Assembly (NCBI GenBank): GCA_037200045.1 | Contig: JBBCHM010000002.1 | Span: forward strand, 669,241-733,240 | Direction: 5' to 3' | Source: Rhizomicrobium sp. | GTDB taxonomy: Bacteria; Pseudomonadota; Alphaproteobacteria; Micropepsales; Micropepsaceae | DNA: 64,000 nucleotides | Part shown: one piece after another, positions 1-64,000 of the stretch | Layout of the letters: the number at the start of each line of letters is the position of its first letter | Position numbering within the stretch: the stretch's first letter is position 1 | Program-made: the position numbers and the translations under genes | Notes under the pieces: model-generated | Told to the model about the DNA's origin: nothing | The model's database searches: none | Seen by the model: the letters and a program-made list of their open reading frames with translations, nothing else

Positions 1-308
1 TCAGCCGCCTCGGTTCCGAAGAACAGCTTGAGCAGCGCCCCATTGACCGTCTGCGCGACCGGCAACGCCGACGCGGCGGCGCAACTGCGCACGACCAGAT
101 AGAACCCCGCGGGCTGAAACAGGACGAGCTCGTCGGGCACAAGCCGCATGACATGCTGCTCGCACATCAGCCTCAGGCGCGCCGGCCCGACCTGGCCGCG
201 GCGATGCAGAACGAGACCGAGGTCGAACCAGTACACCGCCTTGCCCGCAAGCGCGGCGACATCGAACTCTCCGTCCACGACGCAGACATTTTCGCTCGGC
301 ACCGGCAT
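1..308 (-). CDS. Hypothetical protein, truncated by the left window edge
   Basis: Manual translation from ATG at 308 (MPVPSENVCVVDGEFDVAALAGKAVYWFDLG...) stays open to position 1; not in the ORF track because it has no stop in the window. Confidence 0.5.
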   Translation of the reverse strand, partial: MPVPSENVCVVDGEFDVAALAGKAVYWFDLGLVLHRRGQVGPARLRLMCEQHVMRLVPDELVLFQPAGFYLVVRSCAAASALPVAQTVNGALLKLFFGTEAA

Positions 309-321
309 GACGACGCTCCCG

Positions 322-654
322 TCAATGCGAGGACGGCGGGGGGATCGCCGGACCCAGACCCGCAGCGTCCCCCCTCTCGTCCCCCACCGAATTCCTCGCG
401 ACGATGGAAGACGCGCGACTGGCTTGCAGGTCGGCCTTGACGGCGCGGAGCTTGTCGAACACCAGCGCCTGCAGATCGCCCGAACCGGTGGCGGCCTGGC
501 AGTCGGTTTCGCTGCCGCCCATCTTGCGGCAAGCCTGGACGAGACCGTTCGGGTCTAGGGCGGGCATGACACTGGCGCGGCCGAGGCCGAGATCCGGCGC
601 ATGCGGCAGCAGCACCGCGATGACCGCGAGCGCGAGGGCGGCACGGGCGAACAT
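322..654 (-). CDS. Hypothetical secreted protein
   Basis: 110 aa ORF with signal-peptide-like N-terminus (MFARAALALAVIAVLLP); abuts the 654..1025 ORF. Confidence 0.55.
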   Translation of the reverse strand: MFARAALALAVIAVLLPHAPDLGLGRASVMPALDPNGLVQACRKMGGSETDCQAATGSGDLQALVFDKLRAVKADLQASRASSIVARNSVGDERGDAAGLGPAIPPPSSH

Positions 655-1025
655 CAGGCGCTCCGCCGCGCGGCGCCGGCGGAGACCGGCGCGTCTTCGA
701 TGATCTCACCGAGCACCAGGTCGAAGACGCGACGGTCCATCGCCAGGCGCAATTCGCGCGTCATGTCGGGCGAAGCGACGATGACGAGACCTTCATAGCA
801 ACCCTGGATCGCGCCTTCGATCAGGTGGCACATGATCTGCCGCGCCAGCGTGGCGCCGGGGCGGCGCGCGTGGAGCAGGTTGACGACCTTGGTGTTCCTT
901 TCGACCACGGGGCGGGGCGGCGTCGCGAGCGTCTCGAGGACGCGGGAGGTTCCCTCCGTGTTGGCGAGAATGCGGGCGCCGCTCGCGTCCGTCGCAACCA
1001 CTACCCAGATTTCGTTGTTGGACAT
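654..1025 (-). CDS. Host-attachment protein / baeRF12-like protein
   Basis: WVVVATDASGARIL N-terminus and LVIVASPDMTRELR...LGEI C-terminus resemble the host-attachment (eRF1-like) family. Confidence 0.55.
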   Translation of the reverse strand: MSNNEIWVVVATDASGARILANTEGTSRVLETLATPPRPVVERNTKVVNLLHARRPGATLARQIMCHLIEGAIQGCYEGLVIVASPDMTRELRLAMDRRVFDLVLGEIIEDAPVSAGAARRSA

Positions 1026-1129
1026 GACCGCTGCTCTTGATCAGTTTCGTCCCGATCATGATCGCGGCCGGCGCAACAATATATCCGGATCGTGTGCGTA
1101 CGCAGATTGTGCGTACGGCCGGCCGCCCG

Positions 1130-1510
1130 TTAAGCGGCCTCCGACACGGCCTGTTCAACGAGATCGGCGAGCTCCAGGCCATCGATCGGCTTGTGCAGCA
1201 TCCGAAAGCCGCCGGCCGCCAGCACGCGCTGCTCTAGCGCGGCGTCGCCGCGCCCGGTGATGATGATGACCGGAAGCCGGCTGCCGCGCCGGCGCAGGGT
1301 CTCGAGCAATTCCAGGCCCGTCATTCCCGGCATGTCGTAGTCCGCGACGATGCAGCCGGACCGGTCGGATTCGAATTTGTCCAGGAATTCCAAGGCAGAC
1401 GCGTAGGTCCGCACCGTCAATCCGATCGCTTCCAGAAACGCCCCGGTCGAATCGCGGACGGACCTGTTGTCGTCGACGAGCCATGTGGTGCCGGCAGCCG
1501 GCTTGGACAC
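1130..1510 (-). CDS. Stand-alone response regulator receiver (FixJ/FixT-like)
   Basis: LVDD, ADYDMPGMTG, IITG and HKP receiver motifs, no output domain; GTG start at 1510 preferred (ORF track start 1564). Confidence 0.85.
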   Translation of the reverse strand: MSKPAAGTTWLVDDNRSVRDSTGAFLEAIGLTVRTYASALEFLDKFESDRSGCIVADYDMPGMTGLELLETLRRRGSRLPVIIITGRGDAALEQRVLAAGGFRMLHKPIDGLELADLVEQAVSEAA

Positions 1511-1584
1511 GAAAATACGCCTCCGATACGCACCCAACGGCGAAAAACGTAGCCGTCGTGCCAATACGGGAATATGCGTAGTTT

Positions 1585-2214
1585 CTACTTACGAAGCGCC
1601 GCCTGCGCGCTTTCGGCGGCGCGGGCGATGCGCACCAGGTCCGCCAGGCTGGAAATCCGCATCTTGTCCTGGATGCGCGAGCGGTGGACCTCCACCGTGC
1701 GGGGTGAGATGCCCAGGGCATGCGCCACGAGCTTGTTGGAGCGCCCGGTCGCGAGCTGGTGGAATATCTCCTGTTCGCGCTCGGTCAGAAGCGCGATCAA
1801 GGCTTCGGCTTCCTGTGCGGAAGCCGCAAGCTCCCGCGCCTGGCGCCCGTTCTCCAGCGCGCGCGATACGGCGCCGAGGAGCGCCTCGTCGTCGAACGGC
1901 TTCTCGATGAGGTCGGAGGCACCGGCCTTGAGCACCTTGACCGCGAGCGGCACGTCGGCATGGCCGGTCACGATGATGACGGCGACGCGCACCGCGCGCC
2001 TTGTCAGTTCTTCCTGCAGCTCCAGACCGCTCATTTGCGGCATGCGCACATCGGCGATGACGCAGTCGCCGGGCCCGGGTTGCGCCTGGCCGAGAAAATC
2101 CACCGCGGACGAGAAATCCTCGACCTTGAGGCCGGCGGATTCCAGCAGCGCGCGTATGGAGCCGCGCACGCGGTCATGGTCGTCGACGATGAAGACGGTC
2201 GGCTCAGGCTGCAT
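1585..2214 (-). CDS. fixJ: FixJ-family response regulator (REC + LuxR HTH)
   Basis: VFIVDD, DVRMPQMSGLE, KPFDDE, LTEREQEI...ISPRTVEVHR. Confidence 0.88.
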   Translation of the reverse strand: MQPEPTVFIVDDHDRVRGSIRALLESAGLKVEDFSSAVDFLGQAQPGPGDCVIADVRMPQMSGLELQEELTRRAVRVAVIIVTGHADVPLAVKVLKAGASDLIEKPFDDEALLGAVSRALENGRQARELAASAQEAEALIALLTEREQEIFHQLATGRSNKLVAHALGISPRTVEVHRSRIQDKMRISSLADLVRIARAAESAQAALRK

Positions 2215-3847
2215 TCTGCTTCTCTACCGGATCGGCGACAGGCAAGCGGAAACCGAAGGTGGCGCCGCCGCGTTCATTGCCTTCTCCCCAAATCTTCCCG
2301 TCATGCGCTTCGACGATCGACTGGCAGATCGTCAAGCCGACGCCCATGCCGTTCTCCTTCGTCGTGACGAAAGGCTGGAACAGCCTGGCCATCACGTCGG
2401 GCGCGATGCCGGGGCCGGTATCCGACACGGTGACGCAAACATGTCCCGGTCCGTCCATCGCGGTCGCGACGATCAGGTCGCGCCGCTCGCTGTTCGACAT
2501 CGCATCGACGGCGTTGCGCACCAGGTTGAGGATCACCTGCTGTATCTGGATCCTGTCGACGTAGATCGGGGGCAGGCCCGAAAGCAGTTGCGTCCGCAGC
2601 ATCGCCTTGACCTCGGCGCTGCCCGCGGCGCCGAGCACCACGGTTTCCTCGACAAGGCGGTTCAGATCGTCGACCGCGCGGTTGGTTTTCCGCTTCTCGA
2701 TGAATTCGCGCAGCGTACGCATGATGCCGCCGGCAAGCTTGGTCTCGTTCGCCGCCTTGTCGAGGAAATCGCGCGCCCGCGCGACCTCGGGCAGGTCGAG
2801 CCCGCCGACCGTCCGATGCGCCGCCCGGATATAGTTCATCGCCGCGGTGAGCGGCTGGCTGAGTTCGTGGGCGATGGTCGAGGCCAGCATCCCCATCGTG
2901 TTCCAGCGCGACAGATGGATCAGCTCTTCCTGGAGGCCGAGCAGCTTCTTCTGCGTCTGCTTCTGCTCGGTGATGTCACGCACGACCTGCGAGGCACCGA
3001 TGATCTCGTGGTTCTCCTCGCGGATCGGCGAGAGCGTCAGCGCCACGGTGACATCGGTGCCGTCCTTGGCGCGGCGCAGCGTCTCGAAATCGTGGATCTT
3101 CTCGCCGGCGCGAAGCCGCGCCCAAAGCGCATCCTGCTCGGCCTTCAGGTCCGGCGGCAGGATCATGTCGACGTGGCGACCCACGATCTCGGTCTTGTCA
3201 TAACCGAACATCTCCTGGGCGGCCCGGTTCCAGGACTTGACCTCGCCGTCCATGAGGAAGGTGATGACCGGATCGATCGAGTTCTCGACCAGAAGCGCGA
3301 AGAAATAGGTGTAGCGGCGCAGCGCCCTGATCTGTTCCATCTGGTCGGCGAGTTTGGCATTGGCATCGCGCAGACGATCGATGACGAGCTGCTGCTCGCG
3401 CGCCATAGCGATATGGGTCGTCTCCGATTTGCGCATGCGCATCAGTTCGGTGACGTCCTCGACGCAATGCAGGATCGACTGGACCGCGCCGCCGGAGTCC
3501 AGAACGGGCGTGTTGATCGGATTCCAGTAGCGTTCCTCGAACCCGCCGCCTTCGGAATCGGGTTTGCGGATGTCGTATTTCTGGATGCTCATCACGTCCG
3601 GCCGGCGCAAATCCAGAACGCGCTGAAGCGAAAGGCGCAGCTTGGCGACGCCATCCGCAGCCGGGTCGTTCGGGTTGTCCGGAAAGACCTCGAACAGGTT
3701 TCGCCCGATGATTTCCTCGCGACGGGTCATCGTGGCGCGGCAATAGGCGTCGTTCACCGCGCGGATCGTGAATGCCGGGTCGAGAACGAGATAGAGGCCG
3801 GGGGCCTGGGTGAAGAGAGCGCCGAAATCCTGCCGGTCCGCGGCCAT
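2204..3847 (-). CDS. PAS-PAS sensor histidine kinase (FixL/NodV-like HisKA + HATPase)
   Basis: Two PAS domains, H-box AHELSQPL, N-box NLVRNAVDA, DTGPG and GMGVGL; start 3847 has an RBS (ORF track start 3880). Confidence 0.9.
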   Translation of the reverse strand: MAADRQDFGALFTQAPGLYLVLDPAFTIRAVNDAYCRATMTRREEIIGRNLFEVFPDNPNDPAADGVAKLRLSLQRVLDLRRPDVMSIQKYDIRKPDSEGGGFEERYWNPINTPVLDSGGAVQSILHCVEDVTELMRMRKSETTHIAMAREQQLVIDRLRDANAKLADQMEQIRALRRYTYFFALLVENSIDPVITFLMDGEVKSWNRAAQEMFGYDKTEIVGRHVDMILPPDLKAEQDALWARLRAGEKIHDFETLRRAKDGTDVTVALTLSPIREENHEIIGASQVVRDITEQKQTQKKLLGLQEELIHLSRWNTMGMLASTIAHELSQPLTAAMNYIRAAHRTVGGLDLPEVARARDFLDKAANETKLAGGIMRTLREFIEKRKTNRAVDDLNRLVEETVVLGAAGSAEVKAMLRTQLLSGLPPIYVDRIQIQQVILNLVRNAVDAMSNSERRDLIVATAMDGPGHVCVTVSDTGPGIAPDVMARLFQPFVTTKENGMGVGLTICQSIVEAHDGKIWGEGNERGGATFGFRLPVADPVEKQNAA

Positions 3848-4170
3848 CGGACCTTCAACTCCACTTGATGATGAAGTCATGCGCGATTGCTCGGCATCGA
3901 TTCGATGCGAATATTAACGCGATTTATTGAGCGACAATTAAATTTTGGTTGTGATTTGCGTTTACATGCCCGCGCATCGCCCCGTCCGACCACGCAACCG
4001 GGCCTTATCTCGGATGGATTAGAGAAAAACCGGATTGTCCGCAGGGACGTTCGCCCGGCACGAAAAGTTGTCGTTAAATTAGAATGCACGCCGAAATAGT
4101 GGTCACACCGAGGTGCGTACCAACATTGCTGGCAAGCGCGTCGAGCCAAGCGCGGCGATCGACAGCTACT

Positions 4171-4602
4171 TCAATCGTCCATGCTGTGGGGATCGACCTC
4201 GCGTATCGGCAGATCCCAGTGGTTCAGGGTCAGTTCCCACCGCCTCTGCTCCTCGCGCTCCAGCGTCGTTTTATCGGGAAAGAGCTGACGTTGAACTTCC
4301 CGCTCATGCGTGGAGGCATTGTAGTCGGGATATGTGATGACGATCCGGTAGTCCCAACGCGAATCCTCGCTGGTGTGCAGACCCGGCCGGTCGACGATGT
4401 AGTTCGTGACATAGCCGAGCTGCTTTTCGCGATCGAGAATGGCGATCTGGTATTTCTGGAAGATCTTCCACCATTCGGCCTGGTGTCCGTATTGGATCCG
4501 GTAGACCCATTCCACCTGGTACGGCTTGGCGTCCTGAGCGCGCCCCGTGGCCGTGAGCGCCAGCAGGGCGACGCAAGCGGTCATCAGCGTTCTTCGATAC
4601 AT
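4171..4602 (-). CDS. Conserved-looking hypothetical periplasmic protein
   Basis: AAGGAGG RBS upstream of ATG 4602; signal peptide MYRRTLMTACVALLALTATGRAQD; aromatic-rich mature part (EDSRWDYRIVITY). Confidence 0.75.
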   Translation of the reverse strand: MYRRTLMTACVALLALTATGRAQDAKPYQVEWVYRIQYGHQAEWWKIFQKYQIAILDREKQLGYVTNYIVDRPGLHTSEDSRWDYRIVITYPDYNASTHEREVQRQLFPDKTTLEREEQRRWELTLNHWDLPIREVDPHSMDD

Positions 4603-4658
4603 GGATACCTGCCTCCTTGAAGAGCATCGATTGGCGCCGCTTGCGGGCCGCGCCATGC

Positions 4659-7013
4659 CTATTCCACATGCGCGTCGAATGTGACGCCGAACGACCTGGG
4701 ATCGCCGAGCACGCCGACGGCCGGCGTGATGGCCGACGCGGCGCCGACGCCGATGAGGTAGCGCTGGTCGGCGAGATTCTTGGACCAGAACAGCAGGGAG
4801 TATTTCCCGTCGGTCGTGCGCACGCCGATGCCGAAATTTGTCAGCCCATAGGCATCCTGCCACCCATAGCTCGAATAGGAATTGTAGACCGAGACCTTGG
4901 AGTGGAACGTCTGATTCAGATAGGTGAAGCCGGTGAAATCGTCGTCCAGCGGCACTTCGTAGTTGATGTTGAGCTGGGCGTTCCACAGCGGCGCGCCGGG
5001 AAGCTGCCTGCCGGAGAGGTCCACGGACTTCGTGATATTGGTGAGTTCGATCGGCGCCGGCGCGTCGACATAGGAAACATAGGTCGCGTTGTTGTAGGCG
5101 CCGCTAAGCGAGATCGTCAGGTTGTCGAGCGGCGCATAGGTCGTCTCCAGCTCGATGCCGCGCTGGCGCACGCGTGCGGCGTTGGTGAGATAGATCCGGG
5201 TCGTGGGTCCGGTGGTCACGGCGGCCGACGCCTGATAGTCGGAGATGTTGTTCCAGTAGAGGTCGAAGTTGGCGATCAGCCGCCCATCGAGCCAAGTCGT
5301 CTTGACGCCTGCCTCGTAGTCCGTCGCGCGTTCCGGCTTGATGATGACGGGGATGCCCGGCGCCGCGGTGGTGTTGACCGCGCCCGACTTCTCGCCATGG
5401 CTGACGGAAAAATAGGCGAAGATGTTGTCGTCGATCTTGTAGGACGGATTGATCAGCCAGGAGACGGAACCGAAATCCTTCTTATCGGCCACGACGAACG
5501 GCCCACCGAACGAGGCGAGCACGGCCGTGCGGTAAGGCGCCAGAGTCGGCGGCAGCGTCGCGCCACCGAAGGAAGAGGCATTGTCCGAGCCCGCCTTGTG
5601 CTCCCAGGTGTAGCGCAGGCCACCGGTGATCGTGGCGGCTTCGGTAATGTGCCAGGTGCCCTGGGCGAAGCCGGCATAGCTGTCGGTCGTGGCGCGGCCG
5701 GACTGGTCGTACTCCACGCCATTGAGGACCGCGGACGGCGCCGTCCGGCTGCCGAGCAGGGCCTCGGATGCGTCCGCGAAGAAGATGTCGCGATCGTTGC
5801 TGAGCACGCGCTCGTGCAACGCGTAGAAGCCGCCCTGATATTCGAAGGTCTGGCCGGTGGGCGAGGCGACGCGCAATTCCTGCGAATATTGCGAAACGTC
5901 GACATCGTAGCCGCCGCGCAGGATCGGGAATGGCGAATAATCGGAGTCGTTGTAGGGCCGGAAGCGCAGGCTGCGGAACGCGGTGATCGAGGTGATTGTG
6001 TGATCGCCGACGTCCAAATCGAACTGGTTGGAGATGCCGTTGACCGAGGAGTGCGTGATCCCCTGCGTGTCCATGTTGGCACCATGCGTCAGATCGAAGC
6101 TCGGCGTATAGCCGAATATGCCCTTGAGGATCGCCGACCAGCCGGCGCGCGGCACGCCGTTGGCGTAGTTCGGATCGGCGACCGGCGGGGTGTAATTGTT
6201 GAGCTCGTCGGTCTGGTTGTGCTCGATGATGAGACGGTCGCGGAAATTGCTGGTCGGCGTGAAGAGGAGCTGGCCGCGCACCGACCACCGGTCGGTGTTG
6301 AGCAGGTGGTCGTCATTGTAGTTGTTCTTGATCCAGCCATTCCCCTTGTCGCCGGAGACGGTGAGCCGGAAAGCCAGTTCGTCGTCGACGATGGGGCCCG
6401 TCACGTTGGCGCGGATCTGCTCCCTGTCATGGTTGCCGTAGGTGAGCGCGACGTCGGCGCCGTAATCGAAGCTCGGCTCCTGGGTCGTGATGACGACGGC
6501 GCCGATGGTGGTGTTCTTGCCCAGCAGCGTGCCCTGCGGCCCGCGCAGGACCTCGACATGGTCTAGATCGACGAAGTCGAACCAGCTGAAGCCGACATGG
6601 GTGAACACAACGTTGTCGACGATCAGACCGACGCCGGATTCGACGCCGTCGAAATTGGCGTTGCCGCCGAGGCCGCGGATCGAAAACTGCGACACGCGCG
6701 TGTTCTGCTGCACGGCGGAGAAGTTCGGGACCTTGTCCGCGTAGTCGGCGATGCGGTCCGCATGTTCGAGCTTCAGATTGCTGCCCGCGATCAGGGAAAT
6801 CGGCAGCGGGACGTCCTGGTTGTTCTCCGCGCGATGCCGGCCGGTCACGACGATCGATTCGATGGTTTCGGGCGGCGCGCCCGCATCGGCCACCGCGATC
6901 GGTCCCGCCGCGCTCCCATTGGCGTTCGCGGCATATGCCCCGGAGGTCACCAAAAGAGCGCTGCCAGCCAGCAGCGCCAGTCGGATGGACGAGAATCTTG
7001 CACCGGAATGCAT
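4659..7013 (-). CDS. TonB-dependent receptor, probably for organosulfur uptake
   Basis: Signal peptide, TonB box ESIVVTG, plug motif VEVLRGPQGTLLGKNTTIGAV, barrel motif ELRVAS; start MHSGARF at 7013. Confidence 0.92.
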   Translation of the reverse strand: MHSGARFSSIRLALLAGSALLVTSGAYAANANGSAAGPIAVADAGAPPETIESIVVTGRHRAENNQDVPLPISLIAGSNLKLEHADRIADYADKVPNFSAVQQNTRVSQFSIRGLGGNANFDGVESGVGLIVDNVVFTHVGFSWFDFVDLDHVEVLRGPQGTLLGKNTTIGAVVITTQEPSFDYGADVALTYGNHDREQIRANVTGPIVDDELAFRLTVSGDKGNGWIKNNYNDDHLLNTDRWSVRGQLLFTPTSNFRDRLIIEHNQTDELNNYTPPVADPNYANGVPRAGWSAILKGIFGYTPSFDLTHGANMDTQGITHSSVNGISNQFDLDVGDHTITSITAFRSLRFRPYNDSDYSPFPILRGGYDVDVSQYSQELRVASPTGQTFEYQGGFYALHERVLSNDRDIFFADASEALLGSRTAPSAVLNGVEYDQSGRATTDSYAGFAQGTWHITEAATITGGLRYTWEHKAGSDNASSFGGATLPPTLAPYRTAVLASFGGPFVVADKKDFGSVSWLINPSYKIDDNIFAYFSVSHGEKSGAVNTTAAPGIPVIIKPERATDYEAGVKTTWLDGRLIANFDLYWNNISDYQASAAVTTGPTTRIYLTNAARVRQRGIELETTYAPLDNLTISLSGAYNNATYVSYVDAPAPIELTNITKSVDLSGRQLPGAPLWNAQLNINYEVPLDDDFTGFTYLNQTFHSKVSVYNSYSSYGWQDAYGLTNFGIGVRTTDGKYSLLFWSKNLADQRYLIGVGAASAITPAVGVLGDPRSFGVTFDAHVE

Positions 7014-7091
7014 CGCACCGGTCGGATGGAATGAAAACACGCGATTTACCCCTACTCTGACTGCCACACAGCACCACGCATGTGCCACTTA

Positions 7092-7115
7092 AAGTCTATC
7101 AACTTAGTATTGTAT
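7092..7115. promoter_or_regulatory. Putative sulfur-regulon operator, site 1 (AAGTCTATCAACTTAGTATTGTAT)
   Basis: Upstream of the TonB receptor; aligns with the 8863-8888 (reverse strand) and 11559-11583 sites as WAKTCTAY-N7-RTAKWGTAT. Confidence 0.55.
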
Positions 7116-7311
7116 GGATAGGAGCAAGCCCGCAGGCGGTCAATAGGATTGTTCCCATCGGGCGAATTCGCGGGAGCGTCAGGTAAAAGTGCCACAGGCG
7201 ATATGCGCGTGCTGCCCCAGCGTCACGCGCCGACGCCGGACGCGTTCAAGCTCGTTACAATAGCAATTCACTATATATGAGATGTAATTACGGCACGGAG
7301 AACTCGGCCGC

Positions 7312-8757
7312 CTAAATCCCCGCGCCCAGATCGACGAACTCGTCGGCGAGCAACGACCATTGCGGCGGCCGTCCGGCCTGCGTCACGGCAAGCTTCTGAA
7401 CCAGCCGCTCGATCTGGGTGTTGATTTCCGGGATCGCCGTGATCTCCCACCACGCCGGCCGTGTCAGGGGGCCGAGCGCGAAAAGCCAGCGGGAGATATT
7501 GCCGCGTGAATCGAGAACGGCGCTGTCGTCGGTCTCGATGCCGAGACCAAGAGCGTCCGGCAACACAAGGTGTTTGCGGACAAGGTCCGCGAGCAAGGGA
7601 TGCGCGATGGCGGACACATCGCCGCGCGGTCCGGTGCAGTTGAACATACGGGCGGCCCGGAAATGTTCTTGTCCCGCTCCCGGCGTCCCGAACGCGACGT
7701 CGATACCGTCCGGAAACGGCTCGGCGCGACGAATGCGTCCCGCCGCGATGCGAAGCTGGCCGCTTGCCGTCAGATCCCGCAGCCGGCTTGCGACGCGCGG
7801 CGCCATGCGATGGCGAACCGATGTCCAGAGCGTCCGCAGATGCCGGAAGAACTGCAGGCGCTCGGCGCCCGACCAGCCGTGCCAGATTCGCGCGGTCGCG
7901 GGACGCACGGCATCGATCACGCGCTGCCACGGCACGGCTTGCGCTTCGGCCTGCGCAATCGCGGCCCTGACACTGCGCAGCGCCTGCAACGGCGAGACAT
8001 GCCCCGCGTCCATGAACGGTGCCCAGAATCCGCCCGCGGCGTGCGTCGCGGGCACGACGCCATGGCGCGACAGAGCCAGCAGCGGTCCACGGTGGCCGCC
8101 CTCGACCAGCTTCAAGACAACGTCGACCATGGTGAGACCCGTGCCGACCAGCAGCACCGGCGCGGAAGGATCGATGCCGTCGAGCGCGTCCGCCGCCCAG
8201 GGATCGTTCGCCACGGACACATCCGACATCAGTCCGGGAATGGCCAGCGGACTCGCGGGAAGGTTGCCGGTCGCCAATACGATGCTGTCGGCCTTGACCG
8301 TCCGGCCATCGTCCAGGACCACGGCCGGCGTCGGCGAGTCCTCCAACCGGACGGCCTCGGCATGGACGACCTTCAGGCGGGACCGGCCGGCCGCGGCCTT
8401 GCGCGTCAGTGCTTCGAGATAGGCGCCGAATGCGTCCCGCACGACGAAGGCCGACGTAAGATCGCCACCGCTTTCGGCGAGAGCGGCCGTCAGATCGAAG
8501 GACTGGTCCTTCAGCCAGTCCGCAAAGCCCGGTTCCAACCCGATCTCGGCGCGGCTGACCGGGACATTCAACAGGTGGAACGGCGCACAGGCGCCATAGG
8601 CCAGCCCGCGCCCGAGGGCTCGGCGCCGTTCGATGAGGACGATGTCCGCATCCGGCAGACCGCGCAGGGCCTTGAGCGCAAACACCGCCCCGCTGAAACC
8701 GCCGCCCACCACGGCAATCGTTATGCGCGTCGTCGTGGACATATCCTGCACCGTCAT
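7312..8757 (-). CDS. FAD/NAD(P)-binding protein (YdhS-like) with CysE-like C-terminal tail
   Basis: VVGGGFSG, GRGLAY, HLLNVP, LVGTGLTMVD, FNCTGP, LFALGPLTR motifs; ends DEFVDLGAGI-stop. Confidence 0.85.
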   Translation of the reverse strand: MTVQDMSTTTRITIAVVGGGFSGAVFALKALRGLPDADIVLIERRRALGRGLAYGACAPFHLLNVPVSRAEIGLEPGFADWLKDQSFDLTAALAESGGDLTSAFVVRDAFGAYLEALTRKAAAGRSRLKVVHAEAVRLEDSPTPAVVLDDGRTVKADSIVLATGNLPASPLAIPGLMSDVSVANDPWAADALDGIDPSAPVLLVGTGLTMVDVVLKLVEGGHRGPLLALSRHGVVPATHAAGGFWAPFMDAGHVSPLQALRSVRAAIAQAEAQAVPWQRVIDAVRPATARIWHGWSGAERLQFFRHLRTLWTSVRHRMAPRVASRLRDLTASGQLRIAAGRIRRAEPFPDGIDVAFGTPGAGQEHFRAARMFNCTGPRGDVSAIAHPLLADLVRKHLVLPDALGLGIETDDSAVLDSRGNISRWLFALGPLTRPAWWEITAIPEINTQIERLVQKLAVTQAGRPPQWSLLADEFVDLGAGI

Positions 8758-8862
8758 TCCTGTCTCTCAAACACCGGCCGCTGGCCGGTCCCGCAGCACG
8801 CATGCGAAACCCCGGCTTCGGAAATGCATGACGGGTCTGCGCCGTTTGAAGCCATCGACAAG

Positions 8863-8888
8863 ATATACTATATCGTCCTTGTAGACTT
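8863..8888. promoter_or_regulatory. Putative sulfur-regulon operator, site 2
   Basis: ATATACTATATCGTCCTTGTAGACTT in the divergent region between the flavoprotein and the LLM monooxygenase; its reverse complement matches site 1. Confidence 0.55.
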
Positions 8889-9104
8889 AAAGCGCCCCAT
8901 GTCGCTCGCAGCCTCTTCCTTCGCCTCCGACCGCCGCTGGCCGGCCGCACCTTTGTGCCGGCCGACGGACGGATCAAGTCCGAACTGGCGACAACCGCGC
9001 GATCCGACAATGACGGGCTTTTCTGCGATGCGGGCGACACTACTTACAGAACTGGGTGTCCACACACAGGGCGGCATCGCGCCCCGGAAGAAAGAGAGCC
9101 TCCC

Positions 9105-10451
9105 ATGAGCAGTTCGCGGCAGTTGAAGCTTGGCGCCTTCATGCGACCCGTCGGGATCCACACCGCCTGGTGGCTCTATCCGGGCGCCTATCCGGACGCC
9201 AATTTCAACCTGAAGCATCTGGTGCGGTTCACGCAGAAGCTGGAACAGGGCAAATTCGACGCCTTCTTCATGGCCGATCACCTGGCGGTGCTGAACATGC
9301 CGATGTCGGCGCTGAAGCGTAGCGCCACGGTGACCTCGTTCGATCCGCTGACCCTGTTGCCGGCGCTGGCAATGGTGACGGAGCGCATCGGCCTCGTCGC
9401 CACCGCGTCGACGACCTATAACGAGCCCTATCACGTCGCGCGCAAATTCGCCTCGCTCGACCACATCAGCGGCGGGCGCGCGGGATGGAACCTCGTCACC
9501 TCCGGCAACCCGACGGAGGCGTGGAATTTCGGACGGGAGGAGCATTGGGAGCACGACACCCGCTATCGCCGGGCGCGCGAGTTCTTCGATGTCGTGACCG
9601 GGCTATGGGATAGCTGGGCGGACGACGCCTTCATCCGCGACACCGAGAACGCGGTCTATTTCGATCCCGACAAGCTGCACGTCCTCGACCACAAGGGCGA
9701 GTTCCTGAAGGTGCGTGGTCCGCTCAACGTCGCCCGGCCGATCCAGGGCTGGCCAGTGATCGTGCAGGCCGGTGCGTCGGAGGCCGGCAAGCAGATCGCC
9801 GCCGAAACCGCCGAAGTGATCTTCGCCGCCGGCGGAAGGCTGGCCGACGCACAGCGCTTCTATGCCGATGTGAAAGGCCGCCTCGACAGGCTCGGCCGGC
9901 CGCGCGACCATTTGAAAGTTCTGCCGGGCGCGCTGGTTGTTGTCGGAGATTCGGATGCGGAGGCGCGACGCAAGCAGGAATTGCTGGACAGCCTCGTCCA
10001 TCCGGACAGCGGCTTGCCGAACCTGTCGATGCGGCTGGGGACGGACGTCTCCGGTTTCGACCTTGACGGGCCGTTGCCGACGGACCTCCCCGAGACCAAT
10101 GCCAGCCAGAGCGGTCGCCAGGCGCTGATCGACCGCGCGCGGCGGGACAACCTGACCATCCGCCAGCTGGCGCGGATCGTCGGCGCCTATGGCGGGCTTG
10201 CCTTCGTCGGCACGGCGAAGACAATCGCCGACAAGATGGAAGAGTGGCTTTTCAGCGACGCCTGCGACGGGTTCAACATCATGTTCCCCACCGTGCCGCA
10301 GGGCCTGGACGAGTTCGTGGACCAGGTCGTGCCGGAGCTTCAGCGCCGCGGCATCTTCCGGCGCGAATATGAAGGCACCACGCTGCGCGAGAATCTGGGC
10401 TTGCCCCGGCCGGAGAACCGTTTCTTCGCCAAGACGGCCGCCCCGGCGTGA
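9105..10451 (+). CDS. LLM-class flavin-dependent monooxygenase (NtaA/DmoA/SoxA family)
   Basis: KFDAFFMAD, FDPLTLL, TASTTYNEPYHVARKFASLDHISGGRAGWNLVTS, QAGAS motifs; start MSSSRQLKLG at 9105. Confidence 0.92.
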   Translation: MSSSRQLKLGAFMRPVGIHTAWWLYPGAYPDANFNLKHLVRFTQKLEQGKFDAFFMADHLAVLNMPMSALKRSATVTSFDPLTLLPALAMVTERIGLVATASTTYNEPYHVARKFASLDHISGGRAGWNLVTSGNPTEAWNFGREEHWEHDTRYRRAREFFDVVTGLWDSWADDAFIRDTENAVYFDPDKLHVLDHKGEFLKVRGPLNVARPIQGWPVIVQAGASEAGKQIAAETAEVIFAAGGRLADAQRFYADVKGRLDRLGRPRDHLKVLPGALVVVGDSDAEARRKQELLDSLVHPDSGLPNLSMRLGTDVSGFDLDGPLPTDLPETNASQSGRQALIDRARRDNLTIRQLARIVGAYGGLAFVGTAKTIADKMEEWLFSDACDGFNIMFPTVPQGLDEFVDQVVPELQRRGIFRREYEGTTLRENLGLPRPENRFFAKTAAPA

Positions 10452-11545
10452 CGGCCGGCGGGGACGGCCTGACGCGGCGCGCATGGCTCGGTGCGGTGGC
10501 GGCCGGGAGCGTGGCGCTGTCGAGCGCGGTCGAAGCCGCGCCGCCGGTGCATGCGCGCCTGTCGTTGAACGAGAACCCGTTCGGCCCATCGCCGCTCGCG
10601 CGCCGCGCGATCCTGAAGCAGCTTGACGAGGCCGACCGCTATGTCGGCGGCGAGGCGCGCGCCCTGGAAGAACAGATCGCGGCGATCGAAGGGGTGTCCG
10701 CCGACCAGATCATCCTAGGCGAAATCCTCGACGCGCTGGGCCTGCAGCTCGCGCTGGACGGCGGTCCCGGCGGTGAGTTCGTCTATTCCGAGCCCGGCTA
10801 TACCGCGCTGGTCGATGCCGTGGCGCCAGGCGGCGGCGCGGTCGTCGGCGTGCCGCTGAACGATCGGCTGGAGAACGACCTGCCCGCCGTCGCGGCGCGC
10901 ATAACGCCGCGGACGCGCGCGATCTATCTCGTCAATCCGCACAATCCGAGCGGCACGGTCAGCGAGACCGCCGCGTTCAAGGCTTTCCTGCGCGCGGCCG
11001 CCGCGAAGACGACGGTCATCGTGGACGAAGCCTATCTCGAATTCGAGCCGGACTTCGCGGAGCGCACCGCCGTCACGCTGACGCGCGGGGGCGCGAATGT
11101 GATGGTCTTCCGCACCTTCGCGAAAATCTATGGCCTGGCGGGGTTGTCCATCGGCTATGCCGTAGCGCCGAAACCGCTCGCGGCTTCGCTGAAGAAGAAA
11201 GGGCTCGGCGCGCCGCACGAACTTAATCGTCTCGCGCTGGCGGCGGCGTCGGCCAGCCTGCGCGATAGCGGCTGTATCCCCGCGATTCGCGCCAAAGTGG
11301 TGGCCGAGCGCCAGGCCTGGAATACGCTGCTCGACGGCCTGGGTGTCCGCCGCAGCGACTCGCGCGGCAATTTCGTCTTCTTCGAGACGCGCCAGCCCCA
11401 TGAGACCTTTGCCGCCGCCCTGCTGGCCGAGGGCATCGAGATCGCCCGGGCCTTCCCGCCGCTCGACCGCTGGGCCCGCATTTCCATCGGCCTGCCCGAC
11501 GAGAACGCGCGCGCCCGTGCCGCAGTGCGCAAGCTGCTCGGCTGA
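10448..11545 (+). CDS. HisC-like PLP aminotransferase with twin-arginine signal peptide
   Basis: LSLNENPFGPSP, NPHNPSG, VDEAY, RTFAKIYGLAG; N-terminal LTRRAWLG + hydrophobic stretch + VEA; GTGA overlap with the LLM stop. Confidence 0.88.
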   Translation: MTAGGDGLTRRAWLGAVAAGSVALSSAVEAAPPVHARLSLNENPFGPSPLARRAILKQLDEADRYVGGEARALEEQIAAIEGVSADQIILGEILDALGLQLALDGGPGGEFVYSEPGYTALVDAVAPGGGAVVGVPLNDRLENDLPAVAARITPRTRAIYLVNPHNPSGTVSETAAFKAFLRAAAAKTTVIVDEAYLEFEPDFAERTAVTLTRGGANVMVFRTFAKIYGLAGLSIGYAVAPKPLAASLKKKGLGAPHELNRLALAAASASLRDSGCIPAIRAKVVAERQAWNTLLDGLGVRRSDSRGNFVFFETRQPHETFAAALLAEGIEIARAFPPLDRWARISIGLPDENARARAAVRKLLG

Positions 11546-11558
11546 GCAGTTGACTGGA

Positions 11559-11583
11559 CATACTCTATCATTCTGATAGAATA
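11559..11583. promoter_or_regulatory. Putative sulfur-regulon operator, site 3 (inverted repeat TCTATCA-TTC-TGATAGA)
   Basis: Perfect 7-3-7 inverted repeat at 11564-11580 in the AT-rich gap before cysE. Confidence 0.65.
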
Positions 11584-11644
11584 TCAGTAGATGTTGCTGA
11601 GGGCCGCGCCGCGGCCGGCGATGCCGGCCCGCGGACATCACGTC

Positions 11645-12604
11645 ATGAGAGATTCTTCGAAAGTCGCGCTTCGCGAGGAACCCTCCGGATCGTCCGGCGG
11701 CGCCCCGGGCGCGGACGGCGCGGCGAGCCCGCTGAATCTGGACACCGTCGTGGCCGAGCTGCGCCGATCGCGCGAGGTGACGCACAATATTCGCGAGGGC
11801 GGCATCGCCCGTCGGCTTCCGTCCAGCACGGCCATTGCCGGGATCGTCGAAGGACTGTCGGCCGCCCTCTTTCCCACTCATTACGGCCAGCCGGAGCTGA
11901 GCGGCGAGCGGATCGACGGGTTCGTCCGCGGCATGCTGGAAGACACGCTGGTGGCGCTGGAAGAACAGATCCGCCGCGCCCTTCCGCTCGGCGGCGACAC
12001 GGCGGAGCGCGACGCCGCAGATCGCGTGGCGCGCGACATTACGACCGCTTTCGCGGCACGGCTTCCTGCGATCCGCGCCCTGCTCGTGGCCGATCTGCAA
12101 GCGGCCTATGAGGGCGATCCCGCCGCGACGACGGTGACCGAAATCCTGCTCGGCTATCCCGGCATGGTGGCCGTCATCCATTACCGACTGGCGCGCGCGC
12201 TGCATCTACTTGGCGCGACGCTGATCGCCCGGCTGATTTCCAACATCGCCCATTCGCGGACCGGCATCGACATCCATCCGGGCGCCGAGCTCGGCACGAG
12301 CTTCTTCATCGATCACGGCACCGGCGTGGTGATCGGCGAAACCGCCGTCATCGGCGACCGCGTGCGGCTCTACCAGGCCGTGACGCTGGGCGCCAAGCGG
12401 TTTCCCGTCGATCGCGACGGCATTCTGGTGAAGGGCATCGCGCGCCATCCGATCGTGGAAGACGACGTCGTGATCTATGCCGGCGCCACGATCCTTGGCC
12501 GCATCACCATCGGTCGCGGCTCGACCATCGGCGGCAATGTCTGGCTGACGCAAAGCGTGCCGCCGGGAAGCAACATCACACAGGCGCAGACCCGCGATGC
12601 TTGA
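11645..12604 (+). CDS. cysE: Serine O-acetyltransferase (EpsC/SrpH-type)
   Basis: AAYEGDPAA, YPGMVAVIHYRLA, TGIDIHPGA, IDHGTGVVIGETAVIG, YQAVTLGA, RHP hexapeptide region; start 11645 preferred. Confidence 0.9.
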   Translation: MRDSSKVALREEPSGSSGGAPGADGAASPLNLDTVVAELRRSREVTHNIREGGIARRLPSSTAIAGIVEGLSAALFPTHYGQPELSGERIDGFVRGMLEDTLVALEEQIRRALPLGGDTAERDAADRVARDITTAFAARLPAIRALLVADLQAAYEGDPAATTVTEILLGYPGMVAVIHYRLARALHLLGATLIARLISNIAHSRTGIDIHPGAELGTSFFIDHGTGVVIGETAVIGDRVRLYQAVTLGAKRFPVDRDGILVKGIARHPIVEDDVVIYAGATILGRITIGRGSTIGGNVWLTQSVPPGSNITQAQTRDA

Positions 12605-13571
12605 GACCCTGTCCCGTCGCGGCCTGCTTCACGGCGGCGCGGCGCTTGCGCTGACGGCCGTGCCGCTCGCCAGCTGCGGCCGGAACACCGCCGCGCGGGC
12701 CGACACCGTCCGCATCGGGTACCAGAAGGACGGCGTACTCGTCATCGCCAAGCAGCAGAAGCGGCTGGAGCAACACCTCGCCGCGTCGGGGATCGGCAAG
12801 GTCGAATGGGCCGAATTTCCGTCCGGTCCGCCGCTTCTCGAGGCGCTCGCGGCCGGCGGCATCGATTTTGGCGCGACCGGCGACACGCCGCCGATCTTCG
12901 CCCAGGCGTCCGGCACCGACCTCGTCTACGTCGCCGCCGTCCCCGTGCGGGGTCGGAGTTCGGCGATCCTGCTTCCACCCAGCTCGAAAATCTCCCGCAT
13001 CGCGGATTTGAAGGGCGGCAGAGTCGCCTTCACGCGTGGTTCCAGCGCGCATTACTTCGCCGTCTCGGCGCTGCATTCGGCGGGCCTGACTCTGTCCGAC
13101 GTTACGCCGATCTATCTTGCGCCGTCCGATGCAAGGGCGGCCTTCGTGCGCGGCAGTCTCGATGCCTGGTTTATCTGGGACCCCTATTATGCCGATGCGG
13201 AGCGCAACGCCGGCGCGCGGGTCCTATCGAACGCCGAGCCCTTCGTCCACAGCGCCTCGTTCTTCCTGGCGTCAAGGGCCTTCGCCGAACGCAATCCCGG
13301 CGTGGTCCGCGCCATCCTTGACGAGCTGTGCACGGTCGGACAATGGATCGCCGCCAATCGGGCCGCAGCCAGCGAACTGGTCTCGAAGATCAATGGCCTC
13401 GACCTCGCAATCGTCAGCGCGGCGTTCGCGCGGGCGGATTTCGGGATCGTGCCGCTCGACGCCGGAATCATCGCCCGCCAGCAGGACGTGGCGGACGATT
13501 TCGCCCGCCTGGGCATTATTCCACATCCCGTGAAGGTGGCCGACGCCGTGGCGCATCTCGACTGGAAATGA
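12597..13571 (+). CDS. ssuA: Aliphatic sulfonate ABC substrate-binding protein
   Basis: [44 protein letters not shown]; SRR Tat motif and LASC lipobox. Confidence 0.88.
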
Positions 13572-13596
13572 ACCTCTCATCGAAAGCGAACATCCC

Positions 13597-14730
13597 ATGA
13601 CCCAAGACAAGAAACTCAATTTCTTCTGGTTCCTGCCGAGCGCCGGCGACGGCAGCTATCTCGGCTCCGAGGAACTGCGCCGGCCGGCGGATTTCGGCTA
13701 TATGCGCGACATCGCGCTGGCCGCCGACCGCCTGGGTTATGGCGGCGTGCTGCTTCCGACCGGCCATGGCTGCTTCGACGGCTGGACGCTGGCGTCGGCG
13801 CTGGCGCCGCTCACCGAACGGCTCAAATTCCTCGTCGCCCTGCGGCCCGGAATCCTGACGCCGGCGCTCGCCGCAAGGCAGGCCGCCGCGCTGGACCAGA
13901 TTTCCGACGGAAGGCTGCTGCTCAATGTGGTGACCGGCGGCAATCCGACGGAGCTTGCTTATGACGGCCTGTTCCTCGGGCATGACGAGCGCTATGAGCA
14001 GACCGCCGAGTTTCTCACGCTCTGGCGGCGCATCATGGCGGGCGCCCCGATCGATTTCCACGGCAAATACCTTTCGGCGAAGGGCGGCACGCCGCTCGTC
14101 TTCCCGCCGGTGCAGAGGCCGTATCCGCCGATCTATTTCGGCGGCTCATCGCCCGCCGGTGTCGCGGTCGCGGCCGAGCATGCCGATCTCTATCTCACCT
14201 GGGGCGAACCGCCCGCGCAGGTCGCGGAGAAATTCAAGGAAGTGCGCGAGGCCGCGGCAAGGGCCGGCCGCAAAATCCGCTTCGGCATCCGCTTGCACTT
14301 CGTGGTGCGCGAAACCGAAGCCGAAGCCTGGGACACGGCCAATCGCCTCATCAGCCGGCTAACGCCCGAGATCATCGCGACCGCGCAGGCGCGCATCGCC
14401 AAGCGCGTCGAGCAATCGGAAGGCCAGCGCCGCATGGTGGAACTGCACGGCGGCGGCAAGACGGACAAGCTGGAGATCAGTCCCAATCTGTGGGCCGGCA
14501 TCGGGCTGGTGCGCGAAGGCGCGGCGACGGCGCTGGTCGGCGATCCGAAGACGGTCGCCGAACGCCTCCGCGAATACCAGGCCCTGGGCGTCGATACGGT
14601 GATCGGATCGGCCTATCCGCATCTGGAGGAAGCCTATCGCGTCGCGGAGCTGTTGTTTCCGGCCCTCGGTCTTGGCGCCGGTGCCTCCACCATATTCTCA
14701 AGCGATACCAGGGCGCGCGCGGCGGGTTGA
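13597..14730 (+). CDS. ssuD: FMNH2-dependent alkanesulfonate monooxygenase
   Basis: [67 protein letters not shown]. Confidence 0.9.
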
Positions 14731-14737
14731 GAGGCAC

Positions 14738-15523
14738 CTAGCGCGGTGCCACCATGACCTGCACGATTCCGCCGGCGGATATGACGGAACAGTCGACGCG
14801 CCACACCCGCGCGATCCGTTCGGTGGTCAGCACGTCCTGCGGCGCGCCTTCCGCCTCGACGCGGCTATGCGCCAGCACGATCAACCGGTCGGCATAGGCC
14901 GCGGCGAGATTGAGGTCGTGCAGGATCGCCAATACGCCGGCGCCTGCCCGCGCGATGTCGCGCGCCTTGGCGAGAATCGCGTGCTGGTGAAACAGATCGA
15001 GGCTCGATGTCGGCTCGTCGAGCAGCAGGAAACGAGCCCGGCCGTCGGTCAGCGGATCCCACAATTGTGCCAGCGTGCGCGCATAGTGCGTACGATGTAG
15101 TTCGCCGCCGGACAAGGTCCGGCAATCGCGCGCCGCGAACGCGGCCGTCTCGGTGGCAGCCATCGCACCATGCACCGCAGCGCGGTCGGCATCGCGGTTG
15201 GCGCGGCCGCGATGAGGATGACGGCCGAGCTCCACCACGTCCCAGGCGCGGAACGAGAAGGCGAGTTCGGGCGATTGCGGCAGGACGGCGCGCTGCAATG
15301 CGAGGTCCTCGGGCCGCCAGGACGACAAGGCCTTGCCGTTGAGCGTGACGTGTCCCGCTTCCGGCACGATGTCGCCGGAGAGGACTTTCAGAAGCGTCGA
15401 TTTGCCGGCGCCGTTGGGTCCGACGACGGCGGTCACCGTGCCCGGTGGCACCTCGATGGTGACACCGTCGAGAATGCGGCGTGCGCCGGCTCGCACGACA
15501 ATGTCCTGTCCGCGCAGGCTCAT
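14738..15523 (-). CDS. hmuV: Heme ABC transporter ATP-binding protein
   Basis: GPNGAGKST, LSGGE, LAQLW, LLLDEPTSSLD, LHDLNLAAAYAD. Confidence 0.92.
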   Translation of the reverse strand: MSLRGQDIVVRAGARRILDGVTIEVPPGTVTAVVGPNGAGKSTLLKVLSGDIVPEAGHVTLNGKALSSWRPEDLALQRAVLPQSPELAFSFRAWDVVELGRHPHRGRANRDADRAAVHGAMAATETAAFAARDCRTLSGGELHRTHYARTLAQLWDPLTDGRARFLLLDEPTSSLDLFHQHAILAKARDIARAGAGVLAILHDLNLAAAYADRLIVLAHSRVEAEGAPQDVLTTERIARVWRVDCSVISAGGIVQVMVAPR

Positions 15524-16602
15524 GGCGCGGCCTCGCCCAGGCGGCGGCGCAACAGCCAGATGAAGAACGGCGCGCCGAGCGCGCTGGTCACGACGCCGAT
15601 GGGAAGCTCGGCCGGCATGACGAGCAGCCGCGCCGCGACGTCGGCGAGCACGACCAGCAAAGCGCCCAGCAAAGCCGAACCGGGCAGGACGAAGCGATGC
15701 GCCGAGCCGCCCATCAGGCGCAGCAGATGCGGCGCCGCCAGGCCGACGAAGCCGACGATGCCGGTCAGCGCCACGCCGGCACCCACGCCCAGCGCCGTCA
15801 ACAGGATGGTGACGCGGCGGATGGTTTCGACGGATAGACCGAGATGGCCGGCGGCGCTTTCGCCCAGTGCCAGCACGTCATAGCTGCGCAGCAACGGCCC
15901 GAACGCGGCGAGTGCCGCCGCCATCAGGAGCAGCACCGGCCAGATCTGATCCCAGGTCGCGCCGCCGAGGCCGCCCAGGAGCCAGAACGTCAGGGCGCGC
16001 AATTGGGCGTCGCTGCCCAGATAGGTCAGATAGCCGACGATCGCGGTTGTCAGCGCGTTCACGGCAAGGCCCGCGAGCAGCAAGGTCGCTACATCCGTGC
16101 GAGAACGCGAACGGCCGATCGCATAGACCAGGGCCGTCGCCAGAAGCGCGGTGGCAAAGGCCGCCATGGGCAGCGCAAAGGCGCCGTGCATCCATAGCGG
16201 CGCGCTGGCGCCCAGGACGATCCAGCCGACCGCGCCGCAGGCCGCGCCGCCCGACACGCCGATCAGGCCGGGATCGGCCAGCGGATTGCGGAACAGCGCC
16301 TGCAGCGCGGCGCCCGAGACTCCGAGCGTCGCACCGACGCCGAGGCCGAGCGCGACACGCGGCAGGCGGATACTAAAGAGTGCGGCGTTTTCGACGGACG
16401 AGACCGGTATTCCGATGTCGATCCCAAGACGGCCAAGCAGCGCGGCCACGACATGGGAGAAGGGAATCGACAGCGCGCCGACCGTGGCGGCGAGCAGGCA
16501 GGCCGCCGCCAGCGCGCCCGCCAGTCCCGCCAATATAATGTGTCGGCGCAACCGCAGCGGATCACGGACCGGATCGAAAGTACTTTCCGCGACAACCGCC
16601 AT
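15520..16602 (-). CDS. hmuU: Heme ABC transporter permease (FecCD family)
   Basis: IRLPRV, LFRNPLADPGLIG, FWLLGGLG, ELPIGVVTSALGAPFF. Confidence 0.92.
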   Translation of the reverse strand: MAVVAESTFDPVRDPLRLRRHIILAGLAGALAAACLLAATVGALSIPFSHVVAALLGRLGIDIGIPVSSVENAALFSIRLPRVALGLGVGATLGVSGAALQALFRNPLADPGLIGVSGGAACGAVGWIVLGASAPLWMHGAFALPMAAFATALLATALVYAIGRSRSRTDVATLLLAGLAVNALTTAIVGYLTYLGSDAQLRALTFWLLGGLGGATWDQIWPVLLLMAAALAAFGPLLRSYDVLALGESAAGHLGLSVETIRRVTILLTALGVGAGVALTGIVGFVGLAAPHLLRLMGGSAHRFVLPGSALLGALLVVLADVAARLLVMPAELPIGVVTSALGAPFFIWLLRRRLGEAAP

Positions 16603-16607
16603 GGCGA

Positions 16608-17465
16608 TCAGTGCAGCGTCGCGATTGCAGGCGCGTGCAGCGCCGCCGCCAACGCCGCAAGCGCATCGGGCGTGCGCGGCCCAAAGCCCAGCAACAGCAG
16701 CGCATCCATCGCGACGATGCGTCCCGACTGGCCGGCGGGCGTCATCGCGATCTCCGGGCGGGCGCGCAGCGACTCGATGCCGCCCAGCATGCGCACGGCG
16801 TGATCGGCGACGATGATGACATCGGGCTTGAGGTCGATGGCCGCTTCCGGCGTGAGCGGCTTATAGCCGCTGAAGCCGGAAGCGACATTCTGCGCCCCCG
16901 CGAGCGTCAGCATCACATCGGCCGCGGTGTCGCGGCCGGCCGCCATGGCGCCACCGGGCCCCTGCGCCATCAGGAAGACCGCGCGCGGATGGTCGCGGAA
17001 AGCCGCGAGCCGGACCTTCACGCCGGCAAGCGCGGTTCGATATCTGTCTTGCAAAGCTTTGCCGCGGTCTGCGACGCCCAGCGCCTCGGCGATAATCGCG
17101 ATCTTCGCCGGCACGGCGTCCGCGCTATGGGCGTTCGGCACATGGACGATTGGGATGCCCGTGGTGCCGAGTTGCGTCATCGCCGCCGGCGGCCCCGCAT
17201 CCTCCGACGCGAGAATGAGATCAGGCTTGCAGGAGAGCACGCCCTCGGCCGCGAGCGTGCGCAGGTAACCGACCTGCGGCAGCTTGGTGGCCGCCGCCGG
17301 ATAGAGCGAGGTCTGGTCGTCGCAGACGATGCGGCCCTGCTGCCCGAGCGCGAAGACGATCTCGGTCACGTCGCCACCCAGCGTCACGATGCGCCCGGCG
17401 GGCGCCGCCGAAGACGGCGCCGCCACGAGCCACAAAGCGGCCGCAAGGCCGATCGCACGCTTCAT
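16608..17465 (-). CDS. hmuT: Heme ABC transporter periplasmic binding protein
   Basis: Signal peptide; VTLGGDVTEIVFALG, DQTSLYP, QVGYLR (heme-ligand Tyr), GFGPRT; ATG 17465 overlaps the hmuS stop. Confidence 0.92.
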   Translation of the reverse strand: MKRAIGLAAALWLVAAPSSAAPAGRIVTLGGDVTEIVFALGQQGRIVCDDQTSLYPAAATKLPQVGYLRTLAAEGVLSCKPDLILASEDAGPPAAMTQLGTTGIPIVHVPNAHSADAVPAKIAIIAEALGVADRGKALQDRYRTALAGVKVRLAAFRDHPRAVFLMAQGPGGAMAAGRDTAADVMLTLAGAQNVASGFSGYKPLTPEAAIDLKPDVIIVADHAVRMLGGIESLRARPEIAMTPAGQSGRIVAMDALLLLGFGPRTPDALAALAAALHAPAIATLH

Positions 17466-18544
17466 GGAGATACCGGAATGGCGGAGAGGATCGCGCGCCA
17501 CGCTGCAAGTTCCGGCTTGCCGGGCTTGCGGGCCCCGAACAATTGCGTGAAGCAGAAGCCATCCTTGTCGAACAGTTCGAGCGAAGTGACATCGCCGTCC
17601 CGCGTCGGTTTGCGCACGACCCAGGCGGAGGCGATCGCGTCCTCGCGCAGATGCAGGTTGAAGGTCGGATCGAGCACGTTGAACCACGGCCCCATGCGCT
17701 TGAGATTGGTCACCGTGCCGGTATGGATCTGGATGCAGCCGGGATTGCCGACGAACACCATGATCGGCGTCGAAGTATCGTGCGCGGCTTCGAGGACGCG
17801 GGCGAGCGCATCGGGCACGACGGCCCGCGCAAACGAGGAGCCGGCGAGCCGCAAAGCCTGCAGGCGCCCGACTTCGAGGCCCCGCAGCATGCCGAAGAAC
17901 TCATGGGTGTCTTCCAGCGCCGACCATTCGCGGCGCAGGCGTTCGACATCGATCTCGGTATCGGCGCGGTCGCCTTTCGACGCCGGCACGTCCGCGATTT
18001 CGAGCACCGGCGACTGGTCCGCCGCCCGCCAGCTTTCGATCAGCCGGTCGAAGGCCGCGATGTCCGTTGCCGGCTTCTGATAGATCTTGTGAACCGCCGC
18101 GCCATCGGCATCGAAGATCTGCAGCGAGCGGCGCGGGCCGTCGTCGGTCTCATCGATCACCGCGAAGGTGTGGTGCCAGCGCGACGGGAAGATGCGCAGG
18201 TCGATCTGCTCGCCCAACACCAGCCCATGCATCGCATTGATGGTGACGTCCAGATAGGGACCGATCTTCTCGTGCACGCAATGCTCGTTGCGGGTCAGCG
18301 CCATCACCGGGCCGAGGGCGGGGATGTCCTTGACGATGTTCGCCCCGTCGGTGCGAAGACGCGTCGCGCTCGTGCCGACAAGGCTCGCGATCAACTCGCC
18401 TTCACTGACGCGCAGGCGCAGGGCGGCGTCACGCGAACGGAGTTTTCCGCCGGTCCGCTCGTTGAGCTCGTTCCAGGCACTGCGTAGGGTCGCCCCCCAC
18501 AGACGTTTGCCCTTCGTGGGTGCGGCAATTGCGGCGTCGCTCAT
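17462..18544 (-). CDS. hmuS: Hemin-degrading/trafficking factor HemS/ChuS/HmuS
   Basis: RSRDAALRLRVSEGEL, RNEHCVHEK, IDLRIF, DTHEFFGML, MVFVGNPGCIQIH; duplicated HemS domain. Confidence 0.93.
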   Translation of the reverse strand: MSDAAIAAPTKGKRLWGATLRSAWNELNERTGGKLRSRDAALRLRVSEGELIASLVGTSATRLRTDGANIVKDIPALGPVMALTRNEHCVHEKIGPYLDVTINAMHGLVLGEQIDLRIFPSRWHHTFAVIDETDDGPRRSLQIFDADGAAVHKIYQKPATDIAAFDRLIESWRAADQSPVLEIADVPASKGDRADTEIDVERLRREWSALEDTHEFFGMLRGLEVGRLQALRLAGSSFARAVVPDALARVLEAAHDTSTPIMVFVGNPGCIQIHTGTVTNLKRMGPWFNVLDPTFNLHLREDAIASAWVVRKPTRDGDVTSLELFDKDGFCFTQLFGARKPGKPELAAWRAILSAIPVSP

Positions 18545-18568
18545 TCGGTCCTCCGATAACGATCTGTA

Positions 18569-18629
18569 TTGCAATTGACTCGCAATTGCAAAAATGGTGC
18601 ATTGAGATTGCACCTGCGAGTCATTCGCA
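18569..18629. promoter_or_regulatory. Fur-alpha-type iron boxes in the hmuS/hmuR divergent promoter
   Basis: TGCGAGTCATTCGCA at 18615-18629 (TGCGA-N5-TCGCA) and TTGCAATTGACTCGCAA at 18569-18585; resemble the alphaproteobacterial Fur box as recalled. Confidence 0.65.
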
Positions 18630-18655
18630 GTCAAGCCAGATTGAGGGGCTCTTTA

Positions 18656-20773
18656 ATGCGTAATTTTCGCCGTTTGCTTTTGACGTCCGTTTGTTTTCTG
18701 ACCGGCGCGGGAGCGGCCTGGGCCGATGGCGCCGCGCCGCTGCAGGTGGCGTCGGTCGAAACCGTAACGGTGACGGGAACGCGCAATCCGACAGCGGTCG
18801 CGACCTTTCCCGGCATGGTGGATGTGCGCGATTACAACGAGATCCAGGCGGACATCCCGTCGACCGTGTCGGACCTGTTTTACGGGATGCCGAACGTCCA
18901 GTTCGTCGGCGGTCCGCGGCGCACCGGCGAGAGCCCCAGTATTCGCGGCCTGGGCGGCCAGGACGTGTTGGTACTGGTCGATGGCGTTCGCCAAAGCTGG
19001 ACGTCCGGCCATGACGGCCAGTTCTTCCTCGATCCGTCGCTGCTCGCCGGCGTCGATGTCGTGCGCGGCCCCAATTCGTCGCTCTATGGTTCCGGGGCGC
19101 TGGGCGGCGTGATCGCGTTTCGCACGGTCGACGCCTCGGACCTGCTCGGCGCGGGCCTGACCGCCGGCGTCCGCGTGGCGCTCGGCTATCAGGGCGTCGA
19201 CGACGAGTTCCTGCGCATGGCGACGGGCTTCACCCATATCGGCGATCTCGACGTCATCGGCAGCATCGGCGAACGCAGTTCCGGCAACATCAAGCTCGGC
19301 TCCGGCGCTTCGCTCGCCGCGGACGACGACGTCGTCACCGGTTTCGGCAAGATCGGCTACGATTTCGGCGATGGGCTGAGCGTCAAGGTATCCTATCAGG
19401 GCTATCAGGACGACGCGGTCGAACCCGACGACGGCCAGGGCGTTTCGACTGGGGCGCCGATCGACAAGCGCGTCACCAATCAGCAGGTCTCCGGCGAAAT
19501 CGACTGGAAGCCCTCCGGCACCGACCTCGTCGATCTGCACCTGACGCCTTATCACGTCGAAGGCAGGGTCCTCGAAATCGATCCGGCGACGGGCGATCGC
19601 GCGGTACAGGACATCAAGACCGACGGTTTCAGCGCCGACAACCGCATTCCCTTCGCCTTCGCCAACGTTTCCGGCCTCTTCACCTTCGGCGGCGAGTGGT
19701 ATCAGGACAGCCAAGTCGGCACCGACAGCGCCGGGGTCGGCGGCGTGCGCTCCGGCGTGCCGAACGGCAAGGACGAGTTCTGGGGCGCCTTCGCGCAGAT
19801 CGAAGCCACTGTCGATCATCCGCTGGGCGCGCCCGGCAAGCTGACGCTGATCCCGGCCGTGCGTTACGATTCGTTCAGTTCCTCCTCCACGGGCAATCCC
19901 GACCTCAACAAGAGCGCGACCTCGCCCAAGCTTGCCGCAACCTACGCGCCGGTCGACTGGTTCTTCATCTTCGGCAATGTCGGCGAGGCGTTCCGCGCGC
20001 CGGGAATCAACGAACTCTATCTGAGCGGTATTCACTTCGAAGTGCCGCACCCGATTCTGCCCGGCGTTTCGGTGGCGAACACGTTCCAGCCCAATCCCAA
20101 TCTCAAGCCGGAGACGTCGAGATATTGGGAGGCCGGCGCCGGCGTGTTATTCAACGATGTCGTCACAGCGGGCGACACGCTGCGCGGCAAGGCCTCGTAC
20201 TGGAATCAGAACGTCGACGACTTCATCGATCTCAGCGTTTTCACGCCGCCGACCTTCTACAGCATGGGTTGCTTCACGCCGCCGACCTTCCTGGCCGGCT
20301 GCAATGTCGGCCAGACGACTTCGGTCAATGTCGATGCGAGTCTGCACGGCGCCGAGGTGGAAGCGATCTACGACGCGCCGCGTTGGGCGCTGCAGGCCGA
20401 CTACGGCACGATCAGCGGCAAGGAACGCGGCACGCCTTTCGCGCTGAACTCGCTGATGCCCGATATCGTCTCGCTGATCGCGACGCTCAAAATTCCGGAA
20501 GTGGACAGCGCCTTGAACCTGCGCGTGCAAAACGCGGGCTCGTTCCACAAGAGCTACGATCCGGCCAGCAACGATCCGCCGACCGACGACCGCAAGGGCT
20601 ACACGCTGCTGGACCTCTATGCGAGTTGGCAGCCCAAGGGCAGGCTGCAGGGGTTCAGGGTCGACGCGGGTATCGACAATCTGTCGGACGCCGATTACGC
20701 GCCCTATGCCCAGGGCGTGAGCGCGGCGGGACGCAACATCAAGATCCTCGCCAGCTATAGCTACACATGGTGA
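18656..20773 (+). CDS. hmuR: TonB-dependent heme/hemoglobin receptor
   Basis: ETVTVTGTR, GHDGQFFLDP plug (His), VVRGPNSSLYGSGALGG, FRAP and NPNLKPE motifs, C-terminal YSYTW. Confidence 0.93.
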   Translation: MRNFRRLLLTSVCFLTGAGAAWADGAAPLQVASVETVTVTGTRNPTAVATFPGMVDVRDYNEIQADIPSTVSDLFYGMPNVQFVGGPRRTGESPSIRGLGGQDVLVLVDGVRQSWTSGHDGQFFLDPSLLAGVDVVRGPNSSLYGSGALGGVIAFRTVDASDLLGAGLTAGVRVALGYQGVDDEFLRMATGFTHIGDLDVIGSIGERSSGNIKLGSGASLAADDDVVTGFGKIGYDFGDGLSVKVSYQGYQDDAVEPDDGQGVSTGAPIDKRVTNQQVSGEIDWKPSGTDLVDLHLTPYHVEGRVLEIDPATGDRAVQDIKTDGFSADNRIPFAFANVSGLFTFGGEWYQDSQVGTDSAGVGGVRSGVPNGKDEFWGAFAQIEATVDHPLGAPGKLTLIPAVRYDSFSSSSTGNPDLNKSATSPKLAATYAPVDWFFIFGNVGEAFRAPGINELYLSGIHFEVPHPILPGVSVANTFQPNPNLKPETSRYWEAGAGVLFNDVVTAGDTLRGKASYWNQNVDDFIDLSVFTPPTFYSMGCFTPPTFLAGCNVGQTTSVNVDASLHGAEVEAIYDAPRWALQADYGTISGKERGTPFALNSLMPDIVSLIATLKIPEVDSALNLRVQNAGSFHKSYDPASNDPPTDDRKGYTLLDLYASWQPKGRLQGFRVDAGIDNLSDADYAPYAQGVSAAGRNIKILASYSYTW

Positions 20774-20805
20774 TTCCGACAAACCATTCGGATAAAGGGT
20801 CCGTC

Positions 20806-21273
20806 ATGCTTGCGCCCGCACTGGGGGAGGCCGAAGGCGATCATGCGGAACATGTGATGGTCTTCGCCTGGCGCATGCTGGTCGCCGGACGGGCGCGATG
20901 CCCGGTGCTGCGGGACGAACTCGCCGCCGCGGCCGGGGCGCAGGCGATGGATGTTCTGTCGGCGTTGAGCGTTTTTCTGACGACCCTCGGCAATGGCAGC
21001 CGGCATAGGCTCTGCGTCGGACCTCCGAGGTGCAGTCACCGCACCACAGACGAGCAGGCGATGCTGGCGCTTATTGCCGCGGCGCAAGACGGCGACGAAG
21101 AGCGCGTGGCCGCGCATCTGCGCTGGCTGGTCGTGCCCGACCAGCGGGACGCGGTTTCACGGAGCGTGCAGGCGCTTGCCGAGCTTGCCGACCGAGCCAG
21201 CCTTCACATCCCCGCGCCCGTTCGCCAGCATATCCAAGGCGGCCGGCGCCTTGAAGTTCTGGACCGAAGCTGA
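20806..21273 (+). CDS. Hypothetical protein downstream of hmuR
   Basis: 155 aa ORF co-oriented with hmuR, containing LCVGPPRCSHRTTDE. Confidence 0.6.
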   Translation: MLAPALGEAEGDHAEHVMVFAWRMLVAGRARCPVLRDELAAAAGAQAMDVLSALSVFLTTLGNGSRHRLCVGPPRCSHRTTDEQAMLALIAAAQDGDEERVAAHLRWLVVPDQRDAVSRSVQALAELADRASLHIPAPVRQHIQGGRRLEVLDRS

Positions 21274-21342
21274 CTGGACGTAGCGGCTGTCGCGCTGGGG
21301 GCCCGTGCTCCGGGATACGCGCGAAAACCGGACTCCAAAGCT

Positions 21343-21804
21343 TCATTCGGAATAGAGGACGCTCACCAGAACCCAGGGCGTCAATCTATCCGGCGCGAGG
21401 ATCCGCGCGAACACGGCTTCTCGTGCCTCTTTGACAAGGCCGTGTTGGAGTTCCTGGACGCCAAGGATGAACGGTTCGCCCGTGTCGAGCACCGAGGCGA
21501 CAATGGCGGCCATGTTTTCCTGATGTGGCCCGTCATGGGGATGCGCATGGATTGCCGAATATCGAAGCGATGTCACTTCCTGGCCGAAAGGACGTCGCAA
21601 TCCAGATCCGGCGACTCGGATGCGGAAATTGCCGTCGCTGGCGGGCTCGATGACCATGATGGAATGCAGGAGAGACGAAATCTCGCGAGACGGCAGATCC
21701 CGGCCGACAACCGGCCCTCCGGCCGCCTCGCATTTGCGGATGAACGCCAGAAGGCTGCGGTTGGAAGCATGCGCAGGCTCCGACACGCGCCCATAGCGAA
21801 ACAC
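21343..21804 (-). CDS. PAS_5-like domain protein
   Basis: RDLPSREISSLLHSIMVIEP...FRIRVAGSGLRRPFGQEVT resembles PAS_5; start uncertain (GTG 21804 chosen, frame open to 22104). Confidence 0.6.
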   Translation of the reverse strand: MFRYGRVSEPAHASNRSLLAFIRKCEAAGGPVVGRDLPSREISSLLHSIMVIEPASDGNFRIRVAGSGLRRPFGQEVTSLRYSAIHAHPHDGPHQENMAAIVASVLDTGEPFILGVQELQHGLVKEAREAVFARILAPDRLTPWVLVSVLYSE

Positions 21805-21940
21805 ATGGCCCCGCCCTTCAGGGCCATGTACCTCCCAACACGTCGCCGCGGGTTTCAAATCTCCTCCGTTCGACCTGTCCGTCCTTCCCGACTGTGCCGA
21901 TCCGTTCTCCGTGGTGCGCGTCACGGCGGAAATGGACGGT

Positions 21941-22318
21941 CTATGGGCGACCGGATACCAAGGTCGCCGTGCATGAATTGCCGAACGGGTCGGTGATCGG
22001 CCAGCTATCGCCGACCTTGCGGGCTTCGGACGAATAGCAAACCGGCTTTTCGCCGGCGCCCGGCGGCGGATTGGTCTGATTGAAGCAGACCGCCGTTCCA
22101 TCATCGGCCCAGCGGCCGGTGCTGGACGGATGGCCGGTGGGGATCACCGTGAAGCCGCCATTCGAATCCACTAGGACCTTCGTGACGTCGCCATTGGCGT
22201 ATTTGCACAGGACCGTGTTTCCGAAGTGGCCGGACATGTCGCCGGCCGTCGCGGCGGATGCCAGGCACGTCGATATCGCCACCGCCGTCATCAGGCCGAC
22301 CGGCCGAAGATTTCTCAT
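21941..22318 (-). CDS. Small secreted protein with four Cys
   Basis: Signal peptide MRNLRPVGLMTAVAISTCLASAATA; FGNTV...GDSW motif; RBS AAAGGG; follows the TonB receptor. Confidence 0.7.
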   Translation of the reverse strand: MRNLRPVGLMTAVAISTCLASAATAGDMSGHFGNTVLCKYANGDVTKVLVDSNGGFTVIPTGHPSSTGRWADDGTAVCFNQTNPPPGAGEKPVCYSSEARKVGDSWPITDPFGNSCTATLVSGRP

Positions 22319-22332
22319 CTGCGTCCCTTTCT

Positions 22333-24651
22333 TCAATAGCGATAGGTCAGAGACCCGCCGAACCAGCGCGGGCGATCGAGCGTGTCGACGGCGGCGCCGA
22401 CCTGGCCGACGAAATCCACGCGCGTCGCGATGATCGTCTCGTCAGTGAAGTTGTTGACGAACGCGGCCGCCGTCCACTTGCCGCCGGGCAGATCGTAGTT
22501 GATCCGCGCGTCGAACCGGTGATAGGCGGGGATACGCTCGTCCGGATAGTCGATCGCGCTGATCGAACGCCTGCCGACATAGACTCCGTTGAGCTGTAGC
22601 GAGAGTTCGTCGTCGCCCTGCACCTCGAAGCCGTAACGCACCTCGCCGTTGAAGCTCCACCTCGGCGCGTCGGGCATCTGGAAATTTCCGCTGCCGCCGC
22701 TGGGGAACGGCACATTGTATTGCAGCGTGTCGAGATAGGTGCCCGCCCCCATGAGGGTGAGATCCGGCAACGGCCGCAAGGTGAGCGCGAGCTCCGCGCC
22801 CCTGACGCGAGCGTCGACATTGAGCACACGCAAGCCGCCGTCCGTGCTCGCCGCGAAGGATTGGTAGTCCTTATAGTCGTAGTAGAAGAACGACGTATCC
22901 ACGGTCAGAAGCCGGTCGTCGGTCGTCGCCTTGGCGCCGATCTCGTAGTTGATCAGCGTTTCCGGCTTAAACTCCACGGCCGAGGCGGGATAGAATTCGG
23001 CGCCGCCCGAATTGAAGCCGCCGCTCTTGGTGCCGCGGGTGACGCCGCCATAGACCATGATGTTGTCGGTGGGCTCGTACTTCATGACGGCGCGGCCGGA
23101 CCAGTCGGCGTGGCTGAAGCTGCCGTCATAGGTGCGGTTGAAAGCAATAGCGCCCGGGAACACGGCCGTGCCGAGGATGTCGCAGAGATTCGGCGGCGCC
23201 ATCGGATTGGACGTGCAGGTCGAAACGTTGTGGAGGGACTTGTTGTCGTTGATGCCGCGCAAGCCGAGACTGAGCGTCAACTTGTCCGTCAGGCCGATAT
23301 CGGCCTGGCCGAACAGGGCATAGCTCTCGGTGTGCTGGCGGTAGTCGGCGGGCAGCCGCACGCCGAAGCCGGGATGGTTGTACAGATCGGTGACGACCAG
23401 GATGTGGTGGTCGATATTGAGATAATAGGCTCCCGCGACCCAGGTGAGCCACGAATTGGCGCCGCTCAGCCGCAGTTCCTGCGAGAACTGGTTGGAGTCC
23501 TTGTCGTGGATCTCGTAGTTGAACAGCGTCGGCGGCGCGGCGTCCTCGTCGACCAGGAAGTCGTTGTTGAGATGCTGATAGTCGGTGACCGACGTCAGCG
23601 TAACGTCGTCGCTGATGTCCCACTGGCCGGTGCCGGTCAGGCCGCCATAGGTCTGGTTGTAGCGCGCCTCCGGGCTGACGGCGGTGTGGAAAGGATCAGG
23701 CTGCGTGACGAAGCAATTGCCGCCTTGCCACGCGCCGGCCGGCGTCGGCACCAGTCCGTGCGTGACGCCGGCGCAGAACGCGGCATAGTCGGCGGCGCTG
23801 GTTGGATGGCGCACCAGGCCGCTGGGCTCCTGGACGAAGGGGGTCGGCGCGACGCTGACGCTCGGGCTCGGCAGGAAGCGCCAGATGTGCGCGGATACGG
23901 TGTAGTGAAAGTCGGAAGTCGGCTCCCACAGGAACTGCAGCCGAGCGGCCAGGCTATTCTCCGCGTCGAGCGACGGACCGATGCTGTTCTTGATGTAGCC
24001 GTCGTCCCGGTCATAAGCGATGGAAAACCGCGCGCTCAACGTGTCGCTGAGCGCCCCACCGACGGCGCCTTGCACATTGACCTCGTTGTAGCTGCCATAT
24101 TCCACCATCGCAGTGGCGTCGAAGGTCTGGGACGGCTGACGCGTGACGATGTTGATGAGGCCGCCGGTGGCGTTGCGCCCGAACAGCGTTCCCTGCGGAC
24201 CCTTGAGCACTTCGATGCGGTCCACGTCGAAGATCGGCTGCGCCACCGCCGGGATGAAGCTCACATAGGCCTGGTCGACGAACACCGCGACCGCGCCTTC
24301 GTTCTGCACGTTGATGTCGCGTTGTCCGACGCCGCGCAGGCTGAGCGCGGAGACCGCGGGATTGCCGGGCTCGGTCACGCGAAAGCTCGGCACATAGGCC
24401 GTCAGGTCCTGGACGTTGCGGATATCGAGCGTCGCGATCCTGTTGGCGCCGAGCGCGGTGATGTTGATCGGAACCTTCTGGACGTCTTCGGCGCGTTTTT
24501 CGGCGGTGACGACCACCGTCTCGATAGCCTCGGCGCCGGACGGCGACCCGCTTGCCGAAGCATCCGCGAGCGCGGCGTTCGATTGCGCCACCGAAACGGC
24601 CGAGCCGAGCGCGAGCGCCATCCACACAGCGGTGCTGTTGCGAAAATTCAT
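22333..24651 (-). CDS. TonB-dependent receptor (aromatic catabolic cluster)
   Basis: ETVVVTAEKR, IEVLKGPQGTLFGRNATGG, SQELRL, C-terminal LTYRY. Confidence 0.93.
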   Translation of the reverse strand: MNFRNSTAVWMALALGSAVSVAQSNAALADASASGSPSGAEAIETVVVTAEKRAEDVQKVPINITALGANRIATLDIRNVQDLTAYVPSFRVTEPGNPAVSALSLRGVGQRDINVQNEGAVAVFVDQAYVSFIPAVAQPIFDVDRIEVLKGPQGTLFGRNATGGLINIVTRQPSQTFDATAMVEYGSYNEVNVQGAVGGALSDTLSARFSIAYDRDDGYIKNSIGPSLDAENSLAARLQFLWEPTSDFHYTVSAHIWRFLPSPSVSVAPTPFVQEPSGLVRHPTSAADYAAFCAGVTHGLVPTPAGAWQGGNCFVTQPDPFHTAVSPEARYNQTYGGLTGTGQWDISDDVTLTSVTDYQHLNNDFLVDEDAAPPTLFNYEIHDKDSNQFSQELRLSGANSWLTWVAGAYYLNIDHHILVVTDLYNHPGFGVRLPADYRQHTESYALFGQADIGLTDKLTLSLGLRGINDNKSLHNVSTCTSNPMAPPNLCDILGTAVFPGAIAFNRTYDGSFSHADWSGRAVMKYEPTDNIMVYGGVTRGTKSGGFNSGGAEFYPASAVEFKPETLINYEIGAKATTDDRLLTVDTSFFYYDYKDYQSFAASTDGGLRVLNVDARVRGAELALTLRPLPDLTLMGAGTYLDTLQYNVPFPSGGSGNFQMPDAPRWSFNGEVRYGFEVQGDDELSLQLNGVYVGRRSISAIDYPDERIPAYHRFDARINYDLPGGKWTAAAFVNNFTDETIIATRVDFVGQVGAAVDTLDRPRWFGGSLTYRY

Positions 24652-24774
24652 GGTGAAATCCCTCCCCTTCTCGCTCGCTACGGGCGAGCACCGATTATTT
24701 TTTTTGTTTTGGCGTCTTGGTTCGTCTCTCCTGGACGACCTCCTCCGAGTCCCGTTTCCCGTGAAAATTGCTGC

Positions 24775-25701
24775 TCAGGCGATTTCGTAGTTCTTGCCGA
24801 AATCCGGCGGCGGCGGCCCGTCAGCGGACCACAGGAACATCCCGTCCTTCTTGGTCCAGTCCACGGGCTTCCACTCGGTGTCCTTCCCGACCCGGTCCAT
24901 GTCGAAGAAGTATTCGGCCATCCCATTCCAGGGATCGCGGAAGTAGTGGAAATAGTTGGAGCCGACGCCGTGGCGGCCAGGGCCCCAGGCGTGGCGATAC
25001 CCCTTCCCCAGAATCCGTTTCGCGGCGATTTCGGTTTCGTCGATCGATGCCAGTTCGAAGCTGGCGTGATGGAATCCGGGCGCCGGCGAGTTCAGCAGGC
25101 CGAGCACATGATGATCGCTGTCGCCCGTGGTGCGCAGGAAGGCGGCGTAGGCGTCGACGATGGTGTCGCTCACCTGCATGCCGAGCACGTCGGAATAGAA
25201 GCGCAGTTGTCGCGTCACGTCCGGCGTGAAGAGGATAAGATGCCCCAGCCGGCGCGGCCTGGCGGCAATGTCTGGCCGCGGGCATCCGCGCCGGCCGATC
25301 CGGCTGACCGAACCGGGCCAGTTGATGTCGGGCACGGGTTCGCCGTGCGGCAGAGCCGGTTCGGCGACATGGACATTGACGAGGTTGCCGTCGGCATCGT
25401 GAAACCAGAGTCCATCCGGCGCATCCCGGTGAGGCGGATCGAGCCGCGCGATATCGCGCGCCTTCAGATTGCGATCGATCTGCGCCAACCCGCTCGCATC
25501 GGCGCCGAACGAAATGTGATGGAATTTGCGGTCGCGCCCGGTTTCAATCAGCACGACTTCGTCGTGATCGCGGCCGTCGCAGCGAAAACCGATCCGGTCG
25601 CCCTGCCCCTCGCGCGCGTTGAGGCCGAACGTCGTGTAGAACTCCATGCCGGCGCGCAAATCCGGTACGCCGAGCGCAAGGTATCGTAGTGCGTTGATCA
25701 T
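24775..25701 (-). CDS. VOC-fold (type I) extradiol dioxygenase-like protein
   Basis: Two VOC domains; LGHLIL, DHHVL, FHHASFE, GPGRHGVGSNYFHYFRDPWNGMAEY retain the His/His/Glu metal ligands; RBS GGAGG. Confidence 0.85.
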   Translation of the reverse strand: MINALRYLALGVPDLRAGMEFYTTFGLNAREGQGDRIGFRCDGRDHDEVVLIETGRDRKFHHISFGADASGLAQIDRNLKARDIARLDPPHRDAPDGLWFHDADGNLVNVHVAEPALPHGEPVPDINWPGSVSRIGRRGCPRPDIAARPRRLGHLILFTPDVTRQLRFYSDVLGMQVSDTIVDAYAAFLRTTGDSDHHVLGLLNSPAPGFHHASFELASIDETEIAAKRILGKGYRHAWGPGRHGVGSNYFHYFRDPWNGMAEYFFDMDRVGKDTEWKPVDWTKKDGMFLWSADGPPPPDFGKNYEIA

Positions 25702-26687
25702 TGGCCTCCTCCCATCGAAGCTTTGAGATCGTGGACCCGGCGGTCCGCGACGGCCGGCACCGCCGCGGCAATGCCCATGCCGGCATTCCATGCTGCAATA
25801 TCGCGATAGAACAGGGTTTTCGAATGGTAAGGGCCGGACGCGCCGAGCGCCGCATAGGCGGCAATCCAGGAGCGGACTTCGTGTCCGCCGCAACCGGCTG
25901 TGCGCGTGAGTTCCTCGTCGGTGACGCGATCGAGCAGATCGAGTTCGCCGCGCGCCAATCCGTCCATGAACGAGCGGTCCCAGTCGGGATTGAGGGGCAG
26001 CGCGGCGCCTTCGCCTTTCATGAGCTTGCGCGCCGTTTCAAAATTCTGCTGCTCGCGCGCGCGCCGGGCCTCGATTGGAAGATTGCGCCCCGCGATCAGC
26101 ATCTCCGCGACCTTGGGCGATGCATTCGCCATTTTCGGGATCGGCGGATCGTGCGACAGCCCACCGGACCCCAGCAGCAGCACGCGCAAATCGAGCGCCG
26201 CCGCCCAGGTTCCTATGGCCTCTCCCAGCCTGCGGACGCGACGGAAGGACGGAAGCGGCGGTCCTGCGCAGTTGATGTGGACCGGCAGCACCGGGTAGCT
26301 GTCGACGCGTCCGGTCAGCAGCACCAGCAATTGGGCGAAGCCGTGATCGGCCTGCATGCGATAGGACATGGCGATGTCGACATCGTCGGCCAGCACCGAC
26401 CGGACGCAATCCACGGCCAGCGCCTCCGGCACGTCGAAGTCGCCGGCGCCGATATCGTAGTCGCCGATCGCCGTGGCCCGTATGCCGATCGTGAACGGCG
26501 GCAGCATGTCGTAGAAGAAGCCCTTGAAATGGTCGGGTGCGAAGATGATGACCAGTTGCGGGTCATAGGCGCGAACCTGGTCCGCGAGAGTGGAGAAGTG
26601 CGCGCGCACCTCGCGGTCGACGAGCGGGTCGGCGGCGACGTGGTCCATCAGCGGCGTGTGCGAGGCGCAGATGAGGCGCACGGTCAT
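25698..26687 (-). CDS. mhpB: 3-carboxyethylcatechol 2,3-dioxygenase (LigB fold)
   Basis: CASHTPL, FAPDHFKGFFYDMLPPF, ADHG, GSGGLSHDPP, LNPDWD, GGHEVRSWIAA. Confidence 0.88.
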   Translation of the reverse strand: MTVRLICASHTPLMDHVAADPLVDREVRAHFSTLADQVRAYDPQLVIIFAPDHFKGFFYDMLPPFTIGIRATAIGDYDIGAGDFDVPEALAVDCVRSVLADDVDIAMSYRMQADHGFAQLLVLLTGRVDSYPVLPVHINCAGPPLPSFRRVRRLGEAIGTWAAALDLRVLLLGSGGLSHDPPIPKMANASPKVAEMLIAGRNLPIEARRAREQQNFETARKLMKGEGAALPLNPDWDRSFMDGLARGELDLLDRVTDEELTRTAGCGGHEVRSWIAAYAALGASGPYHSKTLFYRDIAAWNAGMGIAAAVPAVADRRVHDLKASMGGGQ

Positions 26688-27589
26688 TATCGGTCTCCGG
26701 CCGCGGCGGCGCGGATGCGCGGGACCGAACCCGCATGTTCCGCAAGAAAATCGAGATGGAGCGCGTTGAATTCTTCGGCCTTCTCCCATTGCGGCCAGTG
26801 CGCGCAATCGCTCATGACGACCAGGCGCGAATCGGGGATGGCGGCGACGAAACGCTCCCCGGTCGCGACCGGCGCGGTGGGATCGTGCTCCGTCCAGATC
26901 ACCAGCGTCGGCGCGCCGATGCGCGTGAGGCCTTCGTCGGTGAGCACATTGCGCATGCGGATCTCCATGTCCTGGAGACACAGAATGTGTTCCATCGCGC
27001 GCAGGAACCCCGGCTGGGTGTAGATGCGATGGCGCAGCTCGACCAGATCATCGGTCACGCGCGATGGATCGTTCATCAGCCATTCGAGACGGGCGCGCAC
27101 CGTTTGGGGACTCGCCTCGGCCACTGCCTTCATGGTGACGGTGTAGACCCGCTTCATGACCACCGGATCGGTGTTGAGGCCGCCGGCGGTGTTGAGCGTC
27201 AGCGAGGCCACGCGCTCGGGATGGTCGATGGCGAATTGCGCGACGATCCAACCGCCCAGCGACTCGCCGTGAAGATGGGCGCGTTCGATGCCGAGCGCAT
27301 CGCAGAAATCGAGCAGATGACGGACATAGTGCGGAATCTCATAGTCGTGATCGGGCTTGTCCGAGAAGCCATGGCCGACCATATCGAGCGCGACGGTGCG
27401 GAACCGCTCGGCATGCGGCAGCAGATTGCGCGTGAAGGATTCGAGATGGCCGCCGGTGCCGTGCACGAACACCACGGCTTCGGACGAAGCCGTGTCGCCG
27501 GCCTCGATATAGCGGGTGCGGATACCGCCGGCATTCACGAAGCCCAGCCGGATCGCTCCGTTCGCGATCTCAGGCCACAGATAGGCCAT
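26687..27589 (-). CDS. mhpC: Meta-cleavage product hydrolase (alpha/beta hydrolase)
   Basis: HGTGGH, DMVGHG, GESLGG nucleophile elbow, HWPQWE; TAATG coupling to mhpB. Confidence 0.85.
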   Translation of the reverse strand: MAYLWPEIANGAIRLGFVNAGGIRTRYIEAGDTASSEAVVFVHGTGGHLESFTRNLLPHAERFRTVALDMVGHGFSDKPDHDYEIPHYVRHLLDFCDALGIERAHLHGESLGGWIVAQFAIDHPERVASLTLNTAGGLNTDPVVMKRVYTVTMKAVAEASPQTVRARLEWLMNDPSRVTDDLVELRHRIYTQPGFLRAMEHILCLQDMEIRMRNVLTDEGLTRIGAPTLVIWTEHDPTAPVATGERFVAAIPDSRLVVMSDCAHWPQWEKAEEFNALHLDFLAEHAGSVPRIRAAAAGDR

Positions 27590-27619
27590 AGCGCCCTCCC
27601 CGAGCGTCCACTTTGATGT

Positions 27620-27663
27620 ATACTAGCATGTAAGATGGAGATGTAAATACTAGCATGCAAGAT
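27620..27663. promoter_or_regulatory. Tandem 17-bp repeats ATACTAGCATGYAAGAT, putative GntR operator
   Basis: Copies at 27620-27636 and 27647-27663 in the mhpC/gntR divergent promoter; third copy at 30388-30404. Confidence 0.65.
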
Positions 27664-28389
27664 ATTGGCGGCACGGCTTCGAACCCTTTAGAAGCGTTGG
27701 CGGAAACCGCCACCGCTCGCAGACGCAATGCGGGTGCGAGAAGGACGCCGGAATTGAGCAAGAACAACCGGATCTACGATCTGGTCATCGACCGTCTCGT
27801 CAACGCGGGCTACGCTTTCGGCGACCGCTTGCTGGTGAAAGAACTGGCGACGGAGACGGGCGCCAGCCGCCAGCCGATCATGGCCGCGCTCAACCGGCTG
27901 AGCGCCGACGGCTTCGTCCGCATCATCCCGCAGGTCGGCTGCCAGGTGATCGATCCCAGCCGCGACGAGATCGCGGACTTCTTCCTGATGTTCCAGCGCA
28001 TGGAGGGCCTTCTGGCGGAGCTCGCCGCGACAAGGCGCACCGAGGAGCAGCTGCGCGAACTGGTCCGGACGCAGGAACGCCTCGTGGCCATCGAGCGCAC
28101 CGCGGATGCCCACGCCCATGCCGCCCTCAATCGCGTGTTCCATCACCTGCTGCACATCATGGCGCGCTCGCCGCTGCTGGACGAGAAGCAGCGCGCCAAC
28201 TTCAACATGAGCGACTTCTTCATCACCCATTCAGCGGGGTTTGGCGCCTTCATGTCCGATGCGGTGCGCGAGCATGAACAGATCATCGATGCGATCACCA
28301 AGCGGCAGCCGGAGCGAGCGCGCTTGGTGGCGGAGGGCCATATCGCGGCCGTCGCCAGCGCGGTGCTGTCGGGCCTGAAGGACCGCTAA
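27655..28389 (+). CDS. GntR/FCD family transcriptional regulator
   Basis: HTH LAT...SRQPIMAALNRLSADG and FCD NRVFHH...EHEQII; start uncertain. Confidence 0.88.
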   Translation: MQDIGGTASNPLEALAETATARRRNAGARRTPELSKNNRIYDLVIDRLVNAGYAFGDRLLVKELATETGASRQPIMAALNRLSADGFVRIIPQVGCQVIDPSRDEIADFFLMFQRMEGLLAELAATRRTEEQLRELVRTQERLVAIERTADAHAHAALNRVFHHLLHIMARSPLLDEKQRANFNMSDFFITHSAGFGAFMSDAVREHEQIIDAITKRQPERARLVAEGHIAAVASAVLSGLKDR

Positions 28390-28409
28390 CCCGTCAAGCA
28401 ATCACCGGC

Positions 28410-30269
28410 CTACGCGACAGGCTCCTTCAGCGGCGACGACGTACGGCCGGACTGGACGGAGGCATCCCCGTAAGTGACGACCGTGTCGGCCGCGAAGCCG
28501 CCGGCGCGCCATTCGCCGATCACGCGCTCATATTCCAACGGGCCGGCGCCATAGGTCCCGCCGACGAAGGTCGGCTTGTCCCGGAACTCGCCCTCGTTGT
28601 TCAGGAAGCCCGGCGTGCACTCTTCGTAGAAATGCGTCATGTCGTGGTGCTTGGCTTGCAGTTCCGCCAGCCAGCGCTGCTCGGCCTCGGGCGTGACCTC
28701 CATGGTCCTGACGCCGCTCTCCAGGCAGCGCGCGATGAGATCGGTCGCGTGGACCGCCTGCATCGACAGCGTGTGCGTGAAGTTGAACGCCGTGGTTCCC
28801 TGCGCGGTGCCGCCGACGATATGGAAATTGGGAAATCCGGCGATCTGCGTGCCGTGCACCGAGCGCACGCCATGCGCCCATTTCGTGTCGAGCGTCACAC
28901 CGTTTCGGCCGATCAATGTGTAGCCGCCCACCTTGTGCGGCGGCGCGCCGACGTCGAAGCCGGTCGCGAAAACGATGCATTCGACGGCGTATTCACGGCC
29001 ATTGAAGACCACGCCCGCTTCGGTGATCGCATCGACGCCATGCCCATCCGTATCGACGAGCGTGATGTTTTCCCGGTTGAAGGCCTGCAGGAAATCGTCG
29101 CTGAACAGGGGCCGCTTGCAGAGATAATTGTACCAGGGCTTCACGGCTTCGGCGATTCTGGGATCCTTGACGATCTCGGACACGCGTTGCCGGATCTCTT
29201 CCATCTTTTCGTAGTCGACGCGCTGCATCAGCTCGGGCGGCGGGACTTGCGATCCCGTTTCGTGCTGTTCGGCCATCAGGGCGCCGAAGCGCTTCCAGAA
29301 ATCCGTCCAACGGTCGCCGACCATGTCTTCGCTCTGCGGCAGGCCGGAGATGAGCGCCAGGAAATTGTTCATGCGCTGTTGCTGCCAGCCGGGCGGCTGG
29401 CTCTTGAACCAGTCCCGATCGGTCGGCGCGTTGTCGCGCACATCGATGGCGGACGGCGTGCGCTGGAACACGAACAGATGGCCGGCATGCGGCGCTAACC
29501 TGGGCACGATCTGCACCGCCGTGGCCCCGGTGCCGATCACCGCGACGCGCTCGGTGGACAGCTTCGTCTGCCCGCCGCTGGCGTCGCCGCCGGTATAGCG
29601 ATAGTCCCAGCGACTGCTGTGGAACAGCTTGCCCTTGAACGACTTGATCCCGGGAATGCCCGGCAATTTCACTTTCGCCAGCGGGCCCTGGCTCACCGTA
29701 ACGAAACGGGCGCGCAGCACATCGCCGCGATCGGTCTTGATATGCCAACGCGCCGACGCCTCGTCCCAGGCGATGGTGAGGACCTTGGTCTGGAACAGGG
29801 CCTGCTCGTAGAGGCCGTAGTGCCGGCCGATCGCCTGGCAATGCTCGAAAATCTCCCCGCCCGCCACGTATTTCTCGCGCGGGATCGTTCCGACTTCCTC
29901 GAGCAACGGCATATAGACATAGGATTCGATGTCACAGCGCACGCCGGGATAGCGATTCCAATACCAGGTGCCGCCGAAGTCGCTGGCCTGCTCGATGATA
30001 CGGAACGAGTTGACGCCCAGATCGCGAAGCTTTGCCGCGGTCAGAAGGCCACCGAGGCCGCCGCCGACAATCGCGACATCGACATCCTCGACGACGGCGT
30101 CGCGCACAAGCGGCGTGTCGATATAGGGGTCCGCAACGAAGCCTTCGAACTCGCCGGTGGCTTCGATGTATTGGCTTTGGCCGTCGCGCCGCAGCCGCTT
30201 GTCGCGTTCGTCGAGATATTTCCGATGCAGCGCCTCGTAAGACGCAGGCTTCCCCCCGGCATCCGTCAT
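28410..30269 (-). CDS. Type I Baeyer-Villiger monooxygenase (CPDMO-like long form)
   Basis: GGGLGG, GGTWYWNRYPG, fingerprint FKGKLFHSSRWD, GTGATA, ATGF; start MTDAGG at 30269. Confidence 0.92.
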   Translation of the reverse strand: MTDAGGKPASYEALHRKYLDERDKRLRRDGQSQYIEATGEFEGFVADPYIDTPLVRDAVVEDVDVAIVGGGLGGLLTAAKLRDLGVNSFRIIEQASDFGGTWYWNRYPGVRCDIESYVYMPLLEEVGTIPREKYVAGGEIFEHCQAIGRHYGLYEQALFQTKVLTIAWDEASARWHIKTDRGDVLRARFVTVSQGPLAKVKLPGIPGIKSFKGKLFHSSRWDYRYTGGDASGGQTKLSTERVAVIGTGATAVQIVPRLAPHAGHLFVFQRTPSAIDVRDNAPTDRDWFKSQPPGWQQQRMNNFLALISGLPQSEDMVGDRWTDFWKRFGALMAEQHETGSQVPPPELMQRVDYEKMEEIRQRVSEIVKDPRIAEAVKPWYNYLCKRPLFSDDFLQAFNRENITLVDTDGHGVDAITEAGVVFNGREYAVECIVFATGFDVGAPPHKVGGYTLIGRNGVTLDTKWAHGVRSVHGTQIAGFPNFHIVGGTAQGTTAFNFTHTLSMQAVHATDLIARCLESGVRTMEVTPEAEQRWLAELQAKHHDMTHFYEECTPGFLNNEGEFRDKPTFVGGTYGAGPLEYERVIGEWRAGGFAADTVVTYGDASVQSGRTSSPLKEPVA

Positions 30270-30387
30270 CGCAATCGCCTCCCAGTCGCCGTTTCTGTTC
30301 GTCCAGACACTCTTCGGGTCTGTGGCGCCTGCCCGCCCGGGTCGAGAAAAGGGCTTGAGCAAACGTCGCACCGATCATATAGATTAT

Positions 30388-30404
30388 ATGCTAGCATGCA
30401 AGAT
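30388..30404. promoter_or_regulatory. Third copy of the GntR operator motif (ATGCTAGCATGCAAGAT)
   Basis: In the BVMO/mhpD divergent region; 16/17 match to the 27647 copy. Confidence 0.65.
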
Positions 30405-30449
30405 GGTCGAACACGGAACGAACGGCCGCCGCTTAAGGGCGGACAAGAC

Positions 30450-31268
30450 ATGGGGACGGAAATGGCAGCGGGCACCAAGACGGCAACCGCCGGTATCGAT
30501 CACGCGGCCATAGCGGCGCGCCTGCGCGAGGCCTATGCCGGCCGGCCGCTGGCACCGATCCGCGACGCCCTCGCCGGCGCGACGGCCGACGACGCCTATG
30601 CAATCCAGTCCGAAAATACCCGCTTCTGGCTCCGCGAAGGGCGCAAGCGGGTCGGGGCCAAGATCGGTCTCACCGCGAAATCGGTACAGGCGCAATTGGG
30701 CGTCGACCAACCGGATTTCGGCGCGCTGTTCGCCGACATGCAGGTTGAGGATGGCGGCACGGTGGCGGCGGGCCGGCTGATCCAGCCGAAAGTGGAGGCG
30801 GAGATCGCCTTCGTGCTTGGCCACACGCCGGATCCGGCGGCCGATGATCTGTCCGCACTGGCGGACGCAGTCGCCCATGCGCTGCCGGCCATCGAGATCG
30901 TCGACAGCCGCATCGAGAATTGGAATATCGGCCTGATCGACACCATCGCCGACAATGCGTCGTCGGGCCTGTTCGTGCTTGGCACGACGCCCGCGGCGCT
31001 GCGCAATATCGACCTGCAACTCTGCGGCATGGTGCTGGAAAAGAACGGCGAGCCGACATCGTTCGGCGCCGGCGCCGCCTGTCTCGGAAATCCGCTGATT
31101 GCGCTGCGATGGCTCGCCCGCAGGATGGCCAGCCTGGGAAGTCCCCTTGCGAAAGGCGACATCGTGCTCGCTGGCGCGCTTGGTCCGATGATCGCGGCCG
31201 CGCCGGGGGACACCTTCACGGCATCGATCGCCGGACTCGGCTCGGTCCATGTGCAATTCGGGCGCTGA
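30450..31268 (+). CDS. mhpD: 2-keto-4-pentenoate hydratase
   Basis: [41 protein letters not shown]. Confidence 0.92.
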
Positions 31269-31272
31269 GAAT

Positions 31273-32205
31273 ATGAAGAAAAAAACCGCCATCATCGGCT
31301 CCGGCAATATCGGCACCGACCTGATGATCAAGATCCTGCGGCATTCCAAGGTGCTGGAGATGGCCGCGATGGTGGGCATCGATCCCCAATCGGATGGGCT
31401 TGCGCGCGCCGACCGGCTCGGCATCGCGACCACGCATGACGGGATGGAAGGGTTGATGGCGCTGCCCGTCTGGCCGGACATCGAGATCGTGTTCGACGCG
31501 ACCTCGGCCGGCGCGCATTCGCTCCACGCCGCGCTGGTCCGCGAGGCCGGCAAGACGATGATCGATCTCACGCCGGCCGCCATCGGTCCCTATGTGATCC
31601 CGGTCGTCAACGGCGATATCCATCTCGACGCGCCCAATGTGAACATGGTGACCTGCGGCGGACAGGCGACCATTCCGATCGTGGCGGCGGTGTCGTCGGT
31701 CGCGACCGTGCACTATGCCGAGATCGTCGCGTCCATCGCGTCGAAAAGCGCCGGTCCCGGAACTCGCGCGAACATCGACGAGTTCACCGAGACGACGGCG
31801 CGCGGCATCGAGCAAGTTGGAGGCGCCGCCAAAGGCAAGGCGATCATCATCCTGAACCCCGCCGAGCCGCCGCTCCTGATGCGCGACACGGTCTATACCT
31901 TGTCGTCCGGCGCCGAGGAGGCGACGATCGCGGCTGCGATCCTAGCCATGGTGGCGAAGGTGCAAAGCTATGTGCCGGGCTATCGCCTCAAGCAGGCCCT
32001 GCAGTTCGAGCGGTTCGGTTCGAACAATCCGATCCGGTTTCCGGGCCAGGGAACGTTCGAGGGGATCAAGACCACGGCCTTCATCGAGGTGGAGGGCGCG
32101 GCCGACTATCTCCCGGCCTATGCCGGCAATCTCGACATCATGACCTCCGCCGCGCTTCGGACCGCCGAACAGATCGCCGAGCGGCGGCGCAAGGAAGCGG
32201 CGTGA
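31273..32205 (+). CDS. mhpF: Acetaldehyde dehydrogenase (acylating)
   Basis: [51 protein letters not shown]. Confidence 0.95.
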
Positions 32206-33242
32206 TGGCGTTCGATCCGACAACGACCAAGCTCTACATCCAGGACGTGACGCTGCGCGACGGCATGCATGCGATCCGTCATCGCTACGGCCTCAGCCAT
32301 GTCCGCGCCATCGCGGCGGCGCTCGACGGCGCCGGTGTCGACGCCATCGAGATCGCGCATGGCGACGGGCTCGAAGGCTCGTCCTTCAACTATGGCCTGG
32401 GGGCGCACACCGACTGGGAATGGATCGAAGCCGTGGCCGATTGCGTCGAGCGCGCCGTCGTCACCACGCTGCTGCTGCCCGGCATCGGCACGGTGCACGA
32501 CCTCAAACAGGCCTACCGGCTGGGGGCGCGCTCGGTGCGGATCGCAACGCACTGCACCGAGGCGGACGTTGCCCGGCAGCATATCGCCGCCGCGCGCGAT
32601 CTCGGCATGGACACGGCCGGCTTTTTGATGATGAGCCACATGATCGAGCCCGACCGGCTGGCGGCGCAGGCCAAGCTGATGGAAAGCTATGGCGCGACCT
32701 GTGTCTATGTGACGGATTCGGGCGGCGCGCTCGACATGGACGGCGTGCGCGAAAGGCTGGAAGCCTATGATCGCGTGCTGGAGCCGCGGACGGCGCGCGG
32801 GATCCACGCGCATCATAATCTCAGCCTCGGCGTGGCGAATTCCCTGGTGGCGGTACAGGCGGGCGCCATCCGTATCGATGCCAGCCTGACCGGCATGGGT
32901 GCCGGGGCGGGCAACGCGCCGCTGGAGGTCTTCATCGCCGCCGCCGACCGCAAGGGCTGGCGGCATGGCTGCGATCTCTACAAGCTGATGGACGCCGCCG
33001 AGGATCTCGTGCGGCCGTTGCAGGACCGGCCGGTCCGGGTGGACCGCGAGACGCTCAGTCTCGGCTATGCCGGCGTGTATTCCTCCTTCCTGCGCCATGC
33101 CGAAAAGGCCAGCGCCGACCACGGCATCGACACGCGCGAGATATTGGTCGAGCTTGGCCGCCGTCGCATGGTCGGAGGGCAAGAGGATATGATCGTCGAC
33201 GTCGCGCTCGACCTGCTGGCCGCGCGCGGCGCGACGTCTTAG
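32202..33242 (+). CDS. mhpE: 4-hydroxy-2-oxovalerate aldolase (DmpG-type)
   Basis: [44 protein letters not shown]. Confidence 0.95.
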
Positions 33243-33255
33243 CGGAGGCTGTGGC

Positions 33256-34002
33256 ATGGATCTGGGTATCGCGGGACGCAAGGCTATCGTGTGCGCGGCC
33301 AGTCACGGCCTTGGCAAGGCCTGCGCCACCGCGCTGGCGCGCGAAGGCGTCGACGTGCTGATCAACGGTCGCGACCCGGATGCGCTCGAAGCGGCCGCCG
33401 ACGCGATCCGGCGGCAGGCGCCGAATGTCTCGGTCCTCACGGTGGCCGGAAGCGTCACCGACCCCGATTGTCGCGCGGCCATGCTGAGCGCCGTCCCGGA
33501 TCCGGACATCCTGGTGAACAATGCCGGCGGGCCGCCGCCCGGCGATTTCCGCAACTGGAGCCGCGAGACCTGGATCGCCGCCCTCGACGCCAACATGCTG
33601 AGCGCGATCGAGCTGATCCGCCTTTCGCTCGACGGCATGGCGGAACGCGGCTTCGGCCGCATCGTCAATATCACCTCATCCACCGTCCGCGTCCCCATCC
33701 CGGTGCTGGGGCTGTCGAATGCGGCGCGCGCCGGCCTGACGAATTTCGTGTTCGGTCTGGTGCCCCAGGTCTCGGCCAAGGGGATCACGATCAACAATCT
33801 CCTGCCCGGCCCCTTCGACACCAACCGCCTGCGCAATTCGAAGGAGATCACGCGTCATCTCACCAGCAATCCCGTCGCGGGACGGGTCGGCGATCCCGAC
33901 GAACTCGGCGCGGTCTGCGCATTTCTGTGCAGCAGGCATGCCGGCTATCTGACCGGCCAGAACATCCTGATCGACGGCGGTCTCTATCCGGGAAGTTTTT
34001 AG
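33256..34002 (+). CDS. SDR family oxidoreductase
   Basis: CAASHGLGKA, NNAGGPPPG, SNAARAG, GYLTGQNILIDGG. Confidence 0.88.
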   Translation: MDLGIAGRKAIVCAASHGLGKACATALAREGVDVLINGRDPDALEAAADAIRRQAPNVSVLTVAGSVTDPDCRAAMLSAVPDPDILVNNAGGPPPGDFRNWSRETWIAALDANMLSAIELIRLSLDGMAERGFGRIVNITSSTVRVPIPVLGLSNAARAGLTNFVFGLVPQVSAKGITINNLLPGPFDTNRLRNSKEITRHLTSNPVAGRVGDPDELGAVCAFLCSRHAGYLTGQNILIDGGLYPGSF

Positions 34003-34026
34003 GCCATCCCGTCGCGGCGCGTGAGG

Positions 34027-35631
34027 CTATTCGTCGGATTGTTGATTGGCGATGTCGGCATCCCGAAGATCGAGCTCATGCTCGATTCGACGCCGCGCTT
34101 CGTCTTTCAGCCCGCCGCTCCGATAGAGTTCGTTGACGAACGCCCGCTCGGCGGCAATCAATTGAAACTCGATATCGTCGTGAAGTTCGGAAAGCCTCTG
34201 CTTGATTTCATCGCGACCGCTTCTCTGATCGATCTGATTCAGCCGGTCGCGGTTGAGGACACGGAGCGGCTCGACGACGTCGTCCGAGAGCTGCCGCTCC
34301 ATGGCGATATCCTCGAGCCGGGCCATCGCCGCCTCGACGGCCCGCCGCCGGGCGGCAAATTCCTCGGTCCGATTGGCCTGTAATTCCTGCGCGCCGGCGC
34401 GGGCGAGGCCAAGGCCGCGCATCACCGCCGGCAACAGCAGGCCCTGCCCGACCAGCGTGACCAGGATGACCGAGAATGTCAGGAAAAGTATGAGGTCGCG
34501 ATGCGGAAACGGCGTCCCGTTCTCGATCGCGATGGGGATGGCGAGCGCGGCCGCCAGCGAAACGATGCCGCGAATGCCGGTGAACGCCAGCGCGAACGGC
34601 CATTGCCATGGCGGCGAAGGATCCTTCCGCGCGATTGCGGGGATCAGCCATCGCGGCAGGTAGGTAGCTGGATACATCCATACGAATCGCGAGACGATCA
34701 CCACCGCGCTGACGATGACGGCGGAAAAAACCAGTTCGGAAATCGAATAGCCGCGGATGCCCTCCAGCAGGGCGCGCGCCTGAAGGCCGGTGATGAGGAA
34801 CACCATGCCTTCGATCAGGTATATGAAAAAACTCCAGAAGAAGACGCCCTGCAGGCGCGTCGCCGCGCTGATCATCCGAAGCCCGTTCCAGCTGATGTAA
34901 AGCCCGGCCGTCACCGTCGCGAGCACGCCCGAACCGCCCAACATTTCTGGCGGCCAATAGGCGAGGAAGGGCGTGAGGACGGAAAGCAGGATCTCTATGC
35001 GCGGCTCCGCGACCCAGCCGCGCAATCGCAGCATTGCCCAGCCGATGGCGATGCCCCAGAGAATCTCGCCGACGACGATGGCGGCGAACGCCCCTGCGGC
35101 GTGACCAAGGGAAAACGAACCCGTGCTGACCGCGACGACCGCGAAGCGATACAGGATCAGCGCCGTGGCATCGTTTGCCAGTCCCTCGCCTTCAAGAATG
35201 ACCGCGAGGCGCCTGGGAAGCTGCATGCGGCGGACGATCGAAAGCGGCGCCACGGCGTCCGGCGGCGAAACGATGGCGCCCAGGGTAAAGCCCACAGGCC
35301 ATGGAAGGCCGAGAAAGGCGTGCGTCGCCCAGGCAACCGCGCCCGTGGTGAACACGACGCAGCCCACCGCGAGGAGCGATATGGGCCGAAGATTGAAGCG
35401 AAATTCGCGCCAGCTCATCGCGACGGCCGACGAATAGATCACCGGCGGCAGCACCAGAAGCAGCACCAGTTCGGGCGCCAGCTGCAGCGGGGGCAATCCG
35501 GGTATCAGCGCCAGCACGACGCCCGTCAGGACAAGAAGTATGGATGGCGGGATTTTCAGGCGCGACGCCGCGAACGCAGCCCCGGCGATCACGAAAAGCA
35601 GGGAAATCAAAATCTGGAGCGTCGAGGTCAT
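34027..35631 (-). CDS. Na+/H+ antiporter, CPA1 family
   Basis: LVLPPVIY, SPPDAVA, ILEGEGLANDATAL, TGIRGIVSLAAAL; many TM segments. Confidence 0.92.
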   Translation of the reverse strand: MTSTLQILISLLFVIAGAAFAASRLKIPPSILLVLTGVVLALIPGLPPLQLAPELVLLLVLPPVIYSSAVAMSWREFRFNLRPISLLAVGCVVFTTGAVAWATHAFLGLPWPVGFTLGAIVSPPDAVAPLSIVRRMQLPRRLAVILEGEGLANDATALILYRFAVVAVSTGSFSLGHAAGAFAAIVVGEILWGIAIGWAMLRLRGWVAEPRIEILLSVLTPFLAYWPPEMLGGSGVLATVTAGLYISWNGLRMISAATRLQGVFFWSFFIYLIEGMVFLITGLQARALLEGIRGYSISELVFSAVIVSAVVIVSRFVWMYPATYLPRWLIPAIARKDPSPPWQWPFALAFTGIRGIVSLAAALAIPIAIENGTPFPHRDLILFLTFSVILVTLVGQGLLLPAVMRGLGLARAGAQELQANRTEEFAARRRAVEAAMARLEDIAMERQLSDDVVEPLRVLNRDRLNQIDQRSGRDEIKQRLSELHDDIEFQLIAAERAFVNELYRSGGLKDEARRRIEHELDLRDADIANQQSDE

Positions 35632-35997
35632 GGGCGGATCTTGGCCGAATGGCGCTGGCGAGGTTGGACCGGTCAGCCGATGCTAAGGCATCCGGGACGC
35701 ATCCGTTAAGCGGGATCGTCCGGCCGGATTTCACATAGCGCACAGGCACCTGCCATCCGGGCGCGCCGGCATTTCACGAGAGCCCACGGGCTCTCAGGTT
35801 GCCGCTCGTCGAGTCCGGAAAGAAGCCGATCTTGCGGCACCCCGCCATGGAAGCCGGCAAATCAAACCGGCCGGTGAAGTCTTCGACCACCGGTGCGATC
35901 GTCATCCACGGTTAGTCTCGTGCCAACTCGACCGCGGTGCCGGCCAGCGCATCCCCGCTGATGTGTCACGCGTCCAGGAACGGCGCGGTGCGCGCGA

Positions 35998-36747
35998 TCA
36001 AAGCTTCGAGCCACCGTCGACGCGCAGCGTGTCGCCGCTGACCCAGCGGGCGGCGTCGGAAGCGAGAAAGGCGATGGCGTCGGCGATGTCGGCGGGTTGG
36101 GCGACGCGCTTGAGGGCTTGTATCCCGAAGACGATCTCCCGCCCGGCCTCGGTGCCGGCGAAGCTTGACATGTCGGTCTCCACCACGCCGGGCGCCACCG
36201 CATTGACCCGCACGCCGCGCTCGCCCAGGGCCGCGGCGAAGTGCTTCACCAGCGTGTCGATGGCCCCTTTGGTGGCCGCGTAGGCCGAGAGCGTTCCGAC
36301 ATTGGCATGGGCGGCCAGCGAAGAGAGCAGGACCACGCTGGAACCGTTGCCCAGGACCGGCATCAACTGCTGGACCAGGAAGAAGGGCGCGCGAACGTTG
36401 ACGGCGAACAGGTTGTCGAAATCCTCGACTGTGTAGTCTTCGATCGGAGCGGACTTGGCGACGCCCGCATTGGCGACCAGGATGTCGAGACGATCGCCGA
36501 CGATGCGGCGCACCTCCGCCGCCAGTTTGTGCGCTCCGTCCGCGGCGGCCAGATCGGCCGCTAGAGCCTGAGCGCGGCCGCCGGCGTCGCGAATCTCGCC
36601 GACGACCGCGTTCGCTTCGGCGGCATTCCTGCCGTAGTGGACGAGCACCTGCGCTCCGGCCTTGGCGAGGGCCAGAGCGGTGGCGCGGCCGATGCCGCGG
36701 GAGGCGCCGGTAACAAGAGCGGTCTTGCCGGAGAGGGTATTGGTCAT
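35998..36747 (-). CDS. SDR family oxidoreductase
   Basis: TGASRGIG, NAG, YAATK, VNAVAPG. Confidence 0.92.
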   Translation of the reverse strand: MTNTLSGKTALVTGASRGIGRATALALAKAGAQVLVHYGRNAAEANAVVGEIRDAGGRAQALAADLAAADGAHKLAAEVRRIVGDRLDILVANAGVAKSAPIEDYTVEDFDNLFAVNVRAPFFLVQQLMPVLGNGSSVVLLSSLAAHANVGTLSAYAATKGAIDTLVKHFAAALGERGVRVNAVAPGVVETDMSSFAGTEAGREIVFGIQALKRVAQPADIADAIAFLASDAARWVSGDTLRVDGGSKL

Positions 36748-36796
36748 GGCTTGGGTCCTTTCACATTGACGGGTTCAGGCACTTGGTTCGCATCGG

Positions 36797-37540
36797 TCAG
36801 GCGTTGGTGCCGCCATCGATGGTCAGGCTCGCGCCGGTGATGTACGAAGCCTCGGGACCGGCGATGAACGACACCATCGCCGCGATATCGTCGACACTGC
36901 CGTAACGTTTGAGCGCCGTATTGGCCTTCTGGGGGATCGCCCATTCGCTCGCGGCGGGATTCAAATCCGTATCGATCGGGCCGGGCTGGACATTGTTGAC
37001 CGTGATGCCGCGGTCGCCGACCTCCCGGCACAACCCCTGTGTAAACATTTTGATCGCGCCCTTCGTGGCCGCGTAAGCCGCAAGCCCGGGGGTCATCATG
37101 CGTTCGCCCACGCAAGAGCCAATCATGATGACGCGGCCGCCGTCCTTCATGTGCTTCAACGCTTCCTGTGTCGCGATGAAGGTGCCGCGGACGTTGAGAT
37201 CGATAACGCGATCCAGTTCCTCCAGCGTCGCCTCCTCGAACCTTTTCGGAATGGCCGTGCCGGCGTTGTTCACAAGCACGTCGAAACCGCCGAAGGTAGC
37301 AACTGTCTTTTCAAACGCGGCCTTAACGGCTTTGGCGTCGACGGCATACGCCTGGATCGCGATCGCTGTTCCGCCGGTGCGCCTGATGGCCTCGACGACC
37401 GACGCCGCGGCATCGGCGCCTTTCGTGTAAGTGATGGCGACCTTGGCTCCGTCGGCGGCAAGACGCCTGGCGATGGCCGCCCCGATGCCGCGCGAGCCGC
37501 CGGTGACGAGCGCAATCTTGCCTTCGAGCTTCTTCGACAC
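36797..37540 (-). CDS. SDR family oxidoreductase (BdcA/YjgI-like)
   Basis: TGGSRGIG, NNAG, YAATK, VQPGPIDTDLNP; GTG start with AAGGAGG RBS. Confidence 0.92.
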   Translation of the reverse strand: MSKKLEGKIALVTGGSRGIGAAIARRLAADGAKVAITYTKGADAAASVVEAIRRTGGTAIAIQAYAVDAKAVKAAFEKTVATFGGFDVLVNNAGTAIPKRFEEATLEELDRVIDLNVRGTFIATQEALKHMKDGGRVIMIGSCVGERMMTPGLAAYAATKGAIKMFTQGLCREVGDRGITVNNVQPGPIDTDLNPAASEWAIPQKANTALKRYGSVDDIAAMVSFIAGPEASYITGASLTIDGGTNA

Positions 37541-37760
37541 TTTTTCCTCCTTAAGGCGACGCGCCGCCGGTTTGGACTCTTGCCGAGCGGCTGTCCGGAA
37601 AAATTGCAGCGAACCTGCGTGATTTGGATTTTCCGATCACCGACCGAGCAAGCGAAAACGGCCGCCGTCTCGAACGGCGCCGGCGCCTTGCCGACCGAAT
37701 GAAATGTCATGACACTCACGCGGGCGCCCGGCATTGGCGCATCGAAGGTGCAATTCGCCG

Positions 37761-40700
37761 ATGGGCTTCTGCCTGAAAGTAATCGTCTTGGGATGGCTGC
37801 TCTGGGTCGCCGCCGTCGCCGATTGCCGGGCGCTCGACAACACGCGCGCCATCGATCAGTTCCAGCACATGGCCTGGTCGACAGGTGACGGCGCGCCGCC
37901 CGATATCTGGGCACTCGCGCAAGGCCCCGATGGCTTCCTCTGGCTGGGCACGGGCGCCGGGCTTTATCGCTTCGACGGTGTTACGTTCGAACGCATCCAG
38001 CCGGCGGATAACGGTCAGTTCCCGTCGATGGACATCACCTCTGTCGCCACGCGGTCCGCGGGCGATGTTTGGATCGGCTATTACGCCGGCGGGGTGAGCC
38101 GGCTCAGGGACGGACACCTGACGAATTTCACCGTCCAGCAAGGCTTCCCCGCGGGACGGGTCTTCGGGATCGCGATCGAGGCGTCCAGCGTGGTCTGGGC
38201 GGCGGCCAAGCAGGGTTTGGCGCGCTATGACGGAAGGCGGTGGCAGACCGTCGGCAGCGACTGGAATTTTCCGCCTGGTGGCGCCCAGTACCTGATGATT
38301 TCGCATGACGGAACGCTTTGGGTGACGACGGACAAATCGATCCTTTGCCTGAGACCGCATGCGCGGCGCTTCCAGACCGTGCTGGAGCCTGCCCTGGCGC
38401 GGGCCCGGCCGGTCGAGACCCTCGACGGAACGATCTGGATCTCCGAACAGTCCGCCGGCATCTTCGCGCTCACGGGACCGGGCGGGCGGCTGCTCGATCG
38501 GCCGTCACCCGTCCCCGCAGGATCGGGGCGAGACATCCTGCGCGCGAAATCGCTCCTCTTCGACCGGGATGGCGTCCTTTGGGCCAGCGATGCCGATCGC
38601 GGCGGCATCTTCCGGGTCGTGCATCCCTCGGCACATGCCGGCGCGCTGCAGCGGGCCGATATCAGCGATGTCTTCAATCAGAAAAGCGGATTGACGGCGG
38701 ATATCGCCGTGCCGCTTCTTGAAGATTCGGAGCGCGATATCTGGGTCGGCACAAATCTGGGCTTGGACAGGTTCCGCGACATCGCCTTCACGCCGATCAA
38801 GCAGATACCGGATCCGCTGGGTTCGGGCTATGCCTTCGGCCGCGAACCGGACGGGTCGATCCTGATCGCCAGCGGCGTGGGGCTGTTTCATGCGAGAAGC
38901 ACGCAGGCCATTGACCGCGGAATCACACTCCCGCTCATCGTTGGCAGCGTCGTCGTGGACCCGAAAGGCCCAATCTGGCTGGCTGGCCTCAACCGCGATT
39001 TCAAATCCCGGCTCGTCGCGCGCCTCGACGGCGATCGGCTGACGCCCGTTCCGTTGCCCGGCACGATCCCGGCCGACAGCACCGAAGTGCTGACCGAAGA
39101 TTCCAACGGCAGCCTTCTCGTCGCGTTCCGTCCCTATGGCATCATGCGGTACAAGGACGGCGCATGGTCGCCGCTGCAGGCGCGGCCTACCTTGCCGTCT
39201 CAAGGCTACGGCAAAGTGCTGCGCGACCGTCGGGGCCGCCTTTGGATCGGCTATTCGACCGGCGTTGCCGCGCTCGTCGACCACGGTACGGCGCGATTCT
39301 TTTCCGCCCGCGACGGACTGTCGGTGGGAACCATCACGACCATCGACGATGTGGATGGTGCCGTCTGGATCGGCGGCGAAGAGGGGCTGGCGCGATTCGA
39401 CGGCGAGCGGTTCGAAACGATCGGCGCCAAACGGATTGCGCCGTTCCGGGGCATCACGGGCATCGTGGTCTCCGGCGACGATGCGGTATGGCTGAACGGC
39501 ATTTTCGGCATCGTGCGCGTGAACCGGCACGACTTTCTAAGGGCGTTGCGCGATCGGGATTACCAGCTTCCCTGGCGCCAGTTTGACTACCGCGACGGTG
39601 TCGTCGGGGCGGCCCAACAGGGCATCGCGCATACGGCGTTGGCGGGCGCGGACGGCACGCTCTGGTTCATCACCAACCACGGCATCGTGACCGCCGATCC
39701 GCGCCGCCTGCGTCTGAACACAAAGCCGCCGCCCGTCTCGATCCTTGGCCTCGTCGCCGACGACAGGGCGTTTCCGCTTGCCGGAGCGGCCCTGCCGCCG
39801 GGAACGGGTGATATCCGTATCGACTATGCCGGCGTCAGCCTGCCGGTGCCGGAGCGTGTTCGTTTCCGCTACATGCTGGAGGGGCTGGACAGGGACTGGA
39901 CCGATGCGGGCGCGCGTCGGCAGGCGTTTTTCACCAATCTTTCGCCGGGCGATTACCGCTTCCGGGTCATCGCCGCGAACGATGACGGCGTCTGGAATAC
40001 GACCGGTGCCGCGCTTTCCTTCACCGTGCAGCCGGCCTTCTACCAGACGAAGACTTTCTACGCGCTCTGCGGGGTGCTTCTGCTGTGCGCGCTCTGGCTT
40101 CTCTATACGTTGCGTCTCAGGCAGGTGACGGCGCGACTGACGGGCATGCTCGAGGAGCGGCTCCGGGAGCGCGAACGCATCGCGCGCGAGCTCCACGACA
40201 CGCTGCTGCAAGGCGTGCATGGCCTGATCCTGGAATTTCAGGCCATCGCAAACCGCATCCCCGCGCAGGAGCCGATGCATCAACAGATGGAGGGCGTGCT
40301 CGAACGCGCGGACAATGTCCTTATCGAAGGCCGCGAAAGCGTCCACGATCTGCGCGTGGCCGGCGAAAATCGGGATCTCGCGAACGATCTGAAGGACGCC
40401 GCGGCCGAGCTGTCGCCCTCGGGAACGCCCGATTGCAGGATTTTGCAGCGCAGCCAGCCCCGCCGCCTGCATCCGGTCATCCACGAGGAAATCCTAAAGA
40501 TCGGCCGCGAGGCGCTCATCAATGCCTGCCGGCACGCGAATGCAGCCGCTATCGAGGTCGAACTGTCCTATCGGCGCGGACGATTCCGGTTGTGCGTGCG
40601 CGACGACGGCGCCGGCATCGCGGACGAGGTGCTGGTGCGCGGCGGGCGGGAGGGCCATTATGGCCTCAAGGGGATGCGCGAGCGCGCGGAACGGATACAG

Positions 40701-40835
40701 TCCGTCCTCACGATCACCACCGCGCTCTCGATCGGGACGGAGATCGAATTGGTCGTTCCGGCCCGAATCGCTTATGCGCGACCGGTGCGCGCGGCGGCTT
40801 GGCCGTCGCCGCTGAGACGTGTTCTGGGACTCTGA
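37761..40835 (+). CDS. Membrane sensor histidine kinase (beta-propeller repeats + Y_Y_Y + HisKA_3/HATPase)
   Basis: Repeated xDxxGxLWxG units, YRFRVIAANDDGVWN, a TM segment, RERIARELHDTLLQG, EALINACRH, DDGAG, GHYGLKGM. Confidence 0.92.
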   Translation: MGFCLKVIVLGWLLWVAAVADCRALDNTRAIDQFQHMAWSTGDGAPPDIWALAQGPDGFLWLGTGAGLYRFDGVTFERIQPADNGQFPSMDITSVATRSAGDVWIGYYAGGVSRLRDGHLTNFTVQQGFPAGRVFGIAIEASSVVWAAAKQGLARYDGRRWQTVGSDWNFPPGGAQYLMISHDGTLWVTTDKSILCLRPHARRFQTVLEPALARARPVETLDGTIWISEQSAGIFALTGPGGRLLDRPSPVPAGSGRDILRAKSLLFDRDGVLWASDADRGGIFRVVHPSAHAGALQRADISDVFNQKSGLTADIAVPLLEDSERDIWVGTNLGLDRFRDIAFTPIKQIPDPLGSGYAFGREPDGSILIASGVGLFHARSTQAIDRGITLPLIVGSVVVDPKGPIWLAGLNRDFKSRLVARLDGDRLTPVPLPGTIPADSTEVLTEDSNGSLLVAFRPYGIMRYKDGAWSPLQARPTLPSQGYGKVLRDRRGRLWIGYSTGVAALVDHGTARFFSARDGLSVGTITTIDDVDGAVWIGGEEGLARFDGERFETIGAKRIAPFRGITGIVVSGDDAVWLNGIFGIVRVNRHDFLRALRDRDYQLPWRQFDYRDGVVGAAQQGIAHTALAGADGTLWFITNHGIVTADPRRLRLNTKPPPVSILGLVADDRAFPLAGAALPPGTGDIRIDYAGVSLPVPERVRFRYMLEGLDRDWTDAGARRQAFFTNLSPGDYRFRVIAANDDGVWNTTGAALSFTVQPAFYQTKTFYALCGVLLLCALWLLYTLRLRQVTARLTGMLEERLRERERIARELHDTLLQGVHGLILEFQAIANRIPAQEPMHQQMEGVLERADNVLIEGRESVHDLRVAGENRDLANDLKDAAAELSPSGTPDCRILQRSQPRRLHPVIHEEILKIGREALINACRHANAAAIEVELSYRRGRFRLCVRDDGAGIADEVLVRGGREGHYGLKGMRERAERIQSVLTITTALSIGTEIELVVPARIAYARPVRAAAWPSPLRRVLGL

Positions 40836-40838
40836 GCC

Positions 40839-41477
40839 ATGTCCACACCGCAATCGACCGAACCCATCCGCCTCCTCGTGGTCGACGATCATCCGATGCT
40901 GCGCCAAGGCATCGCGAGCCTGCTTCAGTCGGAACCGGACCTCGCCCTGGCCGGCGAGGCGGCGACGGGCGGCGAAGCGATCGAGCTGTTCCGCGCGCTA
41001 CGGCCCGACGTCACCCTGATGGATATCCAATTGCCGGACATGGACGGCACCGAAGCCATCCGTCGCATCCGGGAGGAATTTCCCGCGGCGCGCCTGCTCG
41101 TGCTCACCACCTATTCCGGCGATGTGCAGGTTCTGCGCGCGCTCAAATCGGGCGCTGCCGGCTATCTTCTGAAGAGCGCGCTGCGCAAGGATCTGCTCGA
41201 CGCCATTCGGACGGTCCATGCGGGGGGACGCAGGCTGCCGCCCGATATCGCGATGAAGATCGCCGAGCATGCCGGCGACGATGCCCTCAGCGGCCGCGAA
41301 GTCGAGATCCTGCGCCTCGTGGCGACGGGGCGGACCAACAAGCAGATTGCCGAAAAGCTGTCGATCGCCGAAGAAACGGTGAAGACCCATATCAAGAGCA
41401 TCCTATCCAAGCTCGGCGTCACCGACCGGACGCAGGCCGTCACCACCGCTCTGAAGCGCGGCATCATCGAGCTCTGA
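40839..41477 (+). CDS. NarL/LuxR family response regulator
   Basis: VVDDHPMLRQG, MDIQLP, LTTY, LSGREVEIL, ETVKTH. Confidence 0.93.
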   Translation: MSTPQSTEPIRLLVVDDHPMLRQGIASLLQSEPDLALAGEAATGGEAIELFRALRPDVTLMDIQLPDMDGTEAIRRIREEFPAARLLVLTTYSGDVQVLRALKSGAAGYLLKSALRKDLLDAIRTVHAGGRRLPPDIAMKIAEHAGDDALSGREVEILRLVATGRTNKQIAEKLSIAEETVKTHIKSILSKLGVTDRTQAVTTALKRGIIEL

Positions 41478-41594
41478 TCCAAGCCCCCCGCGGCAAATGC
41501 CTCCCCCGAACGAGGGAGCGCGTGCTCGCTTGAACTGGTCTTTGGCCGCCGGACGGCTTCTGCGAACGTGCCGTCGTTCCTGCAGGAGGCGGTC

Positions 41595-42587
41595 ATGCAC
41601 GCGGCAATCCCGATATCGACGCGAACTTCGTTTCCGAGGCCCGTGGGCGGCGTGATGCCAGGCGAACGGCCGCAGTGCCGAACGATCCCCGCCGGCAATA
41701 TCCGCTCGCGCCGGACATGGGGCGGAGTGGCCGCCGAACTGGTCGATGTGCGGCCGGACGGGGCGTGGAAGGAGCCGTTCGCCGCCGGCACGCTTCGCGT
41801 CACGGCCGTGCTCGGCTTTGTCGGTCGTTCGATCGAGATGCGCCTCGCGCCCGACAGGCCCGGCCGCGGCGGCCGGGCCGGACGAGGCCAGTTGAACATC
41901 CTGCCGCCCGATATCCCGGCCTGGGAACATGCGAGCGACGTCTTGCATCTGCGCCGGCTCGCTTTGCATTTCGACGTGGCGACGCTTGGAGCGCTGGCGG
42001 GCCGGCCGCCGTCTTTCGCGGCATCGCCGGCCCTGCTCATGTTCGAGGATTCCCGCATCCGCGACCTCGCCGGCCTGCTGGCCGGCGAGTGCGAGACCGC
42101 CCTTCCGCTCGGCGATCTGTATGCGGAATGCGTCGTCGCGGCGCTTACCTCCGCTGTTCAAGCGCACCTCGGGGCGCCCACGCCGACGAATAGTGGCGGC
42201 GGCCTGACGCCGAGGAATCTCAAACGGATCGAAGAATTCGTCGAGGCGTTCCTGCCCAGGCAAATTCGGCTCGGTGAGCTCGCGGCTTTGACCGGCTTTT
42301 CGGAGTCGCACTTTTATCGCGCTTTCAAGGTGTCGACGGGATCGTCGCCGCACCGTTGGCTGCAGGAGCGGCGGGTCCGCCGCGCCCAGGCTCTCATACT
42401 CGGCTCGGCGTTGCCGTTGGCACAGATCGCGCTGGAGACCGGATTCGTGGATCAGGGTCATCTGACGCGGGTCTTCAAAAGCGTGACGGGCGCGACCCCG
42501 GCGGCGTGGCGCCGGGAGAATCTGGGCCGCGCCGCGCCGGCGCCAGCCGACCGATCTTGGGAAGCCGCGCAAAACATTCCGGGTTGA
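41595..42587 (+). CDS. AraC family transcriptional regulator
   Basis: C-terminal LAALTGFSESHFYRAFK...GFVDQGHLTRVFK; AGGAGG RBS before ATG 41595. Confidence 0.9.
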   Translation: MHAAIPISTRTSFPRPVGGVMPGERPQCRTIPAGNIRSRRTWGGVAAELVDVRPDGAWKEPFAAGTLRVTAVLGFVGRSIEMRLAPDRPGRGGRAGRGQLNILPPDIPAWEHASDVLHLRRLALHFDVATLGALAGRPPSFAASPALLMFEDSRIRDLAGLLAGECETALPLGDLYAECVVAALTSAVQAHLGAPTPTNSGGGLTPRNLKRIEEFVEAFLPRQIRLGELAALTGFSESHFYRAFKVSTGSSPHRWLQERRVRRAQALILGSALPLAQIALETGFVDQGHLTRVFKSVTGATPAAWRRENLGRAAPAPADRSWEAAQNIPG

Positions 42588-42629
42588 AGACAATCGTCAG
42601 GAACAACCGCGAGCGCGGCCGCCGAACAT

Positions 42630-43799
42630 ATGGGAATCCGAGGCATCGTTCGTCTGCAGTGGCTGCTCGGCACGGCCTGCGCCGTGCTGATCGCAAATCT
42701 CTATTATGCGCAGCCCTTGACGGGCGTGATCGGCGCGGCGCTTGGATTGCCGCAACAGAGTGTTGGTCTGATCGTCACGCTGCCGCTCGCCGGCTATGGC
42801 ACGGGATTGCTGTTGCTGGTGCCGCTCGCGGATCTGCTCGAGAACCGGCGTCTGGTGCTGGCTTTGGTCGGCGGCGAAGCGGTCTGCGTCCTGCTGCTCG
42901 GGCTCCTATCGAGCGCCGGACAGTTTCTCGGCACGGCCTTCCTCGCCGGCGCCATGGCGTCGGCCGTCCAGATCCTCGTACCCTATGTGACCTATGCCAC
43001 GCCCGAGGCGACACGCGGCCAGGCGGTCGGCAAGGTGGTGAGCGGCGTCATGCTCGGCATCATGCTGGCACGGCCGTTGTCGAGCTTTGCGTCCAACTTG
43101 GGCTCGTGGCGGGCGATCTTCCAGATCTCGGCCGCGCTGCTCGCATTGCTCTTTATCGCTTTGTGGTTCGCGTTGCCGCCGCGCCGGCCGACGTCCGAAG
43201 GACGCTATGGCGCCTTGCTGCTTTCGATGGGCCGCATCTTCGTGACGACCCCCGTCCTGCGCCGCCGTGCCTTCTATCAGGCTCTCATGTTTGGCGCGTT
43301 CAGCGTCTTCTGGACGGCCGTGCCCTTATGGCTGACGGGTTCCCAGTTCAACCTATCGCAGCGCGGCATCGCCCTGGTCGCGCTTGCTGGCGTCGCGGGC
43401 GCGGTGGCACCGCCTCTTGCCGGCCGCTTGGCCGATAAAGGATTCACGCGGAGCGGCACCATGGGAGCGATGCTCCTGGCCGTTGCGTCGTTCCTTGCGA
43501 CGGGGCTGGCGCGCGGCGGTTCGACGGCGGGCGTCGTTCTCGTGACGCTGTGTGCCATGGCCCTTGATTTCGCGGTCTCGGCCAACCTGGTCTTTGGACA
43601 GCGCGCGATCTACGCGCTGGCGGCGGACCAGCGCAGCCGGATCAACAGCCTGTTCATGACCACCTTCTTCATCGGCGGCGCCATCGGATCAGCCGCGAGC
43701 GGCTGGTGCTATTTCCGTTTCGGTTGGGCCGGCATCATCATGATGGGAAGCGCGCTGCCGGCCTTGGGCCTCGGCTACCTCAGCATCGAGCGGAGATGA
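42630..43799 (+). CDS. MFS transporter (YnfM-like)
   Basis: ANLYYAQP, LLLLVPLADLLENRR, GIMLARP, SRINSLFMTTFFIGGA. Confidence 0.88.
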   Translation: MGIRGIVRLQWLLGTACAVLIANLYYAQPLTGVIGAALGLPQQSVGLIVTLPLAGYGTGLLLLVPLADLLENRRLVLALVGGEAVCVLLLGLLSSAGQFLGTAFLAGAMASAVQILVPYVTYATPEATRGQAVGKVVSGVMLGIMLARPLSSFASNLGSWRAIFQISAALLALLFIALWFALPPRRPTSEGRYGALLLSMGRIFVTTPVLRRRAFYQALMFGAFSVFWTAVPLWLTGSQFNLSQRGIALVALAGVAGAVAPPLAGRLADKGFTRSGTMGAMLLAVASFLATGLARGGSTAGVVLVTLCAMALDFAVSANLVFGQRAIYALAADQRSRINSLFMTTFFIGGAIGSAASGWCYFRFGWAGIIMMGSALPALGLGYLSIERR

Positions 43800-43859
43800 A
43801 AGCGCTTCGATGTGGCCAAAGCACCCTCGGCAACGGGATGGCGGCGCAAGGGTGCGCGC

Positions 43860-45134
43860 TCAGTGTTGCGACGCCGCCACGGTCGCCGGACCGGGCTCGG
43901 TCGCGGCCGGCGTGGGCATGAACACACGCACGATGGAGGCTATCGCGAGCAAAACGCCGGCAATCAGGAAGGCGCCGTGAATGCCGAATTGAGCGCTGAT
44001 CGGGGCAATGACCGCCGGATTGAGGAAGTCTGCCACCGAGACGATGACGAACACCAGGCCCACGGCACGGCCCCGCACGGCGGGCGCGGCCTTTTCCAGA
44101 ATGAGATGGCCGGTGAACGGCGTTGTCATGCCGCAGCCGAATCCGAAAACCAGGCAGGCGGCGGCGACGATCGGGATGTGCGTGACCGTGCCGGCGACGA
44201 TGAAGCCGAGCGACATCAGGCCGGTGAAAAGCACCACGATCCATTTGCGGCCGAGAAAGGCAAAGATCCAGCCGAACAGCATGCCTGCCGACATGCTGCC
44301 GATCGAGCCCAGCGAGATCATGAACGAGCGCGTCGTCGGTTCGCTGACCCCATCGGCCGCCAGCAGGAACGGAACCTGGATCGCCGACATCATCACGGCG
44401 ACATAGAGCACGAGGATCAGGAGATAGAGCGGTATCAGCGGTGTCAGGCCGCCTTTCTCTTTCGCCTGGGATGCACCGACCAGCGCCTGGTTGCCGCGCA
44501 CGGTCAGCGCGACGCACAGAAGGAACACCAGCGGCAGCAGATAGATGTAGAACGGCGCGCGCCATCCGTCGGCATGGGCGAGCGCCCCGGACAGATTGAT
44601 CGCGCTGACGCTGACGATGCCCGACACCGCGCCCGTATAGCCGAGCAGCTTGGCGCGGAGGCCGCCATCCGCCCACTCGGAAAGCAGCATCATCACGCAG
44701 GTCGAATGGGTCGCCACCACCAGGCCCAGCAGAAGGCGCGAGATCAGAAGAGGCCACATGTCGCTGAGATAGAGGCCGGCGGACCCGGTCACGACATAGA
44801 TGGCGAGGCCGCCCAGCATAACCCGCCTGAGGCCCAGCCGCTCCAGCAGGAATCCCGAGAGGGCGCCGCCGATGATCGTGCCAAGGCCCGGCATCGCCAT
44901 CATCATCTGCGCCACGAAGGGCCCGCGGGTGCCGCCGCCGAAATTCTCCGCCAGCGTCGGCAAGATCGGGGCGAGCGCCGCGAAGACCAGCGTGGCGCAG
45001 GGCGAGCTGGACAGCAACAGCACATAGGCCAGAATGCGAAGAGTGGGATTGGACGGCATGCCGATGCTGGCCTCGCGCGGCGCCTTCGGCGCCACTTCGG
45101 CGGCAAGGACTTCCTCTTCGCTTTCCAGCGTCAT
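43860..45134 (-). CDS. MFS transporter
   Basis: About 12 hydrophobic segments, GFLLERLGLRR motif A, WRAPFYIY. Confidence 0.87.
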   Translation of the reverse strand: MTLESEEEVLAAEVAPKAPREASIGMPSNPTLRILAYVLLLSSSPCATLVFAALAPILPTLAENFGGGTRGPFVAQMMMAMPGLGTIIGGALSGFLLERLGLRRVMLGGLAIYVVTGSAGLYLSDMWPLLISRLLLGLVVATHSTCVMMLLSEWADGGLRAKLLGYTGAVSGIVSVSAINLSGALAHADGWRAPFYIYLLPLVFLLCVALTVRGNQALVGASQAKEKGGLTPLIPLYLLILVLYVAVMMSAIQVPFLLAADGVSEPTTRSFMISLGSIGSMSAGMLFGWIFAFLGRKWIVVLFTGLMSLGFIVAGTVTHIPIVAAACLVFGFGCGMTTPFTGHLILEKAAPAVRGRAVGLVFVIVSVADFLNPAVIAPISAQFGIHGAFLIAGVLLAIASIVRVFMPTPAATEPGPATVAASQH

Positions 45135-45219
45135 GCCTCATCCTTCATCGGTACGCGCCCGGACCATAGAAAGCATGGTCCGGGCGGCTTCGTCAGGCGA
45201 TCAGTGCGACCGCTCGCCG

Positions 45220-47538
<2,319 letters not shown>

Positions 47539-47612
47539 TCGCTCCTCCGGTATTTTTTAACGCCCCTTCCCGAGCGCCTCAGCCATCGGCTGAATTTGGT
47601 CATACTGTAGGT

Positions 47613-47623
47613 CTGTCGGACAA
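47613..47623. promoter_or_regulatory. FadR-type operator copy 1 (CTGTCGGACAA)
   Basis: TGTC-N-GACA palindrome upstream of the TonB receptor. Confidence 0.6.
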
Positions 47624-47670
47624 TTCCGTCTAGACGCGAGTGTCGGCCCGCCTCAGAAAGACGCCAGCCG

Positions 47671-49164
47671 TTACTTTTCTGCCGCTATCCGTTCCGCGGC
47701 GAGGATCCCGAAGGTCGACGCCTCCGACCAACCGCCGGCCACGCCAAGACGCGGCCCGCCCTGGAGGCCGCCCATCGCGCCGCCCGCCGCATAGAGGCCT
47801 GGGATCGGACGGTCCGTCATGTCGACAATCTGGGCGTCCGGGGTCACCGCCAGGCCGCCCATCGCAAACGTGATCCCGGCTATGACGGGCATGGCGAAAT
47901 AGGGCGGGACACTGAGGGCACGGCCGCCCGGACTGCGGGGCGGGGCGAGGAGCGCCGCGCCCGAAGCCGCGCCGTCGTTCTTGCGCGCCGGACCTTCGAA
48001 GACCTCCTCTCCCGGAACGCCGGTGACCTCATAGAGCGAGGCACGTGCGGCGGGGCCGGCCGCGCTCGCCCAATAGGCGTTCACGGCTTCGACATTGCGC
48101 ACGACGGCGTCGCGCGGAAGACCGGCCTTCTCCGCCAGCTCGCCGATCGTGCCGGCCTCTAACAGCGTCGCCGCCAGTTCGACGAACAACGGGTTGGCGG
48201 GGACATCGCCATAGCGGCCTTCGCGCTCCCACATGCTCGAATCGAAGATCGCCCAGCAATTGTCGGGCGTGCGGCTCCGCGCGATCGCGTTGGCGACGCG
48301 TTCGCCCTTCGCGCTTTCGTCGACGAAGCGTTCGCCATGGCCGTCGACGAGCAGGCCGGTATAGATCAGAGCGCCCGGCGCGGGCAGCGGCCACAGCCGG
48401 TCGTCGGTCAGCGCGTCGCGCGACAGCGCATAGCCGTAGAACCACTCCATGTTCACGCATTTCGCGCCCAGCGAAAGGCCGATGCGCAGCGCATCGCCGG
48501 TATCGTTGGGCGATCCGCGCAGCTTGTAGTGCGGCGTGATGTATTTCGCGACGAGTTCGGGATTGCCCTGAAAGCCGCCATCGCAAAGCAGAAGATTGCG
48601 GCCGCGGACAAAGCTGTCGGATGTCGCGGTGCGCACGCGCACCGCATAGCCGCCGTCGATCCGCTCGGCCGCCACCGCGCGATGGCCGATGCGATGATCC
48701 CCGCCCGCGGCGACGAAGGCGGCATGCATCTTCGAAAGCAGGATGTCCGGCCCCTTGTCGCGCCAGCCCCGCCCGACGGTGGAGTCGCGTTGGGGCAGCA
48801 GCACGTTCTGCATCGCCTCCTCGGCCGGATTGAGCACGCCGAACGGCGCGCCTTCCTCGGCCAGGAAACGATAGGCCCGGCGCACATTGTTCGCCCAGGC
48901 GCGCACGACATCGGCGCGCGCGTGCCCGCCGGTTTCGTCCATCACCTTGTTGTAGAGTTCGTCAGGCGTGCGGATCTTGGGATCCCACATCGCGGCGTGA
49001 AACCACCCACCGGAAATGCGTCCATTGCCAAAACCCGGCGCGCTGTCGTGGCGCTCGAGCACGATGGCGCGGAGCCCGAGCTGCTGTGCGCGGCGCGCGG
49101 CGCAAAGCCCCGCCACGCCGCTGCCGACAATCACGACGTCGGCGATATCGCCCGCGCCGCTCAT
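47671..49164 (-). CDS. FAD-dependent oxidoreductase (FAD_binding_2: flavocytochrome c / KstD / TcuA superfamily)
   Basis: IVGSGVAG, LLCDGGFQGN, TGDA, LLVDGHGERFVDE, ITFAMGGL, GLYAAG. Confidence 0.88.
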   Translation of the reverse strand: MSGAGDIADVVIVGSGVAGLCAARRAQQLGLRAIVLERHDSAPGFGNGRISGGWFHAAMWDPKIRTPDELYNKVMDETGGHARADVVRAWANNVRRAYRFLAEEGAPFGVLNPAEEAMQNVLLPQRDSTVGRGWRDKGPDILLSKMHAAFVAAGGDHRIGHRAVAAERIDGGYAVRVRTATSDSFVRGRNLLLCDGGFQGNPELVAKYITPHYKLRGSPNDTGDALRIGLSLGAKCVNMEWFYGYALSRDALTDDRLWPLPAPGALIYTGLLVDGHGERFVDESAKGERVANAIARSRTPDNCWAIFDSSMWEREGRYGDVPANPLFVELAATLLEAGTIGELAEKAGLPRDAVVRNVEAVNAYWASAAGPAARASLYEVTGVPGEEVFEGPARKNDGAASGAALLAPPRSPGGRALSVPPYFAMPVIAGITFAMGGLAVTPDAQIVDMTDRPIPGLYAAGGAMGGLQGGPRLGVAGGWSEASTFGILAAERIAAEK

Positions 49165-50036
49165 GGCGCTTCGACACCCGGCACGGAAACTTCGACGATG
49201 TCGATCTGGCCGCTTGAATTAACTTCGGCGTCCTTGCGGCGGTCCGAACCGATGTACCGCAGATTGTCGATCAGTTCGAAGCCGGTGGTCGCGAGATACA
49301 GCGTCGTCCCGTTGGGGCCGCCGAGCGCGGGCGCCAGCGTATCGCGCCCCGGATTGGGAATCTCGTCGAGCAGTCTTCCATCCGCGCCCAGGCGATAGGC
49401 GCCGACATTGCCGCCGCCGCACCATACCGCGCCTTCGGCGTCGAGGCAGATGCCGTCGATGACAAAGCCCGGTCGTTCCGCCATCGTTTCGCGGTTCGTC
49501 AAGGAGCCGTCGGACTTGATGCGAAAGCGCGTGAGGCGGCCGATGCGCGCTTCCGCGACGATCAGGTGCTCGCCATCCGGCGTGACCGCCGAACCGTTCG
49601 GCGCGACCATGTCTTCGGCCACGACCCGGCAGGTGCCGTCCGGCATCGCAAGAATGACATTATCCGTCGCCGAACCCGTGGCTCCGCCGTTGCGGCCGCC
49701 GACATAGGCGCGCCCTTCTTTGTCCACCACCATGTCGTTGATGAACGACGCGCAGTGCGGCGAAAGATCGGCATGGGTCCACAGCTTGCCGTCCTTGAAC
49801 GCCAGGAGCTTGCGGTCAAGCATCGCGGAAATCAGCAGCGTACCGTCGGCGAGAAAGCCCAGTCCGGACGGCCGGTCGTCGATCCCGACGACCTTGCTGA
49901 GTTTGCCGTCCGCAGTGAGATGCATCACGGCATGGCCGTGAATGTCGGAGAACCACAGCGCGCCATGGCGCCAGCGCGGCCCTTCCGGAAAGCTGATCCC
50001 GTCGGCGAGTGTGCGAAGCCCAGTCTTGCCCGTCAT
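49161..50036 (-). CDS. SMP-30/gluconolactonase/LRE family protein
   Basis: FPEGPRW, WFSDI, PSGLGF, NDMVVD, PNG, DGICLDAEGAVW. Confidence 0.9.
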   Translation of the reverse strand: MTGKTGLRTLADGISFPEGPRWRHGALWFSDIHGHAVMHLTADGKLSKVVGIDDRPSGLGFLADGTLLISAMLDRKLLAFKDGKLWTHADLSPHCASFINDMVVDKEGRAYVGGRNGGATGSATDNVILAMPDGTCRVVAEDMVAPNGSAVTPDGEHLIVAEARIGRLTRFRIKSDGSLTNRETMAERPGFVIDGICLDAEGAVWCGGGNVGAYRLGADGRLLDEIPNPGRDTLAPALGGPNGTTLYLATTGFELIDNLRYIGSDRRKDAEVNSSGQIDIVEVSVPGVEAP

Positions 50037-50074
50037 AGCTGTTCCTCCCTGTGCTTGTTTTGAAGGAGGCTATA

Positions 50075-50089
50075 AACTGTCGGACAGTT
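50075..50089. promoter_or_regulatory. FadR-type operator copy 2 (AACTGTCGGACAGTT)
   Basis: Perfect 7-1-7 palindrome between the SDR and lactonase genes. Confidence 0.7.
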
Positions 50090-50101
50090 GGTCAATCCGC
50101 C

Positions 50102-50881
50102 TTAGCCGGCGGTATAGCCACCATCTACATATAGCGTCTGGCCGGTCATAAAGGCCGAGGCGGGCGAGGCCAGGAACACCAGCGCCCCCAAAAGGTCGCC
50201 CACTTCGCCCAACCGGCCGACGGCGATCCGGCGCTTGATACCGTCATACAAGTCGGGCTGCAGCCGGATCAGATCGCGGTTGAGGTCGGTCACGATGACC
50301 GTCGCCCCCAGCGTGTTGACCGTGATGCCGTCCCCGGCCACCTCGAAGGCCAGGGAGGCGCCAAAATTCGCCAGCGCCGCCTTGCTCGCGCAATAGGGCG
50401 TGCGGTTGGCCATGCCGCGGCCGGACAGAACCGAGCCCATATTGATGACGCGGCCATACTTGTTCCGGGCCATCACCGGCACGAAGGCGCGCGCGCACAG
50501 GAACGCGCCGGTCACGTTGACATCGACGATGCGGCGCCATTCCTCCACCGAAAGTTCGGTCATCAGCTTCGGCGCGGTGACGCCGGCATTGTTGAAGAGA
50601 ATGTCGGCCCGGCCGAACCCCGCCTGCACCTTCTCCGCGACCAGGTTCACGGCCGCCTCGTCGGTCACATCGGCTTCCACGATAACGGCGCGCCGGCCTG
50701 CGCCCGTCACGGCTTGCGCAGCGCGTTCCAATTTTGCGCGGTCGCGGGCTACGAGCGCCACGTCGGCGCCGGCCTGGGCAAAGGCGCGCGCGGCGGCCGA
50801 GCCGATACCGCCGCCGGCACCCGTCACGACGGCAACCCGACCGTCGAGCCGGAAACTGTCGAGGATCGAGGTCTCGGACAT
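50102..50881 (-). CDS. SDR family oxidoreductase
   Basis: TGAGGGIG, NNAG, YCASK, MTGQTLYVDGG. Confidence 0.92.
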   Translation of the reverse strand: MSETSILDSFRLDGRVAVVTGAGGGIGSAAARAFAQAGADVALVARDRAKLERAAQAVTGAGRRAVIVEADVTDEAAVNLVAEKVQAGFGRADILFNNAGVTAPKLMTELSVEEWRRIVDVNVTGAFLCARAFVPVMARNKYGRVINMGSVLSGRGMANRTPYCASKAALANFGASLAFEVAGDGITVNTLGATVIVTDLNRDLIRLQPDLYDGIKRRIAVGRLGEVGDLLGALVFLASPASAFMTGQTLYVDGGYTAG

Positions 50882-50885
50882 CGGC

Positions 50886-51065
50886 CTAGTCCTTCTTCAA
50901 GTCGAGCGGCATATGAAGCTCGATGAGCGCGCGAATGCGCTCGCGCAGATGTTCGTACTGGCCGGCAAGCAGGCCGTCGTCGCATCGGCACAGATGCTCG
51001 GCCTTTTCCAGCATGGCGCGCAAAATCGTCAGGTCATCGGCGCTCTTTTGTTGCGCGTGCACCAT
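50886..51065 (-). CDS. 59-aa small hypothetical protein (not in ORF track)
   Basis: GGAG RBS; MVHAQQKSADDLTILRAMLEKAEHLCRCDDGLLAGQYEHLRERIRALIELHMPLDLKKD-stop; fills the gap between the ligase and SDR genes. Confidence 0.65.
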   Translation of the reverse strand: MVHAQQKSADDLTILRAMLEKAEHLCRCDDGLLAGQYEHLRERIRALIELHMPLDLKKD

Positions 51066-51076
51066 GCGCGTACTCC

Positions 51077-52459
51077 TTACAATTTGTAGCCCTGCTGGCG
51101 TTCGTCGCTCCAGCGCCTCGCCTTATAAGCGAATTCCGGCAGTTCCGAGCGCGCCACTTCGCGCAGGGTCATCCACACATTGGTGCGCTGCTTGATCGCG
51201 GCGCGAATCTCCTCGAGCCGTTCCGCGCCGCCCGCGGCGAAAGCGATGAGCACCTCGACATCGGTCTTGCCGTCCGGGGTCGTGAACACGCGGCCGGCAT
51301 ATTCGACAACCTCGGGAAACGCGAAAACCGCGGCGTCGACCGCGCTCGGCCACACGTTGTTTCCGCGGATCTTCAACATGTCGTCGAAGCGGCCGATCGT
51401 GCCGCATTCGATGGCGTTCCAGCAGAGCCCGCCGCCGGCATCGCGGTAAGAAACAAAGCGTGCCGCATCGCCGGTCCGGAAGCGGATGACCGGCGTGCCT
51501 TCGATCGACAGATTGGTGACGACCATCTCGCCGGCCTCGCCGGACGCGACGGGACGCATGGTCTGCGGATCGACGACCTCGGTCAGGGTTTCCCATTCGA
51601 ACATCCGCATCAATCCGCGGGCACCGCCGCGCGTGACGGCGCCGCGATCGAGCGTCGATGCGGAGAACCCGGCGCATTGCGTGCTGCCATAGCCTTCCTG
51701 CAGACCGCAGCCCCAATGTTCTTCGATCTTCTGCGCCCACTCGACCGGGTAACCTTCCGCCGCGATGAACAGGCCATGCATGTCCGGAAACGCCTCGCGC
51801 GGGACAATGCCACGGCGCAGCAGCGCGTCGGTCAGGGTGTGAAGATAGTTGGTGGACGCGTAGATGAAATTCAGACCGCCCAGCCGCAGCATCAGATCGA
51901 TCTTGGCATCGGTCGACATATTGCCGCCGGGATGAAAGCCGGTCGCCCCGATGATGCGCAGCCCTTCGCCCGGCCCCCAGCCGCCCGTGGTCATCCCGCC
52001 GGCCGGCACGCAGTTCAGCACGGTGTCGCCCCGGCGCAGACCCGCCAGGTGCCAGGCGAGCGCATGCAGATAGCCCAGCATGTGCACGTCGCGCTGGCTG
52101 CGGCCATAAATCTCCTGCCCCTGCCCGGAAGTGCCGCCCGTCAGATTGACGAGGGCAACATCCGTGCGCGGAATGCCGAGCCGCGTGCCGAAAGGCGGCG
52201 CGGCCTGCTGGTCGGCCAGGAAATCGGCCTTCGACGATGTCGGAAAGCGCTGCGCAAACGCTTCGAGCGTTTCGATATCGTCCGGACGCAGCCCGACGGA
52301 CTGCATCTTCTGTCGGTAATAGGCGCTCGAATCGTAAAGGCGCGCGACCTGGCGGCGCACCTTCACCAATTGAAGGCCTTCAAGCTCGTCGCGCGACAGC
52401 GCGGCGAGCCTGGCCAGATACGGCGAATCCTCATATGGATTTTTCATGCCCGTGCGCAC
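51077..52459 (-). CDS. Phenylacetate-CoA ligase (PaaK)-family acyl-CoA ligase
   Basis: FPTSSKAD, LTGGTSG, QEGYGSTQ, PVIRFRTGD, GRFDDMLKIRGNNVWP. Confidence 0.88.
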   Translation of the reverse strand: MRTGMKNPYEDSPYLARLAALSRDELEGLQLVKVRRQVARLYDSSAYYRQKMQSVGLRPDDIETLEAFAQRFPTSSKADFLADQQAAPPFGTRLGIPRTDVALVNLTGGTSGQGQEIYGRSQRDVHMLGYLHALAWHLAGLRRGDTVLNCVPAGGMTTGGWGPGEGLRIIGATGFHPGGNMSTDAKIDLMLRLGGLNFIYASTNYLHTLTDALLRRGIVPREAFPDMHGLFIAAEGYPVEWAQKIEEHWGCGLQEGYGSTQCAGFSASTLDRGAVTRGGARGLMRMFEWETLTEVVDPQTMRPVASGEAGEMVVTNLSIEGTPVIRFRTGDAARFVSYRDAGGGLCWNAIECGTIGRFDDMLKIRGNNVWPSAVDAAVFAFPEVVEYAGRVFTTPDGKTDVEVLIAFAAGGAERLEEIRAAIKQRTNVWMTLREVARSELPEFAYKARRWSDERQQGYKL

Positions 52460-52477
52460 GCTGTCCTCACCGTCGAC

Positions 52478-52891
52478 CTAGGAAGATGCCGGCACGAAGA
52501 GCGGGAGCGTCACGCTGTCCGTCACGTCGCGGAATATCACGCGTACCGGCGTCTCCGCCCGAACGTCCGACGGATCGCACTCGACGATGTTCGATACGAT
52601 CCGCACGCCTTCATCCAGCTCGATGATCGCGACGACATACGGCACGTCGGACGCATAGACATCTTTCGGCACCGGGTGGCGCACGACGATCCAGCTGAAA
52701 ACCTTGCCACGCCCGGACGCTTCCAGCCAGCGTACGGCGTCCGAACGGCAATGCGAGCAGAACGTCGTGGGGGGAAAGCGATTGCGGCCGCAATTGCCGC
52801 ATTGCTGGATCAGCAATTTGTGTCGTCGCGTCCCTTCCCAGAAGGGCGCGCTCTCGGGATCGGGGACCGGCAACGGCTTGGCATATGTCAT
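52478..52891 (-). CDS. DUF35 Zn-ribbon/OB-fold protein
   Basis: PFWEG, CGNCG...CSHC, GKVFSW, PYVVAIIELDEG. Confidence 0.92.
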   Translation of the reverse strand: MTYAKPLPVPDPESAPFWEGTRRHKLLIQQCGNCGRNRFPPTTFCSHCRSDAVRWLEASGRGKVFSWIVVRHPVPKDVYASDVPYVVAIIELDEGVRIVSNIVECDPSDVRAETPVRVIFRDVTDSVTLPLFVPASS

Positions 52892-52894
52892 GGA

Positions 52895-54052
52895 TCAATT
52901 CCGCAAAATCATCGCGCTGCCGCAGGTCATCGCGCCGGCGGTGGTAAGGCCGATCCTGGCATCGGGCACCTGGCGAGGCCCAGCCTCGCCGCGCAATTGC
53001 TGCACCGCCTCGATGACGTGGTTCAGACCGTGAATATAGCCTTCCGACAGCAATCCGCCGGCGGTGTTGAGCGGAAGCTCGCCGCCGCGCGCGATGCGGC
53101 CGCCCTGCACATAGGCGCCGCCTTCGCCTTCCTTGCAGAAGCCGAGGCCTTCCAGCGCCATGATCACGCTGTAGGTGAAACAGTCGTAGATCTCGGCGAA
53201 ATCGACGTCGCGCTGCGTGACGCCGGCGCTGCGCCACAGATCGTCGGCGATGTATTTGGCGAAGTTGTGGGATTGATCGGGCCAGCGGATCGCATCGAAC
53301 AGATCCTCGCCCTGGTCCGGCCCGCCGCCATAGGCACCGCCCATGATGTAGACCGGCTTCTTCTTCATGTCGCGCGCGCGTTCCGTGCCGGTGATCAGCA
53401 CGGCGCAGGCGCCGTCGGTTTCCAGGCAGATATCGAGCATGCGGAACGGCTCGACGATCATGCGCGAGTCGAGATAGTCGGCCATGGTGATCGGTTGGCG
53501 CTGCATGGCGCGCGGATTGCGCGTTGCGTTTTCCCGAAAAGTGACCGCGATCTCGCCGAGCTGTTCGGGCGCCGTGCCATATTTGATGATGTGCCGGCGG
53601 CACCACATCGCCATGGCCTGCGGATAGGTGATCCAGCCGAAGGGCGCGGTGTATTGCGTGATTCCATGCGCGGAAAGATCGCGACCACCGCCCAGCCGGA
53701 AGCCGGAACGTCCGTTCATCGCGCGAAAGCACAGCACGTTGCGGGCAAGTCCGGCTTCGATCGCCGCCGTCGCGGCCAGGGTGATGAGATTGGCGGCGTT
53801 GCCGCCGCTCAGATAGTCGACGGCATAGCCGGCATTATCGAGGCCGAGTTCGGTGGCAACCGCCATCGCCGGCGCGGAATCGTTGAAGTGGAAGCTGATG
53901 ACGCCGTCGATGTCGGCCGCTTCAAGGCCGGCGTCGGCGATCGCCTTCAGGCACGCTTCGGACGCCAGGCTGCGGACGGTGCGTCCCGACTTCTTGGAGA
54001 AATCCGTCCAGCCGATTCCTGCGATCGCGTATTTGTCGCGTAGGCTCCACAT
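52895..54052 (-). CDS. Ltp2-like (SCP-x thiolase-fold) aldolase
   Basis: AIAGIGWTDFSKKSGR, CLETDG, IYDCFT, NTAGGLLSEGYIHG; no thiolase nucleophile Cys (DYLSGGNAA). Confidence 0.87.
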   Translation of the reverse strand: MWSLRDKYAIAGIGWTDFSKKSGRTVRSLASEACLKAIADAGLEAADIDGVISFHFNDSAPAMAVATELGLDNAGYAVDYLSGGNAANLITLAATAAIEAGLARNVLCFRAMNGRSGFRLGGGRDLSAHGITQYTAPFGWITYPQAMAMWCRRHIIKYGTAPEQLGEIAVTFRENATRNPRAMQRQPITMADYLDSRMIVEPFRMLDICLETDGACAVLITGTERARDMKKKPVYIMGGAYGGGPDQGEDLFDAIRWPDQSHNFAKYIADDLWRSAGVTQRDVDFAEIYDCFTYSVIMALEGLGFCKEGEGGAYVQGGRIARGGELPLNTAGGLLSEGYIHGLNHVIEAVQQLRGEAGPRQVPDARIGLTTAGAMTCGSAMILRN

Positions 54053-54055
54053 GGC

Positions 54056-54847
54056 TCAACCCTTGTCGTAATCCGGTTTGCGTTTTTCCTTGAAGGCGAT
54101 CAGACCTTCGGCCGCGTCGGGATGCGTCGTCGCATAATCATGGACGATCCTGATCTCCTGCTTCAGTCCCGATGCCTGATCCGTCTTCAGCGTCAGATTG
54201 GCGAGCCGTTTCGCGGTCGCCATGCCCGTGCGGCTCTTTTCAAGCAACCCGTCCACCAGCGCATCCACGCCGCCGTCGAGTTCGGCCGCTGGAAATACGC
54301 GGCACAGCAGGCCGATGCGATGGGCTTCCGCCGCCGGCAGCAATTCGCCCGTCAGCATGAGATATTTGGCCATCTGCAAGCCGACCGCGCGCGGCAGGCG
54401 CTGCGATCCGCCGGCGCCGGGCAATTGGCCGAAATTGAGATGTCCGTCGCCGATGGAAGCCGTGTCGGCCGCCACGGCCAGATCGCAGGCGAGCAAGAGT
54501 TCAAGGCCGCCGGCGACACACACACCATTGATGGCGGCAATGTAGATCTTTGGCGAAGCCTCGATCGTGTCGAGAAGATCGTGGAATTTCGACAGGAAGT
54601 CTTGGAAACGTTCTGGGGATTTGTAGAGTCCCAAATAGCCTTCCAGATCTCCGCCCGCCGAAAAGCTTCGGCCACTTCCCGTGATCACGACGACGCCAAT
54701 GTCGTTCCGCGCCTCGATTTCCGAAACTGCGGCACGCAACTTCCCAATAGTTGCCCAATCAAGAGGATTCAGCTTGGAAGGTCTGTTCAGGGTGACCCGG
54801 GCACGGCCTGGTGCAAAAGAGATAAGGACTTCGTTTTCCGTGCTCAC
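54056..54847 (-). CDS. Enoyl-CoA hydratase/isomerase family protein
   Basis: TLNRPSKLN, FSAGGDL, AAINGVCVAGGLE, LPGAGG; GTG 54847 chosen (ORF track start 54919). Confidence 0.9.
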   Translation of the reverse strand: MSTENEVLISFAPGRARVTLNRPSKLNPLDWATIGKLRAAVSEIEARNDIGVVVITGSGRSFSAGGDLEGYLGLYKSPERFQDFLSKFHDLLDTIEASPKIYIAAINGVCVAGGLELLLACDLAVAADTASIGDGHLNFGQLPGAGGSQRLPRAVGLQMAKYLMLTGELLPAAEAHRIGLLCRVFPAAELDGGVDALVDGLLEKSRTGMATAKRLANLTLKTDQASGLKQEIRIVHDYATTHPDAAEGLIAFKEKRKPDYDKG

Positions 54848-54873
54848 CAGCTCATCCGCTGCCGTATTGTCCG

Positions 54874-54887
54874 TTTGTCCGACAGTT
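54874..54887. promoter_or_regulatory. FadR-type operator copy 3 (TTTGTCCGACAGTT)
   Basis: In the crotonase/fadR divergent promoter; reverse complement AACTGTCGGACAAA matches copy 2. Confidence 0.7.
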
Positions 54888-54942
54888 GCATTGTAAGCAG
54901 CGCAGGGGATATCCATCAAGGGAAATCTGAGAGATTCCGCTC

Positions 54943-55722
54943 ATGGCAGTAATCGAGACCAAGCAGGAAAGTGGGCTGGTGCCACTGGAACGGGCGCCGA
55001 CCTATCGCTTGGTTCATGACGCCATCGAACGCGAGATCCTGGCGGGGCGCCTGAAGATCGGCGATCCGTTGCCGGCGGAATTGCAGTTGGCCGAGCGTTT
55101 CAAGGTTAACCGCTCCACGGTGCGCGAGGGCATCCGCCTTCTTGAGAAAAGCGGGTTGGTGGAGCGCAAGGGCGGAAAGCGCCCCCGGATCGCCGCGCCG
55201 CGCTATCGCGACCTGGCCTCGGCCGCGAGCCGCGCGCTGATCCTGCATGCCGTTACCTTTCGCGAATTGTGGGAGGCCTCGATGGTCATCGAGCCGTCGA
55301 CGGCGGAATTCGCGGCGCGAAACATCACCGAGGCCGACATTGCGAAGCTTTCGGCCAACATCGCCGAGATGGAGGAGAGCGTCGAGCGTCTGGAAACCGG
55401 GCTGGAAGACAAGCCGGACGGGTTCGTGGACCTGGACCGGAAATTTCACGAATTGCTGGTCAACGCGACCGGCAATCGCGTCCTGATCCTGGCGCATGAG
55501 CCTGTCACCACCCTGTTCATTCCGGCCGGACGTCTCATACTTCCGCGCCTGAAGACCTATCGCCGCGTGCTCGACGCGCATCGGCATATTTTCGACTTCC
55601 TCAAGAAGCGCGATCCCGAAGGCGCGGGCAAATGGATGCACCGGCATATGGACGATTTCCGCCGTGGCTACGAATTGACCGGGCTGGATTTCGATACGCC
55701 GCTCGAGATGGTCAACGTCTGA
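54943..55722 (+). CDS. FadR/GntR family transcriptional regulator
   Basis: GDPLPAELQLAERFKVNRSTVREGI HTH; FCD with DRKFHELL...ATGN. Confidence 0.92.
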   Translation: MAVIETKQESGLVPLERAPTYRLVHDAIEREILAGRLKIGDPLPAELQLAERFKVNRSTVREGIRLLEKSGLVERKGGKRPRIAAPRYRDLASAASRALILHAVTFRELWEASMVIEPSTAEFAARNITEADIAKLSANIAEMEESVERLETGLEDKPDGFVDLDRKFHELLVNATGNRVLILAHEPVTTLFIPAGRLILPRLKTYRRVLDAHRHIFDFLKKRDPEGAGKWMHRHMDDFRRGYELTGLDFDTPLEMVNV

Positions 55723-55728
55723 TCCGGC

Positions 55729-56655
55729 TCAGCCCCGCCAGCCTTCCAGCGTCGCGATATCGAGCGCGTCGATCGCGGCGCGCACTTGTTTCTGCTGCGC
55801 CGCCGGAAGCTCGGCGCGCGGTTTGCGCGGATAGCCGCCGGGCAGGCCGAGATCTATGAGCGCGCCCTTGGTCGCCCGGATCCCGCCATTGGCATAGATG
55901 AGTCCGTGCAGCCGCACGATCTTTCCGTAGGCGCGCATGACGCCCTCCAAATCGTTGGCGGCATAGGCGCGGACCAGCGACATGCACAGATGCGGCGCCA
56001 GATTGCCTTCCGAGCACAGATAGCCCTGCCCGCCGAGCGCCCAGCCGACCAAGGCCTGAACCGGCCCGCCGACAAAAACGCCCACGCGCCCGCGCGTAGC
56101 GTCGACGATGTCGGCGAGATAGCGCAGATCCTGATGGCTGCAATTGACCTCGATGATGTGCGGATAGGTCTCGAGCAGACGCGAAATGGTTTCCACCGGC
56201 ACGCGGTAGCCGACCGACTGGTGGGTGGAGATCACGACGGGAAGATCGGTCGATTCCAGCGCTTCGGTCAGATAGCTGGCGACCTCCTCCTGCAAAGGCG
56301 GGTGGCCGTGGCCCACGTCGAGCGAATAGATTTGCGCGGCATCGACGCCGGCGGCTTTGCAGAGCGCCAGGAATTCCACCATCTGACGGGGCGTGCGGGG
56401 CTCCACGCCCATCGCGCGCACGGGCACCTTGCCCTTCAATTCCTCCACGCCGATGTCCAATAGGCGGCGGGTCTCCGCCGGGGTCAACGTGTAGCCCTCG
56501 CCGCTGCCGCTCCCACCGATATAGACGCCGATTCCGGCGGCGGCCAACCGGCGCAGATGCCCGCGGAAGCCGGCTTCATCGATATGGCCGTCCCGGTCGA
56601 ACGGCGTGATGGAAATCACGAAAGCGGCAGGCGGTCGCGCGGTGGTGTTCGACAT
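55729..56655 (-). CDS. DapA/DHDPS-fold protein lacking canonical catalytic residues
   Basis: ITPFDRDGHID, GSGSGEG, KGKVPV, G.PRKP fold motifs; HIIEVNCS where DapA has NIxGIKES. Confidence 0.85.
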   Translation of the reverse strand: MSNTTARPPAAFVISITPFDRDGHIDEAGFRGHLRRLAAAGIGVYIGGSGSGEGYTLTPAETRRLLDIGVEELKGKVPVRAMGVEPRTPRQMVEFLALCKAAGVDAAQIYSLDVGHGHPPLQEEVASYLTEALESTDLPVVISTHQSVGYRVPVETISRLLETYPHIIEVNCSHQDLRYLADIVDATRGRVGVFVGGPVQALVGWALGGQGYLCSEGNLAPHLCMSLVRAYAANDLEGVMRAYGKIVRLHGLIYANGGIRATKGALIDLGLPGGYPRKPRAELPAAQQKQVRAAIDALDIATLEGWRG

Positions 56656-56729
56656 CCGATTTCCCTCTCTGGCTCTTTTCTGCGGAATTCCGGGATTTGT
56701 GTCCTCCCGTGCACAATCATTTTGACCGA

Positions 56730-56740
56730 CTGTCAGACAG
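56730..56740. promoter_or_regulatory. FadR-type operator copy 4 (CTGTCAGACAG)
   Basis: Perfect 5-1-5 palindrome in the dapA-like/OYE divergent promoter. Confidence 0.7.
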
Positions 56741-56769
56741 AATGCTAGTGCTTTTGCCGGAGCCGGCAC

Positions 56770-58734
56770 ATGACCACGACCTCACTTCTCAATTCTCCGA
56801 TCCGCATCGGGGCGATGACCGCCCCCAACCGGATCATGATGGCGACGCACGGGCCGCGCCTGCCGCAGGCACGCTACCTAGGCTATCTGGAGGCCCGGGC
56901 GGCGGGTGGGGTCGGTCTCTTCGGCTTCAACGTCGGGGCGCTGGGGATTTCGCCGTTTCCCTTCGGACCGGGGCGGACAGCGCCGCCCTTTGCCGCCGAG
57001 CCCGACGCCGTCCCACCACACCCCCGCACGGCCGAGGGCCGCACTTTCTATGACGGCCAGATCGGCACCTACCGCGTGTGGAGCGACGCCGTTCATCGCC
57101 ATGGCGCCAAGTCGATCGGCCAGCTCTATCATCCGGGCGCTGCCCGCCATGCCGACAACTATCAGCCGGCCGTCGGACCGTCGGCGGTTGCCGACGAACT
57201 CGAGGGCAATGTTCCGCGCGCCCTCACCCGCAAGGATATCGCCGATCTGACTCAGGCCTATGCCTTGGGAGCGCGGCGGGCGCTGGAGGCGCGCTGCGAC
57301 GGGCTGGAACTACATGCCGCGCACGGATACCTGCTGCACGAATTTCTGTCGCCGCTCTTCAACCAGCGCGACGACATCTATGGCGGCACGCTGGAGAACC
57401 GGCTCCGGCTCGTTCTGGAGATCCTGGCCGCGGTCCGCGACGCCATCGACGACGCCTGCCCCGTCGGCCTGCGATTGACAGGGCCCGACAATGCCGAGGG
57501 CGGCCTCAGCCTCGAAGATATCGTCCATGTCGCGACGCGCGCGACGCAATCGGGCGCCGCCTATATCAGCATTTCCGCCGGGACCTATGCCGGCCTTCTG
57601 GGCGGGAAGAACCTGCCCTATGTCGCACCTGGCTTCGTGAGGTCGCCGCCGAACGTCGCCGCAGCCGCCGCCGTCCGGCGCGCCGTTGCCGTTCCGGTCA
57701 TCGTCACCGGCCGTATCGTCGATCTCGCCATTGCCGAAGACATCGTGCGGTCCGAAGCAGCCGACGTTGTCGGCATCGTGCGCGGGCTGATCGCCGAGCC
57801 GCGCCTGGCCGCCAAGCATTTCCAGAAGTCCGACGAGCTTCCGACCCCGTGCATCGCCTGCAATGAATGCCACACCGGACAGATGGTGGCGTGCCCCACC
57901 AATCCGTCGATCGGCTGGGAGGTACTCGGCATGCCGAAGGCGGCCGAAAAAGCGCTGCGCGTGCTGGTGATCGGCGCGGGCCCCGCCGGTATCCAATGCG
58001 CGTTGACCGCCGCCGAACGGGGACACCCTGTCGAACTCGTCGAACGCGACGGCGAGATCGGCGGGCTGACCGCGCTTCTGGCGCGAAGCACCGAACAGGC
58101 GGATTACGCAGCCTATCTGCGCTATGCCACCACGATGCTCGGCCGGCGCGGCGTCAACCTTCGGCTGAACACTGAAGCGGATGCCGCGCTGATCGTGCAG
58201 CTCTCGCCGGATGTCGTGGTGCTGGCGACAGGCGCCGTGCGTGCATCCCGGCCGGGATATACCGATCCGGTGGCTGCGATGAACACGCCCGCCCTATCGG
58301 GCCGCCATGTCGTGGTCGACGGCGGCGTCGGCAAGCACCTTCCCCCGCTCATCTGCGCCAACCGGCTGGCCGAAATGGGATGCCGCGTCACGCTGGTCAC
58401 CCAATCCGCGGCACCGGGCGAAAAAGTCGAGGCGGCTAGCCGCATCGCGCTTCTGGCGTCGCTGAGCGCGCGAGGCGTCGCCATCGTTCCCGGCACACGC
58501 GCGGGCGCGTTCGAAAATCGGGCGCTGAGCCTTCGGAACGTCTGGACAGGCGCGACGACGAACCTTGCCGACATCGATGCCGTCGTCTGTGCCGACAATC
58601 GCTTTCCCGGCGCGGCGCTCGAGAGGGCGGTGCGCGACCTTGGACTTCCGGTCCATGTCATCGGCGACGCGCTGGCGCCGCGGCGCATGCTGCATGCCTC
58701 GCTGGACGGTGCGCGGCTGGGCAACACCCTATGA
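56770..58734 (+). CDS. Large OYE-family NADH:flavin oxidoreductase (FMN barrel + Fe-S + FAD)
   Basis: PNRIMM, ELHAAHGYLLHEFLSP, NQRDDIYGG, CIACNEC...CPTNP, VIGAGPAG, GDA. Confidence 0.9.
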   Translation: MTTTSLLNSPIRIGAMTAPNRIMMATHGPRLPQARYLGYLEARAAGGVGLFGFNVGALGISPFPFGPGRTAPPFAAEPDAVPPHPRTAEGRTFYDGQIGTYRVWSDAVHRHGAKSIGQLYHPGAARHADNYQPAVGPSAVADELEGNVPRALTRKDIADLTQAYALGARRALEARCDGLELHAAHGYLLHEFLSPLFNQRDDIYGGTLENRLRLVLEILAAVRDAIDDACPVGLRLTGPDNAEGGLSLEDIVHVATRATQSGAAYISISAGTYAGLLGGKNLPYVAPGFVRSPPNVAAAAAVRRAVAVPVIVTGRIVDLAIAEDIVRSEAADVVGIVRGLIAEPRLAAKHFQKSDELPTPCIACNECHTGQMVACPTNPSIGWEVLGMPKAAEKALRVLVIGAGPAGIQCALTAAERGHPVELVERDGEIGGLTALLARSTEQADYAAYLRYATTMLGRRGVNLRLNTEADAALIVQLSPDVVVLATGAVRASRPGYTDPVAAMNTPALSGRHVVVDGGVGKHLPPLICANRLAEMGCRVTLVTQSAAPGEKVEAASRIALLASLSARGVAIVPGTRAGAFENRALSLRNVWTGATTNLADIDAVVCADNRFPGAALERAVRDLGLPVHVIGDALAPRRMLHASLDGARLGNTL

Positions 58735-58743
58735 GCGAAATGC

Positions 58744-59619
58744 ATGATCGATAAACAAATCGGGTTGTCCGCCTTCGTCGCGAGTCTTCGCGACGGCATG
58801 ACGATCGGCATCGGTGGCTGGGCGACCCGCCGCAAGCCCATGACGCTGGTGCGCGCCATCGCGCGCTCCGGCCTGAAGGACCTGACGGTCGTTTCCTATG
58901 GCGGTCCGGACGTGGGCATCCTGGCGGCGGAGGGCAAGATCCGGAAGCTCGTTTTCGGATTCGTATCGCTGGATCACATCCCGCTCGATCCGCATTTCCG
59001 CGCCGCGCGCCAGGCCGGCGCCTTCGAGATTCTGGAACTGGACGAAGGCATGGTGCATTGGGGCCTGAGGGCCGCGGCCATGCATCTGCCGTTTCTGCCA
59101 TCCCGCAGCGGCCTCGCGACCGACATTGCCAACCAGCCGGAATTGAAGACGATCCGCAGCCCCTATGCCGACGGCGAGCTTCTGCTGGCCATGCCGGCGC
59201 TGAGGCTCGATGCGGCGCTCATCCATGTGCATCGCGCGGACCGGCACGGAAATGCGCTGATCCTGGGTCCCGACCCGTTCTTCGACGAATTGATGGCGAG
59301 GGCGGCGGAGCGCACCTACATCTCCACCGAGCGCCTGGTGAGCACCGAAGATCTCGCCATCGCCGAAAACGCCCGTTTCAACCCGTTCGAACGCAGCGTC
59401 GTGCAGGGCGTGATCCTGGCACCTTTCGGCGCGCATCCCACGGTCGCCACACCGGACTACGGCATCGACATGGCGCATCTGAAGGAATACGCCGCAAGCG
59501 CGGCGCCCGGCGCCTGGCAGGAATATCGCGCGCGATTCATCGCCGTCGAGCCCGAACGATATCTCGCCAGCGTCGGCGGCGCCGAGAATCTCGGCGCCTT
59601 GCCGGCGCCCATCTATTGA
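58744..59619 (+). CDS. ipdA: CoA-transferase-like subunit alpha, steroid C/D-ring hydrolase (IpdA/ScdL1)
   Basis: GIGGWATRRKPM, YGGPDVG, FVSLD, DEGMVHWGLRAAA, GAHPT. Confidence 0.88.
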   Translation: MIDKQIGLSAFVASLRDGMTIGIGGWATRRKPMTLVRAIARSGLKDLTVVSYGGPDVGILAAEGKIRKLVFGFVSLDHIPLDPHFRAARQAGAFEILELDEGMVHWGLRAAAMHLPFLPSRSGLATDIANQPELKTIRSPYADGELLLAMPALRLDAALIHVHRADRHGNALILGPDPFFDELMARAAERTYISTERLVSTEDLAIAENARFNPFERSVVQGVILAPFGAHPTVATPDYGIDMAHLKEYAASAAPGAWQEYRARFIAVEPERYLASVGGAENLGALPAPIY

Positions 59620-59627
59620 GCCCCGCC

Positions 59628-60437
59628 ATGACTTACGGCTACGCCCTCGCCGACCTTTGCATCTGCGCCGCGGCCGAAGCCTGGCGCCACGATGGCGAAG
59701 TTCTGGCGACCGGCATCACACCCATCCCGCGCCTCGCCGCGGGACTGGCAAAGCTCACCTTCAACGACGCGCTGCTGATGACCGACAGCGAAGCGTTTTT
59801 CGTGTCGGAGCCGGTGCCGCTCGGCCCGCGAAACGGCTATCAGCCGAAATTCGAAGGCTGGGCCTCCTACGCGCGCACCTTCGATTTGCTGTGGGGCGGC
59901 AAACGCCACGCCTTCGTCCTGCCGACGCAGATCGACCGCTTCGGCCAGGCGAACATCAGCGTTGTCGGCGATCATGCCAGGCCCAAGACGGCGCTGCTCG
60001 GTTCGCGCGGCTATCCCGGCAATTCGGTGCATCATCCCAACAGCTATTTCCTCCCGACGCACAACAAGCGCGCCTTCGTGGCGGGCGAAGTCGATTTCGT
60101 GTCGGCCGCCGGTTACAACCCCGCCCGATGGCCGGACGGGAAAAAACCGCCCGAGCTCGATCTGCGGCTGATCGTCAGCAATCTCGCGGTGCTCGATTTC
60201 GAGGGCCCCGACCATGCGATCCGCGTGCGTTCGCTGCACCCCGGCGTTTCGTTCGAAGACGTGCAGGACAAAACCGGCTTTGCGCTGGAAAAGGCGCCCG
60301 GCCTCGCGCAGACGCCGGCACCCACGCCCGCCCAGCTCGATCTCATCCGCACCAGACTCGATCCTCTCGGGTTGCGGCTCGGCGTGTTCAAGGACGACAG
60401 CGACGGCGCGTTCGTCGCGACCAAGGAGCCGGCATGA
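59628..60437 (+). CDS. ipdB: CoA-transferase-like subunit beta (IpdB/ScdL2)
   Basis: ADLCICAAAEAWRHDGEVL, LMTDSEA, QIDRFGQANIS, LGSRGYPGN, SLHPGV. Confidence 0.88.
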   Translation: MTYGYALADLCICAAAEAWRHDGEVLATGITPIPRLAAGLAKLTFNDALLMTDSEAFFVSEPVPLGPRNGYQPKFEGWASYARTFDLLWGGKRHAFVLPTQIDRFGQANISVVGDHARPKTALLGSRGYPGNSVHHPNSYFLPTHNKRAFVAGEVDFVSAAGYNPARWPDGKKPPELDLRLIVSNLAVLDFEGPDHAIRVRSLHPGVSFEDVQDKTGFALEKAPGLAQTPAPTPAQLDLIRTRLDPLGLRLGVFKDDSDGAFVATKEPA

Positions 60438-61321
60438 GCGATCTCATCGAACCGAAAAAGACCGATGTCGTCTACGAAACGGACGCGCCGGTCATCTATG
60501 TCGCGGAAGGCCCGATCGCGTGGATCACGATGAACCGCGAGCGGTATCACAACGTCCAGAACTCGCAGATGACCTACGCCCTCGACGCCGCCTTCCGGCG
60601 GGCTGTGGACGATGACGCGATCAAGGTGATCGTGCTGGGCGGCGCCGGAAAGCATTTCTCCGCCGGGCATGACATCGGCACGCCGGGCCGCGATCTGCAT
60701 CACAGCTTCGAGCGCCGCCACCTGCTCTACGATCACGTCAACAAGCCCGGCGCCGAACTTCTCTACACGCGCGAGCAGGAAGTCTATCTCGGCATGTGCC
60801 GGCGCTGGCGCGACCTGCCCAAGCCGACCATCGCCATGGTGCAAGGCGCCTGTATCGCGGGCGCGCTCATGCTGGCCTGGGTGTGCGACTTCATCGTCGC
60901 GTCCGACGATGCCTTCTTCCAGGATCCGGTGGTGCGGATGGGAATCCCCGGCGTGGAATATTTCGCGCATGCCTTCGAGCTGCCGCCGCGCATTGCCAAG
61001 GAGTTCCTGCTCCTGGGCGAGCGGATGTCCGCCGAACGCGCCGCGCAATTCGGCATGGTCAACCGGGTGGTTCCACGCGCCGCGCTCAAGGACGAAGTCG
61101 GCGCCATGGCGGCGAAACTCGCCGCGCAGCCGCGCCTGGGCGTGTGGCTGAGCAAGCAGGCGATCAATCACGTGGAGGAATTGCGCGGCAAGCGCACGGC
61201 GATGGACGCCGTCTTTCACATGCACCATTTCGCGCACGCCCAGAACGACCTGGTGAGCGGCGACAGCCTGGCGGGACTGGACGGCAAGTCCATGGCGCAG
61301 GCGAACAAGACGCAGGGATAA
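60434..61321 (+). CDS. echA13: Enoyl-CoA hydratase (EchA13/ScdN-like)
   Basis: NVQNSQMTYALD, FSAGHDIG, REQEVYLGMCRRWR, MGIPGVEYFAH. Confidence 0.82.
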   Translation: MSDLIEPKKTDVVYETDAPVIYVAEGPIAWITMNRERYHNVQNSQMTYALDAAFRRAVDDDAIKVIVLGGAGKHFSAGHDIGTPGRDLHHSFERRHLLYDHVNKPGAELLYTREQEVYLGMCRRWRDLPKPTIAMVQGACIAGALMLAWVCDFIVASDDAFFQDPVVRMGIPGVEYFAHAFELPPRIAKEFLLLGERMSAERAAQFGMVNRVVPRAALKDEVGAMAAKLAAQPRLGVWLSKQAINHVEELRGKRTAMDAVFHMHHFAHAQNDLVSGDSLAGLDGKSMAQANKTQG

Positions 61322-61338
61322 CGCGGTTGGGCAATGCC

Positions 61339-62406
61339 TTGACGACACCGCTGACGCGCCTCCTGGGCTGCCGCTATCCCGTCATCCAGACGGCGATGGG
61401 CTGGGTCGCGACACCCCGGCTCGTGGCCGCAGCCTGTGAAGCCGGCGCGTTCGGCTTTCTTGCCGGCGCGGTGATGACCGCGCGCGAACTGGAAGCCGCC
61501 ATCGCGGAGGTCCGCGAAAAGACGCAAGCGCCTTTCGGCGTGAACTTTCACATGTTCCAGCCCGAGGCGGCCGCGATCGTGGATATCGTCATCGCCCATC
61601 GCGTCCGTGCGGTGAGCTTCGGTCGCGGGCCGGATGCCACGGCGATCGCCCGGTTCCGCAAGGCCGGCATCCTCTGCGTTCCCACCGTCGGCGCGCTGAA
61701 ACATGCGCGCAAAATGGAGGAGCTCGGCGTGGACATGCTTGTCGTGCAAGGCGGCGAAGGTGGCGGCCATACCGGCGGCGTGGCGACAACCGTGCTGCTG
61801 CCCCAGGTGCTCGATGCGGTTGCCGTCCCCGTGGTCGCGGCGGGCGGCTTCGCGGATGGCCGCGGCCTTGCGGCCGCGCTCGCCTATGGCGCGGTGGGAA
61901 TCGCCATGGGCACGCGCTTCCTTCTGACGCAGGAAAGTCCCGTGCCTGCGGCCACCAAACAGCGCTACCTAGCAGCCGACGCTGGCGACATCGTGGTTTC
62001 GACCAAGCTGGACGGCCTGCCCCAGCGGATGATCCGCAACCGCGTTCTGGCTCGCATCGACCGATCCGGGCGCTGGTCCATGTGGCTGCGCGGCTTGCGG
62101 GCGGCCGTTGCGATGAAGCGGCAAACAGGCGCGAGCTGGCCTAAGTTGTTCAGCGCCGCCCGCAAAATGAGAAGAAGCGGCGGCCTCGGCTTGGCCCAAG
62201 CGATGATGGCGGGCACCGCGCCGACGCTGATACGCAAAGCCATCGTCGAAGGCGAACCCGAGAACGGCATCCTGCCCAGCGGGCAGATCGCCGGCCTGAT
62301 CGACGAGATCCCTACCTGCCACGACCTGGTGGATCGCATCGCAGAAGAAGCCCGGCAATGCATCGCGGCACTGGCGCCGTACGCAGCCGCAGCAGCACAA
62401 GCGTGA
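61339..62406 (+). CDS. ipdC: Nitronate monooxygenase-family enoyl-CoA reductase (IpdC/ScdK-like)
   Basis: YPVIQTAMGWV, QGGEGGGHTG, AAGGFADGRG, MGTRFL; TTG start at 61327 or 61339. Confidence 0.82.
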   Translation: MTTPLTRLLGCRYPVIQTAMGWVATPRLVAAACEAGAFGFLAGAVMTARELEAAIAEVREKTQAPFGVNFHMFQPEAAAIVDIVIAHRVRAVSFGRGPDATAIARFRKAGILCVPTVGALKHARKMEELGVDMLVVQGGEGGGHTGGVATTVLLPQVLDAVAVPVVAAGGFADGRGLAAALAYGAVGIAMGTRFLLTQESPVPAATKQRYLAADAGDIVVSTKLDGLPQRMIRNRVLARIDRSGRWSMWLRGLRAAVAMKRQTGASWPKLFSAARKMRRSGGLGLAQAMMAGTAPTLIRKAIVEGEPENGILPSGQIAGLIDEIPTCHDLVDRIAEEARQCIAALAPYAAAAAQA

Positions 62407-62413
62407 GGACGTC

Positions 62414-63163
62414 ATGCCCATCGCCACCGAGATTCACGGTCGCATCGCCGAGATCATCCTGGACCATCCCCCCGTCAATGCGCTCGATTCGACGCTGTGG
62501 AACGCGTTTCCCGGCCACGTCCGCGAGCTTGGGGCTCGCGAAGATATTCACTGCGTCCTGATCTACGGCCGGGGACGCGGCTTCTGCGCCGGGGTCGATA
62601 TCAAGGAGATGCAGGCGCATCCCGAGCGCATCACGCTTCTCAACCGCGGCAATTATCTGAGCTTCAAGGCCGTGCGCGAATGTCCGGTTCCGGTCGTCGT
62701 TGCCGCGCACGGCTTCGTCATGGGCAGCGGCATCGGCCTGTGCGGCGCGAGCGACACGATCATCGCATCCGACGATTGCCATTTCGCGCTGCCCGAAATC
62801 GACCGCGGCGCCATGGGTGGTGCTTCGCACCTGTTGCGCATGCTGCCGCTGCACAAGGTCCGCGCTGCCTTCTTCACCGGCGGCCGCATTACGGCGCAGG
62901 AAGCCTGGCGGCTGGGCGCGATCGAGAAGATCGTGCCGAAGGCTGAGCTGGTCGAAGAGGCGCGGGCCTTCTGCGGGGTCATCGCCGGCAAGAGCCGAAC
63001 GGCGCTGGTGCTGGCCAAGCAGGCGCTCAACGGCATCGAAGCGCGCGATGTCGACCGCGACTACCGCTTCGAACAGGGCTTCACGCTGGAAATGTACATG
63101 CACGCGGACAGCCAGAAATCCCGCGACGCCTTCGTCAGCAAGGGCGACAAGGCCGAATTTTGA
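62414..63163 (+). CDS. echA20: Enoyl-CoA hydratase (EchA20/ScdY-like)
   Basis: PPVNAL, FCAGVDIKE, LPEIDRG, YRFEQGFT. Confidence 0.85.
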   Translation: MPIATEIHGRIAEIILDHPPVNALDSTLWNAFPGHVRELGAREDIHCVLIYGRGRGFCAGVDIKEMQAHPERITLLNRGNYLSFKAVRECPVPVVVAAHGFVMGSGIGLCGASDTIIASDDCHFALPEIDRGAMGGASHLLRMLPLHKVRAAFFTGGRITAQEAWRLGAIEKIVPKAELVEEARAFCGVIAGKSRTALVLAKQALNGIEARDVDRDYRFEQGFTLEMYMHADSQKSRDAFVSKGDKAEF

Positions 63164-63173
63164 GGCGCATGCG

Positions 63174-64000
63174 ATGGACCTGACTTACACCTTCGAGCAA
63201 AAGGCATTCCGCGCCGAGGCTCGCACGTGGCTGGAGGAGAACGTTCCGGCCGAACCGCTTGCCTCCTTCGACACGCCGGCAGGATTCGAAGCGCATCGTA
63301 GCTGGGAACGGCGCCTGCATGCCGGCGGTTTCGGCACGGTCACGTGGCCCAAGGAATATGGCGGCCGCGGTCTCAACCTCATCGAGTGGCTGATCTTCGA
63401 GGAAGAATACTATCGCGCGCAGGCACCGGGCCGGGTGAACCAGAACGGCATTTTTTTGCTCGCGCCGACCATGATGGAGTTCGGCACGCCGGAGCAGAAA
63501 GCGCGGTTCCTGCCCGCCATGGCGCGAGGCGACGAGATCTGGGCGCAGGCCTGGTCCGAGCCGCAGGCCGGCAGCGATCTGGCCGCCGTGCGCGCCAGCG
63601 CCACGCGCGACGGCGACGTCTACGTCCTCAACGGCCATAAGATCTGGTCGTCGCGCGCCGTCTTTGCCGATTGGGCGTTTGGCCTGTTCCGCACCGATCC
63701 GTCCTCGCAGCGGCACAAGGAGCTTTCCCTGATCCTCTTCCCGCTGCATGCGCCGGGCGTACGGGTGCAGCCCATCCGGCAGATCGGGGGCGAGCCGGGC
63801 TTTGCCGAGATTTTCCTCGACGATGTTCGGATACCGGCTCAGAACCGGTTGGGCGACGAAGGCGCAGGCTGGAAGGTCTGCATGGCAACGGCGGGCTTCG
63901 AGCGCGGCCTCATGCTACGCAGCCCCGGCCGGTTTCAGGCAACGGCGAAGCGCCTGGTGGAACTGTGGCGCCGCCGATCGCACACGCCGGACCCCGCCAT
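63174..64000 (+). CDS. fadE31: Acyl-CoA dehydrogenase (FadE31/ScdM1-like), truncated by the right edge
   Basis: Manual translation MDLTYTFEQKAFRAE..., RVNQNGIFLLAPT, WAQAWSEPQAGSDLA, GHKIWSSRA, FERGLMLRSPGRF. Confidence 0.85.
   Translation, partial: MDLTYTFEQKAFRAEARTWLEENVPAEPLASFDTPAGFEAHRSWERRLHAGGFGTVTWPKEYGGRGLNLIEWLIFEEEYYRAQAPGRVNQNGIFLLAPTMMEFGTPEQKARFLPAMARGDEIWAQAWSEPQAGSDLAAVRASATRDGDVYVLNGHKIWSSRAVFADWAFGLFRTDPSSQRHKELSLILFPLHAPGVRVQPIRQIGGEPGFAEIFLDDVRIPAQNRLGDEGAGWKVCMATAGFERGLMLRSPGRFQATAKRLVELWRRRSHTPDPA

Follow-up and report, generated by a model that had tools for sequence, protein, structure and literature searches.

A CysE-like C-terminal tail on YdhS-type flavoproteins and other sulfur-handling proteins as a candidate docking peptide for CysK

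The YdhS-type flavoprotein encoded in the window (the whole 64-kb stretch of Rhizomicrobium sp. DNA analysed in this study) ends in a CysE-like peptide, LLADEFVDLGAGI, placed immediately before the stop codon. This tail is a real, conserved, disordered and clade-specific appendage within a protein family of sulfur context, and it is modular, recurring on unrelated sulfur proteins. Apparently it is undescribed, for tails on these proteins did not come up in the literature searched on YdhS/PF13454/COG4529, CysK partners and persulfide dioxygenases. Docking to the O-acetylserine sulfhydrylase CysK is the best-supported reading of the GxGI tail from sequence comparison, and one we consider somewhat better than an even bet. 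Three independent comparative lines support the idea of a CysK partner: the sulfur-linked family, the YDWVI tail found within it and the modular GxGI peptide. To function as proposed, the tail would be a tethered docking motif acting in trans, its most likely receptor being the active-site cleft of CysK or of a CysK-family paralogue. By analogy with CysE and CdiA-CT, the carboxylate of the terminal Ile would occupy the O-acetylserine carboxylate site. Sulfide would stabilise the docking and O-acetylserine would release it, with the effect that the flavoenzyme and the other tailed proteins would be tied to the cellular status of both metabolites. We infer CysK as the receptor, and likewise an effect of docking on either partner.

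The flavoprotein and its C-terminal tail

7312..8757, minus strand: YdhS-type FAD/NAD(P)-binding flavoprotein gene, stop codon included (481 aa)
8689..8706, minus strand: N-terminal FAD dinucleotide-binding motif GGGFSG, residues 18-23, conserved family-wide
7627..7641, minus strand: N-C-T-G-P motif, residues 373-377, with Cys374 conserved family-wide including tail-less relatives
7351..7386, minus strand: variable linker from the last helix to the tail, residues 458-469 (VTQAGRPPQWSL), delimited by entropy and length variation
7315..7350, minus strand: C-terminal tail, residues 470-481 (LADEFVDLGAGI), delimited by conservation, low entropy and low-confidence final residues

The open reading frame and its Pfam matches bear out the original prediction of a YdhS-type flavoprotein with a CysE-like C-terminal tail at 7312-8757. 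The protein matches PF13454 (NAD_binding_9; 4.5e-26, 92.1 bits against a cut-off of 21.8) as well as Pyr_redox_2, and it belongs to the PF13454/COG4529 'YdhS' family as judged by a domain above the gathering score together with the N-terminal GxGxxG. Its C-terminus reads ...KLAVTQAGRPPQWSLLADEFVDLGAGI, then stop. The database gene call for the same protein (P0001, 465 aa) begins inside the β-strand of GGGFSG, and the longer open reading frame of 481 aa is therefore the plausible one. An exact look-up of the sequence returned no record, and no RNA evidence for it was found, the only runs to contain it being DNA runs from a wood-decay metagenome. Neither Hexapep nor SATase_N is matched in Pfam; by domain, the protein is not a serine O-acetyltransferase (SAT) or cysteine synthase complex subunit, and it is thus only the tail of the flavoprotein that is CysE-like.

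AlphaFold2 models of the flavoprotein (pTM 0.86 with 32 sequences, 0.89 with 105) place two dinucleotide-binding domains in the fold of the class-B flavin N-hydroxylating monooxygenases. The top PDB match in Foldseek is the aspartate N-hydroxylase FzmM (8cp2; TM 0.71, E 1e-19), followed by the N-hydroxylases DesB, KtzI, PvdA and SidA (TM 0.60-0.63). The Pfam match to Lys_Orn_oxgnase is marginal (21.7 bits against a cut-off of 21.3), and a sequence search of the PDB with the family profile gave only partial Rossmann matches. The models are consistent with an NAD(P)H/FAD enzyme of class-B flavin monooxygenase fold. Cys374 is found in 100% of the tail clade and in 96% of the tail-less representatives, an Arg/His-rich pocket (R305, H306, R308, R315, H316, R317) is conserved in the family, and all catalytic motifs are retained by the tail-less relatives.

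Conservation in homologs had been set beforehand as the check on the predicted tail, and it is far above chance. The ending [FL]-x-[DGN]-[LIM]-G-x-G-I is present at the C-terminus in all 83 genome loci (82 fetched plus the window). Of the 120 top-ranking protein clusters, which are 50-82% identical to the flavoprotein, 118 have it as well, and the two exceptions appear truncated. Among the ~7,800 other open reading frames at these loci the motif occurs in three, one of which is a real tailed persulfide dioxygenase; among the 555 window open reading frames of at least 60 aa, the flavoprotein is the sole one ending in G.GI. The family consensus is L-A-[DE]-x-F-x-D-[LIM]-G-x-G-I-COOH, in which Phe474 is nearly invariant. 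Column entropy is 0.95 bits in the tail, compared to 3.07 in the linker and 1.21 in the enzyme body, and the stretch following the PEI..Q motif varies between 28 and 33 residues in length. At the invariant positions, Gly(-3) and Gly(-1) are each encoded by 4 synonymous codons and Ile(0) by 3, and all three stop codons are used, indicating that it is the peptide that is under selection rather than an element in the DNA. The last residue is a strictly conserved Ile with free carboxylate (105/105 aligned sequences, 83/83 in the genome loci), and the stop always comes next.

That the tail is appended through a linker, as had been claimed, agrees both with the models and with the distant relatives, which end soon after the last helix (WE.TAVPE.R.QA..LA) and lack the tail motif. 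In AlphaFold2 the last helix spans residues 441-460 and is followed by an unstructured linker without secondary structure; residues 461-481 have a pLDDT of ~40-60 in both runs, unpacked against the enzyme body, and the final residues fall below 50 (the last six in the first run, the last three in the second). The tail is thus predicted to be flexible, solvent-exposed and able to reach a partner; a search of its sequence against the PDB gave no match. The clade boundary lies at ~45% identity, with representatives at or above it tailed and those below it without tail. From the sequence comparison, the tail is understood as a clade-specific add-on and the signature of the whole clade, such that one clade would have gained a disordered linker, ~10-15 residues long, followed by a peptide of 12 residues with the terminus ...Φ-G-x-G-Ile-COOH (Φ, hydrophobic).

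An intramolecular role, in which the tail of the flavoprotein or of its homodimer would either inhibit the enzyme as a pseudosubstrate or close off the flavin/substrate pocket like a lid, with the Ile carboxylate mimicking an amino-acid substrate, could draw on FzmM, the closest fold, binding an amino acid, on the conserved Arg/His-rich pocket and on Phe474, which could stack on the flavin. We nonetheless regard it as highly improbable, for AlphaFold2 leaves the tail undocked even with 105 sequences, the catalytic motifs are intact where the tail is missing, and the same tail is carried by four other unrelated folds, a membrane exporter and a DNA-binding regulator included.

Gene neighbourhood and sulfur context

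4659..7088, minus strand: TonB-dependent receptor (Pfam Plug and TonB_dep_Rec_b-barrel), downstream of the flavoprotein on the same strand
8955..10451, plus strand: NtaA/DmoA-family FMN-dependent (LLM) monooxygenase (TIGR03860, 562 bits), divergent from the flavoprotein
10448..11545, plus strand: HisC-like class I/II aminotransferase (Pfam, NCBIfam)
11591..12604, plus strand: SAT, EpsC-type (NF041874, 157 bits against a cut-off of 150)
12597-13571, plus strand: SsuA-type sulfonate-binding protein (TIGR01728, 229 bits)
13597-14730, plus strand: SsuD-like LLM monooxygenase (Bac_luciferase, 1.4e-80)

The SsuA-type protein and the SsuD-like LLM (12597..14730) mark the cluster as one of organosulfur scavenging. 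The NtaA/DmoA-family monooxygenase, whose true start is likely near 9105, is 67% identical to an LLM encoded on Pararhizobium plasmid p2, where its gene adjoins cysE and a YdhS-like gene, and the pairing of TonB-dependent receptor and flavoprotein is found also in an 82%-identical relative (P0002). Through fusions and operons, the flavoprotein family as a whole is linked to the metabolism of thiols, persulfides and sulfonates. Among the relatives without a tail, some carry a fused domain (rhodanese, persulfide-dioxygenase-like MBL or cysteine dioxygenase) and others are encoded in ssu or sulfate-transport operons. Family genes lie in an ssuADCB operon in Nostoc, beside an Rrf2 regulator and a sulfate ABC transporter in Shinella, with SsuA/LLM in Xanthobacter and with LLM-cysE in Pararhizobium. 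In two loci (L035, L040) a gene for a fusion of persulfide dioxygenase (PDO) and rhodanese lies directly upstream of the flavoprotein gene. The context suggests a substrate other than the amine of the N-hydroxylases, and the family may act on small sulfur metabolites in thiol, persulfide, sulfinate or sulfonate chemistry.

Conserved sulfur neighbours are absent from most tail-clade genes, and synteny around the tailed genes is limited to within genera. All-against-all clustering of the open reading frames from 83 flavoprotein loci and 16 tailed-PDO loci revealed no conserved neighbour as receptor; an Lrp/AsnC neighbour in Lichenicola was considered as conserved partner and set aside, being present in 2 loci only. 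Using tblastn with E. coli CysK, cysK was not found in the 64-kb window, nor within 10 kb in ~170 loci (83 flavoprotein, 80 PDO, and plasmid/contig loci). The missing neighbour constitutes weak counter-evidence to CysK docking because cysE and cysK are unlinked in E. coli too.

The neighbouring SAT is tail-less as predicted, ending ...TQAQTRDA without terminal Ile. The further claim, that a tail-less CysE indicates a rewired cysteine synthase complex, finds no support as a rule, for a SAT neighbour is present in only 3 of the 83 tail-clade loci. A reciprocal arrangement, with either CysE or the flavoprotein tailed, was also considered: in Pararhizobium a tailed CysE adjoins a tail-less flavoprotein, the reverse of the window. 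It was rejected on that same count and on a Myxococcota locus (L004) in which a tailed SAT (...GPEYTI, 45% identical to the window SAT) occurs together with a tailed flavoprotein.

The tail on other sulfur proteins and its candidate receptor

Stand-alone PDOs end ...GRQDAE.W[LM]G.GI (for example ...GRQDAEPWLGMGI), PDO-rhodanese fusions end in the G-x-D-I variant ...G[LM]DI, ArsR/BigR-type regulators end ...W[RK]G[DA]GI and one TauE sulfite exporter ends ...GFEYEEGAGI. Among 2637 open reading frames at 80 PDO loci, all 20 that end in G.[GD]I are PDO, PDO-rhodanese, ArsR/BigR or TauE. The tails co-occur within loci, the tailed ArsR/BigR regulators being confined to loci with tailed PDOs. Burkholderia multivorans, the best candidate from the plasmid collection for a tailed PDO in a cultured strain, has a tail-less PDO-rhodanese. 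One tail on five unrelated folds argues for a receptor in trans and against a purely intramolecular role.

Which receptor reads the tail is suggested by comparison with validated CysK-binding peptides, D-L-G-x-G-I of the flavoprotein matching E-Y-G-D-G-I of E. coli CysE (whose end, ...NHTFEYGDGI, had been given correctly as FEYGDGI) and G-Y-G-I of CdiA-CT. The StCysE peptide HHTFEYGDGI binds even a foreign CysK with a Ki of ~0.5 uM, the terminal Ile accounting for ~80% of the binding energy (PMC12895370; PMC9547175), and the GYGI tail of CdiA-CT is required for CysK pull-down (PMC11724271). CysK retains a competent peptide site even where CysE has lost its tail, and which ligand binds there has been asked (PMC12895370). 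The predicted mimicry of CysE stands as regards the enterobacterial CysE/CdiA-CT type; it does not as regards the local type, the CysE tails of Rhizobiales being E-P-[ED]-Y-x-I.

A second tail within the flavoprotein family bears on the same question. An acidobacterial clade (P0197, P0407-P0411) ends ...RE[QT]S[LV]YDWVI behind a variable linker, and 119 of 120 sampled Rhizobiales CysE end in Ile, their tails including AFDWVI and EFDYVI. The YDWVI tail appears, from sequence, to have arisen independently, and it matches the D[YW]VI type of Rhizobiales CysE. Further endings in the family are DFVI, NYII, TYAI and AYEI, and an aromatic residue near a terminal Ile is present in 17 of 249 family members compared to 11 of 4088 background open reading frames. 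The MBL fusions end in DYQI, which may belong to the MBL fold itself instead of forming a free tail. An MBL gene upstream of a YDWVI-clade gene (L096) was considered as PDO and rejected, the product being a ligase-associated exonuclease.

Alternatively, the GxGI tail could dock on another receptor of sulfide or persulfide metabolism (a scaffold, SQR, a sulfur carrier or a chaperone), its likeness to CysE and CdiA-CT being coincidental or partial. Such a receptor would accord with tails on PDO, PDO-rhodanese, TauE and ArsR/BigR, hence on proteins of sulfide oxidation and not of cysteine synthesis, with the lack of cysK near the loci examined and with family-specific conservation upstream of GxGI (GRQDAE.W in PDOs, LA[DE].F.D in the flavoprotein) that exceeds the needs stated by CysK peptide studies. 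We consider it unlikely all the same: the literature searched gave no receptor for a C-terminal GxGI-COOH other than CysK, the tailed genes are not accompanied by a conserved candidate gene, and the YDWVI tail fits the other known class of CysE tails, which an unrelated receptor would not predict. Less probable still, and quite doubtful in our view, is a C-terminal degradation or quality-control tag, recognised by a protease or adaptor and giving sulfur-stress proteins a common conditional half-life. A tail that is strictly C-terminal, flexible and hydrophobic at its end, and that is common to functionally related proteins of unrelated folds including a regulator, is a pattern typical of degrons; yet the C-terminal degrons known to us are less specific than a motif of eight positions, two of them invariant glycines, E. 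coli CysE with its GDGI is known for CysK binding and not for tail-dependent proteolysis, and the YDWVI tail again matches CysE tails.

Taking CysK docking as the preferred reading, at least five protein families handling sulfide, persulfide, sulfite and organosulfur compounds become concrete candidate CysK clients. The few clients with Ile-terminated tails known to us are CysE, a single CDI toxin and, in worms, EGL-9, with CymR as a possible further one. If true, cysteine synthesis in bacteria would be coordinated post-translationally with sulfide detoxification and sulfur scavenging, and the large PF13454/COG4529 family, so far uncharacterised, would gain a first clue to its function; should the receptor be another protein, the docking motif, widespread as it is, still needs a reader. 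Cultured organisms suitable for testing are Methylocella silvestris BL2, Xanthobacter autotrophicus, Caulobacter ginsengisoli, Sphingomonas oligophenolica, Kaistia dalseonensis, Lichenicola cladoniae and Hansschlegelia plantiphila.

Comparison with known systems

The flavoprotein shares the two-Rossmann FAD/NADPH fold with FzmM/CreE, SidA, PvdA, KtzI and DesB, and 'HpyO/CreE-like' is the source database name for the PF13454 domain. It differs from the N-hydroxylases in sequence (12-17% identity), in a sulfur context instead of siderophore or nitro-compound biosynthesis, and in the conserved Cys374 and Arg/His cluster; we know of no enzyme among them that carries such a tail. E. coli YdhS (b1668), name-giver of the family, has its Pfam domain and the GxGxxG motif at the N-terminus in common with the flavoprotein. 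It comprises 534 aa, shares only ~21% identity with a relative across 250 residues and ends ...RRRLSFD, tail-less and without sulfur context.

With enterobacterial CysE in the CysE-CysK pair, the flavoprotein has in common a flexible C-terminal peptide of the form acidic-hydrophobic-G-x-G-Ile-COOH, an invariant Ile and the link to sulfur assimilation. Here, the carrier is a flavoenzyme and not a hexapeptide acyltransferase, a hypervariable linker precedes the tail, and the hosts are mostly Alphaproteobacteria, of which one order, Rhizobiales, was sampled for its CysE tails (EP[ED]YxI). CdiA-CT(EC536) is, like the flavoprotein, a non-CysE protein with an acquired GxGI-COOH tail, and one family member (P0129, ...RGYGI) ends in exactly GYGI. 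That toxin is an interbacterial tRNase that hijacks the CysK of the target cell, its GYGI inserting into CysK and being needed for activation. By analogy, the flavoprotein as a resident metabolic enzyme is expected to use its tail physiologically rather than parasitically.

CysK-family proteins are described, in a secondary summary, as binding Ile-terminated non-CysE tails and relaying sulfide/O-acetylserine status in CYSL-1/EGL-9 of C. elegans and CymR-CysK of B. subtilis (PMC12895370). The tailed ArsR/BigR regulators would be the closest analogue of these clients, in other carrier proteins and other organisms. A broader view, which we put forward tentatively and at somewhat less than even odds, is that CysK or a paralogue serves in many soil and freshwater bacteria as a general hub for sensing sulfide and O-acetylserine, and that its portable peptide ligand (Φ-G-x-G-I or D-[YW]-x-I) was added several times over to different proteins, namely the YdhS-type flavoenzyme, PDOs, PDO-rhodanese fusions, the TauE sulfite exporter and the persulfide-sensing repressors of ArsR/BigR type. 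Sulfide oxidation, sulfite export and organosulfur scavenging, together with their transcription, would then be switched according to whether the active site of CysK is occupied, and such a hub, if real, would represent a bacterial counterpart, and a possible evolutionary source, of CYSL-1/EGL-9 signalling.

The C-terminal tail and the enzyme carrying it

The flavoprotein is encoded by a 481-residue ORF (7312-8757, minus strand) whose product ends ...KLAVTQAGRPPQWSLLADEFVDLGAGI before the stop codon, and no other among the 555 window ORFs with 60 aa or more ends in G-x-G-I. The protein matches NAD_binding_9 (PF13454; 92 bits in Pfam) within a family labelled 'YdhS' by annotation pipelines; none of the NCBIfam models matched it significantly. 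The sequence derives from a wood-decay metagenome. The database gene call for the protein (P0001, 465 aa) starts 16 codons 3' of the ATG at 8757. As this start falls within the first Rossmann β-strand of the FAD-binding motif and removes it, the longer ORF, which the homologues favour, is plausibly the right gene model.

The terminus reads [FL]-x-D-[LIM]-G-x-G-I in 118 of the 120 closest protein clusters (50-82% identity; the other two appear truncated) and closes every homologue in the genome loci. These include 80 loci obtained by scanning a single genome for each species (hosts including Rhizomicrobium, Caulobacter, Xanthobacter, Sphingomonas, Kaistia, Steroidobacteraceae and a Myxococcota MAG, among others), plus the Methylocella silvestris BL2 locus from a separate contig look-up. 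The terminal GxGI/Ile in which the original prediction saw a CysK-binding tail is thus a conserved feature. Across 105 aligned sequences, there is no variation at G478, G480 and I481, and conservation reaches at least 90% at L470, F474, D476 and L477, the entropy being 0.95 bits in the tail compared to 3.07 in the 12 preceding residues and 1.21 in the enzyme body. Because the invariant Gly, Gly and Ile are each written with several codons (4, 4 and 3, respectively) and each of the three stop codons is used, the tail is conserved at the peptide level; it exceeds chance.

Relatives were sought among 1.8 billion proteins, using one representative per 50%-identity cluster. The best ten full-length representatives (42-52% identity) and three fragments among the matches listed end in G-x-G-I, with the full motif in nine of the ten and only ...RGYGI retained in the divergent tenth (P0129). 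The 137 other representatives among these matches do not end in G-x-G-I and mostly stop shortly past the last helix; E. coli YdhS ends ...RRRLSFD. In one relative (P0175, 40% identical) the terminus, ...TVVDAGVGR, aligns with FVDLGAGI, with Arg where the terminal Ile would be; the tail may have decayed here. In AlphaFold2 models the body is confident (pTM 0.86 from 32 sequences and 0.89 from 105), the last helix covers 441-460, the linker lacks structure and the final residues remain at pLDDT ~40-60. Absent from the 137 other representatives and, in these models, not packed on the enzyme, the tail is an add-on, in agreement with the earlier view of a peptide appended through a linker.

Sulfur context of the flavoprotein family

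The gene is divergent from a five-gene operon (8955-14730), and the cluster around it serves organosulfur scavenging. No cysK homologue was found in the 64-kb window.

Features of the window around the flavoprotein gene
4659-7088, minus strand, downstream on the strand of the flavoprotein gene: TonB-dependent receptor
8955-10451, divergent operon gene 1: NtaA/DmoA-family FMN monooxygenase
10448-11545, gene 2: HisC-like aminotransferase
11591-12604, gene 3: EpsC-type serine acetyltransferase (SAT), terminus ...TQAQTRDA
12597-13571, gene 4: SsuA-type sulfonate-binding protein
13597-14730, gene 5: SsuD-like monooxygenase
14738-20773, directly beyond the sulfur cluster: haem-uptake cluster
22333-24774 and ~45541-47412: two more TonB-dependent receptors
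28410-30374, minus strand: second flavin monooxygenase-like gene (FMO-like/Pyr_redox_3, 654 aa)

The haem-uptake cluster encodes an ABC ATPase, a FecCD permease, a periplasmic binding protein, a HemS/ChuX haem-degrading protein and a TonB-dependent receptor. The gene at 28410-30374 adjoins a GntR/FCD regulator and an alpha/beta hydrolase and bears no relation to the tail.

No solved structure close in sequence to the flavoprotein was found. The best fold match is the aspartate N-hydroxylase FzmM (TM 0.71); the N-hydroxylating monooxygenases DesB, KtzI, PvdA and SidA come next. Conserved family-wide are two dinucleotide motifs, N373-C374 and an Arg/His/Trp-rich helical insert (R305, H306, R308, W311, R315, H316, R317). 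Genomic and fusion context links the family to sulfur. Relatives at 37-45% identity carry a fused domain: at the C-terminus, rhodanese or an MBL domain similar to the persulfide dioxygenase Blh; at the N-terminus, cysteine dioxygenase (CDO_I); or DUF6356 (P0172, P0198, P0206, P0213, P0235, P0249; locus L093, 6884-9169). The MBL fusion of Nostoc is the last gene of an ssuA-ssuD-ssuC-ssuB operon; in Shinella an Rrf2 regulator beside sulfate-transport genes lies between two flavoprotein paralogues; SsuA and FMN-dependent monooxygenase (LLM) genes adjoin tail-clade genes in Xanthobacter; and a gene for a persulfide dioxygenase (PDO)-rhodanese fusion lies directly upstream in two loci (L035, L040). 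Lichenicola has a stand-alone DUF6356 gene just upstream of a family member (L090, 11087-11314). Since most tail-clade genes are without conserved neighbours, a partner is likely encoded elsewhere.

The same ending on unrelated sulfur proteins

A tailed flavoprotein in a Myxococcota MAG (JAXLZA010000002.1; L004) belongs to a five-gene sulfur cluster.

Features of locus L004
10001-16977: whole cluster, tailed flavoprotein gene included
11501-12334, minus strand, convergent with the flavoprotein gene: ETHE1-like PDO ending ...QDAEPDLGAGI
12372-13955, minus strand: cysteine desulfurase with long low-complexity N-terminus
13942-15465, minus strand: 507-aa protein; putative cNMP-binding domain and encapsulin-like shell region, by eye
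16063-16977, plus strand: SAT ending ...GPEYTI

The dioxygenase shares 51.5% identity with the MBL domain found in the Nostoc fusion. We take the cluster to resemble the sulfur-starvation family-2 encapsulin operons, the encapsulin being putative and judged by eye. The Ile-ending SAT coexists here with two GxGI-tailed proteins, and a SAT neighbours the flavoprotein gene in just 3 of 83 tail-clade loci; the proposal that the tail-less CysE next door marks a rewired cysteine synthase complex therefore lacks support as a general rule.

A metagenome scan with this dioxygenase gave 80 loci (L098-L177) and 2637 ORFs. Eleven stand-alone dioxygenases end ...GRQD[AV]E.[WD][FLMI]G.GI, four PDO-rhodanese fusions ...G[LM]DI (a fifth, in L114, ...AMAI), four ArsR/BigR-type regulators divergent from dioxygenase genes ...W[RK]G[DA]GI, and one TauE/SafE exporter ...GFEYEEGAGI. 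Every one of the 20 ORFs ending G.[GD]I belongs to these families. Within a locus the tails go together: a tail is present on each of the four complete regulators from tailed-PDO loci and absent from the one regulator whose locus is tail-less. In some operons of ArsR/BigR-type regulator, dioxygenase and TauE or other membrane protein, G-x-[GD]-I terminates the regulator, the enzyme and the exporter alike (e.g., L121 884-2203, L160 2669-3973, L101 1680-3252, L100 2160-4322); tail-less versions exist.

The tail is modular, one peptide being shared by five unrelated folds, a membrane and a DNA-binding protein included, and this tips the balance towards CysK docking. Such a peptide cannot be intramolecular in each fold, so that a shared factor has to read it in trans, and a cis-acting lid becomes highly improbable. 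The active site of CysK, the enzyme consuming sulfide, is the only documented reader of G-x-G-Ile-COOH; on both grounds CysK or a paralogue is favoured and, judged from the sequences, is probably the receptor. A receptor other than CysK is rather unlikely; a degron shared at the C-terminus we consider less likely still. Sulfide stabilises the CysK complexes known so far, and O-acetylserine dissociates them. With CysK as receptor, the docked tail would tie the flavoenzyme to the status of sulfide and O-acetylserine.

Comparison with known CysK ligands

CysK is already known to accept Ile-terminated tails; the carriers and their apparent network are new and unproven, full-text literature searches having returned no description of such tails or of a function for the flavoprotein subfamily. 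About 80% of the CysE-CysK binding energy comes from the terminal Ile, whose carboxylate occupies the active site of CysK (PMC9547175). Even the CysK of Pseudomonas, whose own CysE is without terminal Ile, is bound and competitively inhibited by the Salmonella decapeptide HHTFEYGDGI (PMC12895370). A GYGI tail is inserted by the CdiA-CT toxin, which no longer co-purifies with CysK once this tail is shortened (PMC11724271).

On plasmid p2 of Pararhizobium qamdonense (L089; NZ_CP119567.1, 8210-11871), an LLM monooxygenase 67% identical to that of the window is followed by cysE, whose product has the terminus ...EPEYII, and by a YdhS-like gene that is convergent and tail-less. The three gene types are the same, but the Ile tail is on the SAT there and on the flavoprotein in the window. 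At a distance of 5 kb, another YdhS-like paralogue adjoins a 2OG-Fe oxygenase.

A second tail type occurs within the family. An Acidobacteriota clade (P0197, P0407-P0411; Pyrinomonadaceae, Blastocatellia), reached by searching from a tail-less representative whose last residue is Ile, ends ...RE[QT]S[LV]YDWVI, preceded by ~40 residues of variable linker (e.g., L096, 10001-11509). This is the D-[YW]-V-I type, the second class of tail established for CysE. Further family termini are DFVI, NYII, TYAI and AYEI, with DYQI or AMYI on cyanobacterial MBL fusions. A terminal Ile with an aromatic residue at the preceding position or the one before that is found in 17 of 249 non-GxGI members compared to 11 of 4088 background ORFs, the 17 representing about seven lineages such that the counts are not independent. 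This convergence within the family, like the modularity of the tail, shifts the balance towards CysK docking.

Aligned from the C-terminus, the flavoprotein D-L-G-x-G-I parallels the E-Y-G-D-G-I of E. coli CysE (NHTFEYGDGI), and to that extent the idea of a CysE-mimic tail holds. It does not extend to the CysE of related hosts: the Rhizobiales enzyme, ending in Ile in 119 of 120 cases, is of E-P-[ED]-Y-x-I type, with variants including AFDWVI and EFDYVI, so the tail resembles the enterobacterial CysE type rather than that of its host's relatives.

Follow-up and report, generated by a model that had tools for sequence, protein, structure and literature searches.

A sulfur-poor family of HisC-fold PLP enzymes with predicted export signals and a probable role in sulfur scavenging

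Results

The window analysed here, a 64-kb stretch of Rhizomicrobium sp. DNA, contains a gene for a PLP enzyme of the HisC fold that bears a predicted Tat signal peptide and lies between a monooxygenase gene and a group of sulfur genes (Table 1). The open reading frame is free of internal stops. The GTG start codon (10448-10450) and the TGA stop of the monooxygenase gene (10449-10451) share the letters GTGA, and no alternative ATG, GTG or TTG occurs in frame between the preceding stop and this codon. The nearest solved relatives of the monooxygenase are YtnJ, MoxC/YxeK and DszA. The initial annotation took the coupling of these two genes as a functional clue; the overlap is real, but as a clue the arrangement is confined to Rhizomicrobium relatives, and even among these a gene for a DOPA-dioxygenase-like protein can separate the pair. 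Since the DOPA-dioxygenase-like gene, which overlaps the enzyme gene in relatives, encodes a protein without a signal peptide, a pathway located entirely in the periplasm was rejected. The TonB-dependent receptor gene of the window lies 3.4 kb from the PLP enzyme gene on the opposite strand and in a different operon. The family of the PF13454 flavoprotein recurs beside PLP enzyme homologues at three loci (L017, L020 and L055).

Table 1. Position of genes and sequence features around the PLP enzyme gene in the window
Feature	Position	Strand	Basis or remark
TonB-dependent receptor, almost sulfur-free (1 internal Met, 0 Cys from start 7013)	4659..7088	-	composition
FAD/NAD(P)-binding PF13454 flavoprotein, divergent from monooxygenase gene	7312..8757	-	Pfam
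Promoter-like region with AT-rich palindromic element GATATACTATATC, upstream of monooxygenase-PLP enzyme pair	8850..8890	+	sequence
NtaA/DmoA-family FMN monooxygenase, 448 aa from ATG 9105	9105..10451	+	translationally coupled upstream partner of PLP enzyme
PLP enzyme gene (exported HisC-fold, predicted; 365 aa precursor)	10448..11545	+	translation, Pfam/NCBIfam, AF2 model
Predicted Tat signal peptide, residues 1-30 (n-region, TRRAWLG, h-region A12-V28, VEA/A)	10448..10537	+	sequence, conservation; low pLDDT
Twin-arginine motif T9-R-R-A-W-L14	10472..10489	+	R10, R11 at least 90% conserved
G91-E92, family-specific 4-residue deletion removing the 'GxGS' PLP-phosphate loop	10718..10723	+	alignment; loop role PMC9309667
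Lys226 codon, Schiff-base lysine (RTFAK; motif FAKIYG)	11123..11125	+	present in 80/80 loci
Ser234 codon, Lys+8, the class I aminotransferase PLP-phosphate arginine position	11147..11149	+	Arg in no family member
45-bp spacer after PLP enzyme gene, TTGACT and overlapping AT-rich palindromes CTATCAttcTGATAGaaTATCAG	11546..11590	+	sequence
cysE/SrpH-like serine acetyltransferase, ssuA and ssuD, downstream	11591..14730	+	sulfur-poor, 1.5-4.7 percentile of genome

Residues 9-15 of the precursor read T-R-R-A-W-L-G. An uncharged stretch of 17 residues comes next (mean Kyte-Doolittle 1.58), and then V28-E29-A30, with the predicted cut before A31. The protein thus combines an S/T-R-R-x-F-L-K-like motif, a stretch of more than the 13 uncharged residues used as a minimum and an AxA-type site, and its genome encodes a Tat system (tatC, 214 bits against a cut-off of 132.7). 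When 20 homologues (60-90% identity) are aligned, R10 and R11 show at least 90% conservation and the flanking signal residues drift. Among 80 genome loci drawn from several phyla, 58 have the pattern [S/T/D/N]RRxx[L/W/F] in this position; ten loci, all in one clade, carry a classical Sec signal, and nine carry none. Because homologues begin with an ATG 5-9 codons ahead of the twin arginines, the translation start is placed upstream of the motif rather than downstream. The exchange of Tat for Sec signals in one clade would be hard to explain unless the enzyme worked outside the cytoplasm. The Tat signal first noted from its TRRAWLG stretch, hydrophobic core and VEA site is, by the conservation of its twin arginines, no chance resemblance. 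The nine signal-less members form nested, derived subclades on the tree and suggest that the chemistry of the enzyme is not tied to the periplasm. Taken together, the conserved signal supports export of the PLP enzyme from the cytoplasm.

The description of this protein as an intact fold-type I PLP enzyme with its lysine in the motif FAKIYG was borne out by the uninterrupted reading frame, a match to PF00155 (115 bits, cut-off 19.7) and the presence of Lys226. In the AF2 model (mean pLDDT 94.2) only residues 1-30 are of low confidence. Lys226, Asp193, Asn166, Tyr196, Tyr118, Tyr65, Arg334 and Arg344 are conserved, and little or no variation across phyla is seen in the Schiff-base Lys, the pyridine-N Asp, the O3' Asn and Tyr, the stacking Tyr or either substrate arginine. 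The Pfam score and the conservation of K226, D193, N166, Y196 and R344 place the protein in the class I/II aminotransferase fold.

In contrast to this catalytic core, three canonical contacts of the PLP-phosphate pocket are lost. In E. coli AAT this pocket is formed by the G103/T104 loop, S245 and R254, and the arginine at Lys+8, which holds the phosphate, is about 90% conserved in class I aminotransferases (PMC9309667). All three contacts are missing from the PLP enzyme family: the Gly-Ser/Thr loop is deleted (alignment LG----EILD), whereas it is present in HisC and in other exported relatives; the serine position at Lys-1 is variable (A, G, S or D); and at Lys+8 each of the 80 loci encodes S, A, P, G, D, E or Q, in contrast to Arg in 99% of the outgroup. 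A Thr at Lys-3 and Tyr65 are retained in the pocket, and R261, K249, H165, H318 and W291 are family-specific. With three phosphate contacts missing and an Asp or Glu at the arginine position in some members, normal PLP binding, and hence catalysis, is not assured.

The PLP enzyme matches HisC-type NCBIfam models, but every curated model scores below its cut-off. With the HisC model TIGR01141 it reaches 194.3 bits (cut-off 276.55), whereas a true hisC elsewhere in the same genome (G000:C1:2378148-2379200) scores 308.5 bits, which supports the conclusion that it is not the housekeeping HisC. It shares with HisC the fold (TM 0.73-0.82; PDB 1fg3/1gex, 4wbt and 8bj1) and the catalytic Lys, Asp, Asn and Tyr, together with two arginines that in HisC hold the substrate phosphate or carboxylate. 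It differs at the N-terminus, where HisC has an arm of about 30 residues (of Y-x-P-G type, before the NEN motif) and the PLP enzyme has its signal peptide; the mature protein would retain about six residues ahead of RLSLNEN, whereas the arm is present in cytoplasmic representatives. Also absent are the loop, Ser and Arg of the HisC phosphate pocket, and the NPNNP of HisC is NPHNP here. The best match in both sequence (E 2e-41) and fold (TM 0.82) is 3ly1, a structural-genomics entry from Pectobacterium atrosepticum named 'putative histidinol-phosphate aminotransferase', which belongs to the broad HisC-like group nearest the exported proteins. It is 30% identical and differs in its normal phosphate pocket (TAGSSEG, FSK and AGMRVGY). 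Periplasmic HisC-like enzymes had been regarded as rare; this view did not survive a survey of 1.84 billion proteins, in which twin-arginine signals predominate among the 100 or so nearest full-length clusters at 50% identity.

To our knowledge, PtaA is the only exported HisC-like enzyme studied so far. It is the periplasmic transaminase A of the pyoverdine (iron) pathway of Pseudomonas, where its target is the N-terminal glutamate of pyoverdine, and it also occurs in species that make no pyoverdine (PMC6206403, reviewing Ringel et al. 2017). Both proteins have a HisC-like class I PLP fold with a Tat signal in place of the HisC N-terminal arm; PtaA is further described as exported with its cofactor, often encoded apart from its pathway, and acting on a compound that also crosses a TonB receptor. 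However, PtaA retains the phosphate-pocket Ser and Arg (RTFSK...AGARLG), and it serves iron acquisition through pyoverdine, whereas the PLP enzyme family is sulfur-depleted and tied to sulfur genes. Identity with PtaA was rejected, since the PLP enzyme scores 165.6 bits with the PtaA model NF051461 (cut-off 500) and a true PtaA (L021) lies on a long branch outside the clade of the family; the true PtaA of genome G119 scores 681.6 bits.

A connection to sulfur, proposed initially from the operon setting and borne out by cysE-like, ssuA and ssuD genes directly downstream, is reinforced by the amino acid composition of the whole family and of its adjacent receptors. Met and Cys make up 0.55% of the residues of the PLP enzyme, which ranks it at the 1.3 percentile among the 2294 likely genes that its genome holds. 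The family median over the 80 loci is 0.6%, with 16 cores devoid of both residues, against 3.7% in the 97 nearest exported relatives (Mann-Whitney p ~1e-27, uncorrected for relatedness), and the sulfur-depleted enzymes form a well-supported clade. The depletion that marks sulfur-starvation proteins is thus pronounced with respect to both the proteome and the relatives, and this composition served as a predictor of function independent of gene neighbourhood. Sulfur-poor isozymes are a known strategy in starvation.

The surroundings of the 80 loci were compared by unbiased clustering of open reading frames and by Pfam. The recurrent cross-phylum partner is a TonB-dependent receptor, whose gene immediately precedes that of the enzyme on the same strand in 19 loci and lies no more than 7 kb away in 29. 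The adjacent receptors have a median Met and Cys content of 0.13%, compared with 1.08% for 36 receptor-like reading frames of the Rhizomicrobium genome. They fall into four clusters, to which the window receptor is just 23-36% identical, and a single orthologous receptor group was therefore rejected; on the tree, receptor adjacency changes at least nine times. The neighbourhoods of this gene and of its homologues also contain ssuA, ssuD, an SrpH-like acetyltransferase, TauD, Rrf2, a sulfatase, a rhodanese with an SrpI encapsulin and a cysteine synthase. The closest subclade is embedded among ssu, tau, cysE and Rrf2 genes, and more distant members include loci without obvious sulfur genes (peptidases, ribose-5-phosphate isomerase, P450). 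Single-query tblastn of neighbour proteins (Rrf2, TauD, YDMC and others) against the 80 loci returned few matches, being either too insensitive or directed at clade-specific proteins. In 11 Bradyrhizobium loci the gene immediately upstream encodes a retropepsin-like protease; this was set aside as synteny, as the protease is not sulfur-depleted and is found in that one lineage.

Discussion

Most of the sulfur of soil bacteria comes from organic compounds. In the routes described to date (ssu, tau, ats and msu/sfn), all chemistry known to us is cytoplasmic except that of the sulfatases, and we know of no ssu, tau or ats system that includes an exported PLP enzyme; a literature search for a sulfur-regulated exported aminotransferase yielded nothing relevant. 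The family resembles these organosulfur uptake systems in its low Met and Cys content, in its clustering with ssuA, ssuD, tauD and cysE-type genes, and in an outer-membrane receptor that appears dedicated to a sulfur source. SftP is the TonB receptor of the Pseudomonas putida sulfate-ester locus. New in this work are the Met and Cys depletion of the clade, its pairing with sulfur-free TonB receptors and the loss of three PLP-phosphate contacts. The family most likely helps cells to scavenge sulfur, and it suggests that a PLP reaction in the periplasm is coupled to import across the outer membrane.

We consider it probable that the protein is a periplasmic HisC-fold PLP enzyme of sulfur starvation that acts on an imported amino-organosulfur compound. 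The dimeric enzyme would be made under sulfur scarcity, fold in the cytoplasm and be exported through Tat, with its signal cut near VEA/A. Induction by sulfur limitation is suggested by an AT-rich palindrome common to three promoters, those of the receptor gene, of the monooxygenase-enzyme pair and of cysE-ssuAD, which we treat as supporting evidence; when the three intergenic regions were compared by 15-mers, GC-rich chance matches dominated and this element alone was informative. The substrate would be an amine-bearing anionic organosulfur compound brought across the outer membrane by a sulfur-starvation TonB-dependent receptor. The reaction may be removal of the amino group by a PtaA-like transamination, or elimination of a sulfur leaving group (sulfite, sulfate or thiol), which would be more economical in a compartment without 2-oxo acids. 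Freed sulfur would then be taken up and fixed through the neighbouring ssu/cysE-type genes.

A more specific but doubtful version of this proposal makes the enzyme and its sulfur-free receptor a two-gene scavenging module shared across phyla, in which a PLP-type lyase, rather than a transaminase, acts in the periplasm without need of a 2-oxo-acid partner. Its imported substrate would be an amino-sulfonate, an amino-alcohol sulfate ester or a cysteine conjugate, from which it would release sulfite, sulfate or a thiol. The remodelled phosphate pocket, and the Sec-exported members that would load their cofactor after export, suggest that such a lyase might hold its B6 cofactor non-canonically, possibly as unphosphorylated pyridoxal. 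The same pocket could instead be read as the decay of a catalytically dead binding protein, given the missing Gly-Ser loop, the variability of the Ser ahead of the Lys and the replacement, in every member, of the arginine that otherwise holds the phosphate. We regard this as very unlikely: the catalytic Lys, Asp, Asn and Tyr residues and both substrate arginines are near-invariant across phyla, which would be unexpected in a decayed site. Still less probable is a cytoplasmic, sulfur-sparing spare HisC or aromatic aminotransferase whose RR stretch is no working signal. HisC models are indeed the best curated matches, nine members have no signal at all and sulfur-poor isozymes are known from starvation, but the RR motif, uncharged core and AxA-type site are conserved, one clade has Sec signals in their place, the HisC arm is missing, all HisC models fall below cut-off and the signal-less forms are derived.

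Two further explanations accept export and assign it to another nutrient. A PtaA-type periplasmic transaminase that tailors a siderophore or other secondary metabolite for iron acquisition, with incidental sulfur neighbours, has in its favour the precedent of PtaA, including its occurrence beyond pyoverdine producers, and the alignment of NF051461 from residue 9, Tat motif included. Siderophore loci typically have a receptor gene close by, a cluster for heme uptake is located 3 kb downstream, and some Bradyrhizobium members lie near a receptor and a PepSY_TM gene. We find this improbable nonetheless, given the low model score and the position of true PtaA outside the clade; moreover, sulfur depletion of the enzyme and of adjacent receptors is more in keeping with sulfur stress than with iron stress, ssu, cysE and tauD genes are the immediate neighbours, and the 64-kb window contains no pvd or NRPS genes. 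Nor is the enzyme likely to be a general deaminating transaminase that scavenges nitrogen from imported amino acids or peptides, as might be supposed from the peptidase M1 and aminopeptidase P genes beside receptor-enzyme pairs in Terracidiphilus and Rhodanobacter; the depletion of Met and Cys runs through the family, is absent from the nearest exported relatives and points to sulfur limitation, and the closest subclade is surrounded by sulfur genes.

Whatever its substrate, the family is a natural experiment in cofactor binding, in which the catalytic core was kept, the phosphate Arg, Ser and loop were discarded, and some members exchanged Tat for Sec. It is widespread in soil bacteria and previously unstudied. 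No curated model covers it, and the current annotation of its members, 'histidinol-phosphate transaminase', is almost certainly wrong. Members occur in 239 stretches of the species-representative genome collection and in more than 1800 protein clusters from metagenomes, and they span Alpha- and Gammaproteobacteria, Acidobacteriota, Verrucomicrobiota, Planctomycetota, Myxococcota and Bacteroidota.

Identity of the enzyme

The product of the enzyme gene belongs to a known kind, the exported HisC-like PLP enzymes, yet it is a distinct, uncharacterised and mis-annotated variant with three clade-wide peculiarities: sulfur sparing, pairing with a receptor, and a remodelled phosphate pocket. It matches Pfam PF00155 at 115 bits, and its AlphaFold2 model (144 sequences) has a mean pLDDT of 94.2 and is poorly defined only at residues 1-30. 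The nearest structures in Foldseek are 3ly1 and the HisC/CobD group (TM 0.73-0.83). The top NCBIfam matches are HisC-type models, and the alignment to the PtaA model starts at residue 9 and thus includes the twin-arginine motif. Every one of these matches falls under its cut-off (hisC 194 against 276.55, PRK09105 186 against 444, PtaA 165.6 against 500). A bona fide hisC (308.5 bits) is present elsewhere in the genome, and a true PtaA from another genome (locus L021, 681.6 bits) falls outside the family on the tree; the enzyme is neither HisC nor PtaA. In contrast to cytoplasmic HisC representatives, the mature enzyme has no N-terminal arm.

HMMER, run in full against 1.84 billion cluster representatives, returned 797 clusters at E<1e-30. 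Most of the ~100 nearest full-length clusters start with a twin-arginine leader, indicating that exported HisC-like proteins form a large group; the initial annotation had considered them rare, a view to be corrected. Among them only PtaA has been studied (PMC6206403). The family forms a clade with SH-like support of 99, whose sister is cluster P0133. Its gene is accessory and patchy: of 60 further genomes in this taxonomic family, a single one was found to have it. The gene tree cuts across taxonomy, with Rhodanobacter and Dyella within an acidobacterial group and Solimonas among alphaproteobacteria. One member in the representative library, P0127 (695 aa), has its HisC-like part (residues 360-687) fused behind an N-terminal domain of ~360 residues.

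Export signal

The reading of a Tat-type signal on an intact HisC-like PLP enzyme was borne out. Residues 9-15 are TRRAWLG, followed by 17 uncharged, moderately hydrophobic residues (mean Kyte-Doolittle 1.58) and then VEA/A. An alignment of 20 homologues (60-90% identity) shows next to no variation at R10 and R11, while the other leader residues drift, the usual behaviour of signal peptides. The family alignment served to retrieve 80 genome loci. At the N-terminus, 58 of them have the twin-arginine motif in the same place, 10 have a classical Sec leader without RR (Opitutaceae, Planctomycetota, Bacteroidota and one Myxococcales; L045, L055, L061, L062, L071, L074, L076, L078, L090 and L099), nine have no leader (phototrophic Bradyrhizobium, Rhodopseudomonas, Tardiphaga and a Xanthobacteraceae MAG), and three are unclear. 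The Sec forms group as a single clade on the tree and those without a leader are nested, so both are derived. Retention of a leader through a switch of signal type is strong evidence for a function outside the cytoplasm, and in the Sec clade a B6 enzyme would have to fold and load its cofactor after export. The genome contains tatC. The enzyme itself is very probably exported.

Remodelled cofactor pocket

Comparison of the pocket with HisC and with other exported relatives revealed an intact catalytic core in altered surroundings. The family retains Tyr65, Tyr118, Asn166, Asp193, Tyr196, Lys226, Arg334, Arg344 and the Thr at Lys-3. A four-residue deletion (LG----EILD) takes out the GxGS loop, NPNNP becomes NPHNP, and the residue ahead of the Schiff-base lysine, FSK in HisC and the exported relatives, is variable (F[A/G/S/D]K). 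At Lys+8, where the outgroup of nearest exported relatives has Arg in 99%, the family has S, A, P, G, D, E or Q and never Arg. The counterparts of the altered loop, serine and arginine in E. coli aspartate aminotransferase, G103/T104, S245 and R254, bind the PLP phosphate, and R254 is ~90% conserved among class I enzymes (PMC9309667). The family-specific R261, K249 or H165 are candidate phosphate contacts.

Sulfur-sparing composition and receptor pairing

The window enzyme contains a single internal Met and a single Cys (Met+Cys 0.55%). When 2294 likely genes of the genome (median 2.85%) are ranked, it stands at the 1.3 percentile; SsuA, the acetyltransferase and the receptor of the window rank alongside it. 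The family median is 0.6% over the 80 loci, and 16 cores have neither residue. The 97 nearest exported relatives have a median of 3.7%, with just one below 1%, so the depletion is not accounted for by export as such.

When neighbouring ORFs were clustered without bias and matched to Pfam, a TonB-dependent receptor was seen directly upstream of the enzyme gene, on the same strand, at 19 of the 80 loci; at 29 of them a receptor lay no more than 7 kb away. The paired loci come from Steroidobacteraceae, Rhodanobacteraceae, Acidobacteriota, Opitutaceae and Brevundimonas; their receptors fall in four clusters, and along the tree the pairing was gained or lost at least nine times. Sulfur amino acids are almost lacking from these receptors (median Met+Cys 0.13%, often one residue per 800-1190), whereas the genome of the window has 36 receptor-like ORFs with a median of 1.08%. 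Five of those 36, including one in the window, have ~0.15% across their last 650 residues and look like a set of sulfur-starvation receptors. A role for the enzyme in sulfur starvation is likely.

Gene context and a putative regulon

The gene upstream encodes an NtaA/DmoA-family FMN monooxygenase (TIGR03860, 562 bits) of 448 aa, its real start being ATG 9105. Its nearest solved relatives are YtnJ, MoxC/YxeK, NTA monooxygenase and DszA, several of which act by breaking C-S bonds in cysteine conjugates or sulfones. The coupling of the two genes seen at first reading stands in the window, where the enzyme's GTG start codon and the monooxygenase's TGA stop codon overlap as GTGA, but this junction is confined to Rhizomicrobium. 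After a 45-bp spacer follow a cysE/SrpH-like acetyltransferase gene, ssuA and ssuD.

Close homologues (63-90% identity) are surrounded by Rrf2, TauD, the same acetyltransferase, a PF13454 flavoprotein, YDMC, SDR, esterase, a DOPA-dioxygenase-like gene, receptors, sulfatase, rhodanese, cystathionine-type enzymes, and SrpI-type encapsulin with its cysteine desulfurase. At three loci (L005, L018 and L078) the homologues adjoin SrpI-type encapsulin, a long cysteine desulfurase, rhodanese and the SrpH-like acetyltransferase, a sulfur-starvation nanocompartment gene set. Some loci of distant members (50-60% identity) have no obvious sulfur genes; there the sulfur-poor enzyme and receptor are the sole sulfur clue. 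The Rrf2 regulator, which lies beside TauD in relatives, was not found in the window.

An AT-rich palindrome of ~24 bp that follows the pattern TACTnTATC-N(4-6)-GATAnAGTA precedes the receptor gene, the monooxygenase-enzyme pair and cysE-ssuAD. Few other sites occur in the genome, one of them immediately before a further TonB receptor ORF that is sulfur-free (C1:287004). As a shared sequence the palindrome fits one sulfur regulon, of which it is probably the operator.

Coordinates of features in the window, elsewhere in its genome (contigs C1 and C2) and at homologue loci in other genomes (L numbers)
Feature	Position	Strand	Remark
Enzyme gene	10448-11545	+	365 residues
Sulfur-free TonB-dependent receptor	4659-7088	-	one of five in genome
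Other sulfur-free receptors	C1:287004, C1:662021, C1:683451, C2:1206397
143-aa protein	4171-4602	-	Sec-type leader; just downstream of receptor
Homologue of 143-aa protein	L098 2536-3039
Acetyltransferase ORF	11591-12604
Palindrome sites	7091-7114, 8865-8888, 11560-11583
Other palindrome sites	C1:286800, C1:284112, C1:592066, C2:1254438
Heme-uptake cluster, complete	14738-20773	opposite to ssuD	immediately after ssuD
True hisC	G000:C1:2378148-2379200
DOPA-dioxygenase-family gene	L001 7643-8011, L003 7619-8014, L020 7601-8008
Nanocompartment gene set	L005 9151-13740, L018 10420-13876

Proposed role

The interpretation in the initial annotation, periplasmic transamination or C-S cleavage before uptake, is supported in part. 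Under sulfur limitation, the cell would make receptor and enzyme; the enzyme would fold, be exported by Tat and be processed, and its periplasmic substrate would be an imported amine with an additional anionic group. Such a substrate is suggested by the two retained arginines, whose equivalents in HisC hold the substrate phosphate or carboxylate. The HisC substrate is an amino-alcohol phosphate ester; sulfur analogues would be amino-alcohol sulfate esters, aminosulfonates (taurine, cysteate) and cysteine conjugates. The reaction might be a transamination as in PtaA, needing a periplasmic amino acceptor, a question unresolved for PtaA itself (PMC6206403). Alternatively, sulfite, sulfate or a thiol might be eliminated, which would require no co-substrate. 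Elimination has precedents in other PLP folds, in cysteate sulfo-lyase and ethanolamine-phosphate phospho-lyase. We consider transaminase and lyase nearly evenly matched.

Neighbouring genes

Several relatives have a small DOPA-dioxygenase-family gene (PF08883), lacking a signal peptide, that overlaps the enzyme gene at its start, and at L001 it lies between the monooxygenase and enzyme genes; it was not found in the window. The acetyltransferase ORF has possible starts at ATG 11591 and ATG 11645, and its catalytic domain begins only at about residue 138-166, leaving a long N-terminal extension. The 143-aa protein has a 53%-identical homologue near an acidobacterial enzyme gene. The heme-uptake cluster comprises an hmuV/U/T-like ABC transporter, a HutX-like protein and a TonB heme receptor.

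Follow-up and report, generated by a model that had tools for sequence, protein, structure and literature searches.

A conserved seven-gene module within a putative GntR/FCD regulon of a wood-decay bacterium, with a predicted role in side-chain shortening

Sequence comparison indicates that 13 neighbouring genes in a 64-kb stretch of DNA from a wood-decay bacterium (hereafter, the window) are a mosaic of an uncharacterised but widely conserved module, an importer/lactonase cassette and a steroid ring C/D operon. We favour, at a probability of about 0.55, the reading that they belong to the regulon of an FCD-type GntR repressor which comprises several modules and whose ancient seven-gene part shortens a carboxylic side chain refractory to ordinary beta-oxidation. 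This core would probably remove a short acidic side chain from a ring-containing compound, and its substrate is possibly steroid-derived. No characterised pathway matching the cluster was found in our database and literature comparison, in agreement with the first-pass annotation, which knew of no described pathway with this combination of genes. The only sequencing runs that contain the sequence are wood-decay metagenomes.

Gene content and putative operators

All 13 ORFs named in that annotation were found and their families match in Pfam. They are given here together with the putative operators and the genes that follow them:

43860-45134, - strand: MFS transporter (MFS_1, 1.7e-33, Pfam), last gene of the receptor-MFS unit
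45220-47538, - strand: TonB-dependent outer-membrane receptor (plug and beta-barrel domains, Pfam)
47614-47622: putative operator 1, TGTCGGACA, 76 nt upstream of the receptor start codon
47671-49164, - strand: soluble flavoprotein of the fumarate-reductase/KstD family (FAD_binding_2, Pfam)
49161-50036, - strand: SMP-30/gluconolactonase-family (SGL) lactonase (SGL, 9.9e-38, Pfam)
50078-50086: putative operator 2, TGTCGGACA, 42 nt upstream of the lactonase start codon
50102-50881, - strand: SDR oxidoreductase, conserved core member (adh_short_C2, 1.3e-60)
50886-51065, - strand: 59-aa protein, conserved across loci (no Pfam match found)
51077-52459, - strand: PaaK-like adenylate-forming acyl-CoA ligase (AMP-binding and AMP-binding_C_2)
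52478-52891, - strand: stand-alone DUF35 protein of 137 aa, zinc ribbon plus OB fold (zf-ChsH2 and OB_ChsH2_C)
52895-54052, - strand: predicted Ltp2/Sal-type retro-aldolase, SCP2-thiolase fold (closest solved protein TcLtp2)
54056-54849, - strand: non-canonical crotonase-fold enzyme (ECH_1, 8.7e-56)
54868-54884: putative operator 3, TGTCCGACA plus adjacent half-site (reverse complement TTGTCGGACAAACGGACA), in the crotonase-regulator spacer
54943-55722, + strand: GntR-family regulator with FCD domain, FadR subfamily (GntR 5.2e-17, FCD 2.3e-26)
55729-56655, - strand: DHDPS/DapA-fold protein (DHDPS 7.8e-30; start ATG at 56655)
56731-56739: putative operator 4, TGTCAGACA, between the DHDPS-fold gene and the OYE gene
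56770-58734, + strand: FadH/NCR-type OYE flavoenzyme (Oxidored_FMN and Pyr_redox_2), first gene of a + strand operon
58744-59619, + strand: ipdA, steroid ring C/D operon (Pfam/NCBIfam)
59616-60437, + strand: ipdB, same operon (Pfam/NCBIfam)
60440-61321, + strand: echA20-like gene, same operon (Pfam/NCBIfam)
61330-62406, + strand: ipdC-like NMO gene, same operon (Pfam/NCBIfam)
62414-63163, + strand: ech, same operon (Pfam/NCBIfam)
63171 to the window end (64000), + strand: ACAD gene, same operon (Pfam/NCBIfam)

The window contains exactly four copies of the palindrome TGTCNGACA (at 47614, 50078, 54876 and 56731), against an expectation of 0.59, and none of 100 shuffles reached this number. Each lies between genes, with a start codon 27-110 bp further downstream, and together they occupy the promoters of the TonB receptor, the lactonase, the divergent crotonase/regulator pair and the divergent DHDPS-fold/OYE pair, so that the four promoter palindromes described earlier are confirmed. 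Operator 3 is placed directly 3' of a -35/-10-like element. When one mismatch in the palindrome was allowed, no further convincing promoter site was found in the window.

The palindrome follows the regulator through 69 related genome loci, in which orthologs were counted at an identity of at least 45%. Regulator orthologs (49-71% identity) are present in 40 of these loci, always with the palindrome nearby; practically every regulator-bearing locus has it between the regulator and crotonase genes, and it is missing from this position in loci without a regulator ortholog. Moreover, the extended operator 3 sequence, including the half-site, recurs at the orthologous position in about 40 loci, and on a Bosea plasmid (L075) the palindrome stands ahead of three operons of the plasmid's own cluster. 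Purely by this co-occurrence, we assign TGTCNGACA as the putative operator of the FCD-type GntR regulator. Like FadR-subfamily regulators in general, the protein combines a winged-helix GntR domain with an FCD domain; the palindromic tGT-N-ACa operators of that subfamily are matched here by the 9-bp inverted repeat TGTC-N-GACA at divergent promoters, and its predicted targets are likewise genes of acyl-CoA metabolism. The proposed FadR regulon thus holds in the sense of an FCD-type GntR regulator tracked by its palindrome, but not in the sense of an ortholog of E. coli FadR, which we rejected at an NCBIfam equivalog score of 28.7 bits against a cutoff of 189. The regulator gene is on the + strand, divergent from the crotonase gene; a - strand ORF at 54916-55647, which overlaps it and has no Pfam match, was discarded as a candidate.

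Conservation of the core and of the accessory units

The 13 genes had been presented as a unit, a claim to be abandoned if they were not conserved together, and in this respect it must be narrowed, as conservation across the 69 loci is limited to a seven-gene core. Only the crotonase, Ltp2-like aldolase, DUF35 protein, PaaK-like ligase, 59-aa protein and SDR, joined by the regulator in 40 of 69 loci, are kept together, in the order regulator, divergent from crotonase - aldolase - DUF35 - ligase - 59-aa protein - SDR. Orthologs of the ligase were counted in 68 loci, of DUF35 in 66, of the aldolase in 65, of the SDR in 62 and of the crotonase in 57, and aldolase, DUF35 and ligase are colinear in 62. 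Accessory regulon content varies between lineages. Some 40 loci from outside the sphingomonads, among them those of Bosea and Pseudolabrys, combine the core with ABC transporter and beta-oxidation genes, and no ipd genes were found within 10 kb of it there; a steroid role is therefore not inherent in the core. In about 16 sphingomonad loci and the annotated Novosphingobium plasmid L070, it lies directly downstream of ipdAB-echA20-ipdC-ech-ACAD-ACAD-ligase, genes to which the ring C/D genes of the window are 62-75% identical, and sphingomonad loci carry receptors 36-39% identical to that of the window upstream of the core.

The linkage to steroid C/D-ring genes noted earlier proved tight. The OYE gene is followed after 9 nt by ipdA-ipdB-echA20-ipdC-ech-ACAD, and IpdA matches the solved IpdA structures 6co6 (2.6e-81) and 6con (7e-77) far better than glutaconate CoA-transferase (7e-23); this alpha subunit is followed by the beta subunit and by echA20-like and ipdC-like genes, in agreement with an IpdAB ring-C hydrolase of steroid C/D-ring catabolism. 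Since the fourth operator precedes this entire series, the regulon probably extends beyond 58734, where it had been taken to end. The closest solved relatives of the OYE are 2-naphthoyl-CoA reductase and 2,4-dienoyl-CoA reductase (1e-51), and it is probably an enoyl- or dienoyl-CoA reductase; it is absent from nearly all related loci. In the DapA-fold protein, three alignments place Asn at the Schiff-base Lys (EVNCSHQD) and Ser-Thr at the Tyr-Asn of YN(x)P (STHQS). The same substitutions recur in six orthologous proteins, encoded some 10 kb away from the core in L018 and in five loci of sphingomonads. Because it has lost this Lys, the protein cannot be a class I aldolase, and its assignment to the DHDPS/NAL enzymes was rejected on the missing Lys and YN(x)P Tyr.

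Within the cassette, the lactonase stop codon overlaps the flavoprotein start by 4 nt, and no signal peptide is evident in the lactonase sequence. Two other loci, L071 and L072, carry an SGL-receptor-MFS-FAD cassette with an IclR regulator, whose genes are 56-62% identical to those of the window (in L071: MFS 56%, receptor 57% and lactonase, which heads the cassette, 62%), and no core genes were found near either. These loci favour a reading in which the units are separate pathways that share a regulator or are merely adjacent: lactonase, flavoprotein, receptor and MFS transporter would form a self-contained lactone-utilisation cassette, the DapA-fold and OYE-ipd units would serve other routes, and only the core would perform CoA chemistry. 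The differing regulon content of other lineages agrees with this, as do the 69 related loci, where no flavoprotein, lactonase, receptor, MFS or OYE gene adjoins the core and the cassette, DapA-fold and OYE-ipd units are not found beside it. Against it stands the same rare palindrome at the promoters of all four units. In addition, in P0147 and P0151 a homolog of the flavoprotein forms a single polypeptide with a crotonase that belongs to the same His-type subfamily, and locus L074 repeats much of the set, with a FAD-ECH fusion whose crotonase domain carries GDGH alongside aldolase, DUF35, ligase, SDR and an adjoining OYE homolog (41% identity). Furthermore, in both L070 and L074 the corresponding position next to transporters is taken by Amidohydro_2 hydrolases, which are lactonase-capable. 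We regard separate pathways as unlikely, though far from negligible; what places flavoprotein, lactonase, receptor, MFS transporter and OYE in one pathway with the core is the shared operator and the L074 fusion locus.

Predicted chemistry of the core

In our favoured reading of a multi-module regulon, the PaaK-like ligase would first make a CoA thioester, and an alpha,beta double bond would then be introduced, here probably by the fumarate-reductase/KstD-family flavoprotein; in other lineages this step would fall to acyl-CoA dehydrogenases that belong to the same regulon. The His-type crotonase would add water, the side chain, borne by a ring carbon, would lose acetyl- or propionyl-CoA by retro-aldol cleavage, and the SDR and, here, the FadH-like OYE would adjust the redox state of the product. 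The presence of the TonB receptor/MFS/lactonase/flavoprotein cassette under the same operator points to import of the compound, perhaps combined with the opening of a lactone. As the fourth operator fronts OYE-ipdAB-echA20-ipdC-ech-ACAD, the ketone released is probably a steroid remnant of the hydrindanone type that enters ring C/D degradation.

Ltp2/Sal retro-aldolases cleave 17-hydroxy or 22-hydroxy steroid acyl-CoA, and the window protein matches TcLtp2 (6ok1_A) at 2.4e-73, CtSal (9myr_A) at 4e-41 and SCP2 thiolase at 4e-38. In all 64 aligned orthologs the nucleophilic Cys of thiolases is absent and Gly of a GG motif takes its place, SGGNAAN being aligned to LGGAS of CtSal and GGGAAC of TcLtp2. 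The motifs IYDCFT and EGYIHG are invariant in the same orthologs. In Ltp2 and Sal the catalytic base is the Tyr of YDxF/Y and the acid is Tyr344 (Ltp2) or the motif Cys (Sal), and CtSal, which lacks the thiolase nucleophile, is incapable of thiolysis (PMC12329534). The window site is a hybrid with both candidate acids, the YDCF Cys and a second Tyr. We believe that the protein is a retro-aldolase, and its assignment as a thiolase of the SCP2 or BbsB type was rejected because its N-terminal domain lacks the nucleophilic Cys. The earlier proposal of CoA ligation, hydration and retro-aldol chemistry gains support from this loss together with the retained aldolase residues (PMC12329534).

The DUF35 protein, presumably the partner of the aldolase, carries the zinc motif Cx2Cx10Cx2C and most resembles the aldolase-binding DUF35 domains of Shy (9myr_B) and ChsH2 (6ok1_B). 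The ligase (427 homologs, the best 72% identical; the database version begins at M5, 52447) has PaaK1/2 (1e-36) and then 2-hydroxyisobutyryl-CoA synthetase as its best solved relatives, but scores far under the equivalog threshold for PaaK phenylacetate-CoA ligases (TIGR02155 140.7 bits, cutoff 646) and shares with PaaK only the domain architecture. A homolog of the 59-aa protein, with the motif D..IL..ML..A..LC..DALL.GQY.HLR.RI.ALIEL, immediately follows the ligase in 53 of 70 loci, and the L070 record has a short hypothetical CDS annotated at this position. SDR orthologs (53-72% identity) lie downstream of the ligase in 62 of 69 loci. The crotonase start was set at GTG 54849, since a longer ORF would span its own promoter and operator. 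Canonical crotonases use two catalytic Glu residues (Glu144 and Glu164 in the rat enzyme); alignments to EchA8 and 5zai show that the first is present (GGLE) and the second replaced by His (GDGH), and the Asp and His of GDGH are invariant in 54 orthologs. The fold fits an enoyl-CoA hydratase, but this replacement led us to reject the canonical assignment and makes hydration an assumption. Among solved structures the flavoprotein comes closest to flavocytochrome c fumarate reductase and 3-oxosteroid dehydrogenases, and we propose for it a role as acyl-CoA alpha,beta-desaturase.

Ligase, crotonase, SDR, thiolase-fold protein and DUF35 would formally also make a full cycle of ordinary beta-oxidation of an already unsaturated acid, such as a hydroxycinnamate or phenylpropanoid. 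The SDR would then act as the 3-hydroxyacyl-CoA dehydrogenase, and thiolysis would fall to the SCP2-like protein together with DUF35, acting as a thiolase of the BbsAB type. Decaying wood is rich in lignin acids, and the DUF35 and thiolase-fold proteins weakly match BbsA and BbsB; like the benzoylsuccinyl-CoA thiolase BbsAB, they lie beside a CoA ligase in a catabolic cluster. IpfDEF of ibuprofen degradation likewise unite a thiolase-fold protein, a stand-alone DUF35 and a CoA ligase in a catabolic cluster. However, BbsB is a true thiolase and is matched at only 2e-28, the nucleophilic Cys is replaced in 64 of 64 orthologs, as in CtSal, and the regulon lacks aromatic ring-cleavage genes, which renders ordinary beta-oxidation improbable. 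In contrast to the ipf cluster, dioxygenase genes are absent here. That the pair condenses instead and the cluster builds a metabolite, as for PhlABC or the archaeal thiolase/HMG-CoA synthase complex, is hardly credible: DUF35 scaffolds of condensing complexes (PhlB, the archaeal protein) are among its weaker structural relatives, but the nearest are catabolic aldolases, there is no PhlA- or HMGCS-like partner, and the context is one of uptake (TonB receptor, MFS and ABC transporters), beta-oxidation and ipd genes.

Relation to known degradation systems

The closest counterparts of the core are the steroid side-chain hydratase/aldolase systems ChsH1-ChsH2-Ltp2 (of actinobacteria, and ORF40-44 of Comamonas testosteroni) and Shy-Sal of proteobacteria. 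Common to all are an SCP2-thiolase-fold aldolase without nucleophilic Cys but with the YDxF Tyr, a DUF35 zinc-ribbon/OB partner and a route, predicted here, from CoA ester through hydration to C-C cleavage; steroid ring C/D genes are nearby in sphingomonads and in this window. In contrast to ChsH2 and Shy, in which DUF35 is the C-terminal domain of a MaoC-type hydratase, the DUF35 protein is separate and the candidate hydratase is the Glu/His crotonase; no MaoC domain was found in the 13-gene cluster. The ligase is PaaK-like and not FadD-type, the 59-aa protein and SDR are additional, the active site is a hybrid of YDCF and Tyr, and many carriers of the core have no steroid genes nearby.

A similar logic has been described for cyclohexylacetate, which Arthrobacter sp. 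CA1 reportedly degrades via its CoA ester and cyclohexylidene-acetyl-CoA to the substrate of a (1-hydroxycyclohexan-1-yl)acetyl-CoA lyase (EC 4.1.3.35): a side chain on a ring carbon is hydrated to a tertiary alcohol and cleaved to acetyl-CoA and a cyclic ketone. We know of no genes for this pathway, and none were found in the searchable literature; a substrate of the form ring-CH2-COOH would be well matched by a ligase of the phenylacetate type. Tentatively, and with considerable doubt, the core could supply the missing genes of a general route around blocked beta-oxidation, by which acetic or propionic chains are removed from a ring or tertiary carbon, and may represent this orphan lyase type of route or a sphingomonad steroid side-chain route. 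If so, it would include three unrecognised players: a flavoprotein acyl-CoA desaturase of the fumarate-reductase/KstD family, a Glu/His crotonase and a 59-aa accessory protein.

The levulinate lva operon of Pseudomonas putida encodes the ligase LvaE, the SDR LvaD, the phosphotransferase LvaA and the ACAD-like LvaC, and is not known to include an aldolase, DUF35 or crotonase. Absent from this window, similar phosphotransferase (APH-type) and acyl-CoA dehydrogenase genes stand beside the ligase and SDRs in non-sphingomonad loci, where they carry the same operator.

Gene content and conservation of the cluster

All 13 genes that the first-pass annotation had listed at 43860-58734 are present with the claimed folds (Pfam). 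By spacing they form several units, namely crotonase-aldolase-DUF35-ligase-orf59-SDR (3-18 nt between genes), lactonase-flavoprotein (overlapping by 4 nt), receptor-MFS, the DapA-fold gene alone, and the OYE with the genes downstream of it. We placed the crotonase start at GTG 54849, since a longer ORF would take in its own promoter-like element and operator, and the start of the DapA-fold gene at ATG 56655. In an NCBIfam scan, no scanned cluster protein reached an equivalog cutoff, so curated names are not applicable to these proteins. The window comes from a bin of a wood-decay metagenome, and its sequence was found only in wood-decay metagenome runs, being absent from the single metatranscriptome.

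The annotation had treated the 13 genes as one conserved unit, but only a seven-gene core (the regulator and the six genes from crotonase to SDR) is kept together in our comparison set of 69 genome loci, each encoding a ligase relative (54-72% identity) and viewed to 10 kb on either side. Orthologs at 45% identity or more were found for the ligase in 68 loci, DUF35 in 66, the Ltp2-like aldolase in 65, the SDR in 62, the crotonase in 57 and the regulator in 40, with aldolase, DUF35 and ligase colinear in 62. For the receptor, MFS transporter, flavoprotein, lactonase and OYE, no ortholog lies within 10 kb of the core in any other locus. Because the genes of this accessory cassette and the OYE are not near the core elsewhere, the 13-gene set is a lineage-specific one, built around a conserved module of seven genes. 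Carriers comprise at least 69 species-level alphaproteobacterial genomes and a few Betaproteobacteria, a minimum count since the genome scan used two peptide patterns and missed carriers with diverged motifs; Novosphingobium sp. EMRT-2, Bosea sp. F3-2, Pseudolabrys sp. Root1462 and Stella vacuolata are cultured.

The core includes a new small protein:

50886-51065, minus strand: orf59, a conserved small protein of 59 aa with no Pfam family

This ORF is a genuine gene: homologs sharing a clear motif adjoin the ligase downstream in 53 of 70 loci, always beside the ligase, and the record of a Novosphingobium sp. EMRT-2 plasmid (L070) has a short hypothetical CDS annotated where orf59 sits. On a Bosea plasmid (L075), the crotonase is followed by a hypothetical CDS of 66 aa; tblastn with orf59 as query (E<=1e-3) gave no match at this locus.

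Core loci from Pseudolabrys, Xanthobacteraceae, Rhodospirillales and Bosea also encode acyl-CoA dehydrogenases, FadB, a phosphotransferase, a Liv-type ABC transporter and another SDR, and some of them a true thiolase. The combination of ligase, SDR, phosphotransferase and acyl-CoA dehydrogenase in these non-sphingomonad loci presumably resembles the levulinate lva genes, an analogy that hints at the handling of a 4-oxo- or 4-hydroxyacyl-CoA following the aldolase step.

The regulator and its putative operator

The regulator, previously called FadR, is a GntR/FCD protein but scores far under the E. coli FadR equivalog threshold. It is encoded by the plus-strand ORF at 54943-55722 (GntR 5.2e-17, FCD 2.3e-26; Pfam); the overlapping minus-strand ORF at 54916-55647 has no Pfam match and was rejected as the regulator.

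The four promoter palindromes noted earlier are confirmed: the 64 kb contain exactly four copies of TGTCNGACA where 0.59 would be expected, and four copies were not reached in any of 100 shuffles of the window. Start codons lie 27-110 bp downstream of each site, and the units behind the sites are those of the receptor, the lactonase, the divergent crotonase and regulator, and the divergent DapA-fold gene and OYE. A search of the window for further operators with one mismatch gave no convincing site. A terminator and promoter scan performed overall no better than chance, and the sole hit we used from it is the promoter-like element adjoining operator 3, between crotonase and regulator.

The motif TGTC(C/G)GACA is present in the regulator-crotonase spacer of essentially all of the 69 loci that have a regulator ortholog, frequently extended to TTGTCSGACAAACGGACAGT, a sequence found on the reverse strand at the window site, and the motif is missing from this position in sphingomonad loci that lack the regulator. 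At L070 the FCD regulator is not orthologous (30% identity) and the crotonase has no operator. Many non-sphingomonad loci have a second operator between the gene for the phosphotransferase and one for FadB or an acyl-CoA dehydrogenase, and on L075 operators stand upstream of three cluster operons. By this phylogenetic footprint, the palindrome is the putative binding site of the FCD-type GntR regulator, giving a regulator and operator that can be read straight from sequence.

Individual operators were located near 18820-18880 in L005, L007, L010-L014 and other loci, and at 213, 1554 and 14045 in L075; in non-sphingomonads they also occur upstream of APH-type phosphotransferase, acyl-CoA dehydrogenase, FadB and thiolase genes. 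Separately, one-mismatch palindromes at window positions 27318 and 27358 lie upstream of a second GntR/FCD regulator (27655-28389), which belongs to a second catabolic cluster (22333-34002). This cluster also encodes a TonB receptor, an SDR, a DmpG-type aldolase, an FMO/Baeyer-Villiger-like monooxygenase and an extradiol-dioxygenase-like protein.

Active sites and a putative CoA-dependent route

The thiolase-fold protein of the core matches the steroid aldolase TcLtp2 best (2.4e-73), followed by CtSal (4e-41) and then by SCP2 thiolases and BbsB. It has Gly where the thiolase nucleophile sits, as does CtSal, and it combines a YDCF motif, which holds the catalytic base Tyr and the catalytic Cys of Sal, with GYIHG, which holds the second Tyr of Ltp2 (residue roles from PMC12329534). 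These three features do not vary across 64 orthologs, and on the active-site residues we rejected a thiolase reading. The DUF35 protein carries a canonical Cx2Cx10Cx2C zinc ribbon, and its nearest relatives are the DUF35 domains with which Shy and ChsH2 bind their aldolases. In the crotonase, the first catalytic Glu is kept and an invariant His (GDGH) replaces the second Glu of canonical hydratases. The nearest relatives of the OYE are thioester ene-reductases, 2-naphthoyl-CoA reductase and 2,4-dienoyl-CoA reductase.

The DapA-fold protein had been a further candidate for C-C cleavage:

55729-56655, minus strand: DapA-fold protein in which Asn replaces the Schiff-base Lys and STHQS the Tyr motif, as in six orthologs

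Because the Schiff-base Lys is missing and both replacements are kept in orthologs, we rejected it as a retro-aldolase or class I aldolase; this Asn subfamily is predicted to be an enzyme or a binding protein. In locus L018 and in five sphingomonad loci, orthologs stand at a distance of about 10 kb from the core.

Evidence on the flavoprotein (FAD_binding_2) comes from gene fusions. Two relatives (48-49% identity) are fused with a GDGH-bearing crotonase domain sharing 48% identity with the window crotonase. One of these fusions, at L074, is accompanied by an aldolase (47% identical; YDCF, GYVHG), DUF35, ligase, SDR, an Amidohydro_2 hydrolase and an OYE 41% identical to that of the window. The set of functions first proposed for the cluster thus recurs in an unrelated lineage. 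The fusion argues that the flavoprotein family may act as a desaturase on the same CoA thioester just before the crotonase. Closer relatives (57-63% identity) adjoin a receptor and an MFS gene, and at L071 the whole lactonase-receptor-MFS-flavoprotein set stands alone with an IclR regulator. In L071 (1-21488) and L072, this cassette, related to the window genes at 43860-50036, and the IclR gene lie amid phage or gene-transfer-agent-like structural genes, with tail proteins on one side and genes for the major capsid, tail completion and HK97 gp10-like proteins on the other, and look like cargo inserted into such a cluster.

Our best reading of anatomy, conservation, residues, fusions and operator positions is a seven-step route. 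The substrate would be imported, the SGL lactonase possibly opening a lactone, and activated to a CoA thioester by the ligase. The flavoprotein, or an acyl-CoA dehydrogenase elsewhere, would introduce an alpha,beta double bond to which the His-type crotonase would add water, and the aldolase-DUF35 pair would then carry out retro-aldol cleavage to acetyl- or propionyl-CoA and a carbonyl compound. SDR and OYE may adjust the redox state, and in this genome the product would enter ring C/D degradation. [quoted passage not shown] Ltp2 is an example of this.

To our knowledge, Ltp2- or Sal-type retro-aldol cleavage is known from steroid side-chain removal only, where the partner hydratases are MaoC proteins. 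The proposed working mode is like that of ChsH-Ltp2 and Shy-Sal, but the window system lacks their hallmark, a MaoC hydratase with a DUF35 domain, and differs in its PaaK-like ligase, crotonase, small protein, hybrid active site and free DUF35. As the first-pass annotation had supposed, our search of the literature outside subscription journals turned up no characterised pathway that combines these genes. The core would represent a distinct and much more widespread version of this type of cleavage.

The link to steroid ring C/D genes and the candidate substrate

The linkage to ring C/D genes claimed for the cluster holds: ipdA starts 9 nt past the end of the OYE gene, and its product is closer to solved IpdA structures (2.6e-81) than to glutaconate CoA-transferase (7e-23). 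Tightly 3' of ipdA follow ipdB, one echA20-like and one ipdC-like gene, a further ech and an acyl-CoA dehydrogenase gene that runs off the window. Since the OYE is tightly linked to the ipd genes, operator 4, upstream of the OYE, probably governs the ipd operon too, and the regulon probably reaches beyond the end at 58734 originally assigned to it.

In sphingomonads, the core directly follows an ipdA-ipdB-echA20-ipdC-ech-ACAD-ACAD-ligase array, to whose genes the window ipd-operon genes are 62-75% identical. SDRs and a KshA-type Rieske oxygenase lie 3' of the core, and the ipd genes are preceded by those for a receptor, an MFS transporter and an Amidohydro_2 hydrolase. The L070 plasmid (pABRDHK22) has a 30-kb cluster at 3378-33316 in which the core and ipdAB-echA20-ipdC are joined by genes for a receptor, SDR, MFS, Amidohydro_2 hydrolase, KshA-type Rieske oxygenase, luciferase-like monooxygenase, Coq4-family protein, RibB and a large amidohydrolase; this cluster looks like a complete catabolic island for a steroid-like compound.

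For this genome and the sphingomonads, we consider a steroid-derived hydrindane or C17-side-chain acid or lactone the leading substrate, with a subjective probability of roughly 0.35-0.4. A phenylacetate-type ligase would suit an acid of the form ring-CH(R)-COOH. The many carriers that have no ipd genes nearby are better accounted for by a more general alicyclic or branched acid, which we weigh slightly below the steroid-derived substrate. Should the substrate prove an ordinary acid, the finding would amount to a useful annotation only. The sphingomonad core inside a ring C/D operon offers a concrete, testable candidate for the steroid side-chain route of sphingomonads, an acknowledged open question (PMC8399759; bioRxiv 10.1101/2021.05.19.444901). 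The bile-salt side-chain cluster proposed for Sphingobium sp. Chol11 (SclA ligase, Scd4AB, Rieske oxygenase, amidases) differs in gene content, and the work on this strain reported no aldolase homologs. In the Caenibius tardaugens steroid cluster, a DUF35 and then an Ltp gene lie between ipdB and echA20, with Rv1628c/Rv1627c reported as nearest; compared by description alone, the described position and gene order set this pair apart from the core aldolase and DUF35, and it looks like a different paralog. A literature search on abscisic acid and cyclohexylacetate routes yielded no genes for comparison.

Elsewhere in the window, 8955-14730 encodes luciferase-like monooxygenases and a sulfonate-type binding protein, and 14738-20773 holds a cluster for the uptake and utilisation of haem (ABC ATPase, FecCD permease, HemS/ChuX, TonB receptor).

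Follow-up and report, generated by a model that had tools for sequence, protein, structure and literature searches.

What does a thiolase-fold protein do when it lacks the nucleophilic Cys and is encoded between a crotonase and a stand-alone DUF35 protein? We addressed this question for a locus of Rhizomicrobium sp. (Alphaproteobacteria; GCA_037200045.1), analysed within a window of 64,000 nucleotides (contig JBBCHM010000002.1, positions 669,241 to 733,240). The reference enzymes are TcLtp2-ChsH2 from Thermomonospora curvata and Ltp2 from Mycobacterium tuberculosis, which are retro-aldolases of the steroid C3 side chain, and CtSal-Shy from Comamonas testosteroni, an aldolase of the bile-acid C5 side chain. 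A sequence-only reading had proposed that the protein, here P0001, is an Ltp2-kind retro-aldolase rather than a thiolase, with a substrate other than a 17-hydroxy steroid side chain. Every test run agrees with this predicted function. P0001 has the fitting active-site residues, fold and DUF35 partner (P0002); its crotonase neighbour is conserved; KshA, MaoC and an igr-type acyl-CoA dehydrogenase (ACAD) are absent; and the module also occurs where a genome has no IpdA.

Fold and active site of P0001 and its DUF35 partner

P0001 and P0002 are real ORFs, with GC3 values of 0.81 and 0.78, respectively. P0001 matches Pfam Thiolase_C_1 (4.3e-42), and its best PDB sequence match is TcLtp2 (6OK1_A, E 2.4e-73). 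Foldseek, run with the AF2 model (pLDDT 95), also ranks 6OK1 first, with a TM score of 0.92-0.93 and 39-40% identity; the TM score against CtSal (9MYR) is 0.89. As in TcLtp2 and M. tuberculosis Ltp2, the thiolase fold carries a Gly at the nucleophile position: G84 (SGGNAAN) aligns with the nucleophilic Cys of SCP2 thiolase (NNNCSTG in 6HSJ). In the alignment to 6OK1_A, Y289 (IYDCFT motif) corresponds to Tyr294 of TcLtp2 and Y339 (EGYIHG motif) to Tyr344. The loss of the nucleophile and the retention of both Ltp2-type tyrosines, each claimed in the sequence-only reading, are thus borne out.

The active-site residues are Y289-D290-C291-F292 and E337-G-Y339-I-H341. Unlike TcLtp2, P0001 has C291 in the Y-D-x-F motif in place of the oxyanion-hole residue His296. 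This substitution, noticed before, stands, but it does not break with an Ltp2 norm. Cys is also found in CtSal, and in a census of the 143 nearest family representatives Y-D-C with a second Tyr is the commonest motif, His occupying the position in about 9, 7 of which have the second Tyr. The census and the study of Sal (PMC12329534) together rule out that the change is unusual. Mutagenesis identified Tyr294 (the base) and Tyr344 (the acid) as catalytic in TcLtp2, and Tyr302 and Cys304 in CtSal, where Cys is the catalytic acid (PMC12329534). The CtSal pair (Y-D-C-Y) is matched by Y289 and C291 of P0001 (YDCF). P0001 further resembles CtSal in being proteobacterial and in having the Gly at the nucleophile position and a DUF35 partner. 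However, Tyr339 stands where Sal has Gln, and identity to 9MYR_A is only 29%. Since its Cys is the catalytic acid of CtSal and the most frequent residue in close relatives, the P0001 site can be described as a Sal/Ltp2 hybrid. The GGN, IYDCFT and SE(G/A)YIHG motifs do not vary in 76 orthologs, so that G84, Y289 and Y339 are each found in 76/76.

P0002 consists of a Cys4 zinc ribbon (C31, C34, C45, C48; CxxC...CxxC) and an OB fold, recognized by Pfam as zf-ChsH2 (6.2e-13) and OB_ChsH2_C (1.9e-20). Its best PDB matches, 9MYR_B (6.5e-25) and 6OK1_B (1.6e-23), are both aldolase partners, and we infer that P0001 and P0002 form a complex. TcLtp2 also has a Cys4 DUF35 partner, but there the domain is the C-terminus of the MaoC hydratase ChsH2. 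Shy is likewise a MaoC fusion, and has a Cys3His ribbon. P0002, in contrast, is free-standing, and no MaoC gene was matched within the genome coordinates of the window, in agreement with the earlier claim.

The crotonase partner and the conserved module

P0001 and P0002 belong to a minus-strand series that diverges from a GntR/FCD regulator (Table 1). The genes are tightly coupled, with intergenic gaps from the crotonase through the SDR of 3, 3, 18, 11 and 4 nt in order: 3 nt separate the end of the crotonase gene from the start of P0001, and P0002 starts 3 nt past the P0001 stop.

Table 1. Genes and sites of the locus (positions in the window).
Feature	Position	Strand	Remarks
TonB-dependent receptor	45220..47538	-	minus-strand series ends here
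FAD_binding_2 flavoprotein, distantly TcuA/KstD-like	47671..49164	-	lineage-specific addition
SMP-30/gluconolactonase-like, possible lactonase	49161..50036	-	lineage-specific addition to operon
SDR oxidoreductase, 'SDR2' type	50102..50881	-	at least 45% identity at 61/80 orthologous loci
Conserved helical 59-aa protein	50886..51065	-	motif D-A-L-L-x-G-Q-Y-x-H-L-R-x-R-I-x-A-L
PaaK-like (phenylacetate-CoA ligase family) acyl-CoA ligase	51077..52459	-	460 aa
P0002, stand-alone DUF35	52478..52891	-	137 aa; Pfam, PDB matches
P0001, thiolase-fold retro-aldolase candidate	52895..54052	-	385 aa; Pfam, alignment, AF2 model
Crotonase-family protein	54056..54847	-	ORF open to 54919; likely start GTG 54847
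TGTCCGACA palindrome	54876..54884	.	between regulator and crotonase; one of four TGTCNGACA sites
GntR/FCD (FadR-type) regulator	54943..55722	+	divergent

Started at this GTG, the crotonase has 263 aa, which matches the size of its orthologs, and its family is clear (Pfam ECH_1, 8.7e-56). Enoyl-CoA hydratase has two catalytic Glu residues (Glu144 and Glu164 in rat ECH), of which only the first is kept here, as Glu140 (GGLEL). The second is replaced by His160 (IGDGHLNFG), and this His is present in 46 of 47 orthologs. Because the second Glu is absent, 'hydratase' is itself a provisional name for this protein, which may be something other than a simple hydratase. An H-x-C-x-C motif singled out earlier in the 59-aa protein is not conserved.

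The TGTCNGACA sites number four against 0.59 expected, a count reached in 0/100 shuffles. The other three lie at 47614, 50078 and 56731, and all four are intergenic, within 47.6-56.7 kb. Scanned against NCBIfam and Pfam, the neighbours and the recurrent partners (APH, SDR1, SDR2, binding protein, ACADs, Rieske, LLM) had generic or sub-threshold matches only, which named no pathway. The set of crotonase, SDR, thiolase-like protein and DUF35 also resembles a bbs-type beta-oxidation cycle for bulky substrates.

The crotonase-aldolase-DUF35 trio is retained at 77-79 of 80 orthologous loci (crotonase at 77, DUF35 at 79), so that the crotonase proposed earlier as the partner gene is a lasting neighbour. 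Usual company is provided by the PaaK-like ligase (65 loci), a protein of about 60 aa and SDRs (69 loci), and frequently by an APH kinase or a Liv-type ABC importer. An ortholog of the GntR/FCD regulator occurs at 40/80 loci, mostly divergent from the crotonase, whereas an acyl-CoA dehydrogenase is not a constant member across these loci. P0001 orthologs share 71-84% identity and come from alpha- and betaproteobacteria and one Rokubacteria MAG; identity of the clade to any other family cluster is 50% or less. No P0001 ortholog was found in a sample of 400 genomes of the phylum, and the distribution of the module is therefore patchy; beyond that, this count tells little.

A Cys-less or thiolase-like subunit with a DUF35 protein also removes an acyl-CoA from a blocked beta-position in AedK/AedL, IpfD/IpfE and Ltp3/Ltp4 with EchA19. 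AedK/AedL is the thiolase-fold/DUF35 pair for beta-hydroxyacyl-CoA C-C cleavage in oestrogen A/B-ring degradation (PMC8913865), and ipfDE that for C-C cleavage in ibuprofen degradation (PMC9195938); both are precedents for such cleavage away from the classic side chain. Some of these lyase sets share the free DUF35 and the crotonase neighbour, as in the crotonase/OB-fold/lipid-transfer-protein trio of pIBU218. A stand-alone DUF35 with a crotonase, or no MaoC, is found both on pIBU218 and on Rhodococcus plasmids. The crotonase pairing with a stand-alone DUF35 is thus present as stated in the sequence-only reading, but it is not unique to this clade. However, the AedK/IpfD/Ltp3-type sets form separate clades (38-47% identity for the alignable ones) and differ from the module in ligases or CoA-transferases and in substrates. 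None of the three has the order crotonase(Glu/His)-aldolase-DUF35-PaaK-small protein-SDR. A literature search found no assigned function for the crotonase-aldolase-DUF35 module. The only mention found concerns its probable counterpart in N. tardaugens, whose role is called unknown.

Steroids, thiolysis and other chemistries

P0001 does not fit a canonical steroid side-chain enzyme, and this reading was rejected. In contrast to the Ltp2 systems, the module has no ChsH1/ChsH2 and no ChsE1/E2 (igr-type) ACAD, comes with a crotonase partner and its own PaaK-like ligase, and also occurs in genomes without steroid ring-attack genes. The genome (96% completeness) has no KshA_C match and no HsaD above cut-off, and an IpdA ortholog is absent from five carriers (Pseudolabrys sp. 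Root1462, Polaromonas aquatica, Stella vacuolata, Bosea lathyri and Alsobacter metallidurans). The lack of KshA and these five carriers make it unlikely that steroid side chains are cleaved, and the context argues against retro-aldol cleavage of 17-hydroxy-3-oxo-4-pregnene-20-carboxyl-CoA by P0001.

The module could instead serve a dedicated step of steroid-nucleus (or oestrogen, HIP-like) degradation, cleaving a steroid-derived ring or side-chain intermediate for adjacent ipdAB/ipdC/echA20-type ring-opening genes. The trio adjoins or is fused to ipdAB-type genes at about one quarter of the loci, which leaves room for a steroid-derived substrate; genes for IpdA, FadD3-like, FadE and EchA20-like proteins lie directly upstream at 14-23/80 loci. 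In Novosphingobium sp. MD-1 a FadD3-like gene runs into the start of the crotonase gene, and a gene for a KshA-like Rieske protein comes next. Probable orthologs of the module genes, EGO55_13720/EGO55_13715, belong to the steroid-degradation cluster of Novosphingobium (Caenibius) tardaugens, and sphingomonad orthologs sit in the same kind of cluster. Moreover, a putative TGTCNGACA operator also precedes an OYE-ipdA operon in the window, and actinobacterial AedK, an Ltp2 homolog, works on oestrogen rings. However, the five carriers named above hold the operon without IpdA, the genome studied here lacks KshA and HsaD, and at most loci a GntR regulator and a Liv-type ABC importer accompany the module rather than ipdAB-type genes. 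Unlike its sphingomonad counterparts, whose DUF35 proteins have lost two to four ribbon cysteines, the window operon has its own regulator and an intact ribbon. Its own ligase, regulator and importer mark the module as the point where a free acid from outside enters. We therefore regard a dedicated steroid-nucleus role as unlikely, if worth keeping in view.

It is very improbable that P0001/P0002 functions as a BbsAB-like thiolase which, with the crotonase and the SDR, would perform one ordinary turn of beta-oxidation on a bulky acyl-CoA. In its favour, the gene content parallels bbsH/bbsCD/bbsAB, sources annotate orthologs as 'acetyl-CoA acetyltransferase', and NCBIfam has weak BbsA and BbsB matches (32.5 and 106.5 bits), far under the cut-offs. 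The features of SCP2/BbsAB thiolases are replaced in P0001, Gly84 standing for Cys, YDCF for HDCF and EGY for GHP, so that both thiolase His positions are Tyr, and the Gly is invariant in the 76 orthologs. CtSal is stated to be unable to thiolyse because of the same Gly (PMC12329534). A genuine SCP2 thiolase paralog retaining Cys, HDCF and GHP is encoded elsewhere in the genome, on L004. Another role for the fold, in forming C-C bonds or transferring acyl groups (of the PhlABC or HMG-CoA-synthase-complex type), in decarboxylation or as a non-catalytic scaffold, is hardly to be expected: although PhlABC and the archaeal thiolase/HMGS complex, both DUF35-scaffolded, are among the PDB matches, and TbSLP with YDCF shows slow malonyl-CoA decarboxylation only, these PhlABC/HMGS-type families share 21-24% identity with P0001 against 39-40% for Ltp2, a partner gene for PhlA or HMGS is missing, the regulator, importer and ligase make for a catabolic context, and a pure scaffold is at odds with catalytic residues that never vary.

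A proposed retro-aldol pathway and its substrate

From sequence and model, we consider it probable that P0001 and P0002 are a retro-aldolase of the Ltp2/Sal type and its DUF35 subunit, acting in a self-contained acyl-CoA pathway for an acid whose beta-oxidation is blocked at the beta-carbon. The acid would be imported here by the TonB-dependent receptor, and elsewhere by the Liv-type ABC system, and converted to its CoA thioester by the PaaK-like ligase. The Glu140/His160 crotonase would then hydrate, or isomerise and hydrate, the enoyl-CoA to a beta-hydroxyacyl-CoA, probably a tertiary alcohol; that the cleaved alcohol is tertiary, as suggested earlier, is plausible. In the aldolase, Tyr289 would deprotonate the beta-hydroxyl, and the substrate would break between C-alpha and C-beta. 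The enolate, once stabilised, would receive a proton from Tyr339 (as in Ltp2) and/or Cys291 (as in Sal), which would leave acetyl-CoA (or propionyl-CoA) together with a ketone or aldehyde. Finally, the SDR(s) may act on a hydroxyl or carbonyl group, be it of the substrate or of the product. As no ACAD is constant, the double bond would have to be present in the substrate from the start or arise via the recurrent APH kinase.

A more specific and distinctly doubtful suggestion, drawn from chemical logic and the ring-acetate-type (PaaK-like) ligase, is that the module shortens beta-branched or ring-attached isoprenoid acids by C2 units, activating them with CoA, hydrating them and splitting them in a retro-aldol step. 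No genes are assigned to bacterial abscisic-acid (ABA) catabolism in PMC9599779, PMC6938937 or PMC13619911. The candidate chemistry could be ABA-CoA + H2O -> acetyl-CoA + dehydrovomifoliol, an exact fit to a known bacterial ABA metabolite. A second such fit could be the cleavage of 1-hydroxy-2,6,6-trimethyl-4-oxo-2-cyclohexene-1-acetyl-CoA to acetyl-CoA and ketoisophorone. It could also be that of the orphan (1-hydroxycyclohexan-1-yl)acetyl-CoA lyase, EC 4.1.3.35.

To our knowledge, only two thiolase-fold retro-aldolases with DUF35 partners have been solved, and both are steroid side-chain enzymes. If the P0001 clade consists of retro-aldolases, it would extend the mechanism outside steroid side chains, with a different hydratase partner bearing an unusual Glu/His site. 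With the residue set of Sal (Tyr/Cys) as well as that of Ltp2 (Tyr/Tyr), the P0001 site offers a natural test of which pair catalyses. Given the module's own regulator, ligase and importer and its occurrence in culturable strains, experiments should be able to find the substrate. Knowing it would account for a gene pair that stands unassigned in sphingomonad steroid clusters, and could supply genes for an orphan lyase activity or for the catabolism of a plant hormone or terpenoid acids.

The residues of P0001 and its relation to known aldolases

The best PDB-sequence match of P0001, the thiolase-fold candidate retro-aldolase, is the steroid side-chain aldolase Ltp2 of T. curvata (TcLtp2; phmmer, 6OK1_A, E 2.4e-73). 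Its AlphaFold2 model (pLDDT 95, pTM 0.95) is likewise closest to 6OK1 (TM 0.92-0.93, 39-40% identity), followed by 4U4E and then by 9MYR, the bile-acid side-chain aldolase CtSal of Comamonas testosteroni (TM 0.89, 29% identity). G84 (SGGNAAN) aligns with the nucleophile of the zebrafish SCP2 thiolase, the Cys of NNNCSTG; together with the model, this bears out the sequence-only reading of a thiolase fold devoid of its nucleophile. In the phmmer alignment to 6OK1_A, Y289 (IYDCFT), C291 and Y339 (EGYIHG) of P0001 correspond to Ltp2 Tyr294, His296 and Tyr344, so that both Ltp2-type tyrosines are kept, as had been claimed. The nucleophile-site Gly, Y-D-C-F and second-Tyr residues are invariant within the orthologous clade (76/76). 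The genome holds three thiolase-like/DUF35 pairs. The paralog at locus L004, with its Cys, HDCF and GHP intact, is a real thiolase, and by comparison the loss of these residues in P0001 is specific. A second Cys-less pair, at locus L003, has the pattern YDSF and N-H-P and resembles the uncharacterised Sphaerobacter 'thiolase' 4U4E.

In CtSal, Tyr302 and Cys304 of the YDCY motif are base and acid, the Cys304Ala, Cys304Ser and Cys304His variants are all dead, and a Gln takes the position of Ltp2 Tyr344; mutation of His296 in TcLtp2 causes only a 14-fold loss (PMC12329534, 2025). It follows from these roles that P0001 has both residue sets, Tyr/Cys of Sal and Tyr/Tyr of Ltp2. In an exhaustive HMMER search covering 1.84 billion cluster representatives, 1093 proteins scored E <= 1e-30, and motifs were counted in the 143 nearest full-length representatives. 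The nucleophile Cys is absent from nearly all of these and the third motif position is variable (C, A, G, N, H), Y-D-C with the second Tyr being the commonest combination (28) and the Ltp2 state, Y-D-H with Tyr, being rare (7). C291 does stand in place of the Ltp2 His, but this change from His to Cys is no deviation, since CtSal uses Cys304 and Y-D-C with Tyr is the most frequent combination in the census. Cys is the common state of this position and probably the older one.

P0001 would work like Ltp2 and Sal yet is neither of these enzymes. Unlike Ltp2, it lacks the YDHF His, a MaoC/ChsH partner and the igr context; unlike Sal, it lacks a Gln at the Gln352 position, and its partner is not the fused Cys3His DUF35. 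This clade is not alone in having free DUF35 partners and crotonase neighbours: plasmid pIBU218 carries a crotonase/OB-fold/Ltp-like trio (YDHF+Y), and Ltp-like genes with free OB-fold partners occur on a Rhodococcus plasmid (YDCF+Y) and a Croceicoccus plasmid (YDCF+H). A further Rhodococcus homolog has YDAF+Y.

Gene series, partner proteins and regulation

Third-position GC (0.78-0.81) and high Pfam scores establish the genes for P0001 and the DUF35 protein P0002 as real. They lie in a closely packed minus-strand series with gaps of 3, 3, 18, 11 and 4 nt from crotonase through SDR.

Features of the window and of compared loci (window coordinates unless a locus is named)
Feature	Coordinates	Strand	Remark
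Haem uptake/utilisation cluster	14738-20773		ABC ATPase, FecCD permease, periplasmic binding protein, HemS/ChuX, TonB-dependent receptor
mhp-like meta-cleavage set	24775-33242		Glyoxalase-fold dioxygenase, C-C hydrolase, GntR regulator, acetaldehyde dehydrogenase, 4-hydroxy-2-oxovalerate aldolase; LigB-type 3-carboxyethylcatechol 2,3-dioxygenase above NCBIfam cut-off
PtlE-like Baeyer-Villiger monooxygenase	28410-30371		696 bits, below cut-off
TonB-dependent receptor	45220-47538	-
FAD_binding_2 flavoprotein	47671-49164	-
SMP-30-like protein	49161-50036	-
SDR	50102-50881	-
59-aa ORF	50886-51065	-	Between ligase and SDR
PaaK-like ligase	51077-52459	-
P0002, DUF35 protein	52478-52891	-
P0001, thiolase-fold protein	52895-54052	-
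Crotonase	54056-54847	-	ORF open to 54919; in-frame GTG at 54847 gives 263 aa as in orthologs
GntR/FCD regulator	54943-55722	+	Divergent from crotonase series
Ring-opening-type genes	56770-64000	+	OYE/FadH-type flavoenzyme, ipdA, ipdB, ECH (PRK08290 type), NMO-family gene (ipdC-like), ECH (PRK07938 type), ACAD
TGTCNGACA palindromes	47614, 50078, 54876, 56731
Cys-less thiolase-fold/DUF35 pair	L003 9481-11194		G000:C2 ~1.415 Mb
APH-family phosphotransferase	L055/L087 14798-15859; L090 11578-13854
DUF35 gene in L029-L045, L072, L076	~1.2 kb after aldolase start		Compared with 52478-52891

P0002 has an intact CxxC...CxxC ribbon, and its closest PDB matches are 9MYR_B and 6OK1_B, the partner proteins of the two aldolases. 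The expectation of a stand-alone DUF35 with no MaoC nearby proved correct: P0002 is a separate gene, and the seven MaoC matches of the genome all lie outside the window. All four ribbon cysteines are kept in P0002 and in 36/51 orthologs. In the sphingomonad copies two of them (CTCS, CSCS) or all four (VTSS) are gone, and most of these depleted copies adjoin or fuse to an ipd/steroid-type cluster.

The crotonase keeps its first catalytic Glu (Glu140). The second is replaced by His160 (IGDGHLNFG), conserved in 46/47 orthologs, which makes it a distinct subfamily. Pfam, NCBIfam and the Atlas gave no match to the 59-aa ORF; such proteins of about 60 residues, predicted to be helical, are conserved across alpha- and betaproteobacterial operons with the motif DALLxGQYxHLRxRIxAL. 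The H-x-C-x-C motif earlier pointed out in it did not hold up, its cysteines not being conserved across orthologous operons.

Chance alone would give 0.59 TGTCNGACA palindromes; the four present all fall between genes. One lies in the promoter region of the receptor, one before the SMP-30 gene, one at the promoters of the crotonase/regulator pair and one at those of the OYE/DapA-like pair, and together they suggest a single FadR-type regulon.

Distribution and the steroid link

Orthologs of P0001 (71-84% identity) were found at 80 genome loci, in Alphaproteobacteria (Pseudolabrys, Hyphococcus, Sphingopyxis, Sphingobium, Novosphingobium, Croceicoccus estronivorus, Bosea, Stella, Caulobacter and others), Betaproteobacteria (Polaromonas, Burkholderiales MAGs) and one Rokubacteria MAG; they are abundant in metagenomes too. 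The next relatives in the HMMER search of cluster representatives are at most 50% identical. No ortholog turned up among 400 genomes sampled evenly from the phylum, so the distribution is patchy.

Within +/-10 kb, DUF35 is present at 79/80 loci, crotonase at 77, SDR at 69 (the window's type at 61), PaaK-like ligase at 65 and a divergent GntR at 40. An APH-family kinase adjoins or lies inside the operon at 27, a Liv-type ABC importer is found at about 22-27 and ipdA/FadD3-like ring-opening genes at 14-23. Pfam-labelled gene tables give the order crotonase-aldolase-DUF35-ligase-small ORF-SDR(-SDR-APH-ABC) in Hyphococcus, a Rhodospirillaceae isolate, Pseudolabrys, Polaromonas and Novosphingobium. 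On a Sphingopyxis macrogoltabida plasmid, APH and ACAD take the ligase's place (crotonase-aldolase-DUF35-APH-ACAD), and some marine MAGs have a FadD-type ligase.

A steroid-specific role for the module is favoured by its adjoining ipd-type ring-opening genes in sphingomonads and Hyphococcus, where it comes after ipdA-ipdB-ECH-ipdC-echA20-fadE-fadD3-like genes. In Novosphingobium sp. MD-1 the module and the gene before it overlap, with a KshA-like Rieske gene coming after the module, and EGO55_13720/EGO55_13715 of the N. tardaugens steroid cluster are probably the same pair as P0001/P0002. However, the majority of loci resemble stand-alone operons for an imported acid, five named carriers of the operon have no IpdA ortholog, and the window's genome (96% complete) yielded neither a KshA_C match nor an HsaD hit that passed the cut-off. 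The window's ipd-like set lies on the opposite strand, behind the OYE gene; it consists of genes for ring opening, with the upper steroid pathway missing.

Putative reaction and substrate

With its recurrent APH kinase, small protein, SDR and ligase, the module may parallel the levulinate lvaABCDE scheme, and APH (with ACAD) is reminiscent of the 4-hydroxyacyl-CoA kinase/ACAD pairs lvaA/lvaC and ACAD10/11. The lvaABCDE analogy hints that in some versions of the module the enoyl-CoA may derive from a 4-oxo or 4-hydroxy acid.

We consider it fairly probable that P0001 is a retro-aldolase. The neighbouring crotonase would convert the ligase product into a beta-hydroxyacyl-CoA, which P0001 would split, yielding acetyl-CoA or propionyl-CoA together with a carbonyl product for the SDR(s) to act on. 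We infer that the alcohol cleaved would be tertiary, from the logic of using an aldolase over a dehydrogenase plus thiolase and from three precedents: Ltp2, AedK/AedL, which serve to cleave oestrogen rings (PMC8913865), and ipfDE, which belong to the breakdown of ibuprofen (PMC9195938). Beta-methyl-branched or ring-acetic isoprenoid acids fit this chemistry well and are, as the actual substrate, a long shot. Bacterial abscisic-acid metabolites, to whose pathway the literature found assigns no genes, are the product and substrate type expected of a ligase/hydratase/retro-aldolase set.
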